NCBI GenBank assembly: GCA_964542165.1 | Contig: CAZITQ010000015.1 | Span: forward strand, 3,047-67,046 | Direction of reading: 5' to 3' | DNA from: an uncultured Rickettsiales bacterium | Lineage (GTDB): Bacteria; Myxococcota_A; UBA796; UBA9615; CAYRNR01 | Length of the DNA: 64,000 bases | Shown here: in pieces, positions 1 through 64,000 of the stretch | Layout of the letters: the number at the start of each line of letters is the position of its first letter | How positions within the stretch are numbered: the stretch's first letter is position 1 | Made by a program: the position numbers and the translations under genes | The notes under the pieces: model-generated | Seen by the model: the letters and a program-made list of their open reading frames with translations, nothing else | Database searches by the model: none | What the model was told of the DNA's origin: nothing

Positions 1-2938
1 CCTCCCAGGTCATGTTGTTGCGGAAGCGATAGGTCGTCCCCACCCCGTCCCCCTGGCGAGGGCGCAGCAGGTCCGTGGCGACCAGCTCGTCGAGGATGGA
101 TTCCATCCGCGACGGATCCGTCCCCAGGACCGTGGAGACGACGTCCAGCGGGAACTGCCGGCCGACCACCGCCGCCACCTCGAGCACCAGGCGGGGCTGG
201 GAGCCCACGGCGTCGAGCCGGGACTTGATCAGGTCCTGTACCGAGTCGGGCAGCTCGGCTGGGGTCAGACCGCCGGCGGTGATCACCCGGCCGCCCTCCA
301 CCCGTACGCGTCCCTCTCGCTTCAGACCGCGCAGCAACTCCTTGACGAACAGAGCGTTGCCGCCGCTGGCCTCGTCCACCACGTCCACCAGGTCCACCGG
401 GACGTCGTCGGTCTCCAGGAACTCCCGACAGTAGGCCAGGATCTCCGGCCTGCCCCAGCCGGGAAGGCGGAGCGCCATGACCCGCTCGTCCAGCTCCTCG
501 ACGGGCAGCTCGTCCTCGGGCCGCTGGGTGACGGCGACCAGCAGAGAGCAGGGCGGGAGTTTGCGGTGGAGATGGCGGACGAACTCGCGGGTCTGGCGGT
601 CGGTCCACTGGAGGTTCCTCAACGCGACCACCGTCGGCGTCGCGCGGGCCACGCCCGCGAGCAGGGTGGTCAGCGCGCGGAAGAGATCGGCGACGCGCTG
701 GTCCCCGGACAGGTACCGCAGCGGCGAGTCCTCGAAGCTCACCCCGAGCAAGGTCGACAGCAGGTGCACCTGCATCGAGGTCAGGTCGTGCCGCTTGCCC
801 AGGTCGTCCAGCCTGTCCCTCAGCTGGTCCTGGGGTTCTTCTCCCTCCAGACCTGCCAGCTGCCGCAGCACGTCGGCCACCGGCAGCATGGGTTCCTCCC
901 CGCCGTGGTAGCGGCTCCGACCCTGGTAGAAGGAGAACCCCAGCTCGGTGGCCCGGTGTTTGATCTCGTAGAGGAAGCGGGTCTTCCCGGCGCCGGCCTC
1001 GGCCAGCGCGGCCAGCACCACCGGCTCACCGGCCCCCACCCGGTCCAGCGCCTCCTGGAGGCGTTCGATCTCGTCCGCCCGGGGAATCCAGCGCCCGGCC
1101 TGGGACTCGTGCCCGGCCAGCTCCGGCTCCGCGCGCAGGCGATGCACGGTGACGGGATCGCGGCGGCCCTTGATGCTGAGCGGCTCGAGGGTCTCGAAGT
1201 ACGAGGCGTCCGGCGCGTGGGCGACCACCCGGTCGCTGATCAACACCTCGTCGGGGGACGCGGCCTCCGCGAGCCGGGTGGCCAGCTTCAGGGTGTCTCC
1301 GAGGGGCACGAAACGTCGGAGCCGCCGGCGCTTGCCACCGGCGGCCAGCGACCCGCGGTGTACCCCCATGCACAGGTGGATTCCCACCCGTCCCGCCAGG
1401 GGCCCCGAGCTGCTGAATCGGGACAGGGCGGCGGCACAGTCCAGGCAGAGCTCCCGGTCGTGTTCCCCCGTGCGCCCCAGTCCCCAGAACACCAGGAACC
1501 GGTCGTTGTAGAACCGATCCAGGGCCCCCTTGTAGCGCCGGACGACCCGCACGAGCCCCTTGAGGAAGCGGTAGTTGTGCCGGAGGAGATCCTCCTCGTC
1601 CAGGCGCTCGGCCAGCTGATCCATGCCGACCACGTCCGCAGCCAGGATGTAGACCTCCCGCCGTTCCCCCCCGGAGAGGCGGTCTCCCGGCGCGCCGGGG
1701 AAGGCCTCCAGCGAGCCGCTGTCGTGGCCCCCGAGGCTGCCGGTCACGTCGGACAGGGAGAGCTGGCCCGTGTCCAGCGAGTCCTCCTCCGGCCCCGTGC
1801 CACCGCCGGACAGCCCCGTGAGGCTCGGCCGCGACGCCGCGGTGTCGGTCACGCCTCCGTCGGCGCCCCGGGCCCCCGCCGGCGGTGGCGGTGAATACCG
1901 GGGGACCGCGTCCTCCCCCCTCCCCGGGTCGGGGGGGCCGGGGCGCTCGAGGGCCAGCGCGTCGTACTCGGGCTCGAAGTTGTTGATCACCGAACCGGCG
2001 GCCGCGTCCCGGCCGTACTCCTTGGCGAACAGGTCCCGCAGGTAGGCCCCGAGTTCGAACCGGTTCACCCGCGGGGCGTCCTCCACCAGGTAGCCCAGCA
2101 ACGCGTTCTGCAGTTCGGCTGCGGTCTGGAATCTCAGGTCCGGCTCACGCGCCAGGGCGGTGAAGATGATCTCCTCCAGCCGCGGATCCACGGCCGGGTT
2201 GAGCGACGATGGGCGGGGGACGGTGCCGTCCAGGATCGCCTGCTTCTTCTCCTCCACCCGCATCCCGGCATACAGCCGCTTGCCGGTGACCAGTTCGAAC
2301 AGCACGATCCCCGTGGAGTAGATGTCGCTGCGCCCGTCCAGGGGCGCCACGCCCAGGTGCTCGGGGGACATGTAGGCGTACTTGCCGCCCGGGACGCGCC
2401 CCTCCCCCGTGGCGTCCCGTCCGACCTGGGCGATCCCGAAGTCGAACAGCTTGACATCCCCCTGGTAGCTCAGCAGCACGTTGTGGGGCGAGATGTCCCG
2501 ATGGACCACGTTCAGCGCCCGACCGGTGGGGTCCTTCAGGTCGTGGGCGTAGTCCAGGCCGCGGGCCATCTCGGCCACCACGAAGCTGGCCAGTGGGATC
2601 GGAATCGGCCGCTTGGTGCGTCCGGCCTGACGCATGGTCCGCATCAGATCCGCGCCGTGCACGTACTCCATGGCGATGTAGTAGTCCGTGCCCACCACGC
2701 CCAGGTCGTAGACCTGCACGATGTTGGCGTGGCTCAGCGAGACCGAGACCTTGGCCTCGTTGATGAACAGGGACACGAACTCCCGGTTCCGGGAGAGATT
2801 CGGCAGGATCTTCTTGATCACGAGCAGCTTCTCGAAGCCCATCACACCGTAGGACTTGGCCTTGTAGACCTCGGCCATGCCACCCGTGGCGATGCGCTCG
2901 ATGAGCAGGTACTTGCCGAAGCGGACCGGTTCGAACAT
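1..2938 (-). CDS. Multidomain Ser/Thr protein kinase: N-terminal Hanks kinase, central degenerate class-III cyclase-homology-like domain, AAA/STAND-type P-loop NTPase. The C-terminus runs off the left window edge.
   Basis: Absent from the ORF track because the frame stays open to position 1. Minus strand from ATG (complement of 2936-2938) reads MFEPVRFGKYLLIERIATGGMAEVYKAK...VVHRDISPHNVLL...KLFDFGIA...YMSPE (Hanks subdomains). Further on there is a cyclase-homology-like block (EVYILAADVVGMDQL ... GDTLKLATRLAE) and a Walker A (LAEAGAGKTRFLYEI). Plus-strand ORFs 566-1894 and the first ~250 codons of 2357-4546 are its antisense. Confidence 0.85.
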   Translation of the reverse strand, partial: MFEPVRFGKYLLIERIATGGMAEVYKAKSYGVMGFEKLLVIKKILPNLSRNREFVSLFINEAKVSVSLSHANIVQVYDLGVVGTDYYIAMEYVHGADLMRTMRQAGRTKRPIPIPLASFVVAEMARGLDYAHDLKDPTGRALNVVHRDISPHNVLLSYQGDVKLFDFGIAQVGRDATGEGRVPGGKYAYMSPEHLGVAPLDGRSDIYSTGIVLFELVTGKRLYAGMRVEEKKQAILDGTVPRPSSLNPAVDPRLEEIIFTALAREPDLRFQTAAELQNALLGYLVEDAPRVNRFELGAYLRDLFAKEYGRDAAAGSVINNFEPEYDALALERPGPPDPGRGEDAVPRYSPPPPAGARGADGGVTDTAASRPSLTGLSGGGTGPEEDSLDTGQLSLSDVTGSLGGHDSGSLEAFPGAPGDRLSGGERREVYILAADVVGMDQLAERLDEEDLLRHNYRFLKGLVRVVRRYKGALDRFYNDRFLVFWGLGRTGEHDRELCLDCAAALSRFSSSGPLAGRVGIHLCMGVHRGSLAAGGKRRRLRRFVPLGDTLKLATRLAEAASPDEVLISDRVVAHAPDASYFETLEPLSIKGRRDPVTVHRLRAEPELAGHESQAGRWIPRADEIERLQEALDRVGAGEPVVLAALAEAGAGKTRFLYEIKHRATELGFSFYQGRSRYHGGEEPMLPVADVLRQLAGLEGEEPQDQLRDRLDDLGKRHDLTSMQVHLLSTLLGVSFEDSPLRYLSGDQRVADLFRALTTLLAGVARATPTVVALRNLQWTDRQTREFVRHLHRKLPPCSLLVAVTQRPEDELPVEELDERVMALRLPGWGRPEILAYCREFLETDDVPVDLVDVVDEASGGNALFVKELLRGLKREGRVRVEGGRVITAGGLTPAELPDSVQDLIKSRLDAVGSQPRLVLEVAAVVGRQFPLDVVSTVLGTDPSRMESILDELVATDLLRPRQGDGVGTTYRFRNNMTWE

Positions 2939-3112
2939 CGCAGCCCGGGACCCCGACGTCAGCGAACGGGGTCGACGAGGGTTGAGAGGAGATTGTATGC
3001 ACGGGGGGCTGGGAGATTGAAGCCCCATTGCGCGCGTGTCGCCCGAAGCGCGCGCAGGATTGCCCAAAGACGCCGTGACTCCTACCATGGGACGTTCGTT
3101 CGGAGGTCGTGG

Positions 3113-4546
3113 ATGTCGCCCTGGATCGGGGGGCGGCGCGGAGCCACGGACTCCTTCTGGGGACGGATGATGCAACGGTCCTGGGTCGCCCTGCTCGCAG
3201 TGCTCGCCTTCGTGGTCGGGTTGTGGTGCGCGCCCTGGATCTACCGGGCCACCTGGCCCGCGCCGGAGACGCCGGACACCGATTCGGGCGAGCCCACCCC
3301 CCTGTTGCTGGCGACGCCCACCCCCGGCGACCGGGACCTCCCGCGGTTGTCCCTGCTGTACGAGCAGCTCTCCCCGTCGGTGGTGAACATCTCCGTGTTG
3401 ACCGCGGACACGTCCACGGGGCGCGGGCGCGGGTACGGCCTGGACGCGTACGTGCCCCTGCGGGAGAGCCGCGGATCGGGGCTGGTCCTGACCCGCGACG
3501 GCTCCGTGCTCACCAACCACCACGTGATCGCGGGCGCCCGTCAGGTGCAGGTGCAGCTGGCTGATGGACGCGTGCTGCCGGCCAGCGTGGTGGGCAGTCA
3601 CGAAGCCACCGACCTGGCCCTGCTGCAGCTGGAGAGCGATAGCTCCCTGCAACTCCAGCCCGTGATCCTGGGCAACTCCTCGAGCCTGCGGGTCGGGGAA
3701 TGGGTATTCGCCATCGGCAACCCCTTCGGCCTCAACCACTCGCTCACGACCGGGGTCGTCAGCTACATCGGCCGCCCCCCCGGGGACGAGACCCTCCTGT
3801 TCGACTTCATCCAGACCGATACGGCCATCAACCCCGGCAACAGCGGCGGTCCGCTGTTCAACCTCGCGGGCGAGGTGGTCGGCATCAACACCGCGATCCT
3901 GGGCGACGCGGAGGGGATCGGGTTCTCGATCCCCATCGACACCGTGCGCGCGGTGGTCCCCGTGCTCCGGGAGACAGGGGAGTTCCATCGGGGGTACCTG
4001 GGCGTGACCCTGGCGCCCGCCGACGATCCCACGGGCGGCGGGGCGGCCATCGCCCGGGTGTTCGAGGGCACGCCTGCGGACAGCGCGGGGATCCAGCCGG
4101 GGGACGTGCTCCGCCGGATCGGGGAACGAGACATCGAGAGTCCTCATACCGTGCCCCAGGTGATCGGTCTCTCGCCTCCGGGCACGGAGCTGCTCGTCGA
4201 ACTCCAGCGCGGCGACACCGTCGTCGAGGTACCGGTGGTGATCGGCGACTTCGAAGCCCTGAGCGAGGCGGCCGAGATCGAGGTACCCTCCCTGGGCATC
4301 ACGGTCAGCCCGGCGGGAGAAGAGGACCGGCGGCGGGCTCGCCTGGCCGGCTCGGGCCTCGTGGTCGGATCCGTGGATCCGGCCGGACCCGCGGGTCGGA
4401 GTCTGACCCCGGGCGACGTGGTGTTCGAGCTCGATTACGAACCGGTGGACGACCCCGTCCGCTTCGCTGCCCAGCTCCAGCAGAGCGGCAGGCATCTGTT
4501 GCTGGTGAGCCGCCGGGGGCGCGTCTTCCCCCTGTGGGTCCAGTGA
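3113..4546 (+). CDS. htrA: HtrA/DegP-family periplasmic serine protease with PDZ domains (membrane anchored)
   Basis: Same frame as track ORF 2357-4546, whose upstream part is antisense of the kinase gene. ATG 3113 lies 6 nt after GGAGG (3102-3106). N-terminal anchor WVALLAVLAFVVGLW. Catalytic triad contexts are TNHHV, DLALL and GNSGGPL. Two PDZ-like C-terminal segments. Alternative starts at ATG 3167/3170. Confidence 0.85.
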   Translation: MSPWIGGRRGATDSFWGRMMQRSWVALLAVLAFVVGLWCAPWIYRATWPAPETPDTDSGEPTPLLLATPTPGDRDLPRLSLLYEQLSPSVVNISVLTADTSTGRGRGYGLDAYVPLRESRGSGLVLTRDGSVLTNHHVIAGARQVQVQLADGRVLPASVVGSHEATDLALLQLESDSSLQLQPVILGNSSSLRVGEWVFAIGNPFGLNHSLTTGVVSYIGRPPGDETLLFDFIQTDTAINPGNSGGPLFNLAGEVVGINTAILGDAEGIGFSIPIDTVRAVVPVLRETGEFHRGYLGVTLAPADDPTGGGAAIARVFEGTPADSAGIQPGDVLRRIGERDIESPHTVPQVIGLSPPGTELLVELQRGDTVVEVPVVIGDFEALSEAAEIEVPSLGITVSPAGEEDRRRARLAGSGLVVGSVDPAGPAGRSLTPGDVVFELDYEPVDDPVRFAAQLQQSGRHLLLVSRRGRVFPLWVQ

Positions 4547-4562
4547 GACCGTGGAGGTGAAC

Positions 4563-6890
4563 GTGAGTCCCGCAGATCGGCCAGCGGAGCTCCCCTCGGA
4601 GGCCTTGCTGATCCCATTGCGGGAGGAGGTGCTCCTCCCGGGAGCCATCGGCTCGACCCACGTGGAGCAGCCCCGTGTGATCCGGGCCCTCGACGGCCTG
4701 GACGAGGACGGCTACCCGGTGGTGCTGGTACCCCTGCGGGATCCGGCGGGTTCGCCCCTGGCCCGGGGGAACCTCCACGACGTGGGTTGCCTCGGGCGGA
4801 TCGTCCGCGTGCTCACCTACCCGGACGGCAGCGTTCGTCTGCTCGCCGAGGGCATCGAGCGGGTGCGCCTGAGCCGTGGCGTCCGGCGCACGGGCGCCCC
4901 ACGGGTGGCCCTGGAGCAGCACGACATGCCCGTGCCCGCGGACGGTCACCTGGACGCCCTGGCCCAGGCCACGCTGGAGGCCTACCAGGCCTATTTCGCC
5001 CTGGTGGCCAGCGTGGCCCCGGACCTGGAGCAGTTCGTGCCCGGCGTGGAGGAGCCGACCCGGCTGGCCGACTACGTGGCCTCGAACCTCGGCCTGGAGC
5101 GGGACGAGCAGGTCGCGTTCCTGTCCCTCGACGACTCCGCCGACCGTCTGCGGTCGGCCCTGGACATGGTCACCCAGCGCCGGGAGGTGGCCCAGCTGCA
5201 CGGCGACGTCCAGGCCCGCGTACAGGCGGCCATGGACCGCCACCAGCGCGAGTACTTCCTCAAGGAACAGCTCAAGGTGATCCGCAGCGAGCTCGGGGAG
5301 CTGGGATCCGTCGAGGGTGAGACCGAGGTCCTCAGGGGCCGCGTGGCCAAGGCGGGGATGCCAGACGACGTGCGGGAGGAGGCGGAGCGCGAGCTGGAGC
5401 GCATGACCCGTATGCACCCCGACGCCGGCGAGTACGGCGTGTCCCGCTCGTACCTGGACTGGCTGCTGGCCATGCCCTGGCGCAAGGTCACCCGCGACCG
5501 CCTGGATCTGGTGCGCGCCGAGGCGATCCTGGACAAGGACCACTGCGGGCTGGAGCGGGTGAAGGAGCGGGTGGCCGAGTACCTCGCCGTCCGGCAGCTC
5601 AAGGCCGACATGAAGGGCCCGATCCTGTGCTTCATGGGCCCACCCGGGGTGGGCAAGACCTCCCTGGGCCGCTCCATCGCGAGGGCCCTGGGGCGGCGTT
5701 TCGAGCGCATCTCCCTGGGCGGGGTCAAGGACGAGAGCGAGATCCGCGGCCACCGACGGACCTACGTGGGCTCCATGCCGGGTCGCATCATCCAGTCGAT
5801 CCGGCGGGCCGGCACCCGCAACCCGGTGATCATGCTCGACGAGATCGACAAGGTGGGCACCGACTTCCGCGGCGATCCGGCGTCCGCCCTGCTCGAGGCC
5901 CTGGACCCGGAACAGAACCACGCCTTCGTGGACCACTACCTGGACGTTCCCTTCGACCTGAGCCAGGTGATGTTCCTGCTGACCGCCAACATCGCCGAGA
6001 CGATCCCATCGGCCCTCCACGACCGGCTCGAGATCATCGAGCTTCCCGGCTACACCGAGGAGGAGAAGCTCGACATCGCTCGCAGTCACCTGGTCACCAA
6101 GCAGATCCGAGGTCACGGACTGCAGCGCCGCCAGATCCGCTTCACCGAGGAGGCGCTGTCCGAGACCATCCGGGGCTACACCATGGAGGCGGGTGTCCGG
6201 AACCTGGAACGCGAGATCGCCCGCTGCTGCCGCAAGGCAGCCCGCGCCATCGTGCGCAAGGAGTGCAAGCGGCTCGACGTGCGCAACGACAACCTCGTGG
6301 ATCTCCTCGGTCCCCGGAGGTTCTTCCTCGATATCGCCGAGCGGATGGACATGCCCGGTGTGGCCGTGGGCCTGGCCTGGACCCCCACCGGGGGCGAGAT
6401 CCTGTTCATCGAGGCCACCCGCATGGACGGTGGCAAGCGCTTCCGGGTGACCGGTCAGCTCGGCGAGGTGATGAAGGAGTCGGCCGAAGCCGCCCTGAGC
6501 TACATCCGCGCCAACGCGGAGCGGCTGGGCATCGACCCGGGCTTCTGGCGCACCTCCGACCTGCACGTGCACGTGCCCGCGGGTGCGATCCCCAAGGACG
6601 GACCGTCCGCGGGGATTCCGCTGACCATCGCGCTGGTGTCCTTGCTCTCCGGCCGCCAGGTGGCCGACGACCTGGCCATGACCGGCGAGATCACCCTGCG
6701 GGGCAAGGTGCTGCCCGTGGGAGGGATCAAGGAGAAGGTGCTCGCGGCCCGGCGGGCGGGCATCCGTCGGGTGGTGCTGCCGTCGGCCAACGAGAAGGAC
6801 CTGCTCGACATCCCCGAGCCCCTCCGCAACTCCATGGAGTACTCGTTCGTGGAGCGCATCGAACAGGTGGTGGAGATCACCCTGGGCTGA
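4563..6890 (+). CDS. lon: ATP-dependent Lon protease
   Basis: Walker A GPPGVGKTSLGRS, Walker B IMLDEIDK, proteolytic Ser context PKDGPSAGI and Lys context GGIKEKVLAARRAG. Lon N-terminal domain (LIPLREEVLLPG). Start uncertain: the track uses GTG 4551, while the in-frame GTG 4563 sits 5 nt after GGAGG (4553-4557). Confidence 0.93.
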   Translation: MSPADRPAELPSEALLIPLREEVLLPGAIGSTHVEQPRVIRALDGLDEDGYPVVLVPLRDPAGSPLARGNLHDVGCLGRIVRVLTYPDGSVRLLAEGIERVRLSRGVRRTGAPRVALEQHDMPVPADGHLDALAQATLEAYQAYFALVASVAPDLEQFVPGVEEPTRLADYVASNLGLERDEQVAFLSLDDSADRLRSALDMVTQRREVAQLHGDVQARVQAAMDRHQREYFLKEQLKVIRSELGELGSVEGETEVLRGRVAKAGMPDDVREEAERELERMTRMHPDAGEYGVSRSYLDWLLAMPWRKVTRDRLDLVRAEAILDKDHCGLERVKERVAEYLAVRQLKADMKGPILCFMGPPGVGKTSLGRSIARALGRRFERISLGGVKDESEIRGHRRTYVGSMPGRIIQSIRRAGTRNPVIMLDEIDKVGTDFRGDPASALLEALDPEQNHAFVDHYLDVPFDLSQVMFLLTANIAETIPSALHDRLEIIELPGYTEEEKLDIARSHLVTKQIRGHGLQRRQIRFTEEALSETIRGYTMEAGVRNLEREIARCCRKAARAIVRKECKRLDVRNDNLVDLLGPRRFFLDIAERMDMPGVAVGLAWTPTGGEILFIEATRMDGGKRFRVTGQLGEVMKESAEAALSYIRANAERLGIDPGFWRTSDLHVHVPAGAIPKDGPSAGIPLTIALVSLLSGRQVADDLAMTGEITLRGKVLPVGGIKEKVLAARRAGIRRVVLPSANEKDLLDIPEPLRNSMEYSFVERIEQVVEITLG

Positions 6891-6954
6891 AGGCGCCTCG
6901 ACCACAGGCGCGCGACTTGCAATACCGGCCGGGTCGGGCGCGTAATGTAGGGCC

Positions 6955-8214
6955 ATGACCGATACCGACTCCAAGGACACCTCTGCGCCGTCCGAGGGCA
7001 AGGAGCCGCCGGCCGCTCCCCCCTCACGGTCCCGCCTTCCCCTTCTCATCGGTTGGTGGGCGCTGCGGCTGCTGACCCTGGCAGCGGCGGTCCTGCTGGC
7101 GGCCCACTGGCTCGCGGGCACGACGTCGAACGGGTGGATTCAACTCGTGGCCGCGTGCGCGATATGCCTCGGACTGCCGGCGGTGTTCCAGTACGTCATT
7201 CGCCGACAGATCGGGCGGATGGGGGGCAAGGCCCGCTTCCGATGGCTCACGCTGGCGATGCTCCTCAACGGTCCGGTGCTGATCTGGGTCGGAGCGCGGC
7301 ACCCCGGCACCCTCGTCGACGCCCTGAAGCAGGAGGGGGTGGGCGGCCTGAAATGGATCGCCTACACCGTGGGGGTCCACGAACCCGGCACGGCGCCCGC
7401 GGACGACGCCAGCGCCGACGGCGGCGAGGTGACCACCGAGCCCGCCGGCGGTGGGGAGCCGGGTGGTACCGAGGCCGTCGCGGTCCCGACCGGAGCCCCG
7501 GACCCGGCCGCGGCGACCCAGGTCTCGCCCCCGGGGGACCCGATCCCGTTCGAGAACCGCAACGGGCAGCTGATCATCGAAGCCACGGTCGGAGACGGCG
7601 TACCCCTGTCCTTCGTCCTGGACACCGGGGCGACCTACTCGACCCTCAACGCGGCCACGCTGGCCGCACTCGGGATCGAGATTCCGGCCGACGCGCCCCA
7701 CAAGACCATGCGAACCGCCGGAGGCGAGGCGGACGGACCCATGGTCCTGATCGACTCCGTCGCGGTCGGCGATCAGCGCAGAGAAGGGGTGGCCTTCTGG
7801 ATCTGCGAGCCCTGCGCGACCGAGGGCGCCGTGGGCCTGCTCGGGCTCAACGTCTGGCAGGGCTTCCTGCTCACCATCGATCCCTCCCAGGAGAACATCT
7901 GGCTGCAACCCAAGGAGGGGCACACCAACCGCTTGTACGACGTGGAGTCGTTCCTGGACATCACCTCGCCCACCAGCCGGATCGAGGGGGAGACGGTCTA
8001 CGTGGATCTGCTGCTGAGCAACACCGCCCGACGTGACGTGGATCAGGCCGTCGTGCTGGTCACCGCCCGGGACGAATCGGGCCGCGACATGGGTGCGATC
8101 ACCGTCGACGCCGGGGGGATCCCGGGGCTGGGAAGCACCATGGCCACCGGTACGATGCCCGGGGCCGGCGAGACGACCCAGCTCACGTTTTCGCTCATCG
8201 ACGCCCGCTGGTAG
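6955..8214 (+). CDS. Polytopic membrane protein with retropepsin-like (clan AA) aspartic protease domain
   Basis: About three N-terminal hydrophobic helices (LLIGWWALRLLTLAAAVLLAAHWL, WIQLVAACAICLGLPAVF, LTLAMLLNGPVLIWV). An acidic/Pro linker follows, then LIIEATVGDGVPLSFVLDTGATYSTLN with the D-T-G-A signature, then an extra C-terminal domain. Confidence 0.7.
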   Translation: MTDTDSKDTSAPSEGKEPPAAPPSRSRLPLLIGWWALRLLTLAAAVLLAAHWLAGTTSNGWIQLVAACAICLGLPAVFQYVIRRQIGRMGGKARFRWLTLAMLLNGPVLIWVGARHPGTLVDALKQEGVGGLKWIAYTVGVHEPGTAPADDASADGGEVTTEPAGGGEPGGTEAVAVPTGAPDPAAATQVSPPGDPIPFENRNGQLIIEATVGDGVPLSFVLDTGATYSTLNAATLAALGIEIPADAPHKTMRTAGGEADGPMVLIDSVAVGDQRREGVAFWICEPCATEGAVGLLGLNVWQGFLLTIDPSQENIWLQPKEGHTNRLYDVESFLDITSPTSRIEGETVYVDLLLSNTARRDVDQAVVLVTARDESGRDMGAITVDAGGIPGLGSTMATGTMPGAGETTQLTFSLIDARW

Positions 8215-8226
8215 CGCGAGAGGGAC

Positions 8227-9417
8227 TCAGACGCCGGGCCACAGGCCCGACCGGGCCTGGAATCCACTGCGCTCCTCCATGGCCATCAGCGCCTCCTTGT
8301 CCTCGTCGGACAGGTCCGGAGGCAGGACGATCTGGACCTCCACGTACTGGTGCCCGCGCGATCCCTTGCCGCGGGGGTCCTTGAGCCCCTTGTTCCGCAG
8401 GCGCAGGCGCTGTCCGCTGCGCACCCCGGGCGGGATGGTCAGGGCCGACGTGCCGTCCAGGGTGGGGACCTTCACCTTGGCGCCGGCGACGGCCTCCGCG
8501 GGGGAGATGGGGCAGCTCAGGTGGACGTCCTTGCCGTCCCGCCTCAGGAAGCGGTGTCCCTTGACCTCCAGCTCGATGATCAGGTCGCCCGCCCAGGCGC
8601 CCCGGGTGCCCGCGTTTCCCTTGCCCGAGAGCCGGATCTTGCTGCCGGCCTGCACCCCCTCGGGGATCTTGACCGTCAACCGCTCCTGCCCGTCGACCCG
8701 ACCATCGCCCTGGCAGGTCTCGCACTCGGTGAGGCTGGTCTTGCCGGTCCCCGCGCAGTAGGTGCAGGTCTCCTCCACCTGGACGGGGCCTGGATTGGCG
8801 GCGACCTTGCCCCGTCCGATACAGATCGGGCACTCCCGCAGCTTGCCACCGGCGACACGCCCGGAGCCCTTGCACGCGTCGCACGAGACCTGGCGCCTGT
8901 ACTGGATCGTGGTGGAGCCGCCACGGGCCGCCGTGGGGAAGTCGATCTCCAGGGTCAGCCGTAGATCCGCCCCCCGGGACGGTGGCGGGCCGGTGTCCCC
9001 CTTCGGCGGTGGCGCACCCCGCTGGTGGGAGCGCACCCGCCCTCCCCCCATACCGGAGAACAGGTCGTCGAAGGCGGAACGGCGCTGCTGTTGCTGGTAG
9101 GCGCCGCTGGCGGCGCGGCCCGTGAACCCGGTGAACCCGCGGATCAGGTCCTCGACGTCGATGCCGCCGAAGCCTCCCGCCTCGGAGATCCCCGGACCCC
9201 CGTCGTGCCCGTACGCATCGTAGCGCTGTCGCAGGTCGTCGTTGGAGAGGACCTCGTAGGCCTCGTTGATCTCCTTGAACCGGTCCTCGGCGTCCTTGTC
9301 CCCCCCGGTGACGTCCGGGTGGTACTTGCGGGCGAGCTTGCGGAATGCCTTCTTGACCTCGTCGTCGCCCGCGTCGCGACCGACGCCCAGAACCTCGTAG
9401 TAGTCTCGCTTGGCCAT
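8227..9417 (-). CDS. dnaJ: Molecular chaperone DnaJ (type I Hsp40)
   Basis: [12 protein letters not shown]...KYHPD J domain and a Gly/Phe-rich linker. Four CxxCxGxG zinc-finger repeats ([32 protein letters not shown]). ATG is the complement of 9415-9417. The 22 extra N-terminal codons of track ORF 8227-9483 look non-coding. Confidence 0.92.
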
Positions 9418-9548
9418 GGCTGTTCCTGGATCGGCTAGTCGGCTACAGCCTCCCCAGGATAACCATCCGCGGGGGATTCGCAACGCTGCAAGGTCCCGCG
9501 CGCCCGCGCGCTGCGCGGATGGCTATAATCACGCCGCGTGACACGACC

Positions 9549-10787
<1,239 letters not shown>

Positions 10788-10808
10788 ATCCGCGGAACGG
10801 CCAATCCC

Positions 10809-12059
10809 ATGCGGCGACGACAGCTGATCCCCCTCCTCCTCGGACTCGCGCTGGTCGCCTGCGGACCCGACGAGGAGGACGTACCCGAGGACGCTCCGCC
10901 ACCGCTGGCGGAGGAACCCGGGCTGACAACGCACCCGATCGAGGTCTTCCACGAGGTGCAGGCCGGCGAGTTCTTCGGCACCATCGCCCAGGAGTACGGG
11001 ATCCCCTACAGCGACCAGCAGGCCCTGATCGCGGCGGCGGAGCCCCACCAGGATCTGGCGGCGATCCGCGCCGGGAGGGTGCTCCAGTTCCGCTTCGATC
11101 CGGACACGGACGCCCTGACGGACCTGGCCTACCCCCTCGGAGAGGACTCCTGGGTCGCCCTGCACCGGGAGAGCCCCACCGGGGCGTTCGTGGCGTCGGT
11201 GGAAGAGGTACCCTACGAGATCACGACCGTGGTCCTCACCGGCGAGGTCACCTCGTCGTTCTGGCTGACCTGCGAGAAACTCGGACTACGGGGTAGCGAC
11301 ATCATCGGCCTGGCGGCCATCTTCGAGTACGACATCGATTTTGCGACCGAGGTCCGCGCCGGGGATCAGGTCGCCCTGTGGATCGAGCACCTGGCGCTCG
11401 ACGGCGACTTCAAGAAGCACGGCCAGGTGCTCGCCGCCCGCTACATCAACGGGGGCCAGGCCCACGAGGCCATCTACTTCGAACCCTCCGAGGGGAACGC
11501 CGGCTATTACACCGAAGAGGGGATGTCGACCCGCAAGATGTTCCTGCGTTCGCCCCTGGAGTTCAGCCGGGTGGCCAGCGGCTTCTCGCGCAACCGCTAC
11601 CATCCGGTGCTCCACAAGAATCGACCCCACTGGGGCACCGACTTCTCCGCCCCCAGCGGGACGCCCATCCGAGCCCTGGGAGACGGACGGGTGACCTTCG
11701 CCGGGACCAAGGGTGGCTACGGCAACCTGGTGATCATCCAGCACGACGGCAGCTACTCGACCCGCTATGGGCACCTCAGCAAGTACGGCAAGGGGATCAA
11801 GTCCGGGGTCAACGTGAAGCAGGGTCAGATCATCGGTCACGTGGGCGCCACCGGCCTGGCCACGGGGCCCCACCTGCATTTCGAGTTCCGCATCGACGGC
11901 AAGCCGGTGGACTTCATGAAGCAGGACTTCCCCAACACCGAGCCGGTCTCCAAGGCCGACATGCCCCGTTTCGAGGGTTTGCGGGACGAGCGCCTGGCCC
12001 AGATCGACACGGTGCTGCCCGCGCCGGCTCCGGCGGAGGTGCCGTCGGAGGGGGAATAG
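10809..12059 (+). CDS. M23-family murein endopeptidase lipoprotein (MepM/NlpD-like, OapA-like N-domain)
   Basis: Lipobox LGLALVACG. OapA/LysM-like segment VQAGEFFGTIAQEYGIPYSD. M23 zinc-ligand motifs HWGTDF (HxxxD) and TGPHLHFE (HxH). Confidence 0.85.
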   Translation: MRRRQLIPLLLGLALVACGPDEEDVPEDAPPPLAEEPGLTTHPIEVFHEVQAGEFFGTIAQEYGIPYSDQQALIAAAEPHQDLAAIRAGRVLQFRFDPDTDALTDLAYPLGEDSWVALHRESPTGAFVASVEEVPYEITTVVLTGEVTSSFWLTCEKLGLRGSDIIGLAAIFEYDIDFATEVRAGDQVALWIEHLALDGDFKKHGQVLAARYINGGQAHEAIYFEPSEGNAGYYTEEGMSTRKMFLRSPLEFSRVASGFSRNRYHPVLHKNRPHWGTDFSAPSGTPIRALGDGRVTFAGTKGGYGNLVIIQHDGSYSTRYGHLSKYGKGIKSGVNVKQGQIIGHVGATGLATGPHLHFEFRIDGKPVDFMKQDFPNTEPVSKADMPRFEGLRDERLAQIDTVLPAPAPAEVPSEGE

Positions 12060-12126
12060 GAACCCGGGCTCGCGGGTCTGCACGCATGGCTGAGCGCCCA
12101 GAGATCATGGTATCGTCCGCCGCGTC

Positions 12127-13359
12127 ATGAACGACCCCGAAGAGATCGAACGTATCCCTCGCTCCCGTATGCCCTGGCTGCTGCTGGCCGGAGGCGTCCT
12201 CGTGATCGTGCTCGTCTGGGTGGCCCCGGGCGTGTTCAAGCAGAACCCCGAGGAAACGACCGAGCACATCATCGCCACCTTCCCGGATTGCAATGGCACC
12301 GAGATCCGGAAAATCGCGGCGAAACACAACCTTCAGCTCGTATTCGACCCGTGCGGCAGCAACAACTTCCTGCACTTCCAGTGGTCGCCATCTGGTTTCG
12401 AGCTGTACTACCACACCAACCAGGGCCCCTGGCTGTACAACGCGGAGACCGAGGAGCACCGCGCCTTGCCCGTGGGCTTCCCCATGGGCAACGCCGTGTG
12501 GTTCAACGACGACCTGATCGCCTTCCCCGAGAAGGGCGTCAAGAGCTACAACGTGGACGTCTACGACATCCGCAAGAACATCATCAACATCACGGGCCTC
12601 CAGCAGATCGCCCCCAACACCCTGGCCCGGGGAAGCGGGGTCGACGAGGTCCTGTTCCTGGCGGCCGAGCGCGAGAAGAAGGACAACGTCCCCGACGACG
12701 CGCCCCCCGAGAAGATCTATCGGCTGGCTGCCAATACCGGTCACGTGGAGGTGGCCTTCCCCTGGCTCACCGATCCGGTGGAGGACTACACCTATCAACC
12801 GGACGAAGACCTGCTGGCCTACAGGACACCGGGCTACGACGGGGTGATCGTGGCGGTCGGCGCCACCGGGGAGGAGCGGCGACGTTTCGAGGGCAAAGTC
12901 CGGGCTTCCCTCAGCTCGGACGGGCGCTTCTGGGCCATCGAGGGACCGGGGGAGCCGATACCCGTCTTCAACCAGCGCACCGAGGAGGACCTCCAAGCCG
13001 ACGCCCCGGAAGAACCCCTCGACATCCCCGACTACATGGAGAAGGAGGTCCAGCCTCCCACTCTGTGGTTCCTGGACACTCGGACGAACCAGACCGCGCA
13101 ACTGCCGGACGTCTTCGGCAGCCGGTTCCAGTGGTACCAGCCCGCGCTCTACTGGGGCAGCTTCGAGATGTGGGGGATGGAGAACAAGGAATTCAACCGC
13201 GACATCGTGCTGACCAAGCTGACCCCGCAGCTCAGGGAAGCCGGATTCGACATCGCCGCCGAGGACCTGGTCCCGGACGAGGACGCAGCCGACGCCGAAC
13301 CCGAGCGCACCACCACCATCCCCACGCCCCCCCCGGCGGTCGAACCCGCGTCCGAGTGA
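12127..13359 (+). CDS. Hypothetical membrane-anchored periplasmic protein (possibly beta-propeller-like)
   Basis: Protein-like composition with strong G/C third-position bias in this frame only. N-terminal anchor PWLLLAGGVLVIVLVWVAPGVF. No catalytic motif recognised. Acidic C-terminal tail. Confidence 0.6.
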   Translation: MNDPEEIERIPRSRMPWLLLAGGVLVIVLVWVAPGVFKQNPEETTEHIIATFPDCNGTEIRKIAAKHNLQLVFDPCGSNNFLHFQWSPSGFELYYHTNQGPWLYNAETEEHRALPVGFPMGNAVWFNDDLIAFPEKGVKSYNVDVYDIRKNIINITGLQQIAPNTLARGSGVDEVLFLAAEREKKDNVPDDAPPEKIYRLAANTGHVEVAFPWLTDPVEDYTYQPDEDLLAYRTPGYDGVIVAVGATGEERRRFEGKVRASLSSDGRFWAIEGPGEPIPVFNQRTEEDLQADAPEEPLDIPDYMEKEVQPPTLWFLDTRTNQTAQLPDVFGSRFQWYQPALYWGSFEMWGMENKEFNRDIVLTKLTPQLREAGFDIAAEDLVPDEDAADAEPERTTTIPTPPPAVEPASE

Positions 13360-13416
13360 CCCCTACCGGGCGGCACCACCGCGCGCCGGGTTGTTCCCCT
13401 CCTCCTGTGGTCCCGG

Positions 13417-14145
13417 TCAGTGTCCCAGAGCGCCAGCCAGGGCTGCGCGGGCCTTCTTGTCGCCCTTGATCTTGGCGGGCCAGGTGTCGCCGGCGCGGGT
13501 GAGTTCCTCGGTCTTGCCGAAGGGGTCGTGGCAGATCAGGGTGGGGCCGAGGACAGGGGGCTCGCCCCCCTCCTGCACCGCCGGCCAGAGGCAGCGGCTC
13601 TCGCTGTGGGGATCCCAGACCTCGAGCGCGAGGCCGAAGGAGAGAATGCGCAGGTCGTACCGCCCGCCCAGGGCGGAGCGGTACCCGTCCACCGCCCGCA
13701 GGTAGGGCATCAGCGGCTCGGCCTCCAGCCAGCGCTCCTCGGCCAGGCGGCGGCCGGCCTCGGTCAGGCTCGACTCGCCGTCCGGGACCAGCAGCTGGAT
13801 CGCACCCACGCCATCTTCGGGGCTCCAGATCACCTTCACGGTGGCGGACCGACTGCGGACGTGTGGGGCCAGGTCGGTGGCGAGGGCCTGAACGAAGGGT
13901 TTGTGGGAGAAGAAGCCCTTGTACAGCGGGCTGAGGTTCTCCATCTGCAGATCGACCACCAGCGGCGTCTCACGAACCGGGTCGGACTCCGGGGGGGTCG
14001 CGTCCGGGGGGTCTTCCGCGGCGGAAGGGGTCGTCTCCGCGGATCCGATGGCGACGTCCCCCGGAGAGCAGGCGGAGACGCCGAGCGTGGCGAGACACCC
14101 CAGCAGCGGGGCGGCCCATCGCAGGCAGACCGGCGCGCCGTTCAC
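13417..14145 (-). CDS. Hypothetical lipoprotein
   Basis: Frame of track ORF 13417-14211. The GTG start (complement of 14143-14145) overlaps the upstream stop as GTGA and gives VNGAPVCLRWAAPLLGCLATLGVSAC with a lipobox. No known domain recognised. ATG 14211 is the alternative start. Confidence 0.55.
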   Translation of the reverse strand: MNGAPVCLRWAAPLLGCLATLGVSACSPGDVAIGSAETTPSAAEDPPDATPPESDPVRETPLVVDLQMENLSPLYKGFFSHKPFVQALATDLAPHVRSRSATVKVIWSPEDGVGAIQLLVPDGESSLTEAGRRLAEERWLEAEPLMPYLRAVDGYRSALGGRYDLRILSFGLALEVWDPHSESRCLWPAVQEGGEPPVLGPTLICHDPFGKTEELTRAGDTWPAKIKGDKKARAALAGALGH

Positions 14146-14669
14146 TCGGCGCTTTCGAGGCCCTTCTTGCGCTTGAGTTCCTCGATGGCCTTGCGGTACT
14201 CGAAGTCCCACTCGGGGGTCCCCATCCGGACGTTCTTGATCTTGGTCCGCGCTTCCTTGTCCAACTCCGCCTCGTCGATCAGATGACGGCGGTAGATCTG
14301 CATCATCTTCCGCCGCATCAGGAAGTCCTCGGAGAAGACCTCCTCGACGTGGTTGCTGATCATGAAACCCTCGAGGATCTGATTGATGATCCAGCGAATC
14401 CCGTCGTCGCCGGTCGGATGGCCACGCTCGTCGGCCAGCTTGGACTTGATCTTGCCGAACTGGTCGTAGGTGATCTGGCTCGCGTGCATCACGTCGCGAA
14501 CCTCCTGCACGAGCTTGGACTCCTGCCGGAGATATTCGTCCATGATCGCCTGGAGATCCTTGGACGCCTCGGCCATGTTGGCCGGCACGACCTCGATGTC
14601 ACTCTCCCTCACCAGCGTGCCGATGAGGTCGTCAGCCAGCCGAGGTATCTGCGAACGAAATAGCCTCAC
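14142..14669 (-). CDS. DUF507-like conserved hypothetical protein
   Basis: 175-aa helical, charged protein (MRLFRSQIPRLADDLIGTLV ... GTPEWDFEYRKAIEELKRKKGL). As far as I can recall it resembles the DUF507 family. No signal peptide. Confidence 0.6.
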   Translation of the reverse strand: MRLFRSQIPRLADDLIGTLVRESDIEVVPANMAEASKDLQAIMDEYLRQESKLVQEVRDVMHASQITYDQFGKIKSKLADERGHPTGDDGIRWIINQILEGFMISNHVEEVFSEDFLMRRKMMQIYRRHLIDEAELDKEARTKIKNVRMGTPEWDFEYRKAIEELKRKKGLESAE

Positions 14670-14714
14670 GTCTGCTCCGTTCCCGCCCTGCGGTCCCTCG
14701 ACCGCGCTGGCGGA

Positions 14715-15566
14715 CTAGAACTTCCACTCCAGCCCGCCACCGAGCTTCAGGTCGTTGATCTTGTATCCCAGGTGGTGCGCCTCGTGACCATCCGTCGAGT
14801 ATCGCAGGTGGCCGTCGGGCTCTCCGCCGGGCACGTCCAGGTGGAAATACCCCACCTCGATGTTGATCCGGAAACGCCGCTCCAGGTTGAAGTGGAACCC
14901 GCCGAAGAGATCGAATGCCGGCCCGAACTGCATGGCCCACGGATCGTATTCGGACTCGGGGTCGGCCCCCTGGTAGGCCTCGTTGTTGATCAGGACGGAC
15001 ATCTCCTTGGGGATGTCCGTATGGGTCCGCGTCCACGACAGCACCACACCGACGCCGAAGTACGGCTGGACCCAGCGGAAGAACCGGTACGCGGGGGAGT
15101 GGGTGGGCACGGTGACCTCGTACTTGAAGTCGATGGCCAGGCCGTACGAGAACACGTGGGCCGGCACCCGCGCCTGCTGAAGCGAGGACGAATCGGTCTT
15201 GTCCTCGAGCCACTCCATGTCCACGCCGGCGATCTCCCCGCTGGCCTTGACGCTTCCGTCCGTGGCCGAGTGGTAGACCACGTTGAAGCCCAGGCGGAAC
15301 CCCAGGCCGTACTTGATCATCACGTCGAAGTGCGGCAGCACGACCGCCGCGCCGATCTTCATCGCCGCCGCGTCGTCGCCGTAGGTGTCGAAGGCGGCGA
15401 AACCGTTGAGCCCGATGCGGAAGTGCTGCTCCTTCTCCGGTGCGCTGATCTCGACGACCTGCTCCGGAGGCGCCTCCTCGGGCGCTTCCTCGGTCTGTCC
15501 CAAGACCTCTGCGGGCCAACACAGCGCGACCCCGATCATCACCGCGAACCACCAAGACCTGCCCAT
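14715..15566 (-). CDS. Outer-membrane beta-barrel protein
   Basis: Internal ATG (complement of 15564-15566) is preceded by GGGAGGA. Signal peptide MGRSWWFAVMIGVALCWPAEVLGQ. Alternating hydrophobic beta-strand pattern, Gly/aromatic rich, C-terminal ...GGGLEWKF with terminal Phe. The upstream 74 codons of track ORF 14715-15788 look non-coding. Confidence 0.7.
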   Translation of the reverse strand: MGRSWWFAVMIGVALCWPAEVLGQTEEAPEEAPPEQVVEISAPEKEQHFRIGLNGFAAFDTYGDDAAAMKIGAAVVLPHFDVMIKYGLGFRLGFNVVYHSATDGSVKASGEIAGVDMEWLEDKTDSSSLQQARVPAHVFSYGLAIDFKYEVTVPTHSPAYRFFRWVQPYFGVGVVLSWTRTHTDIPKEMSVLINNEAYQGADPESEYDPWAMQFGPAFDLFGGFHFNLERRFRINIEVGYFHLDVPGGEPDGHLRYSTDGHEAHHLGYKINDLKLGGGLEWKF

Positions 15567-15720
15567 CTCGTCCTCCCAACCGCGCCCAAGCGGGCGACCG
15601 TCTTGTAGCAAGCATGCCGGGCGGGTGTCCACACCCGTACGCGCCCGCGAGACTTTCCGTAGTGTCTCGCGAGCGGCCTTTGGGCGCCAGGGTGTGTCGG
15701 GATTTGGTGGTGGAAGCGGG

Positions 15721-16221
15721 TCAGAACGAGGTGCCGACGATCTGCACCTCGCGGAAGCAGTCCAGCTCCCCATCGGGGGTCCCGCCACCGGCCCCGTCGC
15801 GGTAGTCCACGTCCATCAGGACATACCCGTCCATGCTCCCCTTGGTGGAGTCCTCGAGATCGGCTCCCAGCGCGCCATAGCTGGTCACCGTGACCACGCC
15901 GCCGCCGTCCACCACACAATCGCCGCCCATGTAGTAGCTCTCGTTCACGTCCACGGTGCCGCCGAGGTCACAGGCGACGAAGTGGAATTGCAGGTCACCG
16001 CCGTCTTGCTCGATCTCCAGCATGCCCGCTGCGCCGTTGGCCGTGAGCCAGGTGAGGAACGACTCGGGGGGGAGATCGGGGTCCTGGGAGAGACAATCCC
16101 CGTCGAGGAGGGTCACGGCGAGCGGGTAGGTCCCCGCAACCTGGGGGAGTTCGTCCTCCGGGGGTGGGCAGCCCGCCATACAGAGGGCCGCAGCGGCGAA
16201 TCCGGAGGCGATTCGCCTCAA
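15721..16221 (-). CDS. Small hypothetical lipoprotein
   Basis: Only the C-terminal ~166 codons of track ORF 15721-17169 look protein-like. The TTG start (complement of 16219-16221) overlaps the stop of the upstream gene as TTGA and gives (M)RRIASGFAAAALCMAGC with a lipobox. The non-ATG start is tentative. Confidence 0.5.
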   Translation of the reverse strand: MRRIASGFAAAALCMAGCPPPEDELPQVAGTYPLAVTLLDGDCLSQDPDLPPESFLTWLTANGAAGMLEIEQDGGDLQFHFVACDLGGTVDVNESYYMGGDCVVDGGGVVTVTSYGALGADLEDSTKGSMDGYVLMDVDYRDGAGGGTPDGELDCFREVQIVGTSF

Positions 16222-19200
16222 AGCAACGTCTCCAACACCCGCTCCGCGTGCTCGATGGGTAGCGGGACGGGTTCCGAGCCCCCCTCCGGAAGGGACTCGA
16301 AGCGGGTCCCGAAGGTCAGGAAGTTCTCGTCGATCTTGTCGCGCAAGAAGAGCTGGAGCACACGATCGAAGTCGACCCCTCCCCCGCTCGCCGGCGTGAT
16401 CGGGTAACGGTGCAGGTCGAACAGCTTGTCCCTGAAGAGCCGCCCGATCCAGACCTCGGCGGAGGCACCGCCGCCCAGGAACACGATGTAGTAGTCGGCC
16501 AGCATCTGCTCCAGATCGGGTCGGGCCAGGGGATCCGACGCCTCCGGTGCGGGCCGCACCGGTTCGGGCCGTCGCGGCGCGGGTTCCGGAGGCGCGCTGG
16601 GCGGAGTCATCAGCGTTCTGACCTGCTCGGCGAAGGCGTCGTCGAGCACGCCGAGCAGACTCCGGGGGCCCGAGGGCGGGGCAGGCAGGGGATCGGATTG
16701 CGACGCGGGAACCCGGGGAGACTCCTCGCCCCAGACCTGCCCGTCCGCCGCGGGCCAGGAGAGCCCCTCGCTCTCCTCGGAGACCGGCGAGACGAGGGAC
16801 TCCTCCGACTCGTCCGCCTGCACACCACCGAATGGCGGGGGCGTCGCCGGGGGAGGCGGTTGCTGGATCTCCTCCAGGCGCGGCGGGGGCGAGCCCGCCG
16901 AGGGATCGGTATGGTCCTCCGGTGGTTTCGCATCGGGATCGCCGCTGACTCCGTCCGAGGCGAAGGGCACGAACAGCGCCTCGTCCCCCGCCGGGCCGCC
17001 GCTGTCCTCCCCGCTCTCCTCCTCCTCTTCCATGCCTTCGAACTTGTTGAGGAAGTCCGTCAGGTAGGCCTGCAGCTCGTCGTCGTCGAGATCCTCCTCG
17101 GATTCGTCCCCCGCCTGGCCGTCGGCGGTGCTGGCCCCGAGGGGACCGTCCCCCCCGCCGAGGGCCCACTGCTCCAGCGAGGAATCCAGCCCGCCGCTCT
17201 CCTCCACGTCGGACCCCACCGACTCGTGCTCCAGGGACACGGGCTCGTCATTGTCGAGTGCCTGGAGGACCGAAGGCGCGGCGTCCGGCGGCTGCTCCAC
17301 CCCGGGGTCCGGGATGTCCGGCGCCGACCCGGCCGCCGACTCCGGTACCGACTCCGGCATGGACTCGGGCCGGGTCTTGGTACGGCCGTGAGACCTCTCG
17401 TACATGAAGTCGGGGAGCTCTGCTGCCAGATGCTCGTCGGGCTGAGCGGCGGCGGGGGGTGTGGGTACCTCCCACGAACCGGTGACGGGATCGGCGCCCG
17501 CGGGGTTGGTGGCCGCGGCACGCTCGTCCCGGCGAAGGAAGTCCAGGTAGTCGTCCTCGCGGAACACCTTGACCTCGAAGACGACCGACTCCGAGCGCTC
17601 GATGCCCTTGAGCTTGGGGACGCTGGTCAGCCGCCGCACCGCGAACACACCGTCCGTCTCCGGGTCCAGGAACAGCAGCTCGAAGCGGTAGTAGGCCGGC
17701 AGCGCCGACCTCCCGCCGATCTCCAGGGTCATGTCGGTCCCGCGCAGCCAGTGGGGCAGCCGTTCCCGGCGGACCATCTCCCGCAGCTCGCTGAAGGTCG
17801 CGCGGTCGATGCAGATGCCTGTGTTGTTGAGGACCTCCTCGCGGACGGTGACCTCGAACATGCCGAGGGGATCCGTCTCCTCCACGCGAGCCTCGTCGCC
17901 CCGGGCCGACAGGAACGTCTCCCCCCCGCGCTTGCCCGAGTTGAGCCGGCTGGCGCGGTTGATGGTGGGACCGATGGCTCGCAGACGAACCGTGGCTTCC
18001 CCGGTCTCGGCCCGGTCGGGGACGTTGACCAGGGTGTAGTCGCCGGTGGCGATCCCGACCCGAAAGCCCTCCTGGGCGAAGGGATTGGCCACCGGGCGGG
18101 AGAATGGCCGGAACTGGATCCGCCGGTTCTCGGCGTAGCTCTCGCTGAACCGGGCCACGTAGCGCAGCGCGCTGAGGGCGTCCGGGAGGATGTCCAGGAT
18201 GGCGTCGCCCTCGAACCCCTCCGGCTTGCCACCGAAGTCGCCCAGCTCCTGACGGACGCGGAAGAGGCGCTCGAGGGCCAGCGCCGCCAGCTCCCCGCGC
18301 TCGTGCAGCTCCACGTCACCGGCCACGGACGCCTTGGACGTGCTGAAGAACAGCTCGCGGGTCTTGGCCGTGAACCCGATCAGGTCCACGAACACGGCGG
18401 TTCCGCTGCGGTTGCGCCGGAACAGCTCGTAGTAGCTCCCGAGATCCACGGGGACCGACGACTTGCGCAGCTCGTCCGGCCCGTGGAAGTACCCCCCACG
18501 CCGCTCCTCCACGTCGATCTGAAGGCCATGGAGGGCGTCGAACACGTCCAGTGCCCGCAGGTCCCGCGCCAGCGTCAGGAGCCGGGGCTCCCCCCGCCGG
18601 AGCTCATCCGGCGCGTCCAGCTCGGACAGGAAGGCCTTCGAGTAGCGCCCCAGCTGCCCGGTCAAGGCGCGCCGCGTGTTGATCTGCTCCAGGTGAGAGA
18701 GCAGGTACCGGAGGACCTCGTCGCGGAACACCAGCGACCAGCCGAGCTTGTGGCTCAGCACCGCAGCAGCGTCGCTCTCGTCCACCTTGCCGTGATCCGG
18801 CAGGCCCTCCAGCGGGATGGTCCGGGCGTGCTCCACGGCGTCGGCGCCGAAGAACTGGGAGACGAAGAAGCTCTCGGTGCCCGAGAGTGCGCGCTCCCCG
18901 CGGTGGGCGTACAGGTCCTCGATCACGGCCCGCAGGGCGGAGATCACCTGCTCGACCACCTTGGGCGACAGGCCGTAGTCCTTGACCGCCAGCAGGGCCC
19001 GGGGCTGGAACTCGGCAAGGAAGCCGGGAGGTAGCGCAAGCGCCAGCCGGTTGGTGGCCATGGCCGAGTGCAGGGCGTTGGGTCGGGCGTCACCGACCAT
19101 GTGCGAGATGGTTCGGTTGGCCAGCTCGTTGCGCGAGACCAGAGCCTGCACCAGGCCCCGCCGACGCTGGATCACGTCCAGCTCCAGGTCCGTCGCGCTG

Positions 19201-19691
19201 CCCACCCCGTCCGCGATCGTGCTCAGCCACGAATCCCGGACGCCGGGGGAGATCTCACCCATCCACGCGCGCAGGTGCTCGGTGGGATTGAGGACGAGCG
19301 CAACGATCTTCGACAGGTGGATCCACAGCACGCTGTCCAGGCGGAACACGGTCCCGTGGGCGCGGGTCTGGGCCAGCAGCTCGGCGAGGGTCGCGAAGTA
19401 GGGCTCCTTCTGCAGGTCCTCCACGTCGGTGGAGACGGCCGCGTCGAGGCCGCCGATGCCCCGCAGCCGCTCCAGCTCGTCGGCCATGTATTCGACCATC
19501 CGCTCGATCAGGGGCGGGCTGGGCACCACGGGGTAGGCGTGTTGGTTCGGGCGCGCGACCTTGCGGTAGCCCACGACCTGGAGGGGGGGAATGGCCGCCC
19601 GCACACCGGGGAGTGTCCGATCCAGATCCCGCTCGTCGCGCACGAATCGGCAGCGAGCCAGGATCTTCGCCAGGGTGTCGGTGTCACTCAT
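16218..19691 (-). CDS. Large cytoplasmic protein with class-III adenylate/guanylate cyclase homology domain and a long acidic/proline-rich disordered region
   Basis: Cyclase-homology motifs GTAVFVDLIGFTAKT, EGFEGDAILD and GPTINRASRLNS in the middle of the protein. About 420-aa orphan N-terminal region. About 330 aa of low-complexity D/E/P/S sequence. Compact ~100-aa C-terminal domain. Confidence 0.8.
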   Translation of the reverse strand: MSDTDTLAKILARCRFVRDERDLDRTLPGVRAAIPPLQVVGYRKVARPNQHAYPVVPSPPLIERMVEYMADELERLRGIGGLDAAVSTDVEDLQKEPYFATLAELLAQTRAHGTVFRLDSVLWIHLSKIVALVLNPTEHLRAWMGEISPGVRDSWLSTIADGVGSATDLELDVIQRRRGLVQALVSRNELANRTISHMVGDARPNALHSAMATNRLALALPPGFLAEFQPRALLAVKDYGLSPKVVEQVISALRAVIEDLYAHRGERALSGTESFFVSQFFGADAVEHARTIPLEGLPDHGKVDESDAAAVLSHKLGWSLVFRDEVLRYLLSHLEQINTRRALTGQLGRYSKAFLSELDAPDELRRGEPRLLTLARDLRALDVFDALHGLQIDVEERRGGYFHGPDELRKSSVPVDLGSYYELFRRNRSGTAVFVDLIGFTAKTRELFFSTSKASVAGDVELHERGELAALALERLFRVRQELGDFGGKPEGFEGDAILDILPDALSALRYVARFSESYAENRRIQFRPFSRPVANPFAQEGFRVGIATGDYTLVNVPDRAETGEATVRLRAIGPTINRASRLNSGKRGGETFLSARGDEARVEETDPLGMFEVTVREEVLNNTGICIDRATFSELREMVRRERLPHWLRGTDMTLEIGGRSALPAYYRFELLFLDPETDGVFAVRRLTSVPKLKGIERSESVVFEVKVFREDDYLDFLRRDERAAATNPAGADPVTGSWEVPTPPAAAQPDEHLAAELPDFMYERSHGRTKTRPESMPESVPESAAGSAPDIPDPGVEQPPDAAPSVLQALDNDEPVSLEHESVGSDVEESGGLDSSLEQWALGGGDGPLGASTADGQAGDESEEDLDDDELQAYLTDFLNKFEGMEEEEESGEDSGGPAGDEALFVPFASDGVSGDPDAKPPEDHTDPSAGSPPPRLEEIQQPPPPATPPPFGGVQADESEESLVSPVSEESEGLSWPAADGQVWGEESPRVPASQSDPLPAPPSGPRSLLGVLDDAFAEQVRTLMTPPSAPPEPAPRRPEPVRPAPEASDPLARPDLEQMLADYYIVFLGGGASAEVWIGRLFRDKLFDLHRYPITPASGGGVDFDRVLQLFLRDKIDENFLTFGTRFESLPEGGSEPVPLPIEHAERVLETLL

Positions 19692-19777
19692 GGTGCTCGT
19701 CCAAGCTCGGGATTATCCCACACGCGGGTCGGACGCGCAGCCCGTCCTCGGCGCGGGCGCTGCCAGATTTCAGCCGC

Positions 19778-20299
19778 TCAGGGGTAGAGCCAGCTGGAGA
19801 GCAGGGCGCGGGTCTCTGGATCCGCCGACGGCGGCACGTGGATCCACAGAAACGCGCGCTCGCGCGGGCGGACGAACACGATCGGATACGGCACCGTGCG
19901 CGGCCCCCGGTCGTCCCTGACGAACACCACGGGGTACGCCACGACCAGGGGATCGCCGTCGTGAGCGTCATACTCCAGCGTCCCGGCGGCGGAGGCCAGA
20001 CACGCCCCCAGCTCGTCGAATCCCTCGCCCACCTCGAGCTGCACGTCCACCGGCAGCCCGTCGCGGCCCACGGTGAACCGCAGGGTCACCTCACCCGGAT
20101 CCCGGGCGCCCGTGTGCTCGAGGAAACAGGCCTGAAACGCACCGTTGGCGGCGTGGAGGACGTCCCGGACCTCCCCGACCATGAGATAGCGATCGGTGAG
20201 CGTTCCCGATTCCTCCAGGACGCTCGCTCCCTGCGCCGAAGCCACCCCGGCCGCCGTGAGGACGACGAACGCGAGGGCCAGCTGGACGGACCTGCGCAT
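19778..20299 (-). CDS. Secreted protein with AgmX/PglI-type (TonB-C-like) two-Cys domain
   Basis: Signal peptide MRRSVQLALAFVVLTAAGVASAQG. Pattern ...FQACFLEH...GEVTLRFTVGRDGLPVDVQL...ELGACL...VAYPVVF resembles the small domain common in myxobacterial AgmX/PglI-like proteins. The start overlaps the upstream stop as ATGA (20297-20301). Confidence 0.6.
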   Translation of the reverse strand: MRRSVQLALAFVVLTAAGVASAQGASVLEESGTLTDRYLMVGEVRDVLHAANGAFQACFLEHTGARDPGEVTLRFTVGRDGLPVDVQLEVGEGFDELGACLASAAGTLEYDAHDGDPLVVAYPVVFVRDDRGPRTVPYPIVFVRPRERAFLWIHVPPSADPETRALLSSWLYP

Positions 20300-21216
20300 C
20301 AGAGACTCCTCCGGATGACCGTGCGGCTCTGGTCGCGCTGCTTCAGCTCGGCGCGCACCTCACCTTCCTCCCCCTTGCGAGGGTCGAAGGGGCCCTCGAA
20401 GGTCTGGATGGTGCGCTCCAGATCGATGGTGTAGCTGTGCTCCTGTAGATCGTTGCGGTCCAGGGAGAACAGCAGCTCCCCCTCCACCGTCCCCTCCCCG
20501 GTCACCCGCGTGACGTGGGAGGGATCACGGCCCAGCGCGCGCTCGTGAATCGTCCCCGAGTAGGTCAGCTGTACGCAGGCCTTGCCGATCAGGCAGGGCT
20601 CGGGTTCCGTGGTGCGCGTCCAGGCGACCTCCCAGGTCTGGTGGGCCTCGCTGAACCCATCGATCCGCAGAGGAAACGTCGTCCGCACCCGGGCGGGGAC
20701 GCCCACGTCGGGCAACTCGGTGGGCAGGCGGACCATCAGCTGGGGAAAGAGCTCGGCGAAGAGCTCGCCGTAGCGGCCATATCCGGCGAAGTGTTCGTAG
20801 CCCACCGCCTCGAAGACCTCGCCGCTGTCGAAGGTACGCATGGCCACGGACTTGCCGACCAGGCCGTCCACGTCGATATCCACCGGTCCTTCGGGGGTCT
20901 CTTGCCGGCCCTCGACGGCAGCCAGCCGGACCACCACGCCGGAGGTGCGGTCGACGAAGTACTGGGCCTTGAACTTCTCCAGCGTCCCGCTCAGCGAGAA
21001 CACCACGTCGACCAGCTCGGACTCCATGGCCGTCACCTGATCCGCGGTCGGACCGGCGGGCAGCTTCTCGAACAGGGTACGGAGGCGGTGTTCGGTCTCG
21101 AACTCGTAGTCGAGGGTGAGGTCGTCCGGTGTGTTCCAGCGCAGGGAGCGCACACTCCAGCCGCAGGAGCTCACCAGAAAGCCGAGGAGGAGCAGGATCA
21201 TGCCGCGGGTGCGCAT
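20299..21216 (-). CDS. Hypothetical lipoprotein
   Basis: ATG (complement of 21214-21216) gives MRTRGMILLLLGFLVSSCGW with a lipobox. No known domain recognised. First gene of a seven-gene co-directional array. Confidence 0.6.
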   Translation of the reverse strand: MRTRGMILLLLGFLVSSCGWSVRSLRWNTPDDLTLDYEFETEHRLRTLFEKLPAGPTADQVTAMESELVDVVFSLSGTLEKFKAQYFVDRTSGVVVRLAAVEGRQETPEGPVDIDVDGLVGKSVAMRTFDSGEVFEAVGYEHFAGYGRYGELFAELFPQLMVRLPTELPDVGVPARVRTTFPLRIDGFSEAHQTWEVAWTRTTEPEPCLIGKACVQLTYSGTIHERALGRDPSHVTRVTGEGTVEGELLFSLDRNDLQEHSYTIDLERTIQTFEGPFDPRKGEEGEVRAELKQRDQSRTVIRRSL

Positions 21217-21448
21217 GGCCCGCCATGATAGCGGGATCCCCCCACCCCGGCCGGACAAATCCGTCCGCACCGGCGACGGCCGGGGGGGTGGCGCGCCGGC
21301 TCGGGGAGGGTGGCGGGGGGAAGATCGCCGAAAAGCTCGGGGCCTCCGCCTAACCCATCGAGATCACAGCGTTCCAAAACTGCACAAAAAATAGGCAATC
21401 CGGAGCAACCCAAGGCACGCCGTCACTAGCGCGTCACAATTCTCAGCT

Positions 21449-21481
21449 CACCCACAGGGTTTTCCACAGGCCCTGTGGGTG
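21449..21481. repeat. Perfect 11-bp inverted repeat (cacccacaggg / ccctgtgggtg) with 11-nt loop
   Basis: Read directly. It lies 26 nt downstream of the DUF72 stop on the minus strand, and the loop contains a third copy of CCACAGG. No U-tract follows on either strand. Confidence 0.6.
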
Positions 21482-21506
21482 GTTCGGAAAACCCCAGCCA
21501 CGACGC

Positions 21507-22307
21507 TCAGTTGCCGACGTCGGCCTGCCGCAGGAGCCCTCCCAGCTGGGTCGCGTTGGCGGGCGCGAACCCATCGCGATGGTTGTTGAACAGCACCATC
21601 ACGGTCCGGCAGCGCTTGACCAGCTCCCGGATCCGGTCCACCCAGGGCAGCAGCTCGGCCTCGTCGTATCGGTAGGCGTACCGGTCGCCGGGATCCTCGG
21701 CCTGGTACCAGCGGGCCGCGTTGCGCCCGTGGAAGCGCAGGTAGCCGAGCTCGGTGGGGGCCATCGAGGTGATCGGGAACAACCCGGGCAGCCGGGGCTG
21801 GTCCACGTTGCACAGGCCGATCCCCCGCCGCCGGAGCCAGTCGAAGACCTCACGTCGGGCCCAGCCGCCGTTGCGCAGCTCCAGTACCAGGGGCAGGTCC
21901 CCCAGCTGGCGGTGCAGCCAGTTGACGTACCGGGCCGAATCCTTGGTGGGGTGGAAGGACTGGGGGAACTGCGCCAGCACCGCGCCCAGCACGCCCGCCT
22001 CGACCATCGGCGCCAGCGCCTCCACGAAGGACCGGGCGGCGGACTCGCTGCGGTCGCGCTCGTGGGTCAACCCCCCGTTGGCCTTGACGCTGAAGACCAG
22101 GCCCCCCTCCGTCCGCCGCACCATCCGCTCCATCGAGGCCGCGGTGGGCATCCGATAGTAGGTGTAGTTCACCTCCAGCAGGTCGAAGCGGGAGGCGTAG
22201 TGGTCCAGCAGCTTCGTCCGCGGGGTTCCTTCGGGATAGAACGGACCGATCCACTCCGGATAGGAGTAGCCGCTGCAACCGATCAGGAGGCGGGCGCCGG
22301 TGGCCAT
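21507..22307 (-). CDS. DUF72 (YecE-like) family protein
   Basis: From ATG (complement of 22305-22307): MATGARLLIGCSGYSYPEWIGPFYPEGTPRTKLLDHYASRFDLLEVNYTYYRMP... and RFHGRN...YRYDEAELLPWVDRI, typical of DUF72. The upstream 172 codons of track ORF 21507-22823 are Arg/Gly-rich junk. Confidence 0.8.
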   Translation of the reverse strand: MATGARLLIGCSGYSYPEWIGPFYPEGTPRTKLLDHYASRFDLLEVNYTYYRMPTAASMERMVRRTEGGLVFSVKANGGLTHERDRSESAARSFVEALAPMVEAGVLGAVLAQFPQSFHPTKDSARYVNWLHRQLGDLPLVLELRNGGWARREVFDWLRRRGIGLCNVDQPRLPGLFPITSMAPTELGYLRFHGRNAARWYQAEDPGDRYAYRYDEAELLPWVDRIRELVKRCRTVMVLFNNHRDGFAPANATQLGGLLRQADVGN

Positions 22308-22351
22308 ACTGAACAATTGTACAGCCAACCAGGAGGGGGGGGAAGTCGGGA

Positions 22352-23650
22352 TCAGTGACCGGGCATCGCGTCGCCGGGGCGTCCCTCGGCGTCCTCGTCC
22401 ACCCCCTCCTTGGGATCCTCGTCCCAGCACTGGAAGGACGCGCGCTGGAACCGCGCTCCCGTGAAGAACGCGGCGTTGGCGTTGTCGGAAGCCGCGACCA
22501 CGATGTCGTCGGGGTAGATGCGCCACAGCTGACGACCGGGATTTCTGACGACCACGAGGTCGCCGTCGGCGTCCTGGCGTGAGGTGTCGACGACCTTGAC
22601 CTCGCAGTAGCAGGAGGTGGCCGTCTCGTGGTAGCCGACCGTGGAGCCCGCATCCGCGCCGTGGGAGTTGTACACGGTCATCGCATGTCCGACCTCGGCA
22701 CCGTCGAGGGTCCCGCCGTTGACCCTCAGGATGCAGTCGTCCTCGTGCTCCTCGGCATAGACCTCCATCTGCTCGCACCAGGCCTCGAGGGCGGAGCAAT
22801 CGTCCCGGGCTTCCTCGATCCACTCGCCCCCGGTCTTGGAGACGATGTCGAAGTCCGCGTTCCAGTCCGCGGAGTGGGCCCGGTGGTAGTCCCCGGAATC
22901 GGTGGAGAAGGCGCGCCCCTGGGGATCGTCGGGATCCCGTCCACCGGCGGTGATCACGCCCGCGAGCATTCCCCGACCCCAGTCGTCGCCGTCGACCACG
23001 CCATCCCAGCCCTCGGGGACCACGCCCATCTGGTCGACCAGGGAATGGAGCACCGAGAGGGGCGCACAGATGCCCCGGCGGCGGGCCGGTTCATCGCCCT
23101 GCTCGTCGATGCTCTCCGGCTCGATGCCGGTGGTGCCGCAGTCCTCGCCGAGCACCGCGAACTCGACCACGGTGTACAGCCCGTCCGGATCCACCTCGAA
23201 ATCCTCGCCGTAGAAGGGTTCGGTCCAGTAGGGATCGAGCCAGAACACGGGTCCCTCCCCGGTGACGCCGGGCTCGACGCCGACCAGGTACTCGTGGCCC
23301 TGGTAGTGCGCCGCCAGGTGTTCCAACGCCCTCACCAACACCCCCTCCACGTCCTCGACCAGGTAGGGGTCCATCAAGCGCATCAGCCGCAGGTAGCTCA
23401 ACCGTGACGCGAACTCGTCGGGCCGATAGGAGTCGTTGAGCGGCTTGACGGCATCCCCATCCCCGACGCCGCCGCCGGGGATCGTCCATTCGCCGCCCTC
23501 CCCGCCGATCCGGTCACCGCCAGGCGTCGCGACGCCGCACCCCCGGGGATTGCAGGCCGAAAGGGGCAGGGCGAGGGTCGCGACCAACGCGGTGCGCCAC
23601 AGCCAGGTGGGCGGGGTCGGGAGCCGGCGGGTGGAGGGGTCGAACGTCAT
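22352..23650 (-). CDS. Hypothetical acidic lipoprotein
   Basis: AAGGAG (complement of 23657-23662) lies 6 nt before ATG 23650. The N-terminus reads MTFDPSTRRLPTPPTWLWRTALVATLALPLSAC with a lipobox. No domain recognised. Several Cys pairs. Confidence 0.6.
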   Translation of the reverse strand: MTFDPSTRRLPTPPTWLWRTALVATLALPLSACNPRGCGVATPGGDRIGGEGGEWTIPGGGVGDGDAVKPLNDSYRPDEFASRLSYLRLMRLMDPYLVEDVEGVLVRALEHLAAHYQGHEYLVGVEPGVTGEGPVFWLDPYWTEPFYGEDFEVDPDGLYTVVEFAVLGEDCGTTGIEPESIDEQGDEPARRRGICAPLSVLHSLVDQMGVVPEGWDGVVDGDDWGRGMLAGVITAGGRDPDDPQGRAFSTDSGDYHRAHSADWNADFDIVSKTGGEWIEEARDDCSALEAWCEQMEVYAEEHEDDCILRVNGGTLDGAEVGHAMTVYNSHGADAGSTVGYHETATSCYCEVKVVDTSRQDADGDLVVVRNPGRQLWRIYPDDIVVAASDNANAAFFTGARFQRASFQCWDEDPKEGVDEDAEGRPGDAMPGH

Positions 23651-23857
23651 GGTCATCTCCTTCGAAGTCTTCGGTTCATCGGTCAGCGCTCGGTCCCCTT
23701 CCCGTAGCAATCCCGATGCCAGGCCGCGCGCCGGCTGGTGTTCGATGGACGTCGAACCGGTGCGAGGGGGCGGAGGCCGGGGCGGGTGGCGCGGCGGGTG
23801 TAGCGGAGCGTGTAGAGCGAACGGAGCCGGGTTACACCCGCAACCCGGGGCGGACGT

Positions 23858-25783
23858 TCAGCGGAGTTCCACGAAGGAGCAGTAGAGGTCCGAGCGGACC
23901 TGGGTGGTCCTGGTGGGGAACGGCCCCCCCTCGAGGCGCTCCTCGAGGACCTCGAGGATCTCGTCGACGTGGAAGGCCTCGGAGTGGAACACCACCACCC
24001 GGTCCATTCTCGCCGCCCGGGCCTCGATGGTGTAGGCCACGTCCCACGCGGAGCTGAGGGCGCCGCGGTAGCCCGTGGTCCAGGTACCCAGGATCAGCAT
24101 CCGTCCCCGGATCAGGGCGTCCACGTACGCGGTCTCCCGCAGGGCGTGACTGGGCAAGCGCTCGACGCGGTAGAACACCAGCCCGGTCTTCTTGATCTCC
24201 ATGTCGCCGTCTGCCGGCGGCAGGCGCAGCTGCGTGCCCACCACCGCCATCGCGTCCCGGGACGGCAGCTCGGGCGGGGGCGCGCGCAGGGGTTTCAGGG
24301 ATCGGTGGCCGGAGGGTTCGTAGGTCGCGACCTCGAAGGACCGGGCCAGCGTCCCCTTGCCGTCCCAGGTCAGAATGGTCAGCACGGAGCCGACCAGGAG
24401 GACCCCGGCCAGCACCGGTCGCACCCGCCCCGCCAGTCCGACCCATGCCCCGCCGATCACGCACGCGAACACGAACAGAGTGAGCACGACCCGGACGTGA
24501 TTGCTCTGCATGTCGTAGGTCGACTCACCGAACTGCACCATCACCGCCCCGGTGATGGCCAGACCGACCACGGGCATCAGGCGCGCGAATCGGCGCCGCC
24601 GGACCACGACGAAGAAGACGACGCCGACGGGGATCAACAGGGCCGCGAAGCTGTACGACCAGCTGATCAGTCCGGCCATCTCGGCCAGAGTCTCGCCGAT
24701 GGACCCGGGATGGACGTAGTCGGTCTGGTGGCCGAGGTGGACCAGCAGGTCACCCAGCCCGAGGTAGTAGACGGGCGCCGCGACGACCGCCGCCAGGGCG
24801 ACGGCCAGCGCCAGGTTCCCCCAGCCGCGCACCGCGGCGGTCCGGTCCCCACCTCCGCGCCCCCAGAGGATCCCGAGCCCCGTACAGAGCCCCCCCCCGA
24901 CGAGCGCGGGAGCCAGGACGTAGGTGGCGTACATCCGGAACCACAGGCCGCTGTCGATCCAGCCGCCCGGGGTCAAGGCGGACTGCATGGCCCTGGACAC
25001 GCCGATCCCCATCACCGACACCATCACCAGCCCGATCGCCCCGATCGCGGCGCCTCGCCAGCCGGTCCGGAAGTTGGGCAAGGCGAACCAGACCATGGGG
25101 ATGGCGAGGTAGAACGCCGCGGACCACTTGAACAGCAGCGTCACCGCCAACGCCAGCCCGACCAGGACGGCCACCCACCGACGGCGGTAGGCATCCGAAC
25201 GCAGGATGAGGTACAGGGTGAGGGCGGTGAACGCGGTCTGGGGGCCGTCCAGGAAGTACTCCCGGGAGACCTGCGTCAGTGGGGGGGACGCCGCCCCCAG
25301 GGCCAGGACGCCGAGCGCCCCGTACGCACCGCCGAGCTCGAACCCGATCCCCAGCAGCGCCAGGAGCAGGACCAGTGTGTAGATCGCCTGTCCCTGGCGA
25401 GCCACCGCCGGTGACACGCCGAACGCTGCGAACACCGGATTGGTGATCAGGTACATGGTCGGCGGATAGGCGATGTAGCGAGGGTATCGGTCGCGCTCGA
25501 AGGTGGTGCTGTTGGCGATGGGTTCGCCGTAGCGCCGCAGGTAGGTCCGGTCGCCGGTCTCGAGGAACACGGAGAAGTTGGCCGACCGCATGTAGTGGCC
25601 GTCGTAGGTGATGCGCCCCACGTCCCGGGCGATGAACCGGTGATTCTCCACCAGGGACAGGCCGATGACCGCGGCGGCCACCGCGACGAACACGGCCACG
25701 CGGATCCTGCGCCCCCGGCGGACCCCCGGGCGGCCCGCCGCGGTCCCGCCTGTGCCCGTCCCGGCTGTGGTGCGGGGCGCCAT
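23858..25783 (-). CDS. Polytopic membrane glycosyltransferase (GT39/ArnT/PMT-like)
   Basis: ATG (complement of 25781-25783) follows a GAGGAGGAGAGGGA tract. At least 10 hydrophobic helices and a first periplasmic loop with IAYPPTMYLITNP-type motif. Large soluble C-terminal domain. Family call is by architecture only. Confidence 0.6.
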   Translation of the reverse strand: MAPRTTAGTGTGGTAAGRPGVRRGRRIRVAVFVAVAAAVIGLSLVENHRFIARDVGRITYDGHYMRSANFSVFLETGDRTYLRRYGEPIANSTTFERDRYPRYIAYPPTMYLITNPVFAAFGVSPAVARQGQAIYTLVLLLALLGIGFELGGAYGALGVLALGAASPPLTQVSREYFLDGPQTAFTALTLYLILRSDAYRRRWVAVLVGLALAVTLLFKWSAAFYLAIPMVWFALPNFRTGWRGAAIGAIGLVMVSVMGIGVSRAMQSALTPGGWIDSGLWFRMYATYVLAPALVGGGLCTGLGILWGRGGGDRTAAVRGWGNLALAVALAAVVAAPVYYLGLGDLLVHLGHQTDYVHPGSIGETLAEMAGLISWSYSFAALLIPVGVVFFVVVRRRRFARLMPVVGLAITGAVMVQFGESTYDMQSNHVRVVLTLFVFACVIGGAWVGLAGRVRPVLAGVLLVGSVLTILTWDGKGTLARSFEVATYEPSGHRSLKPLRAPPPELPSRDAMAVVGTQLRLPPADGDMEIKKTGLVFYRVERLPSHALRETAYVDALIRGRMLILGTWTTGYRGALSSAWDVAYTIEARAARMDRVVVFHSEAFHVDEILEVLEERLEGGPFPTRTTQVRSDLYCSFVELR

Positions 25784-25934
25784 CGTTCCCTCTCCTCCTC
25801 GCGGATCGCTCCAGGGTACCCCATCCGCTCTGCGGACCCGAACCCGGGCGTCCGGGAGCCGGTGCCGGCGCGTGTCGGGGACGATTCGGGACGTGGAGTC
25901 GATCAGGCTGTGGGGGAGGGAAGGGACAGCGACG

Positions 25935-26615
25935 TCAGAGGGTGCCGATGTAGGCGGCGACATTGCGCATGGCCGCCTCGTCGGGGAGCACGGTGTCCAT
26001 GGGGGTCATCACCGGGCCGGTGTGGGACTCGGACTCGAGGCTGCTGCCCCGGAGGCCGTCGCGGTAGTCCTTGAGCTCTCCGACGATGTACCAGTCTTGC
26101 AGCATGTCGAGGCGAGGCGCCTTCAGGGCGGGGTTGCCCTCGGCCCTGGCGCCGTGGCACGCCGCACAGCTGCCGTACAGGTTGCGGCCCAGGGCCGCGT
26201 TCCCGCCCAGGGGCGCGCCCTCCCCGTCCGCCCCCTGCCCCGCGGCTCCTGCGGGCACGGTCAACGCTGCGATGTACGCCGACACGGCGGCCACCGCCTC
26301 CTCGTCCGCCAGTGCGTGGGCCGACGGGCTCATCTGCTTGCCGAAGGTGTCCCTGGGCGACGTTCCACGGGCGCCGGAGCGGTAAGCCCACAGCTGCCCC
26401 TCCAGGTACGAGGCGTCCTGGCCGGCCAGGGCCGGCGCGTGAAGATCCCGATTCCCCTCGCCGCCGGCGCCGTGACACCCCGCACACGACGCGTAGAGCT
26501 GCTGCCCTGCGCTGATGTCGCCCGCCAGGGTGTCGCCCGCCAGACTGTCGCCCGCGACGTACGTGAGGGCTGCCAGCGCAGCCGCCGCTCCCAGAACCAC
26601 CGCCTTGTTCATCAT
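25935..26615 (-). CDS. Dihaem c-type cytochrome (class I, c4-like)
   Basis: MMNKAVVLGAAAALAALTYVAG signal. Two CxxCH haem-binding motifs (CAGCHG, CAACHG), each followed by a distal Met-containing segment. GGGGGAGG precedes the ATG pair at 26615/26612. Confidence 0.85.
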   Translation of the reverse strand: MMNKAVVLGAAAALAALTYVAGDSLAGDTLAGDISAGQQLYASCAGCHGAGGEGNRDLHAPALAGQDASYLEGQLWAYRSGARGTSPRDTFGKQMSPSAHALADEEAVAAVSAYIAALTVPAGAAGQGADGEGAPLGGNAALGRNLYGSCAACHGARAEGNPALKAPRLDMLQDWYIVGELKDYRDGLRGSSLESESHTGPVMTPMDTVLPDEAAMRNVAAYIGTL

Positions 26616-26902
26616 CGGCAACCTCCCCCGGGACCGTCGAGGCCCCCTGAGCCCGCTCGTTGCGGACGGGCGCGCGGCAGGAGCCGCGGACCGCCCGACG
26701 AGAACGAAGCGGAATCGGTGGATTGTAGCCGCCATCGCCGCGGCTCGCCCCTGGAAACCACACCGACCTCTCCCGACCCCGGGGCATCCCCCGAGTGCCC
26801 CGATCGACGGCCGGTGCCAGTGTGCTCGGTGCATGCTACTGTACCGCGACGCGCGCGCGGCGAGGATGGTTCCTGGGCTGCTGCCCGCTTCCTGGAGATC
26901 AC

Positions 26903-28309
26903 GTGGAACGCCCTGCGCCAACCCTTGTCCTTTCGCTGCTCATCGCCCTGCTGGCCCTCCTCGCCTCGGGTTGTCCGGCCGAAACGGAAGAGCTCACGAT
27001 CACCGACACGACCGTCGTCGAGAACGAGGCCAGCGTGCTGTCCTGCTGGCTCCGCTGGACCACCGACGCGCCGGCCACCTCCCGGGTGGAGTTCGGGGAG
27101 GGGGACTCGCCGTCGTTCTTCCTGGAGGACGCTGAGCTGGTCACCGAGCACGAGTTGCTGGTGTACGGCCTGCGCGCCGAGAGGACGTACGACCTGCACG
27201 CCGTCTCCGTCTCCGAGGACGGCACGGAGGCGCGGGCCGAGCCGGTCCAGTTCACCACCGAGCCCGTGCCCTTCGAGACGCTGGTGTTCGACCTGGGGAC
27301 CCACGATCCGACGCGGGCTCAACCGGGCTGGACCCTGGGCAACGTCGTGCTGGCCGACGGGCTCTGTCCCGCCGTGGCCGCGATGTACGACATGGACGGC
27401 GAGATGGTCTGGTACCACCGACTCGGAGACGAGTTGGGCCGGGCCGACGTGGTGACCCAGCTGGTCGACGAGTCGACCGTGCTCATCGGCGCCGGGGTCC
27501 CCTGCGGGATGCACACCATCGAGGTCGACCTGTCGGGGGAGGTGGTGTGGGAGGGGCCCGTCCAGGCGGACACCGGCATCTTCGACGCCGGCCAGACCCA
27601 CCATGTGTTCGAGAAGCTCCCCGGGGGCAGCTACCTGACGCTGTACTACGAGCACGACGACGACAGCTACGACCGGATCGTCGAGATGGACTCCGATCTG
27701 CAGACCCTGTGGGAGTGGCGCGGCATCGACCACCTCCCGGAGCAGATGGAGTACTACACCTGGGGCAACGGTGTGGTCCTGGACGAGGACGAGGGGACCA
27801 TGCTCTACAACAGCCGCGAGTACAACGCGGTGGTGAAGCTGGACCGGACCGACGGTGAGGTCCTGTGGACCTTCGGCGCCAACTTCGACGACTTCACCAT
27901 GCTCACCGAACACGACGATCCCTGGCCCGAGGGGGCGCACGCGCCCGAGCTCACCCCGGACGGGAACCTGCTGCTGTACGACAACGGCTACCCGAACCGG
28001 GAGGAGAGCCGGGTCGTCGAGTACGCCCTGGACGAGGACTCCATGACCGCCGAGCTGATCTGGGAGTACCCCGGGACGCTGGCCGAGGACTACTGGTTCA
28101 CCCCGAGCTGGGGCAACGTGAACCTGCTGGACAGCGGCAACCTGCTGGTCAACGCCAGCAGCAAGTACGGCGAAGAGGGCCGGACCCGGATCTTCGAGGT
28201 CACCCGCGAGGGCGAGATCGTCCACGAGCTGATCAGCGCAATGTCCGAGGAGCGGGGGGCTGGGGCCTTCAAGGCCACACGCATCCCTGCCCTGGTCGGC
28301 GAACTCTAG
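26903..28309 (+). CDS. Arylsulfotransferase (ASST)-like beta-propeller lipoprotein
   Basis: GTG 26903 lies 5 nt after GGAG. Lipobox LALLASGC. Fn3-like N-domain. Motifs GQTHHVFEKLPGGSY, HAPELTPDGNLLLYDNG and SRVVEYALDE...LIWEY resemble the ASST/Arylsulfotran_2 family. Assignment is by recalled motifs only. Confidence 0.55.
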   Translation: MERPAPTLVLSLLIALLALLASGCPAETEELTITDTTVVENEASVLSCWLRWTTDAPATSRVEFGEGDSPSFFLEDAELVTEHELLVYGLRAERTYDLHAVSVSEDGTEARAEPVQFTTEPVPFETLVFDLGTHDPTRAQPGWTLGNVVLADGLCPAVAAMYDMDGEMVWYHRLGDELGRADVVTQLVDESTVLIGAGVPCGMHTIEVDLSGEVVWEGPVQADTGIFDAGQTHHVFEKLPGGSYLTLYYEHDDDSYDRIVEMDSDLQTLWEWRGIDHLPEQMEYYTWGNGVVLDEDEGTMLYNSREYNAVVKLDRTDGEVLWTFGANFDDFTMLTEHDDPWPEGAHAPELTPDGNLLLYDNGYPNREESRVVEYALDEDSMTAELIWEYPGTLAEDYWFTPSWGNVNLLDSGNLLVNASSKYGEEGRTRIFEVTREGEIVHELISAMSEERGAGAFKATRIPALVGEL

Positions 28310-28327
28310 CAACCCGTCCAGGCCCAC

Positions 28328-28356
28328 GAAAAAACCCGCCCAAGTGGGCGGGTTTT
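28328..28356. terminator. Bidirectional rho-independent terminator
   Basis: aaaaaa-CCCGCC-caagtg-GGCGGG-tttt lies between the stop of the plus-strand CDS (28309) and the 3' end of the minus-strand tRNA (28371). A U-run is available on both strands. Confidence 0.65.
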
Positions 28357-28370
28357 CAGGGGTTTTTGAG

Positions 28371-28447
28371 TGGTGGCTCAGGGTGGACTTGAACCGCCGA
28401 CCTTGCGATTATGAGTCGCACGCTCTAACCAGCTGAGCTACTGAGCC
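28371..28447 (-). tRNA. tRNA with CAU anticodon (elongator Met or lysidine-dependent Ile2), CCA encoded
   Basis: Reverse complement reads GGCTCAG TA GCTC AGCTGGTTA GAGC G TGCGA CTCATAA TCGCA AGGTC GGCGG TTCAAGT CCACC CTGAGCC A CCA. Full cloverleaf with a perfect 7-bp acceptor stem. One C-A mismatch in the T stem. The anticodon arm resembles tRNA-Ile2, but identity cannot be settled by eye. Confidence 0.9.
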
Positions 28448-28522
28448 ACCGGCGCCGGGATTTCTAGTGCAAGGTCCGGCGGCTGTCAACGAGTTTCGAC
28501 AGACCCCGGCGATTCTCGACCA

Positions 28523-30721
28523 TCACGGAAGGGTGCGCGCCACCCGAAATCCGAGCTCGTCCGACTGGGACTCCGGTGCCAGACGCGTCCGGTGGGCGAG
28601 GCGCAGGTAGGACGGCACGGAGAGGTGGGTGCCCCCGCGGCTGACGCGACGGGTACCCGTCTCCGGGCCGACGGGATCGGTCACCGGCGAGTTGCCCAGA
28701 TCGGCCACGTAGACGTCCCAAACCCACTCCGAGGCGTTGCCGGTCATGTCGTACAGGCCGAACCCGTTGGGAAGAAAGCTGGCCGCCGGGGCCAGGTCCG
28801 CGTGGCCGTCCTCGCAATCGAAGGGGGTCAGCGCGGGGCTCTGGGCCACGGCGGTGGCGTCGGCGACGTTGCCGTAGAGGCAGAGTTCGGCGTCGCGGCT
28901 GGTACCCGCGTAGCGGTCGTCTCCGCCGGCGCGGGCGGCGTACTCCCACTCGGCCTCGGTGGGTAGCCGGTAGCCGGTGGCCTCGTGGCGCCACTCCACG
29001 AACGAGCCCTTGATCACGTAGGCGGCGGCCAGCCCCTCGGCCTTGGAGAGCCGATTGCAGAACGTCACCGCGTCGTACCAGCTCACCCGGGTGGCCGGCA
29101 GCGACCGCTGGAGGGTGCGGGGCGGGCGCTTTGCCATCACCTCGGCCCACAGCCCGCGGGTCACCTCCCTGTCCCCCAGCAAAAAGGCGCTCCCCAGGGT
29201 GACCTCGTGGAGGTTCTCGTCATCCGCCCGACCGGCCTCGCCCTTCGGGCTGCCCATGGGGAAGCTGCCTCCGGGGATCGGCGTCATGGCGAGCCCGAAT
29301 CGGGATGTGACCTCCCCCTGCCAGCGGGCCACGTCCTCGGGGTCGAAGGTCTCGATCGGGGTGGCCTCGCCCGTTGCTCCGTCCACCGGCCGCGTCTCGC
29401 CGCCGGTGGTCCGCCCCGCCTCGCGCAGCGCCCACCCGCCCCCGGCCACCAGCGCGATTCCCGCCAGTCCGACGACCGCGATCGCCACCGCCCGCCAGGG
29501 GCTGGGTCCCGGCCGCTCGAGCCCGTCTTCGGTCTCCAGGCTGGTGAGGCGACCCTGGGCGGGTACCGGGCCCTGCAGCGCGGCGGGCGAGGGCCCGTCG
29601 GCGGGGGTGGAACCCGAGGGCGTCGGCTCCCGTTCGCCGGCCCCGGTGGGCATGTAGTCCATGGTCCGGTCCACCGGGGAGAACTCCCCGGGGGAGGGCC
29701 CGTCACCCCCGGCGTCGTCCGCCGGCGGCCGGAGGGTCTGCTCTTCGGGACCGGCGGCCGAGGCCAGGTTGGGGGTAGCCTCGCCGGAGTCCGCGCCCAC
29801 CTCGCCATCGCCCATCCACCCGGAGACCCACCCGCCGAGTTCGAGATCGCCCGCCAGCCGGTCCCGCACCGCGAGGAGGTCCCCCCGCATCGCCGCGGCG
29901 TCCGGGTAGCGGTCCATGGGGTCCTTCTGAAGGGCCCTTGCGACCACCGGCGCCATCTCGGGCCATCGCCCCTCGACCCGCATCAGCGCCTCGGAAGTGT
30001 CGGCGCGGGCGATGCGGCCGAGCACATGGAACAGCTGGGTGCACTCGAACACCACCTCGCCGGTGATCATCTCGGCGATCACCGAGCCGAGGCTGAACAG
30101 GTCCGACCGGTGGTCCAGGGGCAGACCATCCACCTGCTCGGGGCTCATGTAGACCGGCGTGCCCTTGGTGATGCTCGCCGTGGTCGTGTGGAACAGGTTG
30201 ACCTGTGACTTGGCGATCCCGAAGTCCATGATCTTGACCCGCCCCTCGCGGGTGATCATCACGTTCCCCGGTTTCAGGTCCCTGTGGACCAGGCGCAGGT
30301 CGCGGCCGTCCTCGTCCACGGCGGCGTGGGCGTACTCGAGGCCGTCGCAGATCTGGATCGCGATCTCCACGACCGGTGCGAGGGGGAGAGGGCCCCGATC
30401 CCGGGCTCGCCGCAGGACCCTGCTCAAGGTGTGACCGTCCACGAACTCCATGGACAGCACGTAGACGTCGTCGATGTTCTCGAACTCGTAGATCTCGACC
30501 AGGTTCTTGTGGCGCAGGTACCCCCCGACCCGGGCCTCGTTGATCAGCGCCTGGACCAGCTTCTCCTCCCTCGAGACGTGGGGCAGGATCTGCTTGAGGG
30601 CGACCTCCTTGCGGAAGCCCATCGCACCTGCGCGGACGGCGCGGAACACCCGGGCCATGCCGCCGGTGCCCACCTCCTCCAGCAGCACGTACTTGCCCAG
30701 TCTTCGCGTCTCGGGGTCCAC
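28523..30721 (-). CDS. Ser/Thr protein kinase fused to a C-terminal FGE-sulfatase (SUMF1/formylglycine-generating-enzyme-like) domain via a TM segment
   Basis: Kinase motifs GTGGMARVF, HRDLKPGN, DFGIAK, SPEQ. Pro/Gly-rich linker and a hydrophobic helix (AVAIAVVGLAGIALVAGGGW). The FGE-sulfatase region reads RVSWYDAVTFCNRLS, YRLPTEAEWEYAARAG, GLYDMTGNASEWVWD, RVSRGG. Confidence 0.9.
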   Translation of the reverse strand: MDPETRRLGKYVLLEEVGTGGMARVFRAVRAGAMGFRKEVALKQILPHVSREEKLVQALINEARVGGYLRHKNLVEIYEFENIDDVYVLSMEFVDGHTLSRVLRRARDRGPLPLAPVVEIAIQICDGLEYAHAAVDEDGRDLRLVHRDLKPGNVMITREGRVKIMDFGIAKSQVNLFHTTTASITKGTPVYMSPEQVDGLPLDHRSDLFSLGSVIAEMITGEVVFECTQLFHVLGRIARADTSEALMRVEGRWPEMAPVVARALQKDPMDRYPDAAAMRGDLLAVRDRLAGDLELGGWVSGWMGDGEVGADSGEATPNLASAAGPEEQTLRPPADDAGGDGPSPGEFSPVDRTMDYMPTGAGEREPTPSGSTPADGPSPAALQGPVPAQGRLTSLETEDGLERPGPSPWRAVAIAVVGLAGIALVAGGGWALREAGRTTGGETRPVDGATGEATPIETFDPEDVARWQGEVTSRFGLAMTPIPGGSFPMGSPKGEAGRADDENLHEVTLGSAFLLGDREVTRGLWAEVMAKRPPRTLQRSLPATRVSWYDAVTFCNRLSKAEGLAAAYVIKGSFVEWRHEATGYRLPTEAEWEYAARAGGDDRYAGTSRDAELCLYGNVADATAVAQSPALTPFDCEDGHADLAPAASFLPNGFGLYDMTGNASEWVWDVYVADLGNSPVTDPVGPETGTRRVSRGGTHLSVPSYLRLAHRTRLAPESQSDELGFRVARTLP

Positions 30722-30799
30722 GCTGTTCCCAGGATCTCCGTCCCGCCGTCACCGTCCGGTACGCGGGAGTTGAGGGGAGAGTATACGGCGAGCGGGCGG

Positions 30800-32227
30800 T
30801 CAGGGAGTCGGCGGGGGCGATCCGAGGCCCGATAGGGCCTCCTCGACGGCGGTCAGGTTTCGCTGGATCCGATCCGAGTACTCGCTCCCGGGGAACTCGG
30901 CGATCAGGGCGGCGAGGATGGCCCGGGCACCCTCGAGCAACGCCCGCCGCTCGTCGACGTCGGACGTGCGCTGGGAGGCCACGAACATGTCGCCCGCCCG
31001 CTTCCGCTCTTCGCGGACGTGGATATCCAGCGCCTCGCCTGCCTCGCGCCGGGCGCGCTCCTCGATCTCGGTGCCCTGGAAGCGGTCGAACAGCGCGGCC
31101 GCGTCCCGGAACCGCTCCGCGGCGATGAGCTCGCGGCTCTCGGCCACGACCTCGGACCAGGCGGCCTCGACCTCCGCGGTCGCGGCCGCAGACAGCGCGG
31201 CCTCCGCGGCCTCGACCGCGGCCAACATCGCCTGGGAACGGGACGCCGCGCCCTGGGCGGCGAGGGCGACCGCGCTGTCCCGGGCGACCTCGAACGGGGG
31301 GCCGTCGTCCACGTCGGCCCGACCCCGGGCCTCGAGGCCGTTCCACCGCTGCTGGCGCGTGCGCTGGACCGCGCTGGCCAGGAACTCCGCCTCGCGGGCG
31401 GTCTCGGCGTCCCCGCCCGCCGCGATCACCGACCGGGCGATCTCCGCCGCGGCCGCCTCGTCCCCGGCCTCGAGCAGGGCCCAGCCCCGGGCCAGCGCTC
31501 CTCGGGCCGGTGTGTCGGGGAGCATCAGCAACAGGTCGATCTCCTCGCCCATCACCCGGGCGCGGTCGGTGATGCCGTCCAGCCGGTCGGGAGTGGCGAC
31601 GACCTGGTCGAAGGCGCCCCGGGCGTCCTCGAGGCGCCCCAGCGCCAGGTGCCACAGCCCGGCCTTGTAGCGGAGCTCGGCGATCAGGGTTCCATCGGGA
31701 GCCAGGGGCTGCAGGTCGTCCAGCAGGGTCTCGGCGGCGAAGATCGCGTCCTCGTAGCGGCCCTCGCCCGCGGCATCCTCCGCGGCCACCACGAAGTCCT
31801 CGACGCCCAGTTCGACCCGGGGCGGATGGAACTCGAGGGGTCGGTCCGGCGGGGCCGTTCGGCCGACGCGGGAGACCCGCCGGAGGTAGTCCGCCAGCGC
31901 GGCGGCCTCCCGCGAGCGCCCCAGCTCCTCGGGGAGCGGGAGCTGCGCGTGCAGATCGTCCAGGGCCTGCCAGAAATCCACCGCGGCCCGGGCGAGCCCC
32001 TGCTGGACCCCGTCGCTGCCCGAGGCATCCCGCTGCGCGTCGGTCAGCTGCTTGCGGACCAGGGACCGGTCGTACAAGGGCTCGTAGATCCCGGGCGCCG
32101 GGTCAGGGCCATGGATCGTCCGACAGCCTGCGCCTAGGACCGAGGTGAGAACGAGGAGCCCGGTCAGCAGGACGGTGCTCCCCACGGACATTCCGAGCCG
32201 GGGATTGGGATTCGAGACGCGCTTCAT
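30800..32227 (-). CDS. Hypothetical helical (TPR-like) lipoprotein encoded directly downstream of PBP1A
   Basis: ATG (complement of 32225-32227) gives MKRVSNPNPRLGMSVGSTVLLTGLLVLTSVLGAGC with a lipobox. Ala/Glu/Arg-rich, all-helical-looking sequence. No catalytic motif. Confidence 0.6.
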   Translation of the reverse strand: MKRVSNPNPRLGMSVGSTVLLTGLLVLTSVLGAGCRTIHGPDPAPGIYEPLYDRSLVRKQLTDAQRDASGSDGVQQGLARAAVDFWQALDDLHAQLPLPEELGRSREAAALADYLRRVSRVGRTAPPDRPLEFHPPRVELGVEDFVVAAEDAAGEGRYEDAIFAAETLLDDLQPLAPDGTLIAELRYKAGLWHLALGRLEDARGAFDQVVATPDRLDGITDRARVMGEEIDLLLMLPDTPARGALARGWALLEAGDEAAAAEIARSVIAAGGDAETAREAEFLASAVQRTRQQRWNGLEARGRADVDDGPPFEVARDSAVALAAQGAASRSQAMLAAVEAAEAALSAAATAEVEAAWSEVVAESRELIAAERFRDAAALFDRFQGTEIEERARREAGEALDIHVREERKRAGDMFVASQRTSDVDERRALLEGARAILAALIAEFPGSEYSDRIQRNLTAVEEALSGLGSPPPTP

Positions 32228-32324
32228 CGGTATGTTCAACGCCCCTCCGTGCGGTGCTCTTCCCGACGGGCACACCGCCGGCCGGTGTTTCGCCCGATTG
32301 TAGCCTTCTCCCGGGTACGTGCGG

Positions 32325-35300
32325 TCAGCTCCCGTCCCCGATGGGGGCGAAACGCCCGCCGGCGGACATCAGGTACAGGGACAGACCGCCGTCTTCGCCC
32401 TCCAGGGGGAGCCCGGTGGCGGTGTCCACCGGGACCGCGGTGGCGTCCGGGAGCACCGCCAGCGAGGCGTCGGCCGGCACGGTGCCGCCCTCGACCTGCA
32501 CGATCCCGCGCGTGGCGCCGATCCACGCGGGCAAGCTCCCGGTGGCGCCCGCGAGACGGATGGACCCGCGGGACATCTTGCGGTTGTCGTCGTAGCCGAC
32601 GTAGCTGGCGACCGCCAGGCCCTGCTCCAGGGACCAGCTCCCGTCGGCGGGGCGGGGCACCAGACCCGCGAACGCGGCGTTGCGGAAGCTGTTGGTGGTC
32701 CCCGTCTTCCCGGCCACCGGAACGTCGGGGAAGGCAGCGGCTGCGCGCTTGCCGGTTCCGTGGGTGACCACCCCGCGCAGGACCTGTCCGAGTTCCGCGG
32801 GGATGCCGTCGGCGAGCAGCTCGCGGCGCCGGGGTTCGGCCCGGTAGATCGGAGTCCCGTCCCGCAGGCGGATCTCGGCGATCAGCGCCGTGGCGCCCTG
32901 GCCCTCGAAGGTGATGGCGTCGCCGGTCTGCAGGCACTGGTAGATCAGCCCCAGCTCCAGCAGGGAGATGTCGCTGCTGCCCAGGGGCAAGCTCAGTCCC
33001 GTGGAGAGGTCGCTGGCCACCCCCATCTGCCGGGCGAGGGCGATGACGTAGCGCATGGAGACCAGGCTGCGGTAGTCCCGCAACAGGGCCAGGGTCGACA
33101 GCTGGTACAGATCTCCCTCGGTGGCCGTCGCCACCTGCGCCTCGATCTCCCGGCGGAGGGTCGCCAGCGTCGCGAGCGACAGCTGGCCCAGCACCAGGAC
33201 CCGCTCGTCGGCCAGAAGGGCGTCGGCGACGGATGGGCCGTCCGCCGGCGCGGCGAGGTGGTCCGCGGTCAGGGGGATCCAGCCCTCGCCGGGATCCCCA
33301 CAGGAGATGGAGCTCTTGCCCCCGGTCAGACCGATGTGGAGGTCGTGGCCGGCCACCGCGGGGGCGCCCCGGTCCACGCTGCCCTTGAGCGCGTCGACGG
33401 ACGCCCGGCAGTCGTGGCTCCGCTCCTCGAGGTACAGCAGGGAGCGACGCAGGATGGCGCGCTTGTCCCGGTCCGACTGGCGGGCCCGCTCCGTTCCGAA
33501 GCGCAGTCCGTAGTGGAGCCGCTGGAGGGCATCGGCCTCCTCCTCGCGCAGGTCGAACTTCAGGTCGACGATCACGTCCTCGCGGATCCGCTCGAACAGG
33601 CCTTCCCGCAGGCGGTCCTCGGTGGGGACGATCCCCTCCTTGTCCCGGATCCGAACGATGAACTCCTCCCGGGTCTCGTCCGCGCGCCGGGTCAGCCCCG
33701 CGGTGGTGGCGACCTGCTCGAACTGGGCCTCGTTGAGGTGATCGGTGAGGTGGTACAGCAGCCAGACGCTGGCGAGGTTCTCCGATTTCACCCCCGCCCA
33801 GGCCAGGCTGACAAGGTCCTCACCCTGGTGATCCGGGCGCGGGTAGTAGAACGACCCTTCGAAGGGGAACACGTCGCGCCGGTTGTCCAGCTCGTCGGTC
33901 AGCGACCAGCCCAGCTGTAACGCCGCGGCGTACACCAGGGGCTTGAAGGTCGAGCCGAACTGACGCTTGGCTTGCACGGCGCGGTTGAAGTCCCGGTTGG
34001 TGTTCCCCCCGACCATGGCCCGCACGTGGCCGCTGTCCAGCACGACCACCGCCCCCTGCAGCTCGGTCAGGTACTCCACGTCCAGCAGCAGTTCGTCCCC
34101 GCTGCGTTCGCGGATCGAGACCCACAGACCGCTGCCGACCGGGATCTGCCCCAGCAGCTTGCCGGTCTCGGCGCGGCTGGCCTCGGACCAGCGATTCTTC
34201 AGTTCGGACCGCTCGAGCAGTGTCGCCAGGCGGGTGCACCCCTCGGCGTCCACGGTCCCTCGCACCCCGTCCCCCAGGGCCACCGAGAGCGTCCGCCCGT
34301 CGGGATCCACGGACACGACCTTGCCGTCGTGGAAGGTGTGGATCCGCAGATCGGAGTCCGCCACCGGACCCAGGTCCCCCACGCTCTTGAGCAGCTGATC
34401 GAGGGTCACCCCTTCGAGGGGGATGCCCACCTCGGTCAGGTGGTGGCGCAACCCGTACAGGGCCTCGTCCTGGATCACCGGATCGAGGGTGGTCACGATC
34501 TCGATGCCGGCGGTGGACGGGTTGTCGATGCCGTGGGCAGCCAGCAGCTCGAGGAAGTGCTCGTCGCCCAGCTCGCGGGCGACCTCCTCGAGGACCACGC
34601 TGTAGGGGAAGCGGAAGCGCCCCCGCTCGAAGGGGAGGTCCAGCGCCACCAGCTCGCGCCGCCGCTCCTCGGCCAGGTAGCCATCCTCGGTCATCCGCCG
34701 CAGCACGTAGTGGGTTCGGTCGAGTGCCCGTTTGCGGCAGCGCTCCCGGACCTCCGGATCGTCGGACTGGAAGGGGTCGTAGCGGGTGGGGGACTGGACC
34801 ACGCCGGCGAGGAAGGCGCACTCGAGGGTGTCGAGCTGGTCCACCGACTTGTCGAAGAAATAGCGGGCGGCGATGCCCAGGCCGCGGCCGTTGCCGTTGA
34901 CGTAGAACTGGTTCGAATAGAACTCGAGGATGTCGCCCTTGGTGAAGTGATGCTCCAGGCGCAGGGCGTTGAGGGCCTCACGGGCCTTGTCGGGGAAGGT
35001 CAGCGCCCGCTGCTCGAAGAACAGGTTCTCGGCGGTCTGCTGGGTCAGGGTGGAGCCGCCCTCGACGATACGACCGGCCTCGACGTTGTGCTTCATGGCC
35101 CGGACGAGGCCGATCCAGTCGATGCCGTGGTGCTCGAAGAAGCGCTTGTCCTCGGCGGCCACCAGGGCGTGGACGAAGTCCTCTGGCATGGACTCGTAGG
35201 GCACGTACTGCCGGTGGTCCTCGTCGAAGAAGACGCCCAGCTTGGTGCCGCCGTCCCGGTGATAGACCTGGGTCTCCTGGGAGATCACACCCAGGATCCA

Positions 35301-35576
35301 GGCCCGCTCCATGTGGTCGCCTGGGTTCTGGATGACGTAGTGGCGGTAGAGGAAGGCGGCGACGAGGAGGCCCGCGCCGATCAGCACGAGCAGCAGGACG
35401 AGCTTTCGCTTCAGGCGCTGCCAGAAGGAGGGCCGGGGCTTGCGGCGGGAGCGCCGGGGGGACTTCCGCTTGCGCGGCGAGCTCTTCGCGGTGGCCGTGC
35501 GCCGGCTGCCGGCGGCCCCGGCCTTGCGCTTGCCGCCCGACGCGCCGGTCTTGCCCTTCTTCGATGCTGGGCTCAC
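32325..35576 (-). CDS. mrcA: Penicillin-binding protein 1A (bifunctional transglycosylase/transpeptidase)
   Basis: Lys-rich cytoplasmic tail plus TM. GT51 motifs EDKRFFEHHGID and GGSTLTQQ. Transpeptidase motifs STFK (SxxK) and KTGTT. Confidence 0.92.
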   Translation of the reverse strand: MSPASKKGKTGASGGKRKAGAAGSRRTATAKSSPRKRKSPRRSRRKPRPSFWQRLKRKLVLLLVLIGAGLLVAAFLYRHYVIQNPGDHMERAWILGVISQETQVYHRDGGTKLGVFFDEDHRQYVPYESMPEDFVHALVAAEDKRFFEHHGIDWIGLVRAMKHNVEAGRIVEGGSTLTQQTAENLFFEQRALTFPDKAREALNALRLEHHFTKGDILEFYSNQFYVNGNGRGLGIAARYFFDKSVDQLDTLECAFLAGVVQSPTRYDPFQSDDPEVRERCRKRALDRTHYVLRRMTEDGYLAEERRRELVALDLPFERGRFRFPYSVVLEEVARELGDEHFLELLAAHGIDNPSTAGIEIVTTLDPVIQDEALYGLRHHLTEVGIPLEGVTLDQLLKSVGDLGPVADSDLRIHTFHDGKVVSVDPDGRTLSVALGDGVRGTVDAEGCTRLATLLERSELKNRWSEASRAETGKLLGQIPVGSGLWVSIRERSGDELLLDVEYLTELQGAVVVLDSGHVRAMVGGNTNRDFNRAVQAKRQFGSTFKPLVYAAALQLGWSLTDELDNRRDVFPFEGSFYYPRPDHQGEDLVSLAWAGVKSENLASVWLLYHLTDHLNEAQFEQVATTAGLTRRADETREEFIVRIRDKEGIVPTEDRLREGLFERIREDVIVDLKFDLREEEADALQRLHYGLRFGTERARQSDRDKRAILRRSLLYLEERSHDCRASVDALKGSVDRGAPAVAGHDLHIGLTGGKSSISCGDPGEGWIPLTADHLAAPADGPSVADALLADERVLVLGQLSLATLATLRREIEAQVATATEGDLYQLSTLALLRDYRSLVSMRYVIALARQMGVASDLSTGLSLPLGSSDISLLELGLIYQCLQTGDAITFEGQGATALIAEIRLRDGTPIYRAEPRRRELLADGIPAELGQVLRGVVTHGTGKRAAAAFPDVPVAGKTGTTNSFRNAAFAGLVPRPADGSWSLEQGLAVASYVGYDDNRKMSRGSIRLAGATGSLPAWIGATRGIVQVEGGTVPADASLAVLPDATAVPVDTATGLPLEGEDGGLSLYLMSAGGRFAPIGDGS

Positions 35577-36739
35577 GCGCCCGCTCCCCGCTTGCCCCGG
35601 GCCACGATCTCCCGGTAGATCGACTCGACCTCCCGGTAGTTGTCCTCGTCCCGATTCTGCAACGCTGCCTCCCGGGCGGCTTGCCTCAACCGCTCCTGGT
35701 CCGGATGGTCGAGTAACGCCCGCGTCGCATTCACCATTCCCTCCACATCGTTCGGATCCTCGACGATCCGCACGGCCTCGCAGTCCCGGAGGACCTCGGC
35801 GGCGCCGTTGTGGGACGAGGTGACCACGGGCAGCTCGGTGGCCAGGGCCTCGAGGGTGACGTTGGCGAAGGGGTCGTAGCGGGTCGGGAGCAGCATCAGG
35901 TCCGCGGTGGCGTAGACCCGCTCGATTCGATCCAGGGCGCCGGTGAGGTGGACCTGGTCGAGCACCTTCAACTCGGCGGCGAGGGCCAGGTACTGCTCGA
36001 AGCGACGGTCCTGTCCCACGACGAGCAGCTTGAGGTCGGGGCGCTTCATCTCGGCGAGCACGCGGATGGCCACGTCGAGGCCCTTGCGGTCCCAGTCGCT
36101 GCCCACGAAGAGCATCACGGTGTCTTCGGGGACGAGGTGGAACTCGCCGCGGGCTTCGAGGAAGAACAGGCGGCGGTTCTTGGGGTGGAAGCGCTGGACG
36201 TCCACCCCGTTGTGCACCACCTGCAGCAGGCCCTTGCGGACCTTGTAGTGCTGGGCGAGCTCGTTGCGGCTACGCCGGGAGACGACCATCAGGGTCTGGA
36301 CGGCCCGATCGGTGAGCTGCTGGCCCTCGATCCACAGCATCAGACGCTGCTTGAGGCCGAAGAGCAGCCCGAAACGCTCCCACCCGGAACGCGCGCGGTC
36401 GATCGCCCCTTTGAGGTAGGCCTTGTGGCAGCCGCCCCCGGCCCGGAGTACGTGGTGTCCCGTCGTCCGGCCGAAGCCGTGGACGACGTCGAAGTCCGCG
36501 CGTTTGACCTTGAGGAGTGCCGACAGCCAGAACCCCAGCACCTTGAGGAAGCCGCCCAGCCGGGGGATCCAGAGCTTGTGGAAGGTCAGACCGCGGATGC
36601 CGGAGAGCACGGGGTCGACCTTGTGACAGAAGACGTGCACGTCGTGCTCCCGCTCCGCGAGGTAGCACGCCAGACCGACCAGGTACCTCTCCGTCCCTCC
36701 CCGCAACGTGAACTGCTTGTGCACCAGCGCGATCTTCAT
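35573..36739 (-). CDS. Family 4 (GT-B, RfaG/WaaG-like) glycosyltransferase
   Basis: MKIALVHKQFTLRGGTERYL... N-terminus and a C-terminal E-x7-E-type region (PTRYDPFANVTLEALATELPVV). The stop overlaps the PBP1A start by 4 nt. Confidence 0.85.
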   Translation of the reverse strand: MKIALVHKQFTLRGGTERYLVGLACYLAEREHDVHVFCHKVDPVLSGIRGLTFHKLWIPRLGGFLKVLGFWLSALLKVKRADFDVVHGFGRTTGHHVLRAGGGCHKAYLKGAIDRARSGWERFGLLFGLKQRLMLWIEGQQLTDRAVQTLMVVSRRSRNELAQHYKVRKGLLQVVHNGVDVQRFHPKNRRLFFLEARGEFHLVPEDTVMLFVGSDWDRKGLDVAIRVLAEMKRPDLKLLVVGQDRRFEQYLALAAELKVLDQVHLTGALDRIERVYATADLMLLPTRYDPFANVTLEALATELPVVTSSHNGAAEVLRDCEAVRIVEDPNDVEGMVNATRALLDHPDQERLRQAAREAALQNRDEDNYREVESIYREIVARGKRGAGA

Positions 36740-37283
36740 CGGGGCGAATGATGGAGGGGAGGCGCGGATCGGTCAAGGAGCTGACTGTGGCCGGCGGCAG
36801 CGAACGGGGGGCTGGTGAACGGGAGGGGGCTGCGGTCGGGTTGTTCGGCCGTGCTTCCCCGGTGCCGGCGGTTGGCCGAACATCGAGTGCGAGCGCCGGC
36901 CGCCCTGGTCGCCGAGGGGGGGGCGCTCCGCCTCTCTGTCGCTGCGTCGCCGAGTCCTCGCGGTGATCGGAACCCAGATTGCGAACGAGTCCCGGACGCA
37001 AGTGGGATGCAGCGCCTTTTACGTTCGGCTACGGCCCCCCCCCACGGCTCTGGGTCGGGCGGCCTCGGACTGGAGGCGGGGGCCGCCGGCGGACGAGGTC
37101 CGCGCTGGACGAGAGTACGAACATGGAGTGCTCGACGCACCTGGGGGCGGCGTCATTGCTCCGCTCGCGCCGGGGAGGGGGCGATTTGGGTACGGAATCC
37201 GGGGTGGCACAGGCAGCTCGCTGCCTGTGGGGAGCGGCGCCATCGGTGCGCGCGCGTCGATGTGGGAACGAGGGAGTGGAAAA

Positions 37284-37357
37284 TGGAGGCGCCGACCGGA
37301 TTCGAACCGGTGATGGGGGCTTTGCAGGCCCCTGCCTTACCACTTGGCGACGGCGCC
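37284..37357 (-). tRNA. tRNA-Cys (GCA), CCA encoded
   Basis: Reverse complement reads GGCGCCG TC GCC AAGTGGTAA GGC A GGGGC CTGCAAA GCCCC CATC ACCGG TTCGAAT CCGGT CGGCGCC T CCA. Clean cloverleaf, anticodon GCA, discriminator U73 as expected for tRNA-Cys. Confidence 0.93.
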
Positions 37358-37589
37358 CCGGAGAGGGTGATCCGAGCGGATCGGACAGAGGATACGCCTG
37401 GAAGTCCCGCTGTCAAGGGTCCGGAGGAGCGGTGGGTTGCACGGGTGCCGGTGAGGTCCGCGGGGTTGCACCCATGCCCGTCGCGACCGGAGGCCAGCCG
37501 CCGCCGACCGTACTCGACACCCCTGCGATGCGATATCAACGGGCTGGTAGACTGACACTCCGTGGACGCACGCGGGGATCGACCTGACG

Positions 37590-39563
37590 ATGGATGTCAT
37601 CTTCCGAAAGATGCCCTTCGCTCACCCGCCAGAGCCGGGCGAAGGGGAGCTTCTACTGTGTCCCGAGCCCCGTCATGCCGACCGGCGGCGCGCCCTTTCC
37701 CGCTTGATCGTCGAACGCGGCGTGGAGACGTTGCTCGAGGGACCGGGGCAGATTCGCGCACTGGTCGTGGCCTGCTACCCGACCCTGGATGACATGCTGG
37801 CTTGCGAACTCGCCCAGCGGTGTCTGGCGGGCGGGGACAACCCCGCGGGGATAGCTCCCTTCACGACCTACGCCGCCCTTCTTCGGGAGGGACACACTCC
37901 CGACGGCGTTCCTGCCCTGAACTCATTGCAAGGCGTGTTTCAGGCCATCTCCTCTCTACATCCACCCGAGGCGGACGATCCGGACAGCTGGCCCCCCTTC
38001 CTGGAGGCCTGGGCTCCCCTGGCGGAGGCCCTGTTCCAGGGGGCCGAGACGGGGGCGGATCCGTTTCACGACGATCTGGTCTCCAGCCATCCGGAGTTGC
38101 AGCGGGCCCTCGCGTTCCTCGCCCAGGACAAGGACGTGTTCCTCCAGGACGTGGCCCGCGGCGAGCGTGTCACCGGGCGGCTCCCCGGCATCGATGGGGA
38201 CGCCACGGCCCTCTTCCTCCGGGAGCCCCGCAGCGCCTTGTTCAAGCTCTGGAGCCGGCGGGAACCCGAGCCCCGTGGAGGAAGTCCGGTCACGCTCCTG
38301 GGCGTCAGCTGGCGCGCGGGACAGTGGACGTTCTCGACGGATCCCGCCCGGAAGATCCCGCTGCTGGAACTTCATGCACGGCTCCAGGAGGCGGAAGACC
38401 TGGCCACCTCCGAGGGCGAGGAGTACCAGGAGTGGTTCGACGGCGCTCCTTTCGACCACACCCTCCTCTCTGGGCCGGAGGACGGCTCGCGGATGGACGA
38501 CGACGCGATCCTGGCTGTGGCACGGGCGTGGCTCGCTCCACCGAGGGAGCAGCCGCGATTTGCCCCACACGGACTGCTCGCAGCCGCCGGCCTCGCGGGC
38601 CTCGCTCTCCTGGTCGGCCTCGCGATCTGGCGACCCTGGAGCGAACCGGATATGCCCCCCGAGCCCGATCCACCCGTGGAGGAGACCCAACCCCTTGGAG
38701 CGGAACCGGTGGATGAGTTCGGGGGGGTCCGAGGGGCTCGTCGGGCGGACGGGAAGACGTCGCCCGAGTTGGGCATCGTCGAGTACGGCAAACAGTACCT
38801 TCTGTTGATCGGCATCAGCGACTACCCGGAGGACAGCGAGTGGTGGGACCTGAAGGGGGTGAGCGCGGACCGGCGGGCTCTCCACAAGGTGCTGACCGAG
38901 CGTTACGTCTTCGACGAGGTAGTCCAGCTCTACGACGAGAGCGCGACCCTGGACGACATCTCCGGAGAGCTCGAGAGGCTAGCCACCCTCACGGGCAACG
39001 AGAACGACAGCCTCCTGATCTACTTCGCCGGGCACGGCTACCACGACCGAATCGCCCAAACCAGCTACTGGATTCCGCACGACGGCGGCCCTGTCTCGTC
39101 CGAGGCCAAGGGCTGGTTGTCCCACGACAAGGTTCAGGGGTACCTGGACACGATGGCGTTCCGTCACGTGTTCGTGATCAGTGACGCTTGCTTCTCGGGC
39201 GTGTTCGTCAAGAAGGGCCGCCAACTCCACGAGCGGACACCGCATGCCCTGGTCGAGGCGTACGGGAAGCGGGCTCGCCAGGCGCTTCTCTCGGGGCTCG
39301 ACGAGCCCGTCGCCGACGCCGATTCCGGGGGTCTGAGCCCCTTCGCCCGCCCCCTGGTGAGCATCCTGCGCGGTCACGGAGGTCGGGTGCTCGACGCGCG
39401 GGACGTGGGCCATCACGTGCGCAAGGCGATGGAGGAGGCGGAGGTACGGCAGACGCCGTTGTTCGACGAGATCCCCAACACCAACCACCTCGACGGCGCC
39501 ACCTACCTCTTCATCCGCCAGGCCCCGGAGGGAGCCTCCCCGCCCGAAGACCTGCACGAGTGA
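37590..39563 (+). CDS. Membrane-anchored caspase-like (peptidase C14) protein with ~325-aa orphan N-terminal domain
   Basis: C-terminal domain reads KQYLLLIGISDY...SLLIYFAGHGYHD...HVFVISDACFSGVF, with the His/Cys dyad in canonical contexts. Single hydrophobic helix GLLAAAGLAGLALLVGLAIW at about residues 328-347. The N-terminal region has no motif I recognise. Confidence 0.8.
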   Translation: MDVIFRKMPFAHPPEPGEGELLLCPEPRHADRRRALSRLIVERGVETLLEGPGQIRALVVACYPTLDDMLACELAQRCLAGGDNPAGIAPFTTYAALLREGHTPDGVPALNSLQGVFQAISSLHPPEADDPDSWPPFLEAWAPLAEALFQGAETGADPFHDDLVSSHPELQRALAFLAQDKDVFLQDVARGERVTGRLPGIDGDATALFLREPRSALFKLWSRREPEPRGGSPVTLLGVSWRAGQWTFSTDPARKIPLLELHARLQEAEDLATSEGEEYQEWFDGAPFDHTLLSGPEDGSRMDDDAILAVARAWLAPPREQPRFAPHGLLAAAGLAGLALLVGLAIWRPWSEPDMPPEPDPPVEETQPLGAEPVDEFGGVRGARRADGKTSPELGIVEYGKQYLLLIGISDYPEDSEWWDLKGVSADRRALHKVLTERYVFDEVVQLYDESATLDDISGELERLATLTGNENDSLLIYFAGHGYHDRIAQTSYWIPHDGGPVSSEAKGWLSHDKVQGYLDTMAFRHVFVISDACFSGVFVKKGRQLHERTPHALVEAYGKRARQALLSGLDEPVADADSGGLSPFARPLVSILRGHGGRVLDARDVGHHVRKAMEEAEVRQTPLFDEIPNTNHLDGATYLFIRQAPEGASPPEDLHE

Positions 39564-39636
39564 TCCGGAGGCGGACCGGACTGCCCTCGGAGGGATTGGG
39601 GTATGCTCCTCGGGGCAGACCCAGGGGGCGCGGCAG

Positions 39637-42123
39637 GTGACCACGGACCGGACCATCGACCTCACGGTCAGGCGGGGATTCCCCCAGCCAATCGCCGGTG
39701 CCTGGCACCGGGTCGCGGTGGCCTCCTCGGACGCGGAGCGGATGCGGCACGCCACGGCCGCGCTCGAGGTAATCCTCCGGACGCTGTCGTCGATGGCGCT
39801 GGCCGACTACCTGCGGGGAGGGCCCGTTCCCCGGGTAGAAGAGGCTCTGGCGCCTCTGTCTCGACCGTCCCTGGGCCACTGGGCCCAGCTCCTGCGGGTG
39901 CTGATCCATGCCCTCGGGGATCGCAACGAACCACAACCGTTCCTCCCCGACCTCGTCGGGTGGTACCGGACGCCCACGGGCCGGCCCACCGCCGAGGCGC
40001 GACGGATCGACGACCTGATCGCGTTGCGCAACCGTGTGGCCCACGACGGACCGTCCACCAGCCCCGAGGACACCGCGGCACAACTGAAGCACCTGATGGA
40101 GGAGAGCCGAGCCCTCCTCAGGGGTCTGCGTTGGCTCGCGGGGTACCGACTCGTTCGCGTCCTGAGCCAGCAACCCCTGCGACAGGGGGGGACCGAGGGC
40201 AAGATCCAGGTGTATGCGGGGGCCGAAGCGCTTCCGGAACCGCGCAAGGTCCGCTGGGACGCCCGGCTGATCCATCAGGTCGTGTACCTGGTCGAACCCG
40301 GCGGCAGGGAGGCGCTGGAGGTCTGCCCGTTCCTGCAGGTCCTCCACGACGAGGCGACACGCCAGGAACGCCTGTTCCTGCTGAGAAAGGTACGTCGCGG
40401 CAAGGAGATCGAGCTCGTCTCCGACGCGACCGGAGCCCGGACCGTCGGCGGCGTGCCCGGAGACGACGGACAGATCCCGTTCGACCGCTGGCTGGACATG
40501 CGCAGCGAGATCGACCTCTGGCAGCCCAACGCCGCTCCCGACGGCGGACTCGCTGCTCCCGAATGGGCCGTGGACGCCTCGTCCAACGAGCTTCTCGACG
40601 ATCGATTCGAGGTCCTGGAACTCCTCGGTGAGGGGGGGATGTCCCAGGTCTACCGGGTCCGCGATCGCTGGTTCGACGACGAGGTCGCCCTCAAGATCCT
40701 CCGCTCGGCCCTCTCCGACGACGAGGCGTTCCGCGAGCGCTTCCGCCGGGAGGCTCGAACCATGGCGGGCCTCCAGCACGAACACGTGCTGGCGTTGCAG
40801 GACGTGGGGCAGCTCGGCGACGGTCGCCAGTTCCTGCGCATGCCCGTGGTTCCCGGCGGGACCCTCGAAGACCGGATCCGGCCCGGTGGTGTCGGGGAAT
40901 CCGAGGTACGCGAGCTGGCGAGCCAGATGCTGGCCGCACTCGAGTACCTCCACGGTCGGGGGATCATCCACCGGGACGTCAAGCCCTCGAACTTCCTGCT
41001 CGACACCAACGGGGGCATCAAGCTCGCCGACTTCGGGATCGCCCTGGGGCCGGACGACCTGAGGCTCACGCGTACCCTGGAGCGTCTGGGCTCGCTGGCG
41101 TACGCGTCGCCAGAACAGAGGCTCGGCAAGGCCCTGTCGGATCGGTCGGACGTGTACAGCCTCTCGGTGGTCCTGCACGCCCTGGTGACCGGCGAGGAGG
41201 CCACGGACCAGCCAGGGGAGGCGCTCGAGGGAGAGCTGGGAGAGCTGATCCGCCGGATGGCCTCCCGTGCCCCGTCGAAACGCCCCTCGGCTCGCGAGGC
41301 TCGCTTGTTGCTCACGGAGGATCTGGAGTTCGAGGGCCCGGAAAAGCGCTCCCCGTCCCATCCGGCCGTCTCCGATCCACGCGGGGGGACAGCCAACGAA
41401 GCCGTAGGCGCGTCCACCGGGCCTGCGGGACGCTCAGCCCGTCGTCGCTCGCTGGGGTGGGTCGTTGTTATCGCCGCCACCGTGGCGCTGGTGGTCGCCG
41501 CGATCGTTGGTCCCCGCGGGCGCAACCGGACCGAAACCAGCCCCATCAACGACGAGGAGGCCGCGGCCATCTCGGAGGGGGCCCCCTGGACCCTGACCTT
41601 CCATATGGCGGAGGTGGGCAGCAGGGAGCTTCGCGCCCTCTCGCCGGGCGGTGAGAACACCGTTGAGAAGCCCAACTGGACCGGCCACTTCGTGGACCTC
41701 GAGGATTCCCAGGGCCAGCGGCTCTCCCTGCGGCCGCGCCCGGAGCTAGCGGGGGCGCCGTCGCTGTGGCTCGGCGACGACGAGGTGCATCTCCACTGGT
41801 GTCGCTGCATAGACGGCTGTGAGGCCGGCGAGGAAACGTCCTGCTATGACTTGATGGCGCAGATCCGTGTCGAGGTCGTCGCGTCCAGAATGGAGGCGCC
41901 CCAGCTCGAACCCGCCCTCGGGGTGGGCGAGCTCGTCCTCCTGGAGCGGGAGCAGGTGCGGACCCTGCCCGGGGAAACGACGAGCGAGAACGTCACGAAT
42001 GTCGCACCGCGGGGTACGCACCGTCTGAGGGCGCTGGTCGGGTGTGTCGATCCGGTTGTCGCGACCGCTGGGAACTGTGAAGCCCCAGGCCACACCATCG
42101 AACTCGACTGGAGCGTGCCGTGA
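39637..42123 (+). CDS. Transmembrane Hanks-type Ser/Thr kinase with N-terminal helical RNxxxH (HEPN-like) domain and extracytoplasmic C-terminal domain
   Basis: GTG start. Kinase motifs GEGGMSQVY, VALKIL, HRDVKPSN, DFGIA, SPEQ at about residues 324-580. TM helix LGWVVVIAATVALVVAAIVG at about 606-625. The N-terminal four-helix-like region contains LRNRVAHDG (codons 40027-40044). Confidence 0.85.
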   Translation: MTTDRTIDLTVRRGFPQPIAGAWHRVAVASSDAERMRHATAALEVILRTLSSMALADYLRGGPVPRVEEALAPLSRPSLGHWAQLLRVLIHALGDRNEPQPFLPDLVGWYRTPTGRPTAEARRIDDLIALRNRVAHDGPSTSPEDTAAQLKHLMEESRALLRGLRWLAGYRLVRVLSQQPLRQGGTEGKIQVYAGAEALPEPRKVRWDARLIHQVVYLVEPGGREALEVCPFLQVLHDEATRQERLFLLRKVRRGKEIELVSDATGARTVGGVPGDDGQIPFDRWLDMRSEIDLWQPNAAPDGGLAAPEWAVDASSNELLDDRFEVLELLGEGGMSQVYRVRDRWFDDEVALKILRSALSDDEAFRERFRREARTMAGLQHEHVLALQDVGQLGDGRQFLRMPVVPGGTLEDRIRPGGVGESEVRELASQMLAALEYLHGRGIIHRDVKPSNFLLDTNGGIKLADFGIALGPDDLRLTRTLERLGSLAYASPEQRLGKALSDRSDVYSLSVVLHALVTGEEATDQPGEALEGELGELIRRMASRAPSKRPSAREARLLLTEDLEFEGPEKRSPSHPAVSDPRGGTANEAVGASTGPAGRSARRRSLGWVVVIAATVALVVAAIVGPRGRNRTETSPINDEEAAAISEGAPWTLTFHMAEVGSRELRALSPGGENTVEKPNWTGHFVDLEDSQGQRLSLRPRPELAGAPSLWLGDDEVHLHWCRCIDGCEAGEETSCYDLMAQIRVEVVASRMEAPQLEPALGVGELVLLEREQVRTLPGETTSENVTNVAPRGTHRLRALVGCVDPVVATAGNCEAPGHTIELDWSVP

Positions 42124-45100
42124 GATCCGCGGTCGGCGCCCTCTACCTCGCACTGCTCGCCGTGGTTCTGGTGATGGCGGACGATGCGGTCGCCGAGGAC
42201 CTCGACGGGGACACAGTGGACGACAGCGAGGACGCCTGCCCCCCCGGATCGGGTACCCACGGAGATACCGTGAAGTTCAACGGCTGCCCCGGAAAGGCGG
42301 TCTACCGGGCGGCATCGCTCGCGAAGGATTTTCCCCGGGCGAGGGTGAGCGTCCGCGGCGAGTCGCCCAAGCCGGCGGCCGTTGGGGTGGGCCTTGACCC
42401 GGCCAAGCCCGGAGAGGCCCGCCGAATCCGCTTCCACGCCTTTCTCGACGAGGGGGATCACTCCCGGCGCTGGTCCGCCGCCGAGCTGGCCGGGCCTCGA
42501 TATCGCGAAGGGGGGATCGAGCTGGACTTCAAGCCGGCGGCCCCGCCGGAACACATCGTGGTGATCGTCGACGGCGGCGGTGCAGAGGTGACCGTCGACG
42601 GCGAACCCGCAGTCGACCTGACCCGAGGAGGACGGGGTGTGCGGCACACCCGTGCCGGGGGGGAGAGGCGCCTCGACGTGGCCGTGGCGACACCGGATGG
42701 CGAGGCCACCTGTGCGGTGGAGCTGGAGCGCGGCTCAGCCAGGCGCCTCGAGGGGCAGTGCCTGCTGTCCTGGGGCGGACGGGCCGACGAGCTGGAGGTC
42801 CGATTCTCGCCCCAGATGCTCGAGGGATCTCATGTCTCGATGGACCGGCTCCGGGAATACGACGAGGAACTCGACAACAGTCCACAAGTGACCTACGTCG
42901 TCACGGTTCAGGCCCTGTGGGCCCCGGAGGACGACTCGGCTCCCGCACGGGCCCAGGCCGAGGAACTCGCCGCGCAGGGTTGCACCGCTGCGGAGGGGCT
43001 CGGGGGCATGTTGGGCCAGTGGTGGGAGGCACGTCGGCAGCGCGAGAATCTGATCCAGGAGCGGGCAGCACTGCTCAAGGAACGCAAGCAGTCCTTCGGC
43101 GATTCCGCCTCGTCGATCATGCTCGAGGTCGGATTCGAATCGGACGTCCAGCCCTTCGACGTGCCAGGCTGGCCCCCGGCATGGGCTCGGAGCGGGGCTC
43201 GGAGCGGCGAGCTGGCGGCATTCCACCGGTTGCGGATCGAACGCGCGTACTCCGAGGACGTCCAAGTCATCCGCAACACGTACTCCGCGGCAACGTGGGA
43301 GGCCTCCTCGGGTCTCGCGAATCTCCGGGCAGAACTCCTTCCCCGGTTGCGGGACGCGGCGGAGTGCTCGCCGTCCGCCGCCGACGCTCCGCTGCTCCTC
43401 GAGCTCATGTCGATGCAGCTGGACCAGGCGGACGAGGACTGGTTGGAGGCCTATGACGCGTACGGTGAGCTCGAAGATGCGTTCGATCGTGGGGATATCG
43501 ATACCCTTCCGGAACCGCCCGGGAGGGACTACAGCGCTCTGATCGCGACCGGCGAACGCCTGGTCTCCCTGGAACCCGCCCCCGTCCGCGAGCTCCCCGA
43601 GGCGCTGTGGCTCCTGAGCTTCGCCTATCACGACTCGTTGAGTGACCAGTGGGAGTCGGGCGACGAACGAGCGCTGACGTACTATGAGCGGCTGGCGGCC
43701 CTCGATGGGCCTTCGCACCTGGTCGATGGAGGGCACTTCCTCGCCGGAGACCTGCACTTCGATTCGTATCGCTGGGACGAGGCGATCTCCCACTACGATG
43801 GGATCTTGGACGAACGCGAGTTCGGCCCGTACTTCGAACGGGCGCTGTACAAGAGGGCGTGGGCCAAACTGCGGTTGGGACGGCTCGACGAGGCCGTCGC
43901 GGATTTCGTCGCACTGCACGACCACGCCGAGCAGGCGAGGCTGGCCACCGGCCGGACGACGTTCTGGCAGGGCGAGGCCGAGCGGGCGCTGGCGCTCCTC
44001 CTGTACGAACGAGCGGAGACTCGGTCGGACGCGGCGGGTGAAGCGTTCGCGGAACTCGATCCCGAGACCATGCCTTATGCCGTGGACGTGGCCCAGGAGC
44101 TGGTGGCGCTGTACCTGAAGCTCGGCCGCCGGGAGGCCGCCCTGGCGGGGGAACGCTGGCTCCTGAGCGCGGCGGCGCTGGCTCCCGAGGCGCCGGCGCG
44201 TCAGCGGCGGATCCTGGAGCTGCTCCGGGGCGCCGAGAGCCCTGACGAAGCACAGATCACCCGCGCCATCGAAGGGCTCTGTCTCGACTACCGGCGAGGC
44301 GGCGCCTGGTGGGACGCGAACCGCGGACGGCGGGACGCGGTCGCCGACGCGCAGACCTGGGACAGCCCGGGAACGGATCCGTGCGGTCCGTTGATCCGGG
44401 CGAGGGACGAGGACGAGCGCGCCGAGGCCTACGCACGCGCGGCGGAGTTCCAGGAGGCCCTGCGACATCGGCAACCCCTGGAATCTGCCGCCACGCTCCG
44501 GGCGAGGCGCGTCGAAGCCCTCGTGACGGCGGGCGAGTGGTTCCTCGCCGCCGGGGAGGCACAGGTCCTGGTCGACCGCTCGAACTCGCGGGACGACCTG
44601 GCGGGCAGCCTGGCCCTGCTGGTGCAGGCCCTCCGTGAACCGGCAAGGGAGGAGGTCCGACGGCTGAGGGCCGAAGGGGGGCCGCTCCGGGAATGCGTGG
44701 CGCGCCCGGGACGGCCTGCGGAGTGTCCGTCGGCCGCACCGATGTCGGAACACGCGTATCGCTTCGTGGGTGCAGTCGAGGGGCTCTTGCAACTCCCGCA
44801 ACGGGACCTGCTGCGCGCCCCCGACCACCTGCTCGCGGGCGAGCTGTACCTTCACCACCGGTTGCTCGACGAGGCGCACACGGTCTTCGCGGACCTGGGT
44901 GGCTCGCCCAGCATCGAGGGCATACTCGCGGACGTATATCTGGGCTACGTCCTGTGGATCGCCGGGGACCTTCCACGACTGTACGACCATTGCCGCATGG
45001 CCCTCGAACGCGGCGAGGGCGCGCTCCGTACCGACGACGTGTGGACCGCCGCGCGAGGCGAGATCGCGAGGCTGATGTTCGCGGTCGAGTTGGCCGCCGA

Positions 45101-45542
45101 GGGGGCCGTGGGCACTCCGGATGCGGGATGGGCGTTCGAGGTCCTCGCCCGCCGCTACGGTGCCCTCCACCTCGACGCCACGAGGGCCGTGGTCGTCCTG
45201 GAGGCGCCCCCCGCGCTCCGAGGACGTATCGACACGTACTGGGATGGCCACCCGCTCGCGGGAGACCCCCGCGAGGAGGGACCGTCCGTACGGCTCTTCG
45301 AGGGGGCAACGACCCCGGGGAGCCACACCCTCGCGCTCCAGCTGGATCGGGGCAGCGACAGGATCCAGGCGCCCTACTCGTTCATCTGCGAGGAGGGAGG
45401 GATGACGGTGATCCGGATCCAGGCCACACCTTCCGGTTTCACCTTCCTCGTGGAGTCCGTCCGGGTCGAGGACTTCTACGGCGGGGATCTGGATCCGGAG
45501 ACCCGGGAACTCGCGGCCCCCTTCTTCGAGGGCCTGCTGTAG
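42120..45542 (+). CDS. Large secreted TPR-like repeat protein with thrombospondin-type-3-like acidic motif
   Basis: The GTG start overlaps the kinase stop as GTGA. Signal peptide MRSAVGALYLALLAVVLVMA. Acidic motif DLDGDTVDDSEDACP. TPR-like helices (e.g. YFERALYKRAWAKLRLGRLDEAVADF). Beta-rich C-terminal end. Confidence 0.7.
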   Translation: MRSAVGALYLALLAVVLVMADDAVAEDLDGDTVDDSEDACPPGSGTHGDTVKFNGCPGKAVYRAASLAKDFPRARVSVRGESPKPAAVGVGLDPAKPGEARRIRFHAFLDEGDHSRRWSAAELAGPRYREGGIELDFKPAAPPEHIVVIVDGGGAEVTVDGEPAVDLTRGGRGVRHTRAGGERRLDVAVATPDGEATCAVELERGSARRLEGQCLLSWGGRADELEVRFSPQMLEGSHVSMDRLREYDEELDNSPQVTYVVTVQALWAPEDDSAPARAQAEELAAQGCTAAEGLGGMLGQWWEARRQRENLIQERAALLKERKQSFGDSASSIMLEVGFESDVQPFDVPGWPPAWARSGARSGELAAFHRLRIERAYSEDVQVIRNTYSAATWEASSGLANLRAELLPRLRDAAECSPSAADAPLLLELMSMQLDQADEDWLEAYDAYGELEDAFDRGDIDTLPEPPGRDYSALIATGERLVSLEPAPVRELPEALWLLSFAYHDSLSDQWESGDERALTYYERLAALDGPSHLVDGGHFLAGDLHFDSYRWDEAISHYDGILDEREFGPYFERALYKRAWAKLRLGRLDEAVADFVALHDHAEQARLATGRTTFWQGEAERALALLLYERAETRSDAAGEAFAELDPETMPYAVDVAQELVALYLKLGRREAALAGERWLLSAAALAPEAPARQRRILELLRGAESPDEAQITRAIEGLCLDYRRGGAWWDANRGRRDAVADAQTWDSPGTDPCGPLIRARDEDERAEAYARAAEFQEALRHRQPLESAATLRARRVEALVTAGEWFLAAGEAQVLVDRSNSRDDLAGSLALLVQALREPAREEVRRLRAEGGPLRECVARPGRPAECPSAAPMSEHAYRFVGAVEGLLQLPQRDLLRAPDHLLAGELYLHHRLLDEAHTVFADLGGSPSIEGILADVYLGYVLWIAGDLPRLYDHCRMALERGEGALRTDDVWTAARGEIARLMFAVELAAEGAVGTPDAGWAFEVLARRYGALHLDATRAVVVLEAPPALRGRIDTYWDGHPLAGDPREEGPSVRLFEGATTPGSHTLALQLDRGSDRIQAPYSFICEEGGMTVIRIQATPSGFTFLVESVRVEDFYGGDLDPETRELAAPFFEGLL

Positions 45543-45597
45543 AGCGAACTCCAGGCCGGAGTGGAAGGTCGCCCGGAGGCGCGCCATAGTGGTGGGC

Positions 45598-46359
45598 ATG
45601 AGCCGGATGCCGCTGAGTGTGACCATCGTCGCCCAGGACGAGGAGGACCGTCTGGGGGCCGCGATCCGGTCGGTGGCGTGGGCGGACGAGGTGCTGGTGG
45701 TCGATGGGGGGAGCCGGGACCGGACCCGGGAGGTGGCGGGGGAGCTGGGCGCGCGGGTGGTGGAGCATCCATGGGCCGGGTACGCGGCGCAGAAGAACGT
45801 GGCGATGGAGGCGGCGACCCACGACTGGGTGTTCGGGTTGGACGCGGACGAGCGGGTGAGTCCGGAGCTGGCGGCCGGCATCGAAGGGGTCCTGGCGGCG
45901 CCGGGGGACCGGGTGGCCTTCGAGTGCAATCGGCGCAATCACTACCTGGGGCGGCCCGTGCGGTGGTGCGGCTGGTATCCGGACCGGCGGGTCCGGCTCT
46001 TCGATCGGCGATCCGGGAGGTGGATCGGGCCGGATCCCCACGACACGGTGCACGCCGAGGGGCCCGTGGGACGGCTGGACGGGGATCTGCTGCACGACTC
46101 CTACCGCAGCGTCGAGGACCACCGGCGGTCCATCGGCCGGCTGTCCGAGAGCTGGGCCGTGGGGCAGGCGGAGCGCGGTCGCCGGACGGGACCGTGGGAC
46201 CTGACGCTGCGGCCTGCGGGGCACTTCCTCAAGAACTACCTGCTTCGGCTGGGGTTCCTGGAGGGGTACCGCGGGGTGCTCATCTGCTCCATGGGCGCGT
46301 ACCACGTGTACCGCAAATACGACGCTCTCCGGCGGCGACGGCGGATCGCGGCCCCCTGA
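45598..46359 (+). CDS. Family 2 glycosyltransferase (LPS-core WaaE/KdtX-like)
   Basis: LSVTIVAQDEEDRLGAAIRSV...VLVVDGGSRDRT...GLDADE (DxD) motif arrangement of small GT2 enzymes. ATG 45598 chosen; the track ORF begins at GTG 45589. Confidence 0.8.
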   Translation: MSRMPLSVTIVAQDEEDRLGAAIRSVAWADEVLVVDGGSRDRTREVAGELGARVVEHPWAGYAAQKNVAMEAATHDWVFGLDADERVSPELAAGIEGVLAAPGDRVAFECNRRNHYLGRPVRWCGWYPDRRVRLFDRRSGRWIGPDPHDTVHAEGPVGRLDGDLLHDSYRSVEDHRRSIGRLSESWAVGQAERGRRTGPWDLTLRPAGHFLKNYLLRLGFLEGYRGVLICSMGAYHVYRKYDALRRRRRIAAP

Positions 46360-46578
46360 CCCGCGGACGGGCCGCTGGTCGCTGCGCGCAGCGCCTGCGC
46401 GCGCGCCTTTCGCCCGCAGGCGCCCCTTGCCCCTCCCCCCGATCGTGAGCATGAAGCGATAGGGAGCCCGGAATAGGGCGCTTGCACGCGGGTCCTGGAA
46501 CCTGGTACGTAGGTTTTCCGGCGGGGTAGGAAGGGACGCGCAGCGCCCCTGGCCCACCGCACGAGGCGAGGAGAATCG

Positions 46579-47223
46579 ATGGAGTTCAACGCCGAGAAGC
46601 TGCTGATGGACCTCTTCCTCTCGGTGGGCGCCAAGTGGGTGTTGTGGCTGCTCATCGTCCTGTCGGTCCTGCTGGTGGTGATCGTGGTCGAGCGCTTCAT
46701 CTTCTTCATGCGCAACCGCGCGGACTTCACCCGCCTGTCCGTGACGGTCAACGAGCTGATGGCATCGGGGGACCTGGGCAGGTTCCAAAAGGCCATCGAA
46801 CCGTTCACGGGGGTCGAGGCCCTGGTCCTGCGGCGCTCCCTGCAGTCGGTGAGCCGGGGGGCGGAGTCGGTGGAAGAGGTGATGGACGGGGTCCTGTCGA
46901 TGGAGCGGGTGCGGATGGAGCGCGGCCTGACCTTCCTGGGCACGGTCGGCGCCAACGCGCCGTTCATCGGCCTGCTGGGCACCGTGCTGGGCATCATCCG
47001 CGCCTTCAGGGACCTGGCCGGTTCCATCGGAGAGGCCCAGGGGGCGTCGGCGGTGATGGCCGGCCTCTCCGAGGCCCTGGTCGCCACGGCAGCGGGGCTC
47101 TTCGTGGCCATCCCCGCCGTGGTCGCCTACAACTACTTCCAGCGCCATATCAAGGCGGTCATCAGCAACGCGGGGAGCATGAACCGCTTCGTGCTCTCGC
47201 AGATCCGCGGCAACGGGAGCTGA
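46579..47223 (+). CDS. exbB: MotA/TolQ/ExbB proton-channel protein
   Basis: Three TM helices. Conserved C-terminal core LGTVGANAPFIGLLGTVLGII...GLSEALVATAAGLFVAIPAVVAYNYF. Confidence 0.9.
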   Translation: MEFNAEKLLMDLFLSVGAKWVLWLLIVLSVLLVVIVVERFIFFMRNRADFTRLSVTVNELMASGDLGRFQKAIEPFTGVEALVLRRSLQSVSRGAESVEEVMDGVLSMERVRMERGLTFLGTVGANAPFIGLLGTVLGIIRAFRDLAGSIGEAQGASAVMAGLSEALVATAAGLFVAIPAVVAYNYFQRHIKAVISNAGSMNRFVLSQIRGNGS

Positions 47224-47229
47224 CCGACG

Positions 47230-47690
<461 letters not shown>

Positions 47691-47691
<1 letters not shown>

Positions 47692-48542
47692 TGGTCCAGG
47701 GAGGCCAGCTCCGCGTGATCGAGGGCGGCCAGGAGCCGGGCGATCCCGGTCCGGGTGGCGACCAGGCCCCGCAAGAGGAGCGCGCGGCAGCTCCGGTACT
47801 CCCGATCATCCCGCCTCCCAGCTACGCCGCCTTGTGGCTGATCCCCGCCGCGCTGTTCTCGCTGCTCCTCCACGGGGCACTCCTCTGGTTGGCCCTTCGC
47901 GCTCCCGAGCTCATCAGGGAGCGGGAGGACACCATCGTCCAGATGCTGGTGATCGAGACCCCGCCCGAGGTGGAAGAGGTCAAGGAGGTCCTGCCGGAGG
48001 AGGAGCTGCCCGAGGAGTCGACGACGCCCGAGCCCGAGGTCGTCGACTACCAGGACGCCGTGGTCGCCGATGCGCCTCCGCCGGATGCCCAGCCGTCCGA
48101 GGAGCAGCCGGCGGCACCCGTGTTCGGCGTCAGCATGTCGTCGACGGTGTCGGGGGGATCGAGCTGGGGACTTCAGGTGGGCAATACCGTCGCCATCAAG
48201 CCCGAGGACTCGGCGCAGGTGGACGATCCCTCGGACCTGGAGGCCCCCGTGGTGGCCTACCAGTTCATCGAGCGTGAACCGGTGGTGATCAAGCGCTTCG
48301 AACCCCCCTACCCCGACGGACCCAAGCAGGCGGGCATCGAGGGGGACGTGCTGCTCTACCTGACCATCGACCACGACGGCAACGTGACCGAGGCCAAGGT
48401 GGTCCGGGGACCGCACCCCGAGTTGAACGAGGCCGCACGCAAGGCCATGTTCAAGCACCGGTTCAAGCCCGCGATGAAGGGTGGCAAGCCGGTGACCGTC
48501 GAGCGCTTCCCCTACCAGTTCACCTGGATCATCGAGGAGTGA
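47691..48542 (+). CDS. tonB: TonB-family energy transducer
   Basis: The ATG overlaps the exbD stop (TGATG). One TM helix (LWLIPAALFSLLLHGALLWLAL), a Pro/Glu-rich spacer and a C-terminal TonB_C motif set (PPYPDGPKQAGIEGDVLLYLTIDHDGNVTEAKVV...FKPAMKGGKPV). Confidence 0.85.
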
Positions 48543-48601
48543 CCGCCCTGGCGCGTACGCGTGCGCTGGGGGACAATGGGGCGCTCTGGCGCGTCGTGCC
48601 C

Positions 48602-51589
48602 ATGCTGTACCGATTCCTGCCGATCCTGGTGTTCGCGTTGGTCCTCGGGCCGCGTGGCGCGTGGGGGCAGGAGGGGGACCAACCCGACGAAGAGGCGGAA
48701 GACACGGGCAGCGCGCTGCCTGTGGGCGCCGAGGCGGAGCCGGTCTGGCCCGTGCTTCCACCGGTGCTTCTCGAGCGCCCCGATCCCGTCTTCCCCGACG
48801 AAGCCCTCACCGCGGGGATCGAGGGGACGGTCGTGCTCCGCCTGGACGTGGCCGAGGACGGGACCGTCTCTACCGTCACGGTCGTCCGGGACCCGGGTCA
48901 CGGCCTGGCCGCGGCGGCGGAGGTCGCCGCGAGGGCCTCACGCTACGAGCCCGCCAACCAGCGGGGCCTCCCGGTGCCATTCACCGACCTGTACGTCTCC
49001 ATCCCCGTGGACCACCCGGACCTCGAGCCCCCTCCCCTCCCCACCGGCGAGATGGCCGACGTCCTGACCCGGGCGCCCGTGCCCGTGGAGACGCCCGCGG
49101 CGGTCTACCCGAAGGAGCTGAAGGAGGCCGGCGTCGAGGGCGTGGTCCAGATGGAGATCCTCATCGACGCCCGGGGCGAGGTCACCAACGTGCGGCTACT
49201 GGGTTCGGCGGGGAGCGCCTTCGACGTGGCGGCCCGGGACGCGGCCTGGACGTTCCGCTTCGAGCCCGGGTACGCCGGCGACATCCCGGTGCCTGTGAAC
49301 ATCACCTACGACTACGTGTTCGAGATCGAGGAGCAGGTGGTCGAGACGGTCGCCGAGACCGGGTACGACGAGGTGGACCCCGACGGCCCCGAGAACCTCG
49401 TGGGGATCGTCCGCGAGCGGGGCACACGCAACCCGATGCCGGAGGTCGAGGTCCACATCGAGGAGTTCGACCTCAGCGTGACCAGCGGCCCCGACGGGCG
49501 CTTCGCGTTCCGCGGGATCCCGGTGGGCACCTGGCACATCCTGATCCTGGCGCCCGGGTACGAACCCTTCCGGACCGAGGAGGACATCGTCCAGGGTCAG
49601 CTCACCGACGTGATCTACTTCGTGCGGCCCTCACCGGTGGGCCTCAACCGCACGGTGGTCCGGGTCAAGAAGGAGCGCAAGGAGGTCAGCCGGACCACCC
49701 TGACGATCGAGGAGATCCAGCAGGTCGCCGGGACCTTCGGCGACCCCATCAAGGTGGTGCAGAACCTGCCGGGCGTGGCCCGCAGCCCCTTCGACTTCGG
49801 CCTGCTGGTCGTCCGAGGCTCCGGCCCGGAGGACACCGGCGAATACGTGGACGGGATCCGGGTCCCGCTGCTCTACCACTTCGGCGGATTCCGCTCGGTG
49901 ATCACGCCGATCATGATCGACTCCATCGACTTCTACCCCGGCGGGTACAGCGTTCGATGGGGCCGCACCATGGGCGGTGTGATGAACGTCACGACCCGCC
50001 GGGAATGGCCCGACCAGGTCCACGGGCTCGCGCGCGTCGACCTGATCGACGCCGAGGCGGCGCTCATCGGCCCGTTCAAGAAGGACGGCGAGAAGGTCGG
50101 CGGGTTCGGCGTCGCCGGGCGTCGGAGCTACATCGATCTCATGCTCCCGGCCCTGGCGCCGCCCTCGGTGGACCTGACCAACACGGTCCTGCCCCAGTGG
50201 TGGGACGCCCAGATCAAGCTGGCGGTGTCCCCCTCCCCGCGGGTCGACCTGTGGACCTACATCTACGCCAGCGACGACCAGACCTCCACCACCAGCGATC
50301 GGCCCAGCAGCGCCCAGTTCGCCGACTCGGGCGGATTCGCGGGGTTCCGCACCAGCTTCTTCCGGGCCACGGCGGGCGGCGCCCTGCGTCCCCACGACGC
50401 CCTGAATGTGGACTGGACCTTCGGCTACAGCTACGACGCGATCCGGATGTCTCTGGGTACGGCCTTCGGAGGCGGGACGGCGTCGGACTTCTATTACGGC
50501 CGTGCCGAGGCCACCTGGGCCCCCAGGGAATGGGGATCGGCCCACCTGGGGATCGACTACGCCGGCGGCAAGGACCGGTTCGAGATCTTCACCACGGCCA
50601 CCGAGCAGTTGCTGGCCGGTGACCCGACCCAGGAGTCAGAGACCCTGGTGATCGTGGGCGACATCACCGGCCACGCGCCGGCGGTCTACCTCGAAGGGGT
50701 GTTCACCCCGCTGCTGGACGACCGGTTGAAGATCATCCCCGGGATCCGGTTCGACTACTACTGGCTGAAGCAGGGCACGAGCTTCTCCAGTTGGGATCCG
50801 CGGCTGGCCGTGCGGGCCCAGGTGCACAAGAACACGGTGCTCAAGGGCGCCGTCGGCCTGTTCCACCAGAACCCGCAGCCCTGGGAGTTCTTCGAGGGCA
50901 TCGGCAACCCCGACCTGGACCCGGAGAGTTCCCCTCAGGTCGTCGTCGGGATCGAGCAGCAGTTCACCCCCTTCCTCGGCCTGGACGCCCAGTTCTTCTA
51001 CAAGTCGATGGACAACCTGGTCGTCACGGTCTTCGACGAGGTGTCGTCCGCCGAAGACGTGTGGCGCAACGGCGGGGTCGGACGGGTGATCGGCGGCGAG
51101 TTCTTCCTCCGCTGGAAGCCCCACCGCAACTTCATGGGCTGGATCGCCTACACCGTGTCCAACAGCACCCGGCGGGATCAGCCCGGGGACGACTGGTACC
51201 TGTTCGAGTTCGACCAGCCCCACATCCTCGATGTGGTCGCCAGCTACCAGTTCCCCTACGAGATCACCGTCGGGTTCCGGTTCCGACTGGTCTCCGGCAA
51301 CCCCACGACCCCCTACATGGGCGCCATGTTCGACTCGGACGTCCCGGGGTACATGGGCCTGTTCGGGGAGTACAACTCGCGGCGAATGCCCCCCTTCCAC
51401 CAGCTGGACGTTCGCTTCGAGAAGGCGTTCATCTTCCGCCGCTGGCGGCTCCAGGCCTACCTGGAGATCATGAACCTCTACAACCGCCAGAACCCGGAGT
51501 TCGAGATCTACAACTTCGACTACACGGAGAAGGACGCCCTCAACGGATTGCCCTTCATCCCCAACCTCGGCCTGAGGGCGGAATTCTGA
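48602..51589 (+). CDS. TonB-dependent receptor-like outer-membrane protein with two N-terminal TonB_C-like modules and a CarboxypepD_reg-like domain
   Basis: Signal peptide MLYRFLPILVFALVLGPRGAWGQ. TonB_C-like 1 reads PVFPDEALTAGIEGTVVLRLDVAEDGTVSTVTVV...YEPANQRGLPVP. TonB_C-like 2 reads AVYPKELKEAGVEGVVQMEILIDARGEVTNVRLL...FEPGYAGDIPVP. Carboxypeptidase-regulatory-like segment VSGPDGRFAFRGIPVGTWHILILAPGYEP. Plug segment GDPIKVVQNLPGVARS...LVVRGSGPEDTGEYVDGIRV. Long beta-barrel ending ...NLGLRAEF. Confidence 0.85.
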   Translation: MLYRFLPILVFALVLGPRGAWGQEGDQPDEEAEDTGSALPVGAEAEPVWPVLPPVLLERPDPVFPDEALTAGIEGTVVLRLDVAEDGTVSTVTVVRDPGHGLAAAAEVAARASRYEPANQRGLPVPFTDLYVSIPVDHPDLEPPPLPTGEMADVLTRAPVPVETPAAVYPKELKEAGVEGVVQMEILIDARGEVTNVRLLGSAGSAFDVAARDAAWTFRFEPGYAGDIPVPVNITYDYVFEIEEQVVETVAETGYDEVDPDGPENLVGIVRERGTRNPMPEVEVHIEEFDLSVTSGPDGRFAFRGIPVGTWHILILAPGYEPFRTEEDIVQGQLTDVIYFVRPSPVGLNRTVVRVKKERKEVSRTTLTIEEIQQVAGTFGDPIKVVQNLPGVARSPFDFGLLVVRGSGPEDTGEYVDGIRVPLLYHFGGFRSVITPIMIDSIDFYPGGYSVRWGRTMGGVMNVTTRREWPDQVHGLARVDLIDAEAALIGPFKKDGEKVGGFGVAGRRSYIDLMLPALAPPSVDLTNTVLPQWWDAQIKLAVSPSPRVDLWTYIYASDDQTSTTSDRPSSAQFADSGGFAGFRTSFFRATAGGALRPHDALNVDWTFGYSYDAIRMSLGTAFGGGTASDFYYGRAEATWAPREWGSAHLGIDYAGGKDRFEIFTTATEQLLAGDPTQESETLVIVGDITGHAPAVYLEGVFTPLLDDRLKIIPGIRFDYYWLKQGTSFSSWDPRLAVRAQVHKNTVLKGAVGLFHQNPQPWEFFEGIGNPDLDPESSPQVVVGIEQQFTPFLGLDAQFFYKSMDNLVVTVFDEVSSAEDVWRNGGVGRVIGGEFFLRWKPHRNFMGWIAYTVSNSTRRDQPGDDWYLFEFDQPHILDVVASYQFPYEITVGFRFRLVSGNPTTPYMGAMFDSDVPGYMGLFGEYNSRRMPPFHQLDVRFEKAFIFRRWRLQAYLEIMNLYNRQNPEFEIYNFDYTEKDALNGLPFIPNLGLRAEF

Positions 51590-52665
51590 TGCCTCGCCCC
51601 CTTGCCCCTGCCCTTGCCCTTGCCCTTGCCCTCTCCCTCTCCCTGGCCGGCTGCGATCCCCCGGACCTCACCCCGGCCTCCGAGGTCATCCGCCTCCGTG
51701 TCCTCGCCATCGAGACCGATCCCCCGGAGGTCGCGTTCGGCGACACGGTGCGGCTGAGCCCGGTGATCGCCGATCCCTGGAACGAGGGCTACTCCCCCCA
51801 GTGGATGCCCTGCATCGAGACCAGCCTGGGCGGGTTCGTGGCCTGCGACTTCGAGAACATGCTCGTCGATCTGACGAACCCCTTCTCCCTCGCGGCGCTG
51901 ACCCAGGAGGAGTTGGAGTTCACGGTCGACCAGGAGGAGGTCGCATCCCTGATGGCGGAGATGGACGCCCTGGACCGGGCGGACGGCCTGTCCCTGCAGT
52001 TCATCCTGATGCTCTTCCCCCGGGGCAAGACCATCCTCGACTACATGCCCGAGTTCGACCTGGAGCGCATCGACGACCCGGACTACCTCGAGGAGTATGG
52101 CGAACAGTCCACCGAGGCGTTCAACACGGTCTTCGAGGCGCTGATGCGCCAGAGCCGGATCGCCTTCAAGCGGGTGATCGTCAGCGACCTGGACTCGGTG
52201 GGCATCGCCATGCACGAGGAGGGCGAGTGTGCGGACCTTCCCGGGCTGCTGCCGAACCGGGCGCCCGTCCTGGGTGGGGTGGTCACCGTGGACGAGAACG
52301 TGGAGCTGGCCCTCCCCTCCGGCGTCACCATCGACGTGCCCCTGGGCGAGACCCTCGGCCTCGAGCCCCTGTGGAATCCGGACGACCAGGAGGCCTACTA
52401 CCACGTGGCCTGGGGCGGGGAGACCGAGTGCCGGATCGAGTCGCCGTTCTTCGCCTGGTACGCCACCGGCGGCAGCTTCGCCGACGAGGACGGATTCGGC
52501 ATCGACTCGTCGTTCCTCGCCGAGAACGGCCTCCCGGACACCGTCCAGTGGCGGGCCCCCACCTCCATCCCCGAACGCAACCCGGTAGACGCGTGGATCG
52601 TGGTCTGGGACCGCCGCGGAGGGGTCCACCACGTGGCATTCCATCTGGATGTGATCGAAGAGTAA
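51589..52665 (+). CDS. Hypothetical lipoprotein translationally coupled to the receptor gene
   Basis: The ATG overlaps the receptor stop (TGATG at 51587-51591). MPRPLAPALALALALSLSLAGC has a lipobox. Acidic, no domain recognised. It corresponds to the 3' part of track ORF 50791-52665. Confidence 0.65.
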   Translation: MPRPLAPALALALALSLSLAGCDPPDLTPASEVIRLRVLAIETDPPEVAFGDTVRLSPVIADPWNEGYSPQWMPCIETSLGGFVACDFENMLVDLTNPFSLAALTQEELEFTVDQEEVASLMAEMDALDRADGLSLQFILMLFPRGKTILDYMPEFDLERIDDPDYLEEYGEQSTEAFNTVFEALMRQSRIAFKRVIVSDLDSVGIAMHEEGECADLPGLLPNRAPVLGGVVTVDENVELALPSGVTIDVPLGETLGLEPLWNPDDQEAYYHVAWGGETECRIESPFFAWYATGGSFADEDGFGIDSSFLAENGLPDTVQWRAPTSIPERNPVDAWIVVWDRRGGVHHVAFHLDVIEE

Positions 52666-52727
52666 GGGGACGTACGTAAGTTGTTAACTTGCGTGCCCGC
52701 AAGTTAACAACTTACGTACGGCCCCTT
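52664..52727. terminator. Long AT-rich perfect palindrome/hairpin between convergent genes (putative bidirectional terminator)
   Basis: The 23-nt arms cgtacgtaagttgttaacttgcg (52671-52693) and cgcaagttaacaacttacgtacg (52698-52720) are exact reverse complements around a 4-nt loop tgcc. The stem extends via aagggg/cccctt with one A-G mismatch. It starts inside the TAA stop of the upstream gene. Confidence 0.6.
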
Positions 52728-52744
52728 TCCCCGTCCCCTTTCCC

Positions 52745-53185
52745 TTACCCCCCGACCCGGTAGCTCCCCGACACCACGGTCGCGAAGTCCTCGCAACGGG
52801 CGCGCCCCAGGCGTACGCCCTCCCGACAGCCGGTGCCGTAGACGACCGAGATGCGGAAGATGCCCTTCCCCAGGGCCTCACCGGAGGTGTACGTCAACTC
52901 GTGGGTCCCTTCGGGCAGGGCCTGGGCGACGCCCTCCCACTTGCAGGCCTCCCGTTCCACGCGCGCGTACGATTCTTCCTGGAACGTCTCCACCTCGAAG
53001 GGATGGCACCCGGGCACGAAGATCGTGCCGCCCGAGTCGTTCTGGATGACGACCTTCACCTCGGCCCCCTGGGCGTAGACCTCCTGAGCAGTCGAGACGC
53101 TCACGGCGTCTGCGGAGACCGCCATCGAAGGGAACGCGAACAGGGCCGCAACGACCCAAGGTGTCAGGGGGAACTGGATTCGCAT
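52745..53185 (-). CDS. Small secreted Cys-containing hypothetical protein
   Basis: ATG (complement of 53183-53185) lies 5 nt after GGAGGAGG. Signal peptide MRIQFPLTPWVVAALFAFPSMAVSA. Beta-rich 146 aa with four Cys. The upstream 70 codons of track ORF 52745-53395 are junk. Confidence 0.6.
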   Translation of the reverse strand: MRIQFPLTPWVVAALFAFPSMAVSADAVSVSTAQEVYAQGAEVKVVIQNDSGGTIFVPGCHPFEVETFQEESYARVEREACKWEGVAQALPEGTHELTYTSGEALGKGIFRISVVYGTGCREGVRLGRARCEDFATVVSGSYRVGG

Positions 53186-53820
53186 GGGGTCCTCCTCCGC
53201 ACTCGCCACGGTTATATCGCCGCCCCGCCGACCCGGGCAAGGCCGCGCCCCGCCGCCCGACGTTCCTGCGCGGGCGCAACGCACGCTGCGCGCGGGCGGC
53301 CGCGCGGACGAGACAGACAGCCGTTTTTCCGTTGAATTCCAGGAAGTTAGATACCGACCCTCCCGCCCACGCACGGGGGCCCGTTCCCTTGACACACTTT
53401 CTCGACGTCAGGTAGAACGGCCGCTGCGCAGGAAGATGGTAGCTATCGTCCGCCTGGTCGAGTCCAACACCCTTTGGGTCTGTCCGGCGGCGCCGGCAGC
53501 CCCAACGGGGCGGGTTGCTGCTCACCGGCCCACGCCGGCAGCAGAACCGCGCCATGGCAGGCTTCATGCCTCGACGAATCGTGATACCTTCCGAAACCGA
53601 CGAACGGTATGATGCCGGTGTTCTGGCATCAAAGGCGAAAAAAGCCGAGTCCTCACGCGTAGTTGCGCGGGGCCGGGTGTAGACGCGGACAGAAGGACGG
53701 AGGCGGGAAGAACGTCAACCGACTGTCAAACATGTAACCAGTCGGCCCGCCATTCGTTGACGAACCAGAGCACGGGGTTCCCCCAGGACCTCGGAGCTCC
53801 GTGCATGAAGGAGTGCAACC

Positions 53821-54681
53821 ATGCGCGGTTGGCCCTTGCTGCTGACGCTGCTGTTGACCATCGGTCTGATGGCTCCCGCCTACGGGGCGCCTCGGGGCGA
53901 CGATGACGATGACGAGGGCGGTACCACCGTCGTCACATCGCGGGGGCCGGAGAAGAAGGGGCTGCAGGTCCGCTCCAAATTCTTCCGGAAGAAGGGGCGT
54001 GTCGAGATCACGCCCAACTTCGGGTACATCACCAACAACGAGTTCAACCAGGACATGTCCGCTGGACTCGACGTGGCGATCCACCTCTCCGAGCGCTTCG
54101 CCATCGAGATCGGCGGCCAGTACGCCTTCCTCGGCGCCACCAACCAGAAGGATCTGGCGGCGGCGGTGCTCTCGCTGACCGACCCCAACATGCTCGAGGC
54201 GACCGACCCGGGGGTCTTCGCCCACGTGGGCGTTCTCTGGAGCCCCATGTACGGGAAGATCAACCCGATGGGGATGGCGGTCATCAACCTCGACTTCTTC
54301 TTGGCCCTCGGGCTCGGCTACGAGTACGAGGAGGTCGAGATCCTGCGGATGGACTGGGGCACGGGCACCGGGATGGTGGACAACAAGTTCCAGAACCATC
54401 TGATCCCGCTCCACCTGGGCGTGGGGATGAAGATCTTCGCCTCGCGCGGATTCAGCATCCGCATCGACGGTCGGTTCTACCTGACCATCGACCAGATCCT
54501 GGACTTCAAGGATCCCCACAGCGCGCAGGCCAACCGGAACCTGCTCAACGACAATCCGTACACCAATCGGCTGGACTGCGGCGTGAACTCCAGCGCCCAG
54601 TGCATCACCACCCTCAACAACACCTTCATCGTCTCCGTCGGTGCCAGCATCTGGGCGCCCAAGATGAAGTCCGATGACTAG
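53821..54681 (+). CDS. GltA/GltB (NfsA/NfsB)-type outer-membrane beta-barrel protein, copy 1
   Basis: Signal peptide MRGWPLLLTLLLTIGLMAPAYGA, an acidic stretch, then KFFRKKGRVEITPNFGYITNNEF... and a beta-strand pattern typical of the myxobacterial GltA/B barrel family. Paralogous to the next gene. Confidence 0.75.
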   Translation: MRGWPLLLTLLLTIGLMAPAYGAPRGDDDDDEGGTTVVTSRGPEKKGLQVRSKFFRKKGRVEITPNFGYITNNEFNQDMSAGLDVAIHLSERFAIEIGGQYAFLGATNQKDLAAAVLSLTDPNMLEATDPGVFAHVGVLWSPMYGKINPMGMAVINLDFFLALGLGYEYEEVEILRMDWGTGTGMVDNKFQNHLIPLHLGVGMKIFASRGFSIRIDGRFYLTIDQILDFKDPHSAQANRNLLNDNPYTNRLDCGVNSSAQCITTLNNTFIVSVGASIWAPKMKSDD

Positions 54682-54694
54682 GGGAGGTAGAGCC

Positions 54695-55555
54695 GTGCGG
54701 AATTCGAACATGACCGAGCCCACCCGCTTCCTGCTCCCCGCCATCGCCCTGCTGGCCATGGCCCTGGCGCCCTGCTGGGCGGCCAAGGCGGCGCCGACGC
54801 CGGACGTGTCGTCGCTGGTCGACATGTCGTTGCTGGACATGGCCACCGCCGAACAGGCGCGGGACGACGACGAGGACGACGAGGAGCGGAGCGACTCCCG
54901 CAGCGCCACCGGCCGCAAGCGAATCATCAAGGTCGTCCAGCGCCGTCACTTCCTCAAGCTGGGCCGGGTCGAGGCGACCATCCCCTCCATCGGGATGGTG
55001 ACCAACGACCCCTTCCTGCGCCGCATCCTGTTCGCCGGCCGGTTCGAGGTCCACATGACCGAGATCTCGAGCATCGGCGCCTACCTGGCCTTCTCCCCGA
55101 ATCTGGGGGAGAGCGACCTGAAGCAGCTCACCAGCCAGATGCAGACCCGCAAGGAGGTCGTGCCCGACATCTCGCGGATCATGTTCGTGGGCATCGTGGA
55201 CGTGGGTTTCTCCCCGATCTTCGGGAAGGTCGAGCTGGGGACCACCCGGATCATCAACTACGACATCTACTTCTCCGCCGGTGCCGGCGTCCTCTACACC
55301 AAGGACGACGAGGAGCTGGTCAAGGGTGGCGACGAGAAGTACCGCAGTCAGATCCATCCGGTGACGAGCCTCTCGTTCGGGTTCCGGATCGCGTTCAACG
55401 AGTGGTTCGGCGTCCGACTCGAAGGTCGCCTGCTCACCCACATCGAGCAGGTCGACCGCGCCGAGGGGCTGAACCTGGAGATGAAGAACAACTTCGCCGT
55501 GCAGTTCGGGCCGAGCTTCTTCCTGCCCCCGAAGATGAAGCAGCTGGCCCACTGA
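54695..55555 (+). CDS. GltA/GltB (NfsA/NfsB)-type outer-membrane beta-barrel protein, copy 2
   Basis: GTG 54695 lies 7 nt after GGGGAGG (54681-54687); the track ORF starts at ATG 54674. Signal LLPAIALLAMALAPCWAAKA, an acidic stretch, then RRHFLKLGRVEATIPSIGMVTNDPF... parallel to copy 1. Both copies are 286 aa with the chosen starts. Confidence 0.75.
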   Translation: MRNSNMTEPTRFLLPAIALLAMALAPCWAAKAAPTPDVSSLVDMSLLDMATAEQARDDDEDDEERSDSRSATGRKRIIKVVQRRHFLKLGRVEATIPSIGMVTNDPFLRRILFAGRFEVHMTEISSIGAYLAFSPNLGESDLKQLTSQMQTRKEVVPDISRIMFVGIVDVGFSPIFGKVELGTTRIINYDIYFSAGAGVLYTKDDEELVKGGDEKYRSQIHPVTSLSFGFRIAFNEWFGVRLEGRLLTHIEQVDRAEGLNLEMKNNFAVQFGPSFFLPPKMKQLAH

Positions 55556-55664
55556 GACGAGCGAGGGAGGACGGCCGAGCGCCGTCCGGTGCGAACGAGA
55601 CGGAGTAACGATCCCGGCGGACGGGCGTCGAGACGCCGCGCCCGCCGGAGAAACGGGAAGAGTG

Positions 55665-57584
55665 ATGCGAAGCCGGTTCCTGATCGTGCTGACCGCGATG
55701 GCTGCTCTGCTGTGGGCGTCGACCGCCCTCGCCCTGAGCAAGGACGACGTCATCAACATGAAGAGCGTGGGGGTGCCCGACAGCATCATCATCTCCACCA
55801 TCGAGTCGTCGGACGCGGTGTTCAACCTGTCCGCCGAGGACATCATCGAGCTGAAGCAGAACGGCGTCAGCGACGCGGTGATCGAGGCCATGCAGTCCAC
55901 GGCCGGCGACATCTCCACCGAGAATCGGCGCGTGGTGGATGAGCCGCGGGAGGAGCGGGACACCCGGGAGACCACCCGCCCCGACGAGGCCGACGAACGC
56001 GAGACGCGCAAGCCGACCCGTGACGAGGACGACGAGGAAGAAGACGACGACATGATCCGCGGGCGTCGCGACCGGGGCAACCAGGAGGACGACCGCAACG
56101 AGCGCGCCGAGGCCAAGGCGCTGGCCTACACGCCCCCCGAGATCAAAGAAGCCATCAACCAGTACAAGTCCAAGAAGTACCTGAGCTCCAGCTACAACCT
56201 CTTCAACATCCTCGACTCGCGCAAGTACCCCGAGCAGAACGTCAAGATCCACTACTACCTCGGCGACAGCCTCTACAAGCTCGAGCTCTACCACTCGGCC
56301 CAGGTGTACTTCGTCAAGGTGGTCCGCGAGGGCCCCGGGACCTACTTCGCGCCCGCGCTGACCAAGCTGGTCTACATCTGGCGCAAGACCAACGACCCCA
56401 CCGCGCTGATCCAGCTCATCGGCGACATCAATCCCGACGACTTCCCCTCCAAGGTCCGCTCGGACCTGATGTACCTGCTGGGCCGCCGCCAGTTCGACGA
56501 CCAGAACTACAAGAAGGCCCTGCGCTACATGGAGCAGGTCAGCGACCGCAGCGACCACTACCTGCAGGCCCAGTACATCCAGGGGGTGATCTACAACCGC
56601 CAGGGCAAGCTCAAGCAGGCGGTGGGCAAGTTCGTGGACATCCTCAAGGAGACCACCGTCTACGGCGATCCGGCCGAGATCGAGAAGGTCCGCCACCTCG
56701 CGTTGCTCAACATCGGCCGCATCTACTACGGCATCGAGCAGTACGACAAGGCCGCCGACAAGTACTACGAGTGGGTCCCCCGGGACAGCGAGTACTGGCC
56801 GGAGGCGCTGTTCGAGGCGTCCTGGTCCTACTTCATGACCGAGGGCCAGGAGAACCGCGCCCTGGGTCACATCATGACCCTGGAGTCGCCGTTCTACGAC
56901 GACAGCTACTGGATGCCCGAGATGATCATCCTCAAGGCGCTGATCTACTACCGGATCTGCGAGTACGAGGACGTGGGCGTGATCCTCGACGACTTCGAGG
57001 CCGAGTACAGCGCGGTCATCGACGAGATCAAGGAATTCATCAAGCCCTACGCGGACCGCGAGCTGCCGCCCGAGCACGCGTACAAGACCATCTACGGGAC
57101 CAACTCCACGTACTTCGACAACCTGCCGCAGGCCGTCTACGCCCACATCGAGCTGGACCAGACCTTCATGGGGCCCCACCGGCACGTGCTGCAGATCGAA
57201 TCGGAGATCGAGACCGTCCGGGCGATGAAGCCCCAGTGGCGCAACGCCCCGGTGGGCCGCGCGGTCCTGGAGCGGCTCCGGGAGGACCGCAAGCGCTACA
57301 TGAAGCGCGCCGGCATCGTGCTGGTCAACAAGCTCAACGACGTGCGCAAGAACCTCGAGGGTCTGATGGGCCAGTCGGCCCTGATCCGCTTCGAGGTGGC
57401 CTCGGGCGAGTACCGCAAGTACACCAAGATGTTCCGCAACCCCGATGCGGTCGACATCGCCGAGAAGCTCGAGTTCGAATTCGCAACCAACCCGCAGTTC
57501 GTGTACTGGCCGTTCAACGACGAGTTCTGGAGCGACGAGCTAGGGTACTACATCTTCACCGAGAAGGGCAGCTGCGAGAAGTAG
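55665..57584 (+). CDS. GltC/NfsC-like periplasmic/outer-membrane TPR protein
   Basis: Signal MRSRFLIVLTAMAALLWASTALA. Two short GV(P/S)D..I...I repeats, a highly charged linker and TPR-like helices. C-terminal ...YWPFNDEFWSDELGYYIFTEKGSCEK. Position and architecture match GltC/NfsC. Confidence 0.75.
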   Translation: MRSRFLIVLTAMAALLWASTALALSKDDVINMKSVGVPDSIIISTIESSDAVFNLSAEDIIELKQNGVSDAVIEAMQSTAGDISTENRRVVDEPREERDTRETTRPDEADERETRKPTRDEDDEEEDDDMIRGRRDRGNQEDDRNERAEAKALAYTPPEIKEAINQYKSKKYLSSSYNLFNILDSRKYPEQNVKIHYYLGDSLYKLELYHSAQVYFVKVVREGPGTYFAPALTKLVYIWRKTNDPTALIQLIGDINPDDFPSKVRSDLMYLLGRRQFDDQNYKKALRYMEQVSDRSDHYLQAQYIQGVIYNRQGKLKQAVGKFVDILKETTVYGDPAEIEKVRHLALLNIGRIYYGIEQYDKAADKYYEWVPRDSEYWPEALFEASWSYFMTEGQENRALGHIMTLESPFYDDSYWMPEMIILKALIYYRICEYEDVGVILDDFEAEYSAVIDEIKEFIKPYADRELPPEHAYKTIYGTNSTYFDNLPQAVYAHIELDQTFMGPHRHVLQIESEIETVRAMKPQWRNAPVGRAVLERLREDRKRYMKRAGIVLVNKLNDVRKNLEGLMGQSALIRFEVASGEYRKYTKMFRNPDAVDIAEKLEFEFATNPQFVYWPFNDEFWSDELGYYIFTEKGSCEK

Positions 57585-57632
57585 CGCCCTCTCGGGACGG
57601 ACAGAAACGACCCCATCGCCTGCTGGAGGACG

Positions 57633-60600
57633 ATGATGCGATCCCCTGTTACCCGCTGGCTGACCCTGTGCGTCGGCCTCTTCCTCGCGGTCCTCACCGC
57701 GCTGCCGATCTACGCGCAGAGCGCCAAGGACGAGAAGGAAGAGGAGGAAAGGCGCTCGATCATCTCCCGCCGGAAATTCCAGGAGGAGACCAACCGCGAG
57801 AAGTACGGCGAGATGGCCCGGGAGGCGCTGGACGAAGAGATCCGGCGCGCCAAGGACCTGCTGCGCAACGAGGCGTACATCACCGAGCCGCAGATCAAGG
57901 CCGAGCTGCTGATGCGCCTCGCGGTGGCCTACGAGGAGATGGCGAAGTACGAGTGGGCCGACGAGATGCACACGTACGACACCACCATCGAGGCCTGCTT
58001 CGATGAAGGGAGGGACGACTGCGACGCAGCCGTCCAGCTCGATCGGACGCGGTCGATGCAGTACAACCGCAAGGCGATCAGCTCGTACCAGAACCTGCTG
58101 GCGAACTATCAGTCCTTCGGGCGGCTGGACGAGGTCTTGTTCCGCATGGCGGTCACCCTCGAGGAGATCGAGGAACGCAAGGAGGCGCTGCAGACCTACA
58201 CCAAGCTGGTCAAGCAGTACCAGACCAGCCCCTACGTGCCGGACGCCTACAACGCCATCGGCGAGTACTACTTCGACAACAACAACGCCTACAAGGCGCT
58301 GCAGGCCTACAAGAAGGCCGCCGCCTTCCGCGAGTCGTCGATCTACACCTTCGCCCTCTACAAGCTCGGCTGGTGCTACTACAACGTCGGCGAGTTCGAC
58401 ACCGCCATCGAGACCATGAAGACGGTGGTCTCCGAGACCGACCGGATGATCGAGTCGGGCGCGGACGTGGGCATCTCGCTCAAGGAAGAGGCGCTCAAGG
58501 ACCTGGTCCAGTTCTTCTCCGAGGAGGGGAACCTGGAGGAGGCCAAGGAGTACTTCACCCGCTACGGGCAGAAGAAGTACTACCGCAAGATGCTCAAGCG
58601 TCTGGCGACCATCTACTACGAGCAGGGCAAGAACGAGCTGGTCATCCAGACCTACAAGACCCTGATCGCCGAGGAGCCGATGGCTCCGGACAACCCCGAG
58701 TACCAGGACCAGATCATCAAGTCCTACTGGGAGCGCGACGCCTTCGAGGAGGCCAACCGCGAGATCGACGAGATGCTCGACCAGTTCGGTCGCAACTCCC
58801 GCTGGGCCCAGGCCAACGCGGACAACACCGCCGCCCTGGAAGAGGCCGACAACCTGATCGAGAAGAACGTGCGCAAGGCCGCGGTCGACTCGTTCCAGCA
58901 GGCCATCAAGCGCAAGAACAAGGAGCTGCTGATCCTCGCGGAGATCGAGTACAAGAAGTACCTCGACTACTTCCCGGACTCCAAGAAGGCCTACGAGATG
59001 CGCTTCTGGTACGGGGAGGTCCTGTACAAGCTCAAGAAGTACGACCTGTCCACCGAGCAGTACGAGCAGGTGGTCCAGATGGACCCCAACGGCAAGTACC
59101 TCAAGGACGCGGCCTCCAACACCATCTTCTCGATCGAGAAGTACATCGGGAAGAAGCAGAAGGAGTGGGACAAGGAGGCCAAGGCCCAGCGCGACGCGAT
59201 GGAGGCCGCCGAGGACCCGCGCGAGCGCTACGCCCCCATCGAGCTCAACGAGTGGGAGAAGCGGCTCATCACCGCCTGTGACACCTACGCCAAGGTGCTA
59301 CCCAACGAGGAGAACACCTACCAGGTGCTCTACAAGGCGGCGTTCCTGCTGGACACCCGGAACCACTTCAAGGACGCCAACCAGCGCTACCTGGAGATCA
59401 TCCGGGCCCAGCCCCGGACCGAGACCGCCCAGTTCGCGGTCCACCGGATGCTGTCCACCTACGAGGCCATCGAGGACTGGAGCAACCTGAACAAGGTCGC
59501 GCGCGAGTTCTACCAGAATCCCGATGTGGGCAAGACCGAGAAGTTCAAGAAGGAGCTGTTCGAGATCTACCAGAACGCGACCGTGAAGCTGGCCGAGGTC
59601 AAGTCCCAGGAGGCCGACGAGACCGGCGATCCCGCGACCGCCGTCGAGGCCGCCGACGCGTACCTGGCCTTCTTCGAGGAGTTCGGTGACGCCAAGACCG
59701 CGCCGCTGGCCCTCTACAACTCGGCCGTCTACCAGTACAAGGGCGAGGACAAGGCCCGGTCCATCGAGCTGCGTCACCAGTTCGTCGAGACCTTCCCGGA
59801 CGAGCCCAAGGACAAGAAGGAAGCCGAGCGGCAGCTGTTCGAGAAGTCGGTGGCCGTGCTCGCCGAGCACTACGACACCATCACGGACTTCGACGAGGCC
59901 GTGAAGTACTTCCACATCCTGTACGAGCGCGACCCCGAGTTCGAGGTCGAGGGCTTCCTCACCGCCGACCTGGCGCTGCAGCGCGCCGCGCGCTACCAGC
60001 TGGCCATGGGTCTGTACGACGAGGCCGCCGCCGACTACCACGCCTGGATCGAGGCCCACCCGGACGACGAGACCATTCCGGGCATCTTGCTGCGCATCGC
60101 CGATGCGTACCGCAAGGCCGGCGAGCAGGACAAGGCGATGGAAGCGTACAAGGACGTGTACAGCGACAAGCGCACCGCCAAGCTCGACCCGGACATGGTG
60201 ATCTTCACCCGCAAGACCTACGGCGACATCCAGGCCGAACAGGGCAACATCACCGAGGCGCGCAAGTCCTGGCAGCAGGTCGTCAACGAGTACAAGCGGA
60301 TGGCCGGTTCGGGCACGACGTTCAAGCGGGCGTCGGTGGACGCCGCCGAGTGCCGGTTCAACCTGCTGGCGCCCGAGTTCGACACCTTCGACGCCATGGG
60401 CCTGTCGGCCGACGAGAAGAAGGGTCGCACGGACCTCAAGAACAAGCGCGCCAAGCTCGACGGTCTCAAGAACAAGTACCTCGAGATGGCCCGCGACGAG
60501 TCCGCCGGTCCCTGGTCCATCGCCGCCGCCTACATGGCAGGCCGCGTGGTGCTGGACCTCTACGAGGACCTGATGAACGCCGAGTGCCCGGCCAAGCTGA

Positions 60601-60854
60601 CCACTGACCAGTGCGACATGTACCAGCAGGGGCTGCAGATTCACGCGTACGAGAACTACCTGTTCCCCACGCTGGACGCGTACCGCGAGGTGCTGAGCGC
60701 CGCCGCCGAGGCCAACGTGTACAACGAGTACACGGTCAAGGCGATGGTCACGTTGGGTGAGCTGGCTCCGGACGAATTCCCACCGACGGTGGAGGAGATA
60801 CCGGAACCCGGGTTCATCACCAGCATCTGGACCACCATGGACTACGCCCAGTGA
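57633..60854 (+). CDS. GltD/NfsD (AgmU)-like large periplasmic TPR protein
   Basis: Signal [30 protein letters not shown]. 1073 aa of TPR-like repeats (e.g. [45 protein letters not shown]). Position after the GltC-like gene. Confidence 0.78.
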
Positions 60855-60871
60855 GGCAGAGGAGACCAGCC

Positions 60872-62785
<1,914 letters not shown>

Positions 62786-62907
62786 GTACGGGAGGGTCTC
62801 GCAACAAAAAGTCAAGAAAGGGTCAACACGAAAGGAAACGGTCCACGTTGACCTTCGTTCTTGTATAACGAGTGTGCAGCGCCCTACGCAGTAGGAAAGG
62901 AACGGTC

Positions 62908-63174
62908 ATGAAGAGGGTATTGGCTATCTGCCTTGCCTTGATGTTCTCGCTCGGTCTCACCACCGTCGCGGTGGCCCAGGACGACGATGATCGCCGCATC
63001 ATCTACAAGAAGAAGACCGAGATCGACTTCGAGGACGTCTCCGTCGAGGGTGAGCTGAAGAAGCCCCACGGGGCCTACCTGCTGGACAAGCGCCAGGCGA
63101 CCTTCAATCCCTTGATCAAGCTCCGGACGGATTTCAATCCGGAGATGTATCAGTCGGTCCACGAGATCATGTAG
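62908..63174 (+). CDS. Small secreted protein in the GltF/NfsF position
   Basis: ATG 62908 follows AGGAAAGGA. Signal MKRVLAICLALMFSLGLTTVAVAQ. 88 aa total. Assignment is by size and gene order only. Confidence 0.6.
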   Translation: MKRVLAICLALMFSLGLTTVAVAQDDDDRRIIYKKKTEIDFEDVSVEGELKKPHGAYLLDKRQATFNPLIKLRTDFNPEMYQSVHEIM

Positions 63175-63291
63175 CTCGGGACCCGGGGAAGTCGAGGAAC
63201 GCGCAGTCCACAGCTACCGGTCCGCCGGATCGGGGTGCGTGGGCCCAGCAAGACGCGCTAGAGCACACAACCCGAGTACCAAGGGGTACCC

Positions 63292-64000
63292 ATGGCTTCG
63301 AACGAACAAACGCTCTCCTTCCAGATCTGGGTCAACGACGAGCCCAGAGAGACGGTGGAGACCGGCAACGAAGGCGTCACCATCGGCAAGGGTGAGGCCG
63401 CTGTCCTGAGGGTCGACGACCCGGCGATGGCGGACATCCATTGCAACGTGATGCCCATGCCGGACGGCACCATCATGGTGATGGATGTCTCCCAGGATGT
63501 CGGCACCAAGCTCAACGGCGAGGTGATCGAGAATGCTTCGGCCCAGCACGGGGACGTGATCGAGTGTGGAAACACGAAGATCGTCGTGCAGGTCGGCGAC
63601 GCGGTCGCGGAGGCCCCCGGGCTTCCGCCTGCAACGGCCGACGCACCACCGCCCGTGCCCGAGGCGCAGGCTGGGGCACCCGAGGCCCCCGCTCCTCCGC
63701 CGATGCCCGAGACGCCGGCCGACGCGCCTGCACCTCCTCCCATGCCCGAGACGCCGGCTGAGCCAGCGGCGGCCCCTGCGCCCCCGCCCATGCCCGAGAC
63801 CCCGGCTCAGGCGGAGGCCGACGACGCCTTCTCCTCGCCCACCCCCATCGACGGGGACGAGGACATGTGGGGCGACCGGGACTCCATCGCCGACGACATG
63901 CAAGCCACCGAGGACGTGATGTCCTTCGTGATGCGCTCGGGGACCGCCGACTCGGACCTGGGCGTCGACCGCCGGCAGGCGCCGGTGATCGAGGTCGGAC
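63292..64000 (+). CDS. GltG/NfsG-like protein (N-terminal FHA-like domain, Pro-rich PPPMPETPA repeats); the 3' end runs off the window
   Basis: Not in the ORF track (open-ended). ATG 63292 follows AAGGGG. MASNEQTLSFQIWVNDEPRETVETGNEGVTIGKGEAAVLRVDDPAMADIHCNVMPMPDGTIMVMDVSQDVGTKLNGEVI...GDVIECGNTKIVV fits an FHA-like pattern, followed by three PPPMPETPA repeats. Confidence 0.75.
   Translation, partial: MASNEQTLSFQIWVNDEPRETVETGNEGVTIGKGEAAVLRVDDPAMADIHCNVMPMPDGTIMVMDVSQDVGTKLNGEVIENASAQHGDVIECGNTKIVVQVGDAVAEAPGLPPATADAPPPVPEAQAGAPEAPAPPPMPETPADAPAPPPMPETPAEPAAAPAPPPMPETPAQAEADDAFSSPTPIDGDEDMWGDRDSIADDMQATEDVMSFVMRSGTADSDLGVDRRQAPVIEVG

Follow-up and report, generated by a model that had tools for sequence, protein, structure and literature searches.

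A candidate HEPN-like/kinase receptor coupled to a secreted protein, beside a separate membrane-anchored C14 peptidase

In a 64,000-nt window, the whole stretch of bacterial DNA analysed here, three co-directional genes probably fall into two units. Genes 2 and 3 would form a coupled pair, a HEPN-like/kinase receptor with a secreted co-sensor, whose expected output is a signal-gated RNase, and gene 1 encodes a separate peptidase. A first-pass annotation of the same DNA had instead read the three as one envelope-spanning module. The gene 2 family is a more interesting outcome than this trio: judged from the sequences, the caspase-kinase-TPR order appears to be an accident, unsupported as a system, and the three-gene model seems to need no effort. 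The features of the locus are as follows.

37284-37357, minus strand: tRNA-Cys
37590-39563, plus strand: gene 1 ORF, 657 aa
37590-38549, plus strand: gene 1 N-domain (aa 1 to about 320), orphan, conserved, predicted cytoplasmic
38559-38633, plus strand: gene 1 TM helix (aa 324-348), the single hydrophobic segment
38799-39467, plus strand: gene 1 peptidase C14 domain (aa 404-626; Pfam Peptidase_C14)
39033-39035 and 39189-39191, plus strand: gene 1 dyad, H482 and C534
39637-42123, plus strand: gene 2 ORF, 828 aa
39637-40146, plus strand: gene 2 predicted HEPN-like helical bundle (aa 1-170; AF2 model and motifs)
39766-39780, plus strand: gene 2 E44-x3-R48
40027-40044, plus strand: gene 2 R131-N-x3-H136 (RNRVAH, aa 131-136)
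40147-40536, plus strand: gene 2 all-beta domain (aa 171-300; AF2 model)
40606-41208, plus strand: gene 2 Hanks-type Ser/Thr kinase core (aa 324-524; Pkinase)
Within gene 2, plus strand: kinase motifs, G-loop, K353, HRD 445-447, DFG 465-467
41443-41523, plus strand: gene 2 TM helix (aa 603-629; N-side flank charge +4)
Up to 42123, plus strand: gene 2 predicted periplasmic Cys-rich domain (aa 630-828; six Cys)
42120-45542, plus strand: gene 3 ORF, 1140 aa
Start of gene 3, plus strand: predicted signal peptide (aa 1 to about 25; N-terminal hydrophobic segment)
42198-42242, plus strand: gene 3 TSP3-like acidic motif D-x-D-x-D-x-x-D-D-x-x-D-x-C-P (aa 27-41)
43617-44159, plus strand: gene 3 TPR-like region (about aa 500-680)

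The three ORFs, the 73-nt spacer between genes 1 and 2 (39564-39636), the GTGA stop/start overlap of genes 2 and 3 (42120-42123) and the nearby tRNA-Cys lie where the first-pass annotation had put them. The same is true of the C14 domain, intact His/Cys dyad and one TM helix of gene 1, of the RNxxxH motif, kinase motifs and single TM helix of gene 2, and of the Sec signal, found here as a signal-like segment, and TSP3-like motif of gene 3. The topology logic is also sound: gene 1 is predicted to be N-in/C-out, gene 2 has six conserved cysteines outside, and gene 3 carries a signal peptide. GC3 is of the coding type in all three genes alike (0.83-0.84). No terminator-like site was found between them, and the gene 1-gene 2 spacer folds no better than its shuffles (z=0.02). 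Upstream of gene 1 there are just the tRNA-Cys and the tRNA promoter, and the gene on its 3' side is gene 2. Four contigs of the same organism have an identical three-gene arrangement.

Gene 2 contains GEGGMSQV, VALK (K353), HRDVKPSN, DFG and SPE, and it matches PF00069 at 143 bits (cutoff 31.7), placing it among the Hanks kinases; from these motifs the kinase looks active. Its top NCBIfam and PDB matches are the kinase domains of PknB, StkP and PknA. With PknB/Stk1-type receptor kinases and with myxobacterial STKs bearing FGE-sulfatase, TPR or WD40 tails, gene 2 shares the kinase core, the one TM helix and a sensor that varies and is either extracytoplasmic or made of repeats. In contrast to PknB/Stk1, it has no PASTA domains, its match scores below the equivalog cutoff (221 against 450), and whereas the known kinases begin with the kinase domain, the gene 2 family has a 300-aa module ahead of it. 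On the other side of the membrane, the six ectodomain cysteines are all conserved (6/6) in the orthologue P0009, the only other protein sharing this ectodomain, and the periplasmic domain is best read as disulfide-rich.

The N-terminal module was modelled by AF2 with a pLDDT of 94.6-95, as a helical bundle and a beta domain that always accompanies it. Helix 119-137 ends in RNxxxH and is followed by a loop (138-142) and by the last long helix (143-163), so that the motif closes the penultimate helix. The E44x3R48 motif sits within the long helix 32-58, and helices 65-110 form an insert. HEPN domains are defined by an Rx4-6H motif with a polar residue after the arginine, located where core helix 3 ends and the loop to helix 4 begins, with an acidic Ex3[KR] upstream in helix 2 and an insert separating helix 2 from helix 3 (PMC3710099). 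Gene 2 aa 1-170 has both a conserved Rx4-6H and the motif positions of this definition. The segment is thus best read as a predicted HEPN-superfamily-like domain with an intact Ex3R/RNxxxH site, and the bundle may act as an RNase. Profile searches with 32 members gave sub-threshold Pfam matches to HEPN_RiboL-PSP (13) and HEPN_Swt1 (3), and also to HepT-like, Abi_C and HEPN_MAE_28990, and sub-threshold PADLOC matches of the bundle to RTasHEPN and CARF_HEPN; the beta domain, as a control, gave scattered single profile matches only. None of the HEPN profiles matched the bundle significantly (best E 0.004-0.03), and Pfam, NCBIfam and PADLOC have no HEPN family that includes it. The gene 2 bundle resembles RiboL-PSP-HEPN, Swt1-like HEPN and HepT (DUF86) domains in that its penultimate core helix ends in RNxxxH, Ex3R lies upstream in a long helix, and an insert separates core helix 2 from core helix 3; the recurrent sub-threshold matches of its family centre on the motif region. 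Unlike these domains, it has about eight helices, is always joined to the beta domain, and has matches that are all sub-threshold. Motif retention, the modelled helix positions and these family matches support the earlier guess that the domain is HEPN-like. Structure prediction of the gene 2 N-terminus gave a confident model, but Foldseek added no significant match. With the bundle against PDB there was nothing below E=0.27, and HepT toxins appeared at ranks 5-17 (E 0.6-1.1, TM 0.28-0.38) with scores no better than those of generic helix bundles; the two-domain model against PDB and the bundle against BFVD also gave nothing significant. A profile search of PDB sequences found nothing for the bundle or the beta domain, and the beta domain has no Pfam match.

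Gene 2 could instead be an ordinary Ser/Thr kinase whose only output is phosphorylation, its bundle being a non-catalytic HEPN-fold domain or a HEPN-unrelated regulatory, dimerisation or ligand-binding domain. We consider this unlikely, but it deserves to be taken seriously. It agrees with the absence of a significant profile or structure match to a HEPN family, with housekeeping-like gene contexts, with the non-catalytic HEPN domains already on record (PMC3710099), and with one kinase-less subfamily in which RNxxxH is lost and the fold is kept. The conservation of the site argues against it. Among 60 sequences at 25-50% identity, the arginine, asparagine and histidine of RNxxxH are retained in 58, 48 and 50, respectively, and Ex3R is retained as well (E/D in 49, R in 54); R...H is found in 79 of the 85 aligned kinase-fused representatives. 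Such retention of R131, N132 and H136 together with Ex3R is the pattern expected of a catalytic site, not of a scaffold.

Ire1 and RNase L combine a kinase with a KEN domain, which is a HEPN-family RNase. Fusions of KEN and kinase have been catalogued in eukaryotes only (PMC3710099). Likewise, the Hanks-type kinase of gene 2 and its HEPN-type R-x4-H domain lie on one polypeptide, and as in Ire1 this polypeptide is single-pass, with the sensor domain across the membrane. The differences are that the order is reversed, with the HEPN-like domain N-terminal and the sensor C-terminal, and that a beta domain is added between bundle and kinase. Gene 2 also has no detectable sequence similarity to KEN, with no KEN or Ribonuc_2-5A profile match even at E<=10, and is not a KEN protein. 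The resemblance to Ire1 and RNase L is therefore an analogy of logic, not family membership. By this analogy, gene 2 is best read as an Ire1-like receptor, in which a periplasmic Cys-rich sensor and a cytoplasmic kinase would gate a HEPN nuclease. The single-pass sensor layout suggests that a composite RNase site is activated by oligomerisation. Gene 3, probably the partner of the gene 2 ectodomain, would bind or modulate it as a periplasmic co-sensor, an envelope signal would alter the oligomeric state of gene 2, and the kinase would autophosphorylate. The HEPN-like domains would pair, creating the composite RNase site and cutting cytoplasmic RNA, and this cleavage would lead to a stress, growth-arrest or regulatory output. 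In this scheme we infer the RNase activity, its gating by the kinase, the contact between genes 2 and 3 and the physiological role. If the module is an active HEPN RNase, then kinase-run transmembrane control of RNA cleavage is not a eukaryotic invention, and bacteria would be able to signal from the envelope to RNA without passing through transcription factors.

A word-index search returned a single match for the gene 2 N-domain, which made it look like an orphan. That status was rejected as an artefact of the search, because exhaustive phmmer with gene 2 aa 1-320 as query found 489 representatives (clusters at 50% identity) at E<=1e-3, 82 of them at E<=1e-30. In 87 of the 150 top matches a kinase comes directly after the module, at about aa 310-320, and a TM helix comes after the kinase in 42 of 85 aligned kinase-fused members; members without a kinase mostly have a TM helix right behind the module. 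Scanning with a six-sequence N-domain alignment gave eight loci. The neighbours of other module-bearing members vary and look like housekeeping genes, with no gene 3-like partner among them; gene 3 is therefore dispensable for the family in general. Since Pfam, NCBIfam and PADLOC have no model for the defining 300-aa module, the family is annotated only as "serine/threonine protein kinase", and no relevant report of a bacterial HEPN-kinase fusion was found in the literature searched. This family, which joins a predicted HEPN-like domain to a Hanks kinase, is large, widespread and undescribed in bacteria. A more tentative proposal, which we hold with considerable doubt, is that it may constitute an undescribed class of bacterial membrane receptor whose extracytoplasmic sensor governs a HEPN ribonuclease in the cytoplasm, in most cases via a Hanks kinase. 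It would be a prokaryotic counterpart of Ire1/RNase L, independently assembled and in reversed order, and the gene 2 lineage would have recruited gene 3 as its own giant partner in the periplasm.

Gene 1 matches PF00656 at 56.9 bits (cutoff 21.4) over aa 404-626 (profile positions 4-224 of 233). All five family members, which are gene 1 and its four homologues from the word-index search (P0001-P0004), share H482 and C534 without exception. With an above-threshold profile and a conserved His-Cys dyad, it is a member of the C14 peptidases. The protein is predicted to be bitopic, with its catalytic domain outside and its conserved N-domain in the cytoplasm. Profile searches found no Pfam or PDB-sequence match for this N-domain; a likeness of its motif "PTLDDMLA" to MYG1/DHH-type phosphoesterases has no profile support at E<=10 and is not claimed. 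Gene 1 shares the p20-type domain and intact His/Cys dyad with prokaryotic C14 peptidases, both orthocaspase/metacaspase-like and EACC1-associated. Its order is unusual, an orphan cytoplasmic domain being followed by a TM helix and an outside caspase domain. It is not an EACC1-associated caspase (system as defined in PMC12642450; NF047832, 65.5 against a cutoff of 140), and no small EACC1-like gene lies beside it.

The relatives of the three genes separate gene 1 from the other two. P0009, the closest homologue of gene 2 (47% identity, full length), overlaps through ATGA with the next gene, whose 1187-aa product is collinear with gene 3 (27% over 1037 aa, E=5e-51; L016-L018), and no caspase lies within 10 kb of this pair. 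Genes 2 and 3 are therefore a conserved, translationally coupled pair, known from two lineages only, and gene 1 is an independent neighbour. Its closest homologues, P0001 (66%) and P0002 (62%), have a trypsin-like gene on one side and a DsbA-like gene on the other, at loci where tblastn found no gene 2-like N-domain and no gene 3. A kinase near P0001 was rejected as a gene 2 relative, as it matches in the kinase core only. The same two samples contain both P0002 and P0009, with similar coverage of 9.4 vs 8.6 and 9.6 vs 9.9, and their contigs have a GC of 0.70 and a tetranucleotide r of at least 0.95. Since gene 1 orthologues are sited elsewhere in relatives, its adjacency to gene 2 is lineage-specific. 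At the eleven loci examined, no caspase lies beside the module except in this window. A 1187-aa ORF after the module in L026, of the same length as that in L016, has no BLAST similarity to gene 3 and was rejected as its orthologue.

It is thus improbable that all three genes form one outside-in circuit. In such a circuit the kinase/HEPN effector would be triggered once the caspase-like domain of gene 1, lying in the periplasm, had processed either gene 3 or the ectodomain of gene 2. This circuit would suit the co-directional genes with their short, terminator-free spacing, the one domain that each protein places outside the membrane and the arrangement shared by the four contigs, and a distant gene 1 relative, P0003 (34%), precedes an 899-aa TPR protein at 21 nt. 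However, that TPR protein is unrelated to gene 3 (E=0.07) and was rejected as its relative, such genomes abound in TPR proteins and kinases (the window alone has at least five and at least three, respectively), and the closest orthologues of gene 1 lie away from those of the pair, which itself stands without a caspase. The first-pass annotation had named a lack of co-occurrence in other genomes as evidence against its three-gene module, and in the neighbourhood check no other locus examined had homologues of gene 1 beside those of gene 2 or gene 3. Of the tight coupling that it described, the gene 2-gene 3 overlap is kept in the relative, but gene 1 is unlinked.

A role in abortive infection or anti-phage defence, be it for the whole locus or just for gene 2, is about as improbable. 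Defence systems do repeatedly feature kinases, caspase-like proteases and HEPN nucleases, and the PADLOC models PD-T4-6, mad6, MkoA and PglW match gene 2. These matches cover the kinase domain only, however, and the NCBIfam scores are far from their cutoffs (MAD6, 130.6 vs 460; PglW, 83.8 vs 990). Genes 1 and 3 have no defence-model match beyond a generic caspase model, gene 1 lacks an adjoining EACC1-like gene, and the flanking genes in the window are of the cell-envelope housekeeping kind, with no methylase, BREX or other partner genes; gene 2 is accordingly not a PD-T4-6, MADS MAD6 or BREX PglW protein. No relatives were found in 2.9 M viral contigs. The conflict or abortive-infection role suggested earlier thus receives no pointer to a defence island from PADLOC, viral contigs or gene context.

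The last alternative, and the least probable, is that gene 3 serves the downstream GT2-ExbB-ExbD-TonB-TBDT genes as the periplasmic TPR part of a Tol/Exb-type machine, its overlap with gene 2 being incidental: ExbB/ExbD/TonB start 1 kb downstream, a second TPR cluster lies at 55.6-62.8 kb, and P0007, the only other gene 3-like match, is found among consecutive TPR proteins with ExbB/ExbD/ExbD behind them, but this match is weak and falls in the generic TPR part, and the L016 orthologue retains the 4-nt kinase overlap with no ExbB/ExbD within 6 kb downstream. The ExbB/ExbD neighbours of P0007 and the ExbB/ExbD/TonB genes 3' of gene 3 therefore leave room for a different gene 3 partner. P0007 is the one distant match of a word-index search with gene 3 (25% over 44% of the query, E=9e-8). 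Scanning GTDB genomes and, with the gene 3 alignment, JGI metagenomes turned up no further gene 3 relatives; both of the GTDB scans came back without a match. Gene 3 has no Pfam match at E<=0.1, and its match to BamD/YfiO TIGR03302 is sub-threshold (15.4 bits vs 81.4). The "1140 aa of TPR-like helices" of the first-pass annotation holds in part: a two-sequence profile matches consensus TPR proteins (E=0.0017) only at aa ~500-680, the rest being without such support, and the first ~270 and last ~120 residues, judged by eye from the sequence, have a non-helical appearance. Behind the signal peptide, the TSP3-like motif looks Ca-binding.

The three ORFs that the first-pass annotation proposed as one envelope-spanning system are present just as it described them, all on the plus strand and next to a tRNA gene:

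37284-37357, minus strand: tRNA-Cys
37590-39563, plus strand: gene 1, membrane C14 peptidase, 657 aa
39637-42123, plus strand: gene 2, HEPN-like/Hanks kinase with a TM helix, 828 aa
42120-45542, plus strand: gene 3, giant secreted protein, 1140 aa

Third-position GC in genes 1-3 (0.83-0.84) is at the level usual for real genes, given the window's GC of 69%. The described 73-nt spacer between genes 1 and 2 and the GTGA overlap between genes 2 and 3 are both there, as are all the listed motifs at their positions. The spacer has no terminator-like site, and its fold is no better than that of shuffles (z=0.02). The proposed topology also holds: hydropathy gives a single TM helix in gene 1 (324-348) and in gene 2 (603-629), each with a charge distribution consistent with N-in/C-out, and a signal-like segment at the N-terminus of gene 3. 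A sigma-70-like promoter lies immediately 5' of the tRNA-Cys gene. A 246-aa ORF annotated in public assemblies (36815-37555, plus strand) overlaps that tRNA on the opposite strand and does not pass the GC3 test for coding sequence; the call is probably spurious.

Gene 2 belongs to a large family. Its kinase call stands, as residues 324-524 match Pkinase over the curated Pfam cutoff, and its ectodomain carries six conserved cysteines. After a word-index search the N-terminus passed for an orphan, a status that does not survive an exhaustive phmmer search: the N-terminal module of about 300 aa has 489 cluster representatives (50% identity, E<=1e-3), 82 of them at E<=1e-30. It is nearly always N-terminal, no Pfam model covers it, and of the best 150 of the 489 representatives 87 continue into a Hanks kinase at about residue 310-320. 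C-terminal regions differ between members (FGE-sulfatase, TPR, WD40, unknown). A TM helix follows the kinase in about half of the kinase-fused members, and in most kinase-less members it comes directly after the module, which makes the module the cytoplasmic N-terminus of membrane receptors.

The module was modeled by AlphaFold2 with a 60-sequence alignment (pLDDT 95, pTM 0.94), and consists of a helical bundle (aa 1-169; pLDDT 94.6 when modeled alone) and an all-beta domain (aa 171-300). The paper that defines the HEPN superfamily (PMC3710099) puts Rx4-6H where core helix 3 ends and the loop to helix 4 begins, usually with N, D or H next to R. An upstream Ex3[KR] in helix 2 is present in many families, and helices 2 and 3 are commonly separated by an insert. 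The gene 2 model agrees with all four points. RNxxxH is placed at the end of helix 119-137, ahead of the last long helix (143-163); E44x3R48 falls within long helix 32-58 (E/D in 49/60, R in 54/60); and helices 65-110 form an insert. Among the 60 sequences (25-50% identity), R131 is conserved in 58, N132 in 48 and H136 in 50, and the motif is retained in 79/85 kinase-fused representatives. Searches of the bundle against PDB sequences by profile found nothing, and Foldseek against PDB found nothing below E=0.27, with four HepT-type HEPN toxins at ranks 5-17 scoring no better than generic bundles. When 32 bundle sequences were scanned against Pfam at E<=10, the sub-threshold matches clustered on HEPN: RiboL-PSP-HEPN in 13 members, Swt1-like HEPN in three, then HepT-like, Abi_C and MAE_28990 HEPN. 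Gene 2's own match (aa 114-142) covers the motif region, and further matches in PADLOC are to RTasHEPN and two CARF_HEPN models. In the same Pfam scan the beta domain, used as a control, gave four unrelated single matches. Motif conservation, model and HEPN-concentrated matches support the first HEPN-like guess: judged from sequence and model, the bundle very probably belongs to the HEPN superfamily as a divergent member, its active-site signature intact and its catalysis putative. A kinase-less subfamily of ~670-735 aa (P0052, P0053, P0058, P0069, P0071, P0080), in which the TM helix directly follows the module, has lost RNxxxH and kept Ex3R; these are probably non-catalytic derivatives.

The closest relative of gene 2, P0009, is 47% identical over its full length, including the Cys-rich ectodomain, which gene 2 shares with it alone among family members. 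The next gene overlaps P0009 by ATGA, and its 1187-aa product is collinear with gene 3 (27% identity over 1037 aa, E=5e-51) and shares the signal peptide and D-x-D...CP motif with it. Genes 2 and 3 form a pair that is conserved and translationally coupled; gene 1 does not belong to it. No caspase occurs within 10 kb on either side of P0009, and homologues of gene 1 sit elsewhere. One of them, P0002, is found in the same two assemblies as P0009, with matching coverage, and the GC and tetranucleotide usage of the two contigs are closely alike, also to the window; P0002 and P0009 therefore probably come from one relative, with the gene 1 counterpart and the gene 2-gene 3 counterparts at separate loci. 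The neighborhood comparison suggested alongside the three-gene proposal thus keeps genes 2 and 3 together and leaves gene 1 out: the three genes are not one system. No additional relatives of gene 3 came out of scans of GTDB genomes and JGI metagenomes, so the pairing is known from two lineages only. At the loci examined, the other family members lack a gene 3-like partner, and their contexts are varied, mostly housekeeping (DHH phosphoesterase, amidohydrolase, S1-domain protein, NYN protein, and twice a divergent AAA_23 ATPase); gene 3 is thus a lineage-specific addition. Identity to homologues assigned to one putative relative is 27-32% for gene 3, 47% for gene 2 and 62-66% for gene 1, and this faster divergence of gene 3 would fit an exposed sensing component.

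Gene 2 appears to share its parts with Ire1 (HEPN-type nuclease, kinase, TM helix and outside sensor), in reversed order. Dimers are generally the active form of HEPN nucleases, and receptor kinases are switched on when a ligand drives their oligomerisation. In what we infer to be the most economical model, a periplasmic signal would be sensed by the disulfide-rich ectodomain of gene 2 plus the co-translated secreted gene 3 protein, leading to kinase activation and assembly of the active RNase. Nothing here supports genes 1-3 as a defence system: matches of gene 2 to PD-T4-6, MAD6, PglW and MkoA in PADLOC/NCBIfam cover the kinase core only and lie far under the cutoffs, the flanking genes code for PBP1, glycosyltransferases and ExbB/ExbD/TonB, and a search of 2.9 M viral contigs turned up no relatives.

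The family (HEPN-like bundle, beta domain and usually a Hanks kinase) is not covered by any model in Pfam, NCBIfam or PADLOC, and no description was found in the literature searched. It is absent from the HEPN catalogue of 2013, which lists fusions of kinase and HEPN (KEN) from eukaryotes only (PMC3710099). Its interest is moderate, and would be high if RNase activity and kinase gating were demonstrated. The divergent AAA_23 ATPase (582-583 aa, SMC/Rad50-like N-terminal) neighbors HEPN-like-kinase genes at two separate loci (L026 8219-9967, minus strand; L031 6203-7954, minus strand / L032 2132-3883, minus strand), and is a possible recurrent partner of one subfamily. The NYN-domain protein, a predicted RNase (L029 5297-6553, plus strand), lies ~1.4 kb upstream of the family gene P0160 on the same strand, with a GT2 gene and a 141-aa gene between them. 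The window encodes two more Ser/Thr kinases (28523-30721 and 2-4648, both minus strand), one with a C-terminal FGE-sulfatase domain, a tail also seen in 7/45 scanned family members.

Gene 1 was correctly called: residues 404-626 match Peptidase_C14 over the curated Pfam cutoff and the dyad is invariant, so by sequence it is a genuine C14 peptidase. Assignment to the EACC1-associated type was rejected, the score being under that type's cutoff and no EACC1 gene adjoining. The 320-aa cytoplasmic N-domain is well conserved across the five known members (e.g. LVVxxxPTLDDMLA, WxFSTDP), and has no match in Pfam or PDB sequences. Only four relatives are detectable. The close ones, P0001 (66%) and P0002 (62%), each have a divergent trypsin-like protease gene on one side and a DsbA/thioredoxin-like gene downstream (L001 3010-8022 / L004 8217-13204); this arrangement recurs in two lineages and may be the context in which the membrane caspase-like gene is really conserved. 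The opposite-strand kinase near P0001 resembles gene 2 in its kinase core only. Next after P0003 (34%) comes a TPR protein unrelated to gene 3, and the neighbors of P0004 are uninformative.

Gene 3 has no Pfam match. It had been described as TPR-like helices throughout, which was an overstatement; the evidence for TPR reaches across about aa 500-680 only. Elsewhere in the window, three consecutive TPR proteins (640, 1073 and 644 aa; 55662-62785, plus strand) lie in a stretch of lower GC (0.63-0.66) and strong A>T skew (0.22-0.27) versus the rest. The gene 3 orthologue next to P0009 (locus L016) weakly matches 58185-59531, and L015, which carries a weak gene 3 relative, has a comparable run of large TPR proteins, then ExbB/ExbD/ExbD. 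Immediately 3' of the window's ExbB/ExbD/TonB genes (46579-48542), a TonB-dependent-transporter-like protein of 1016 aa (48539-51589, plus strand) has two TonB_C domains ahead of CarboxypepD_reg, Plug and an outer-membrane barrel, an unusual fusion of an energiser C-terminal domain to its receptor type.
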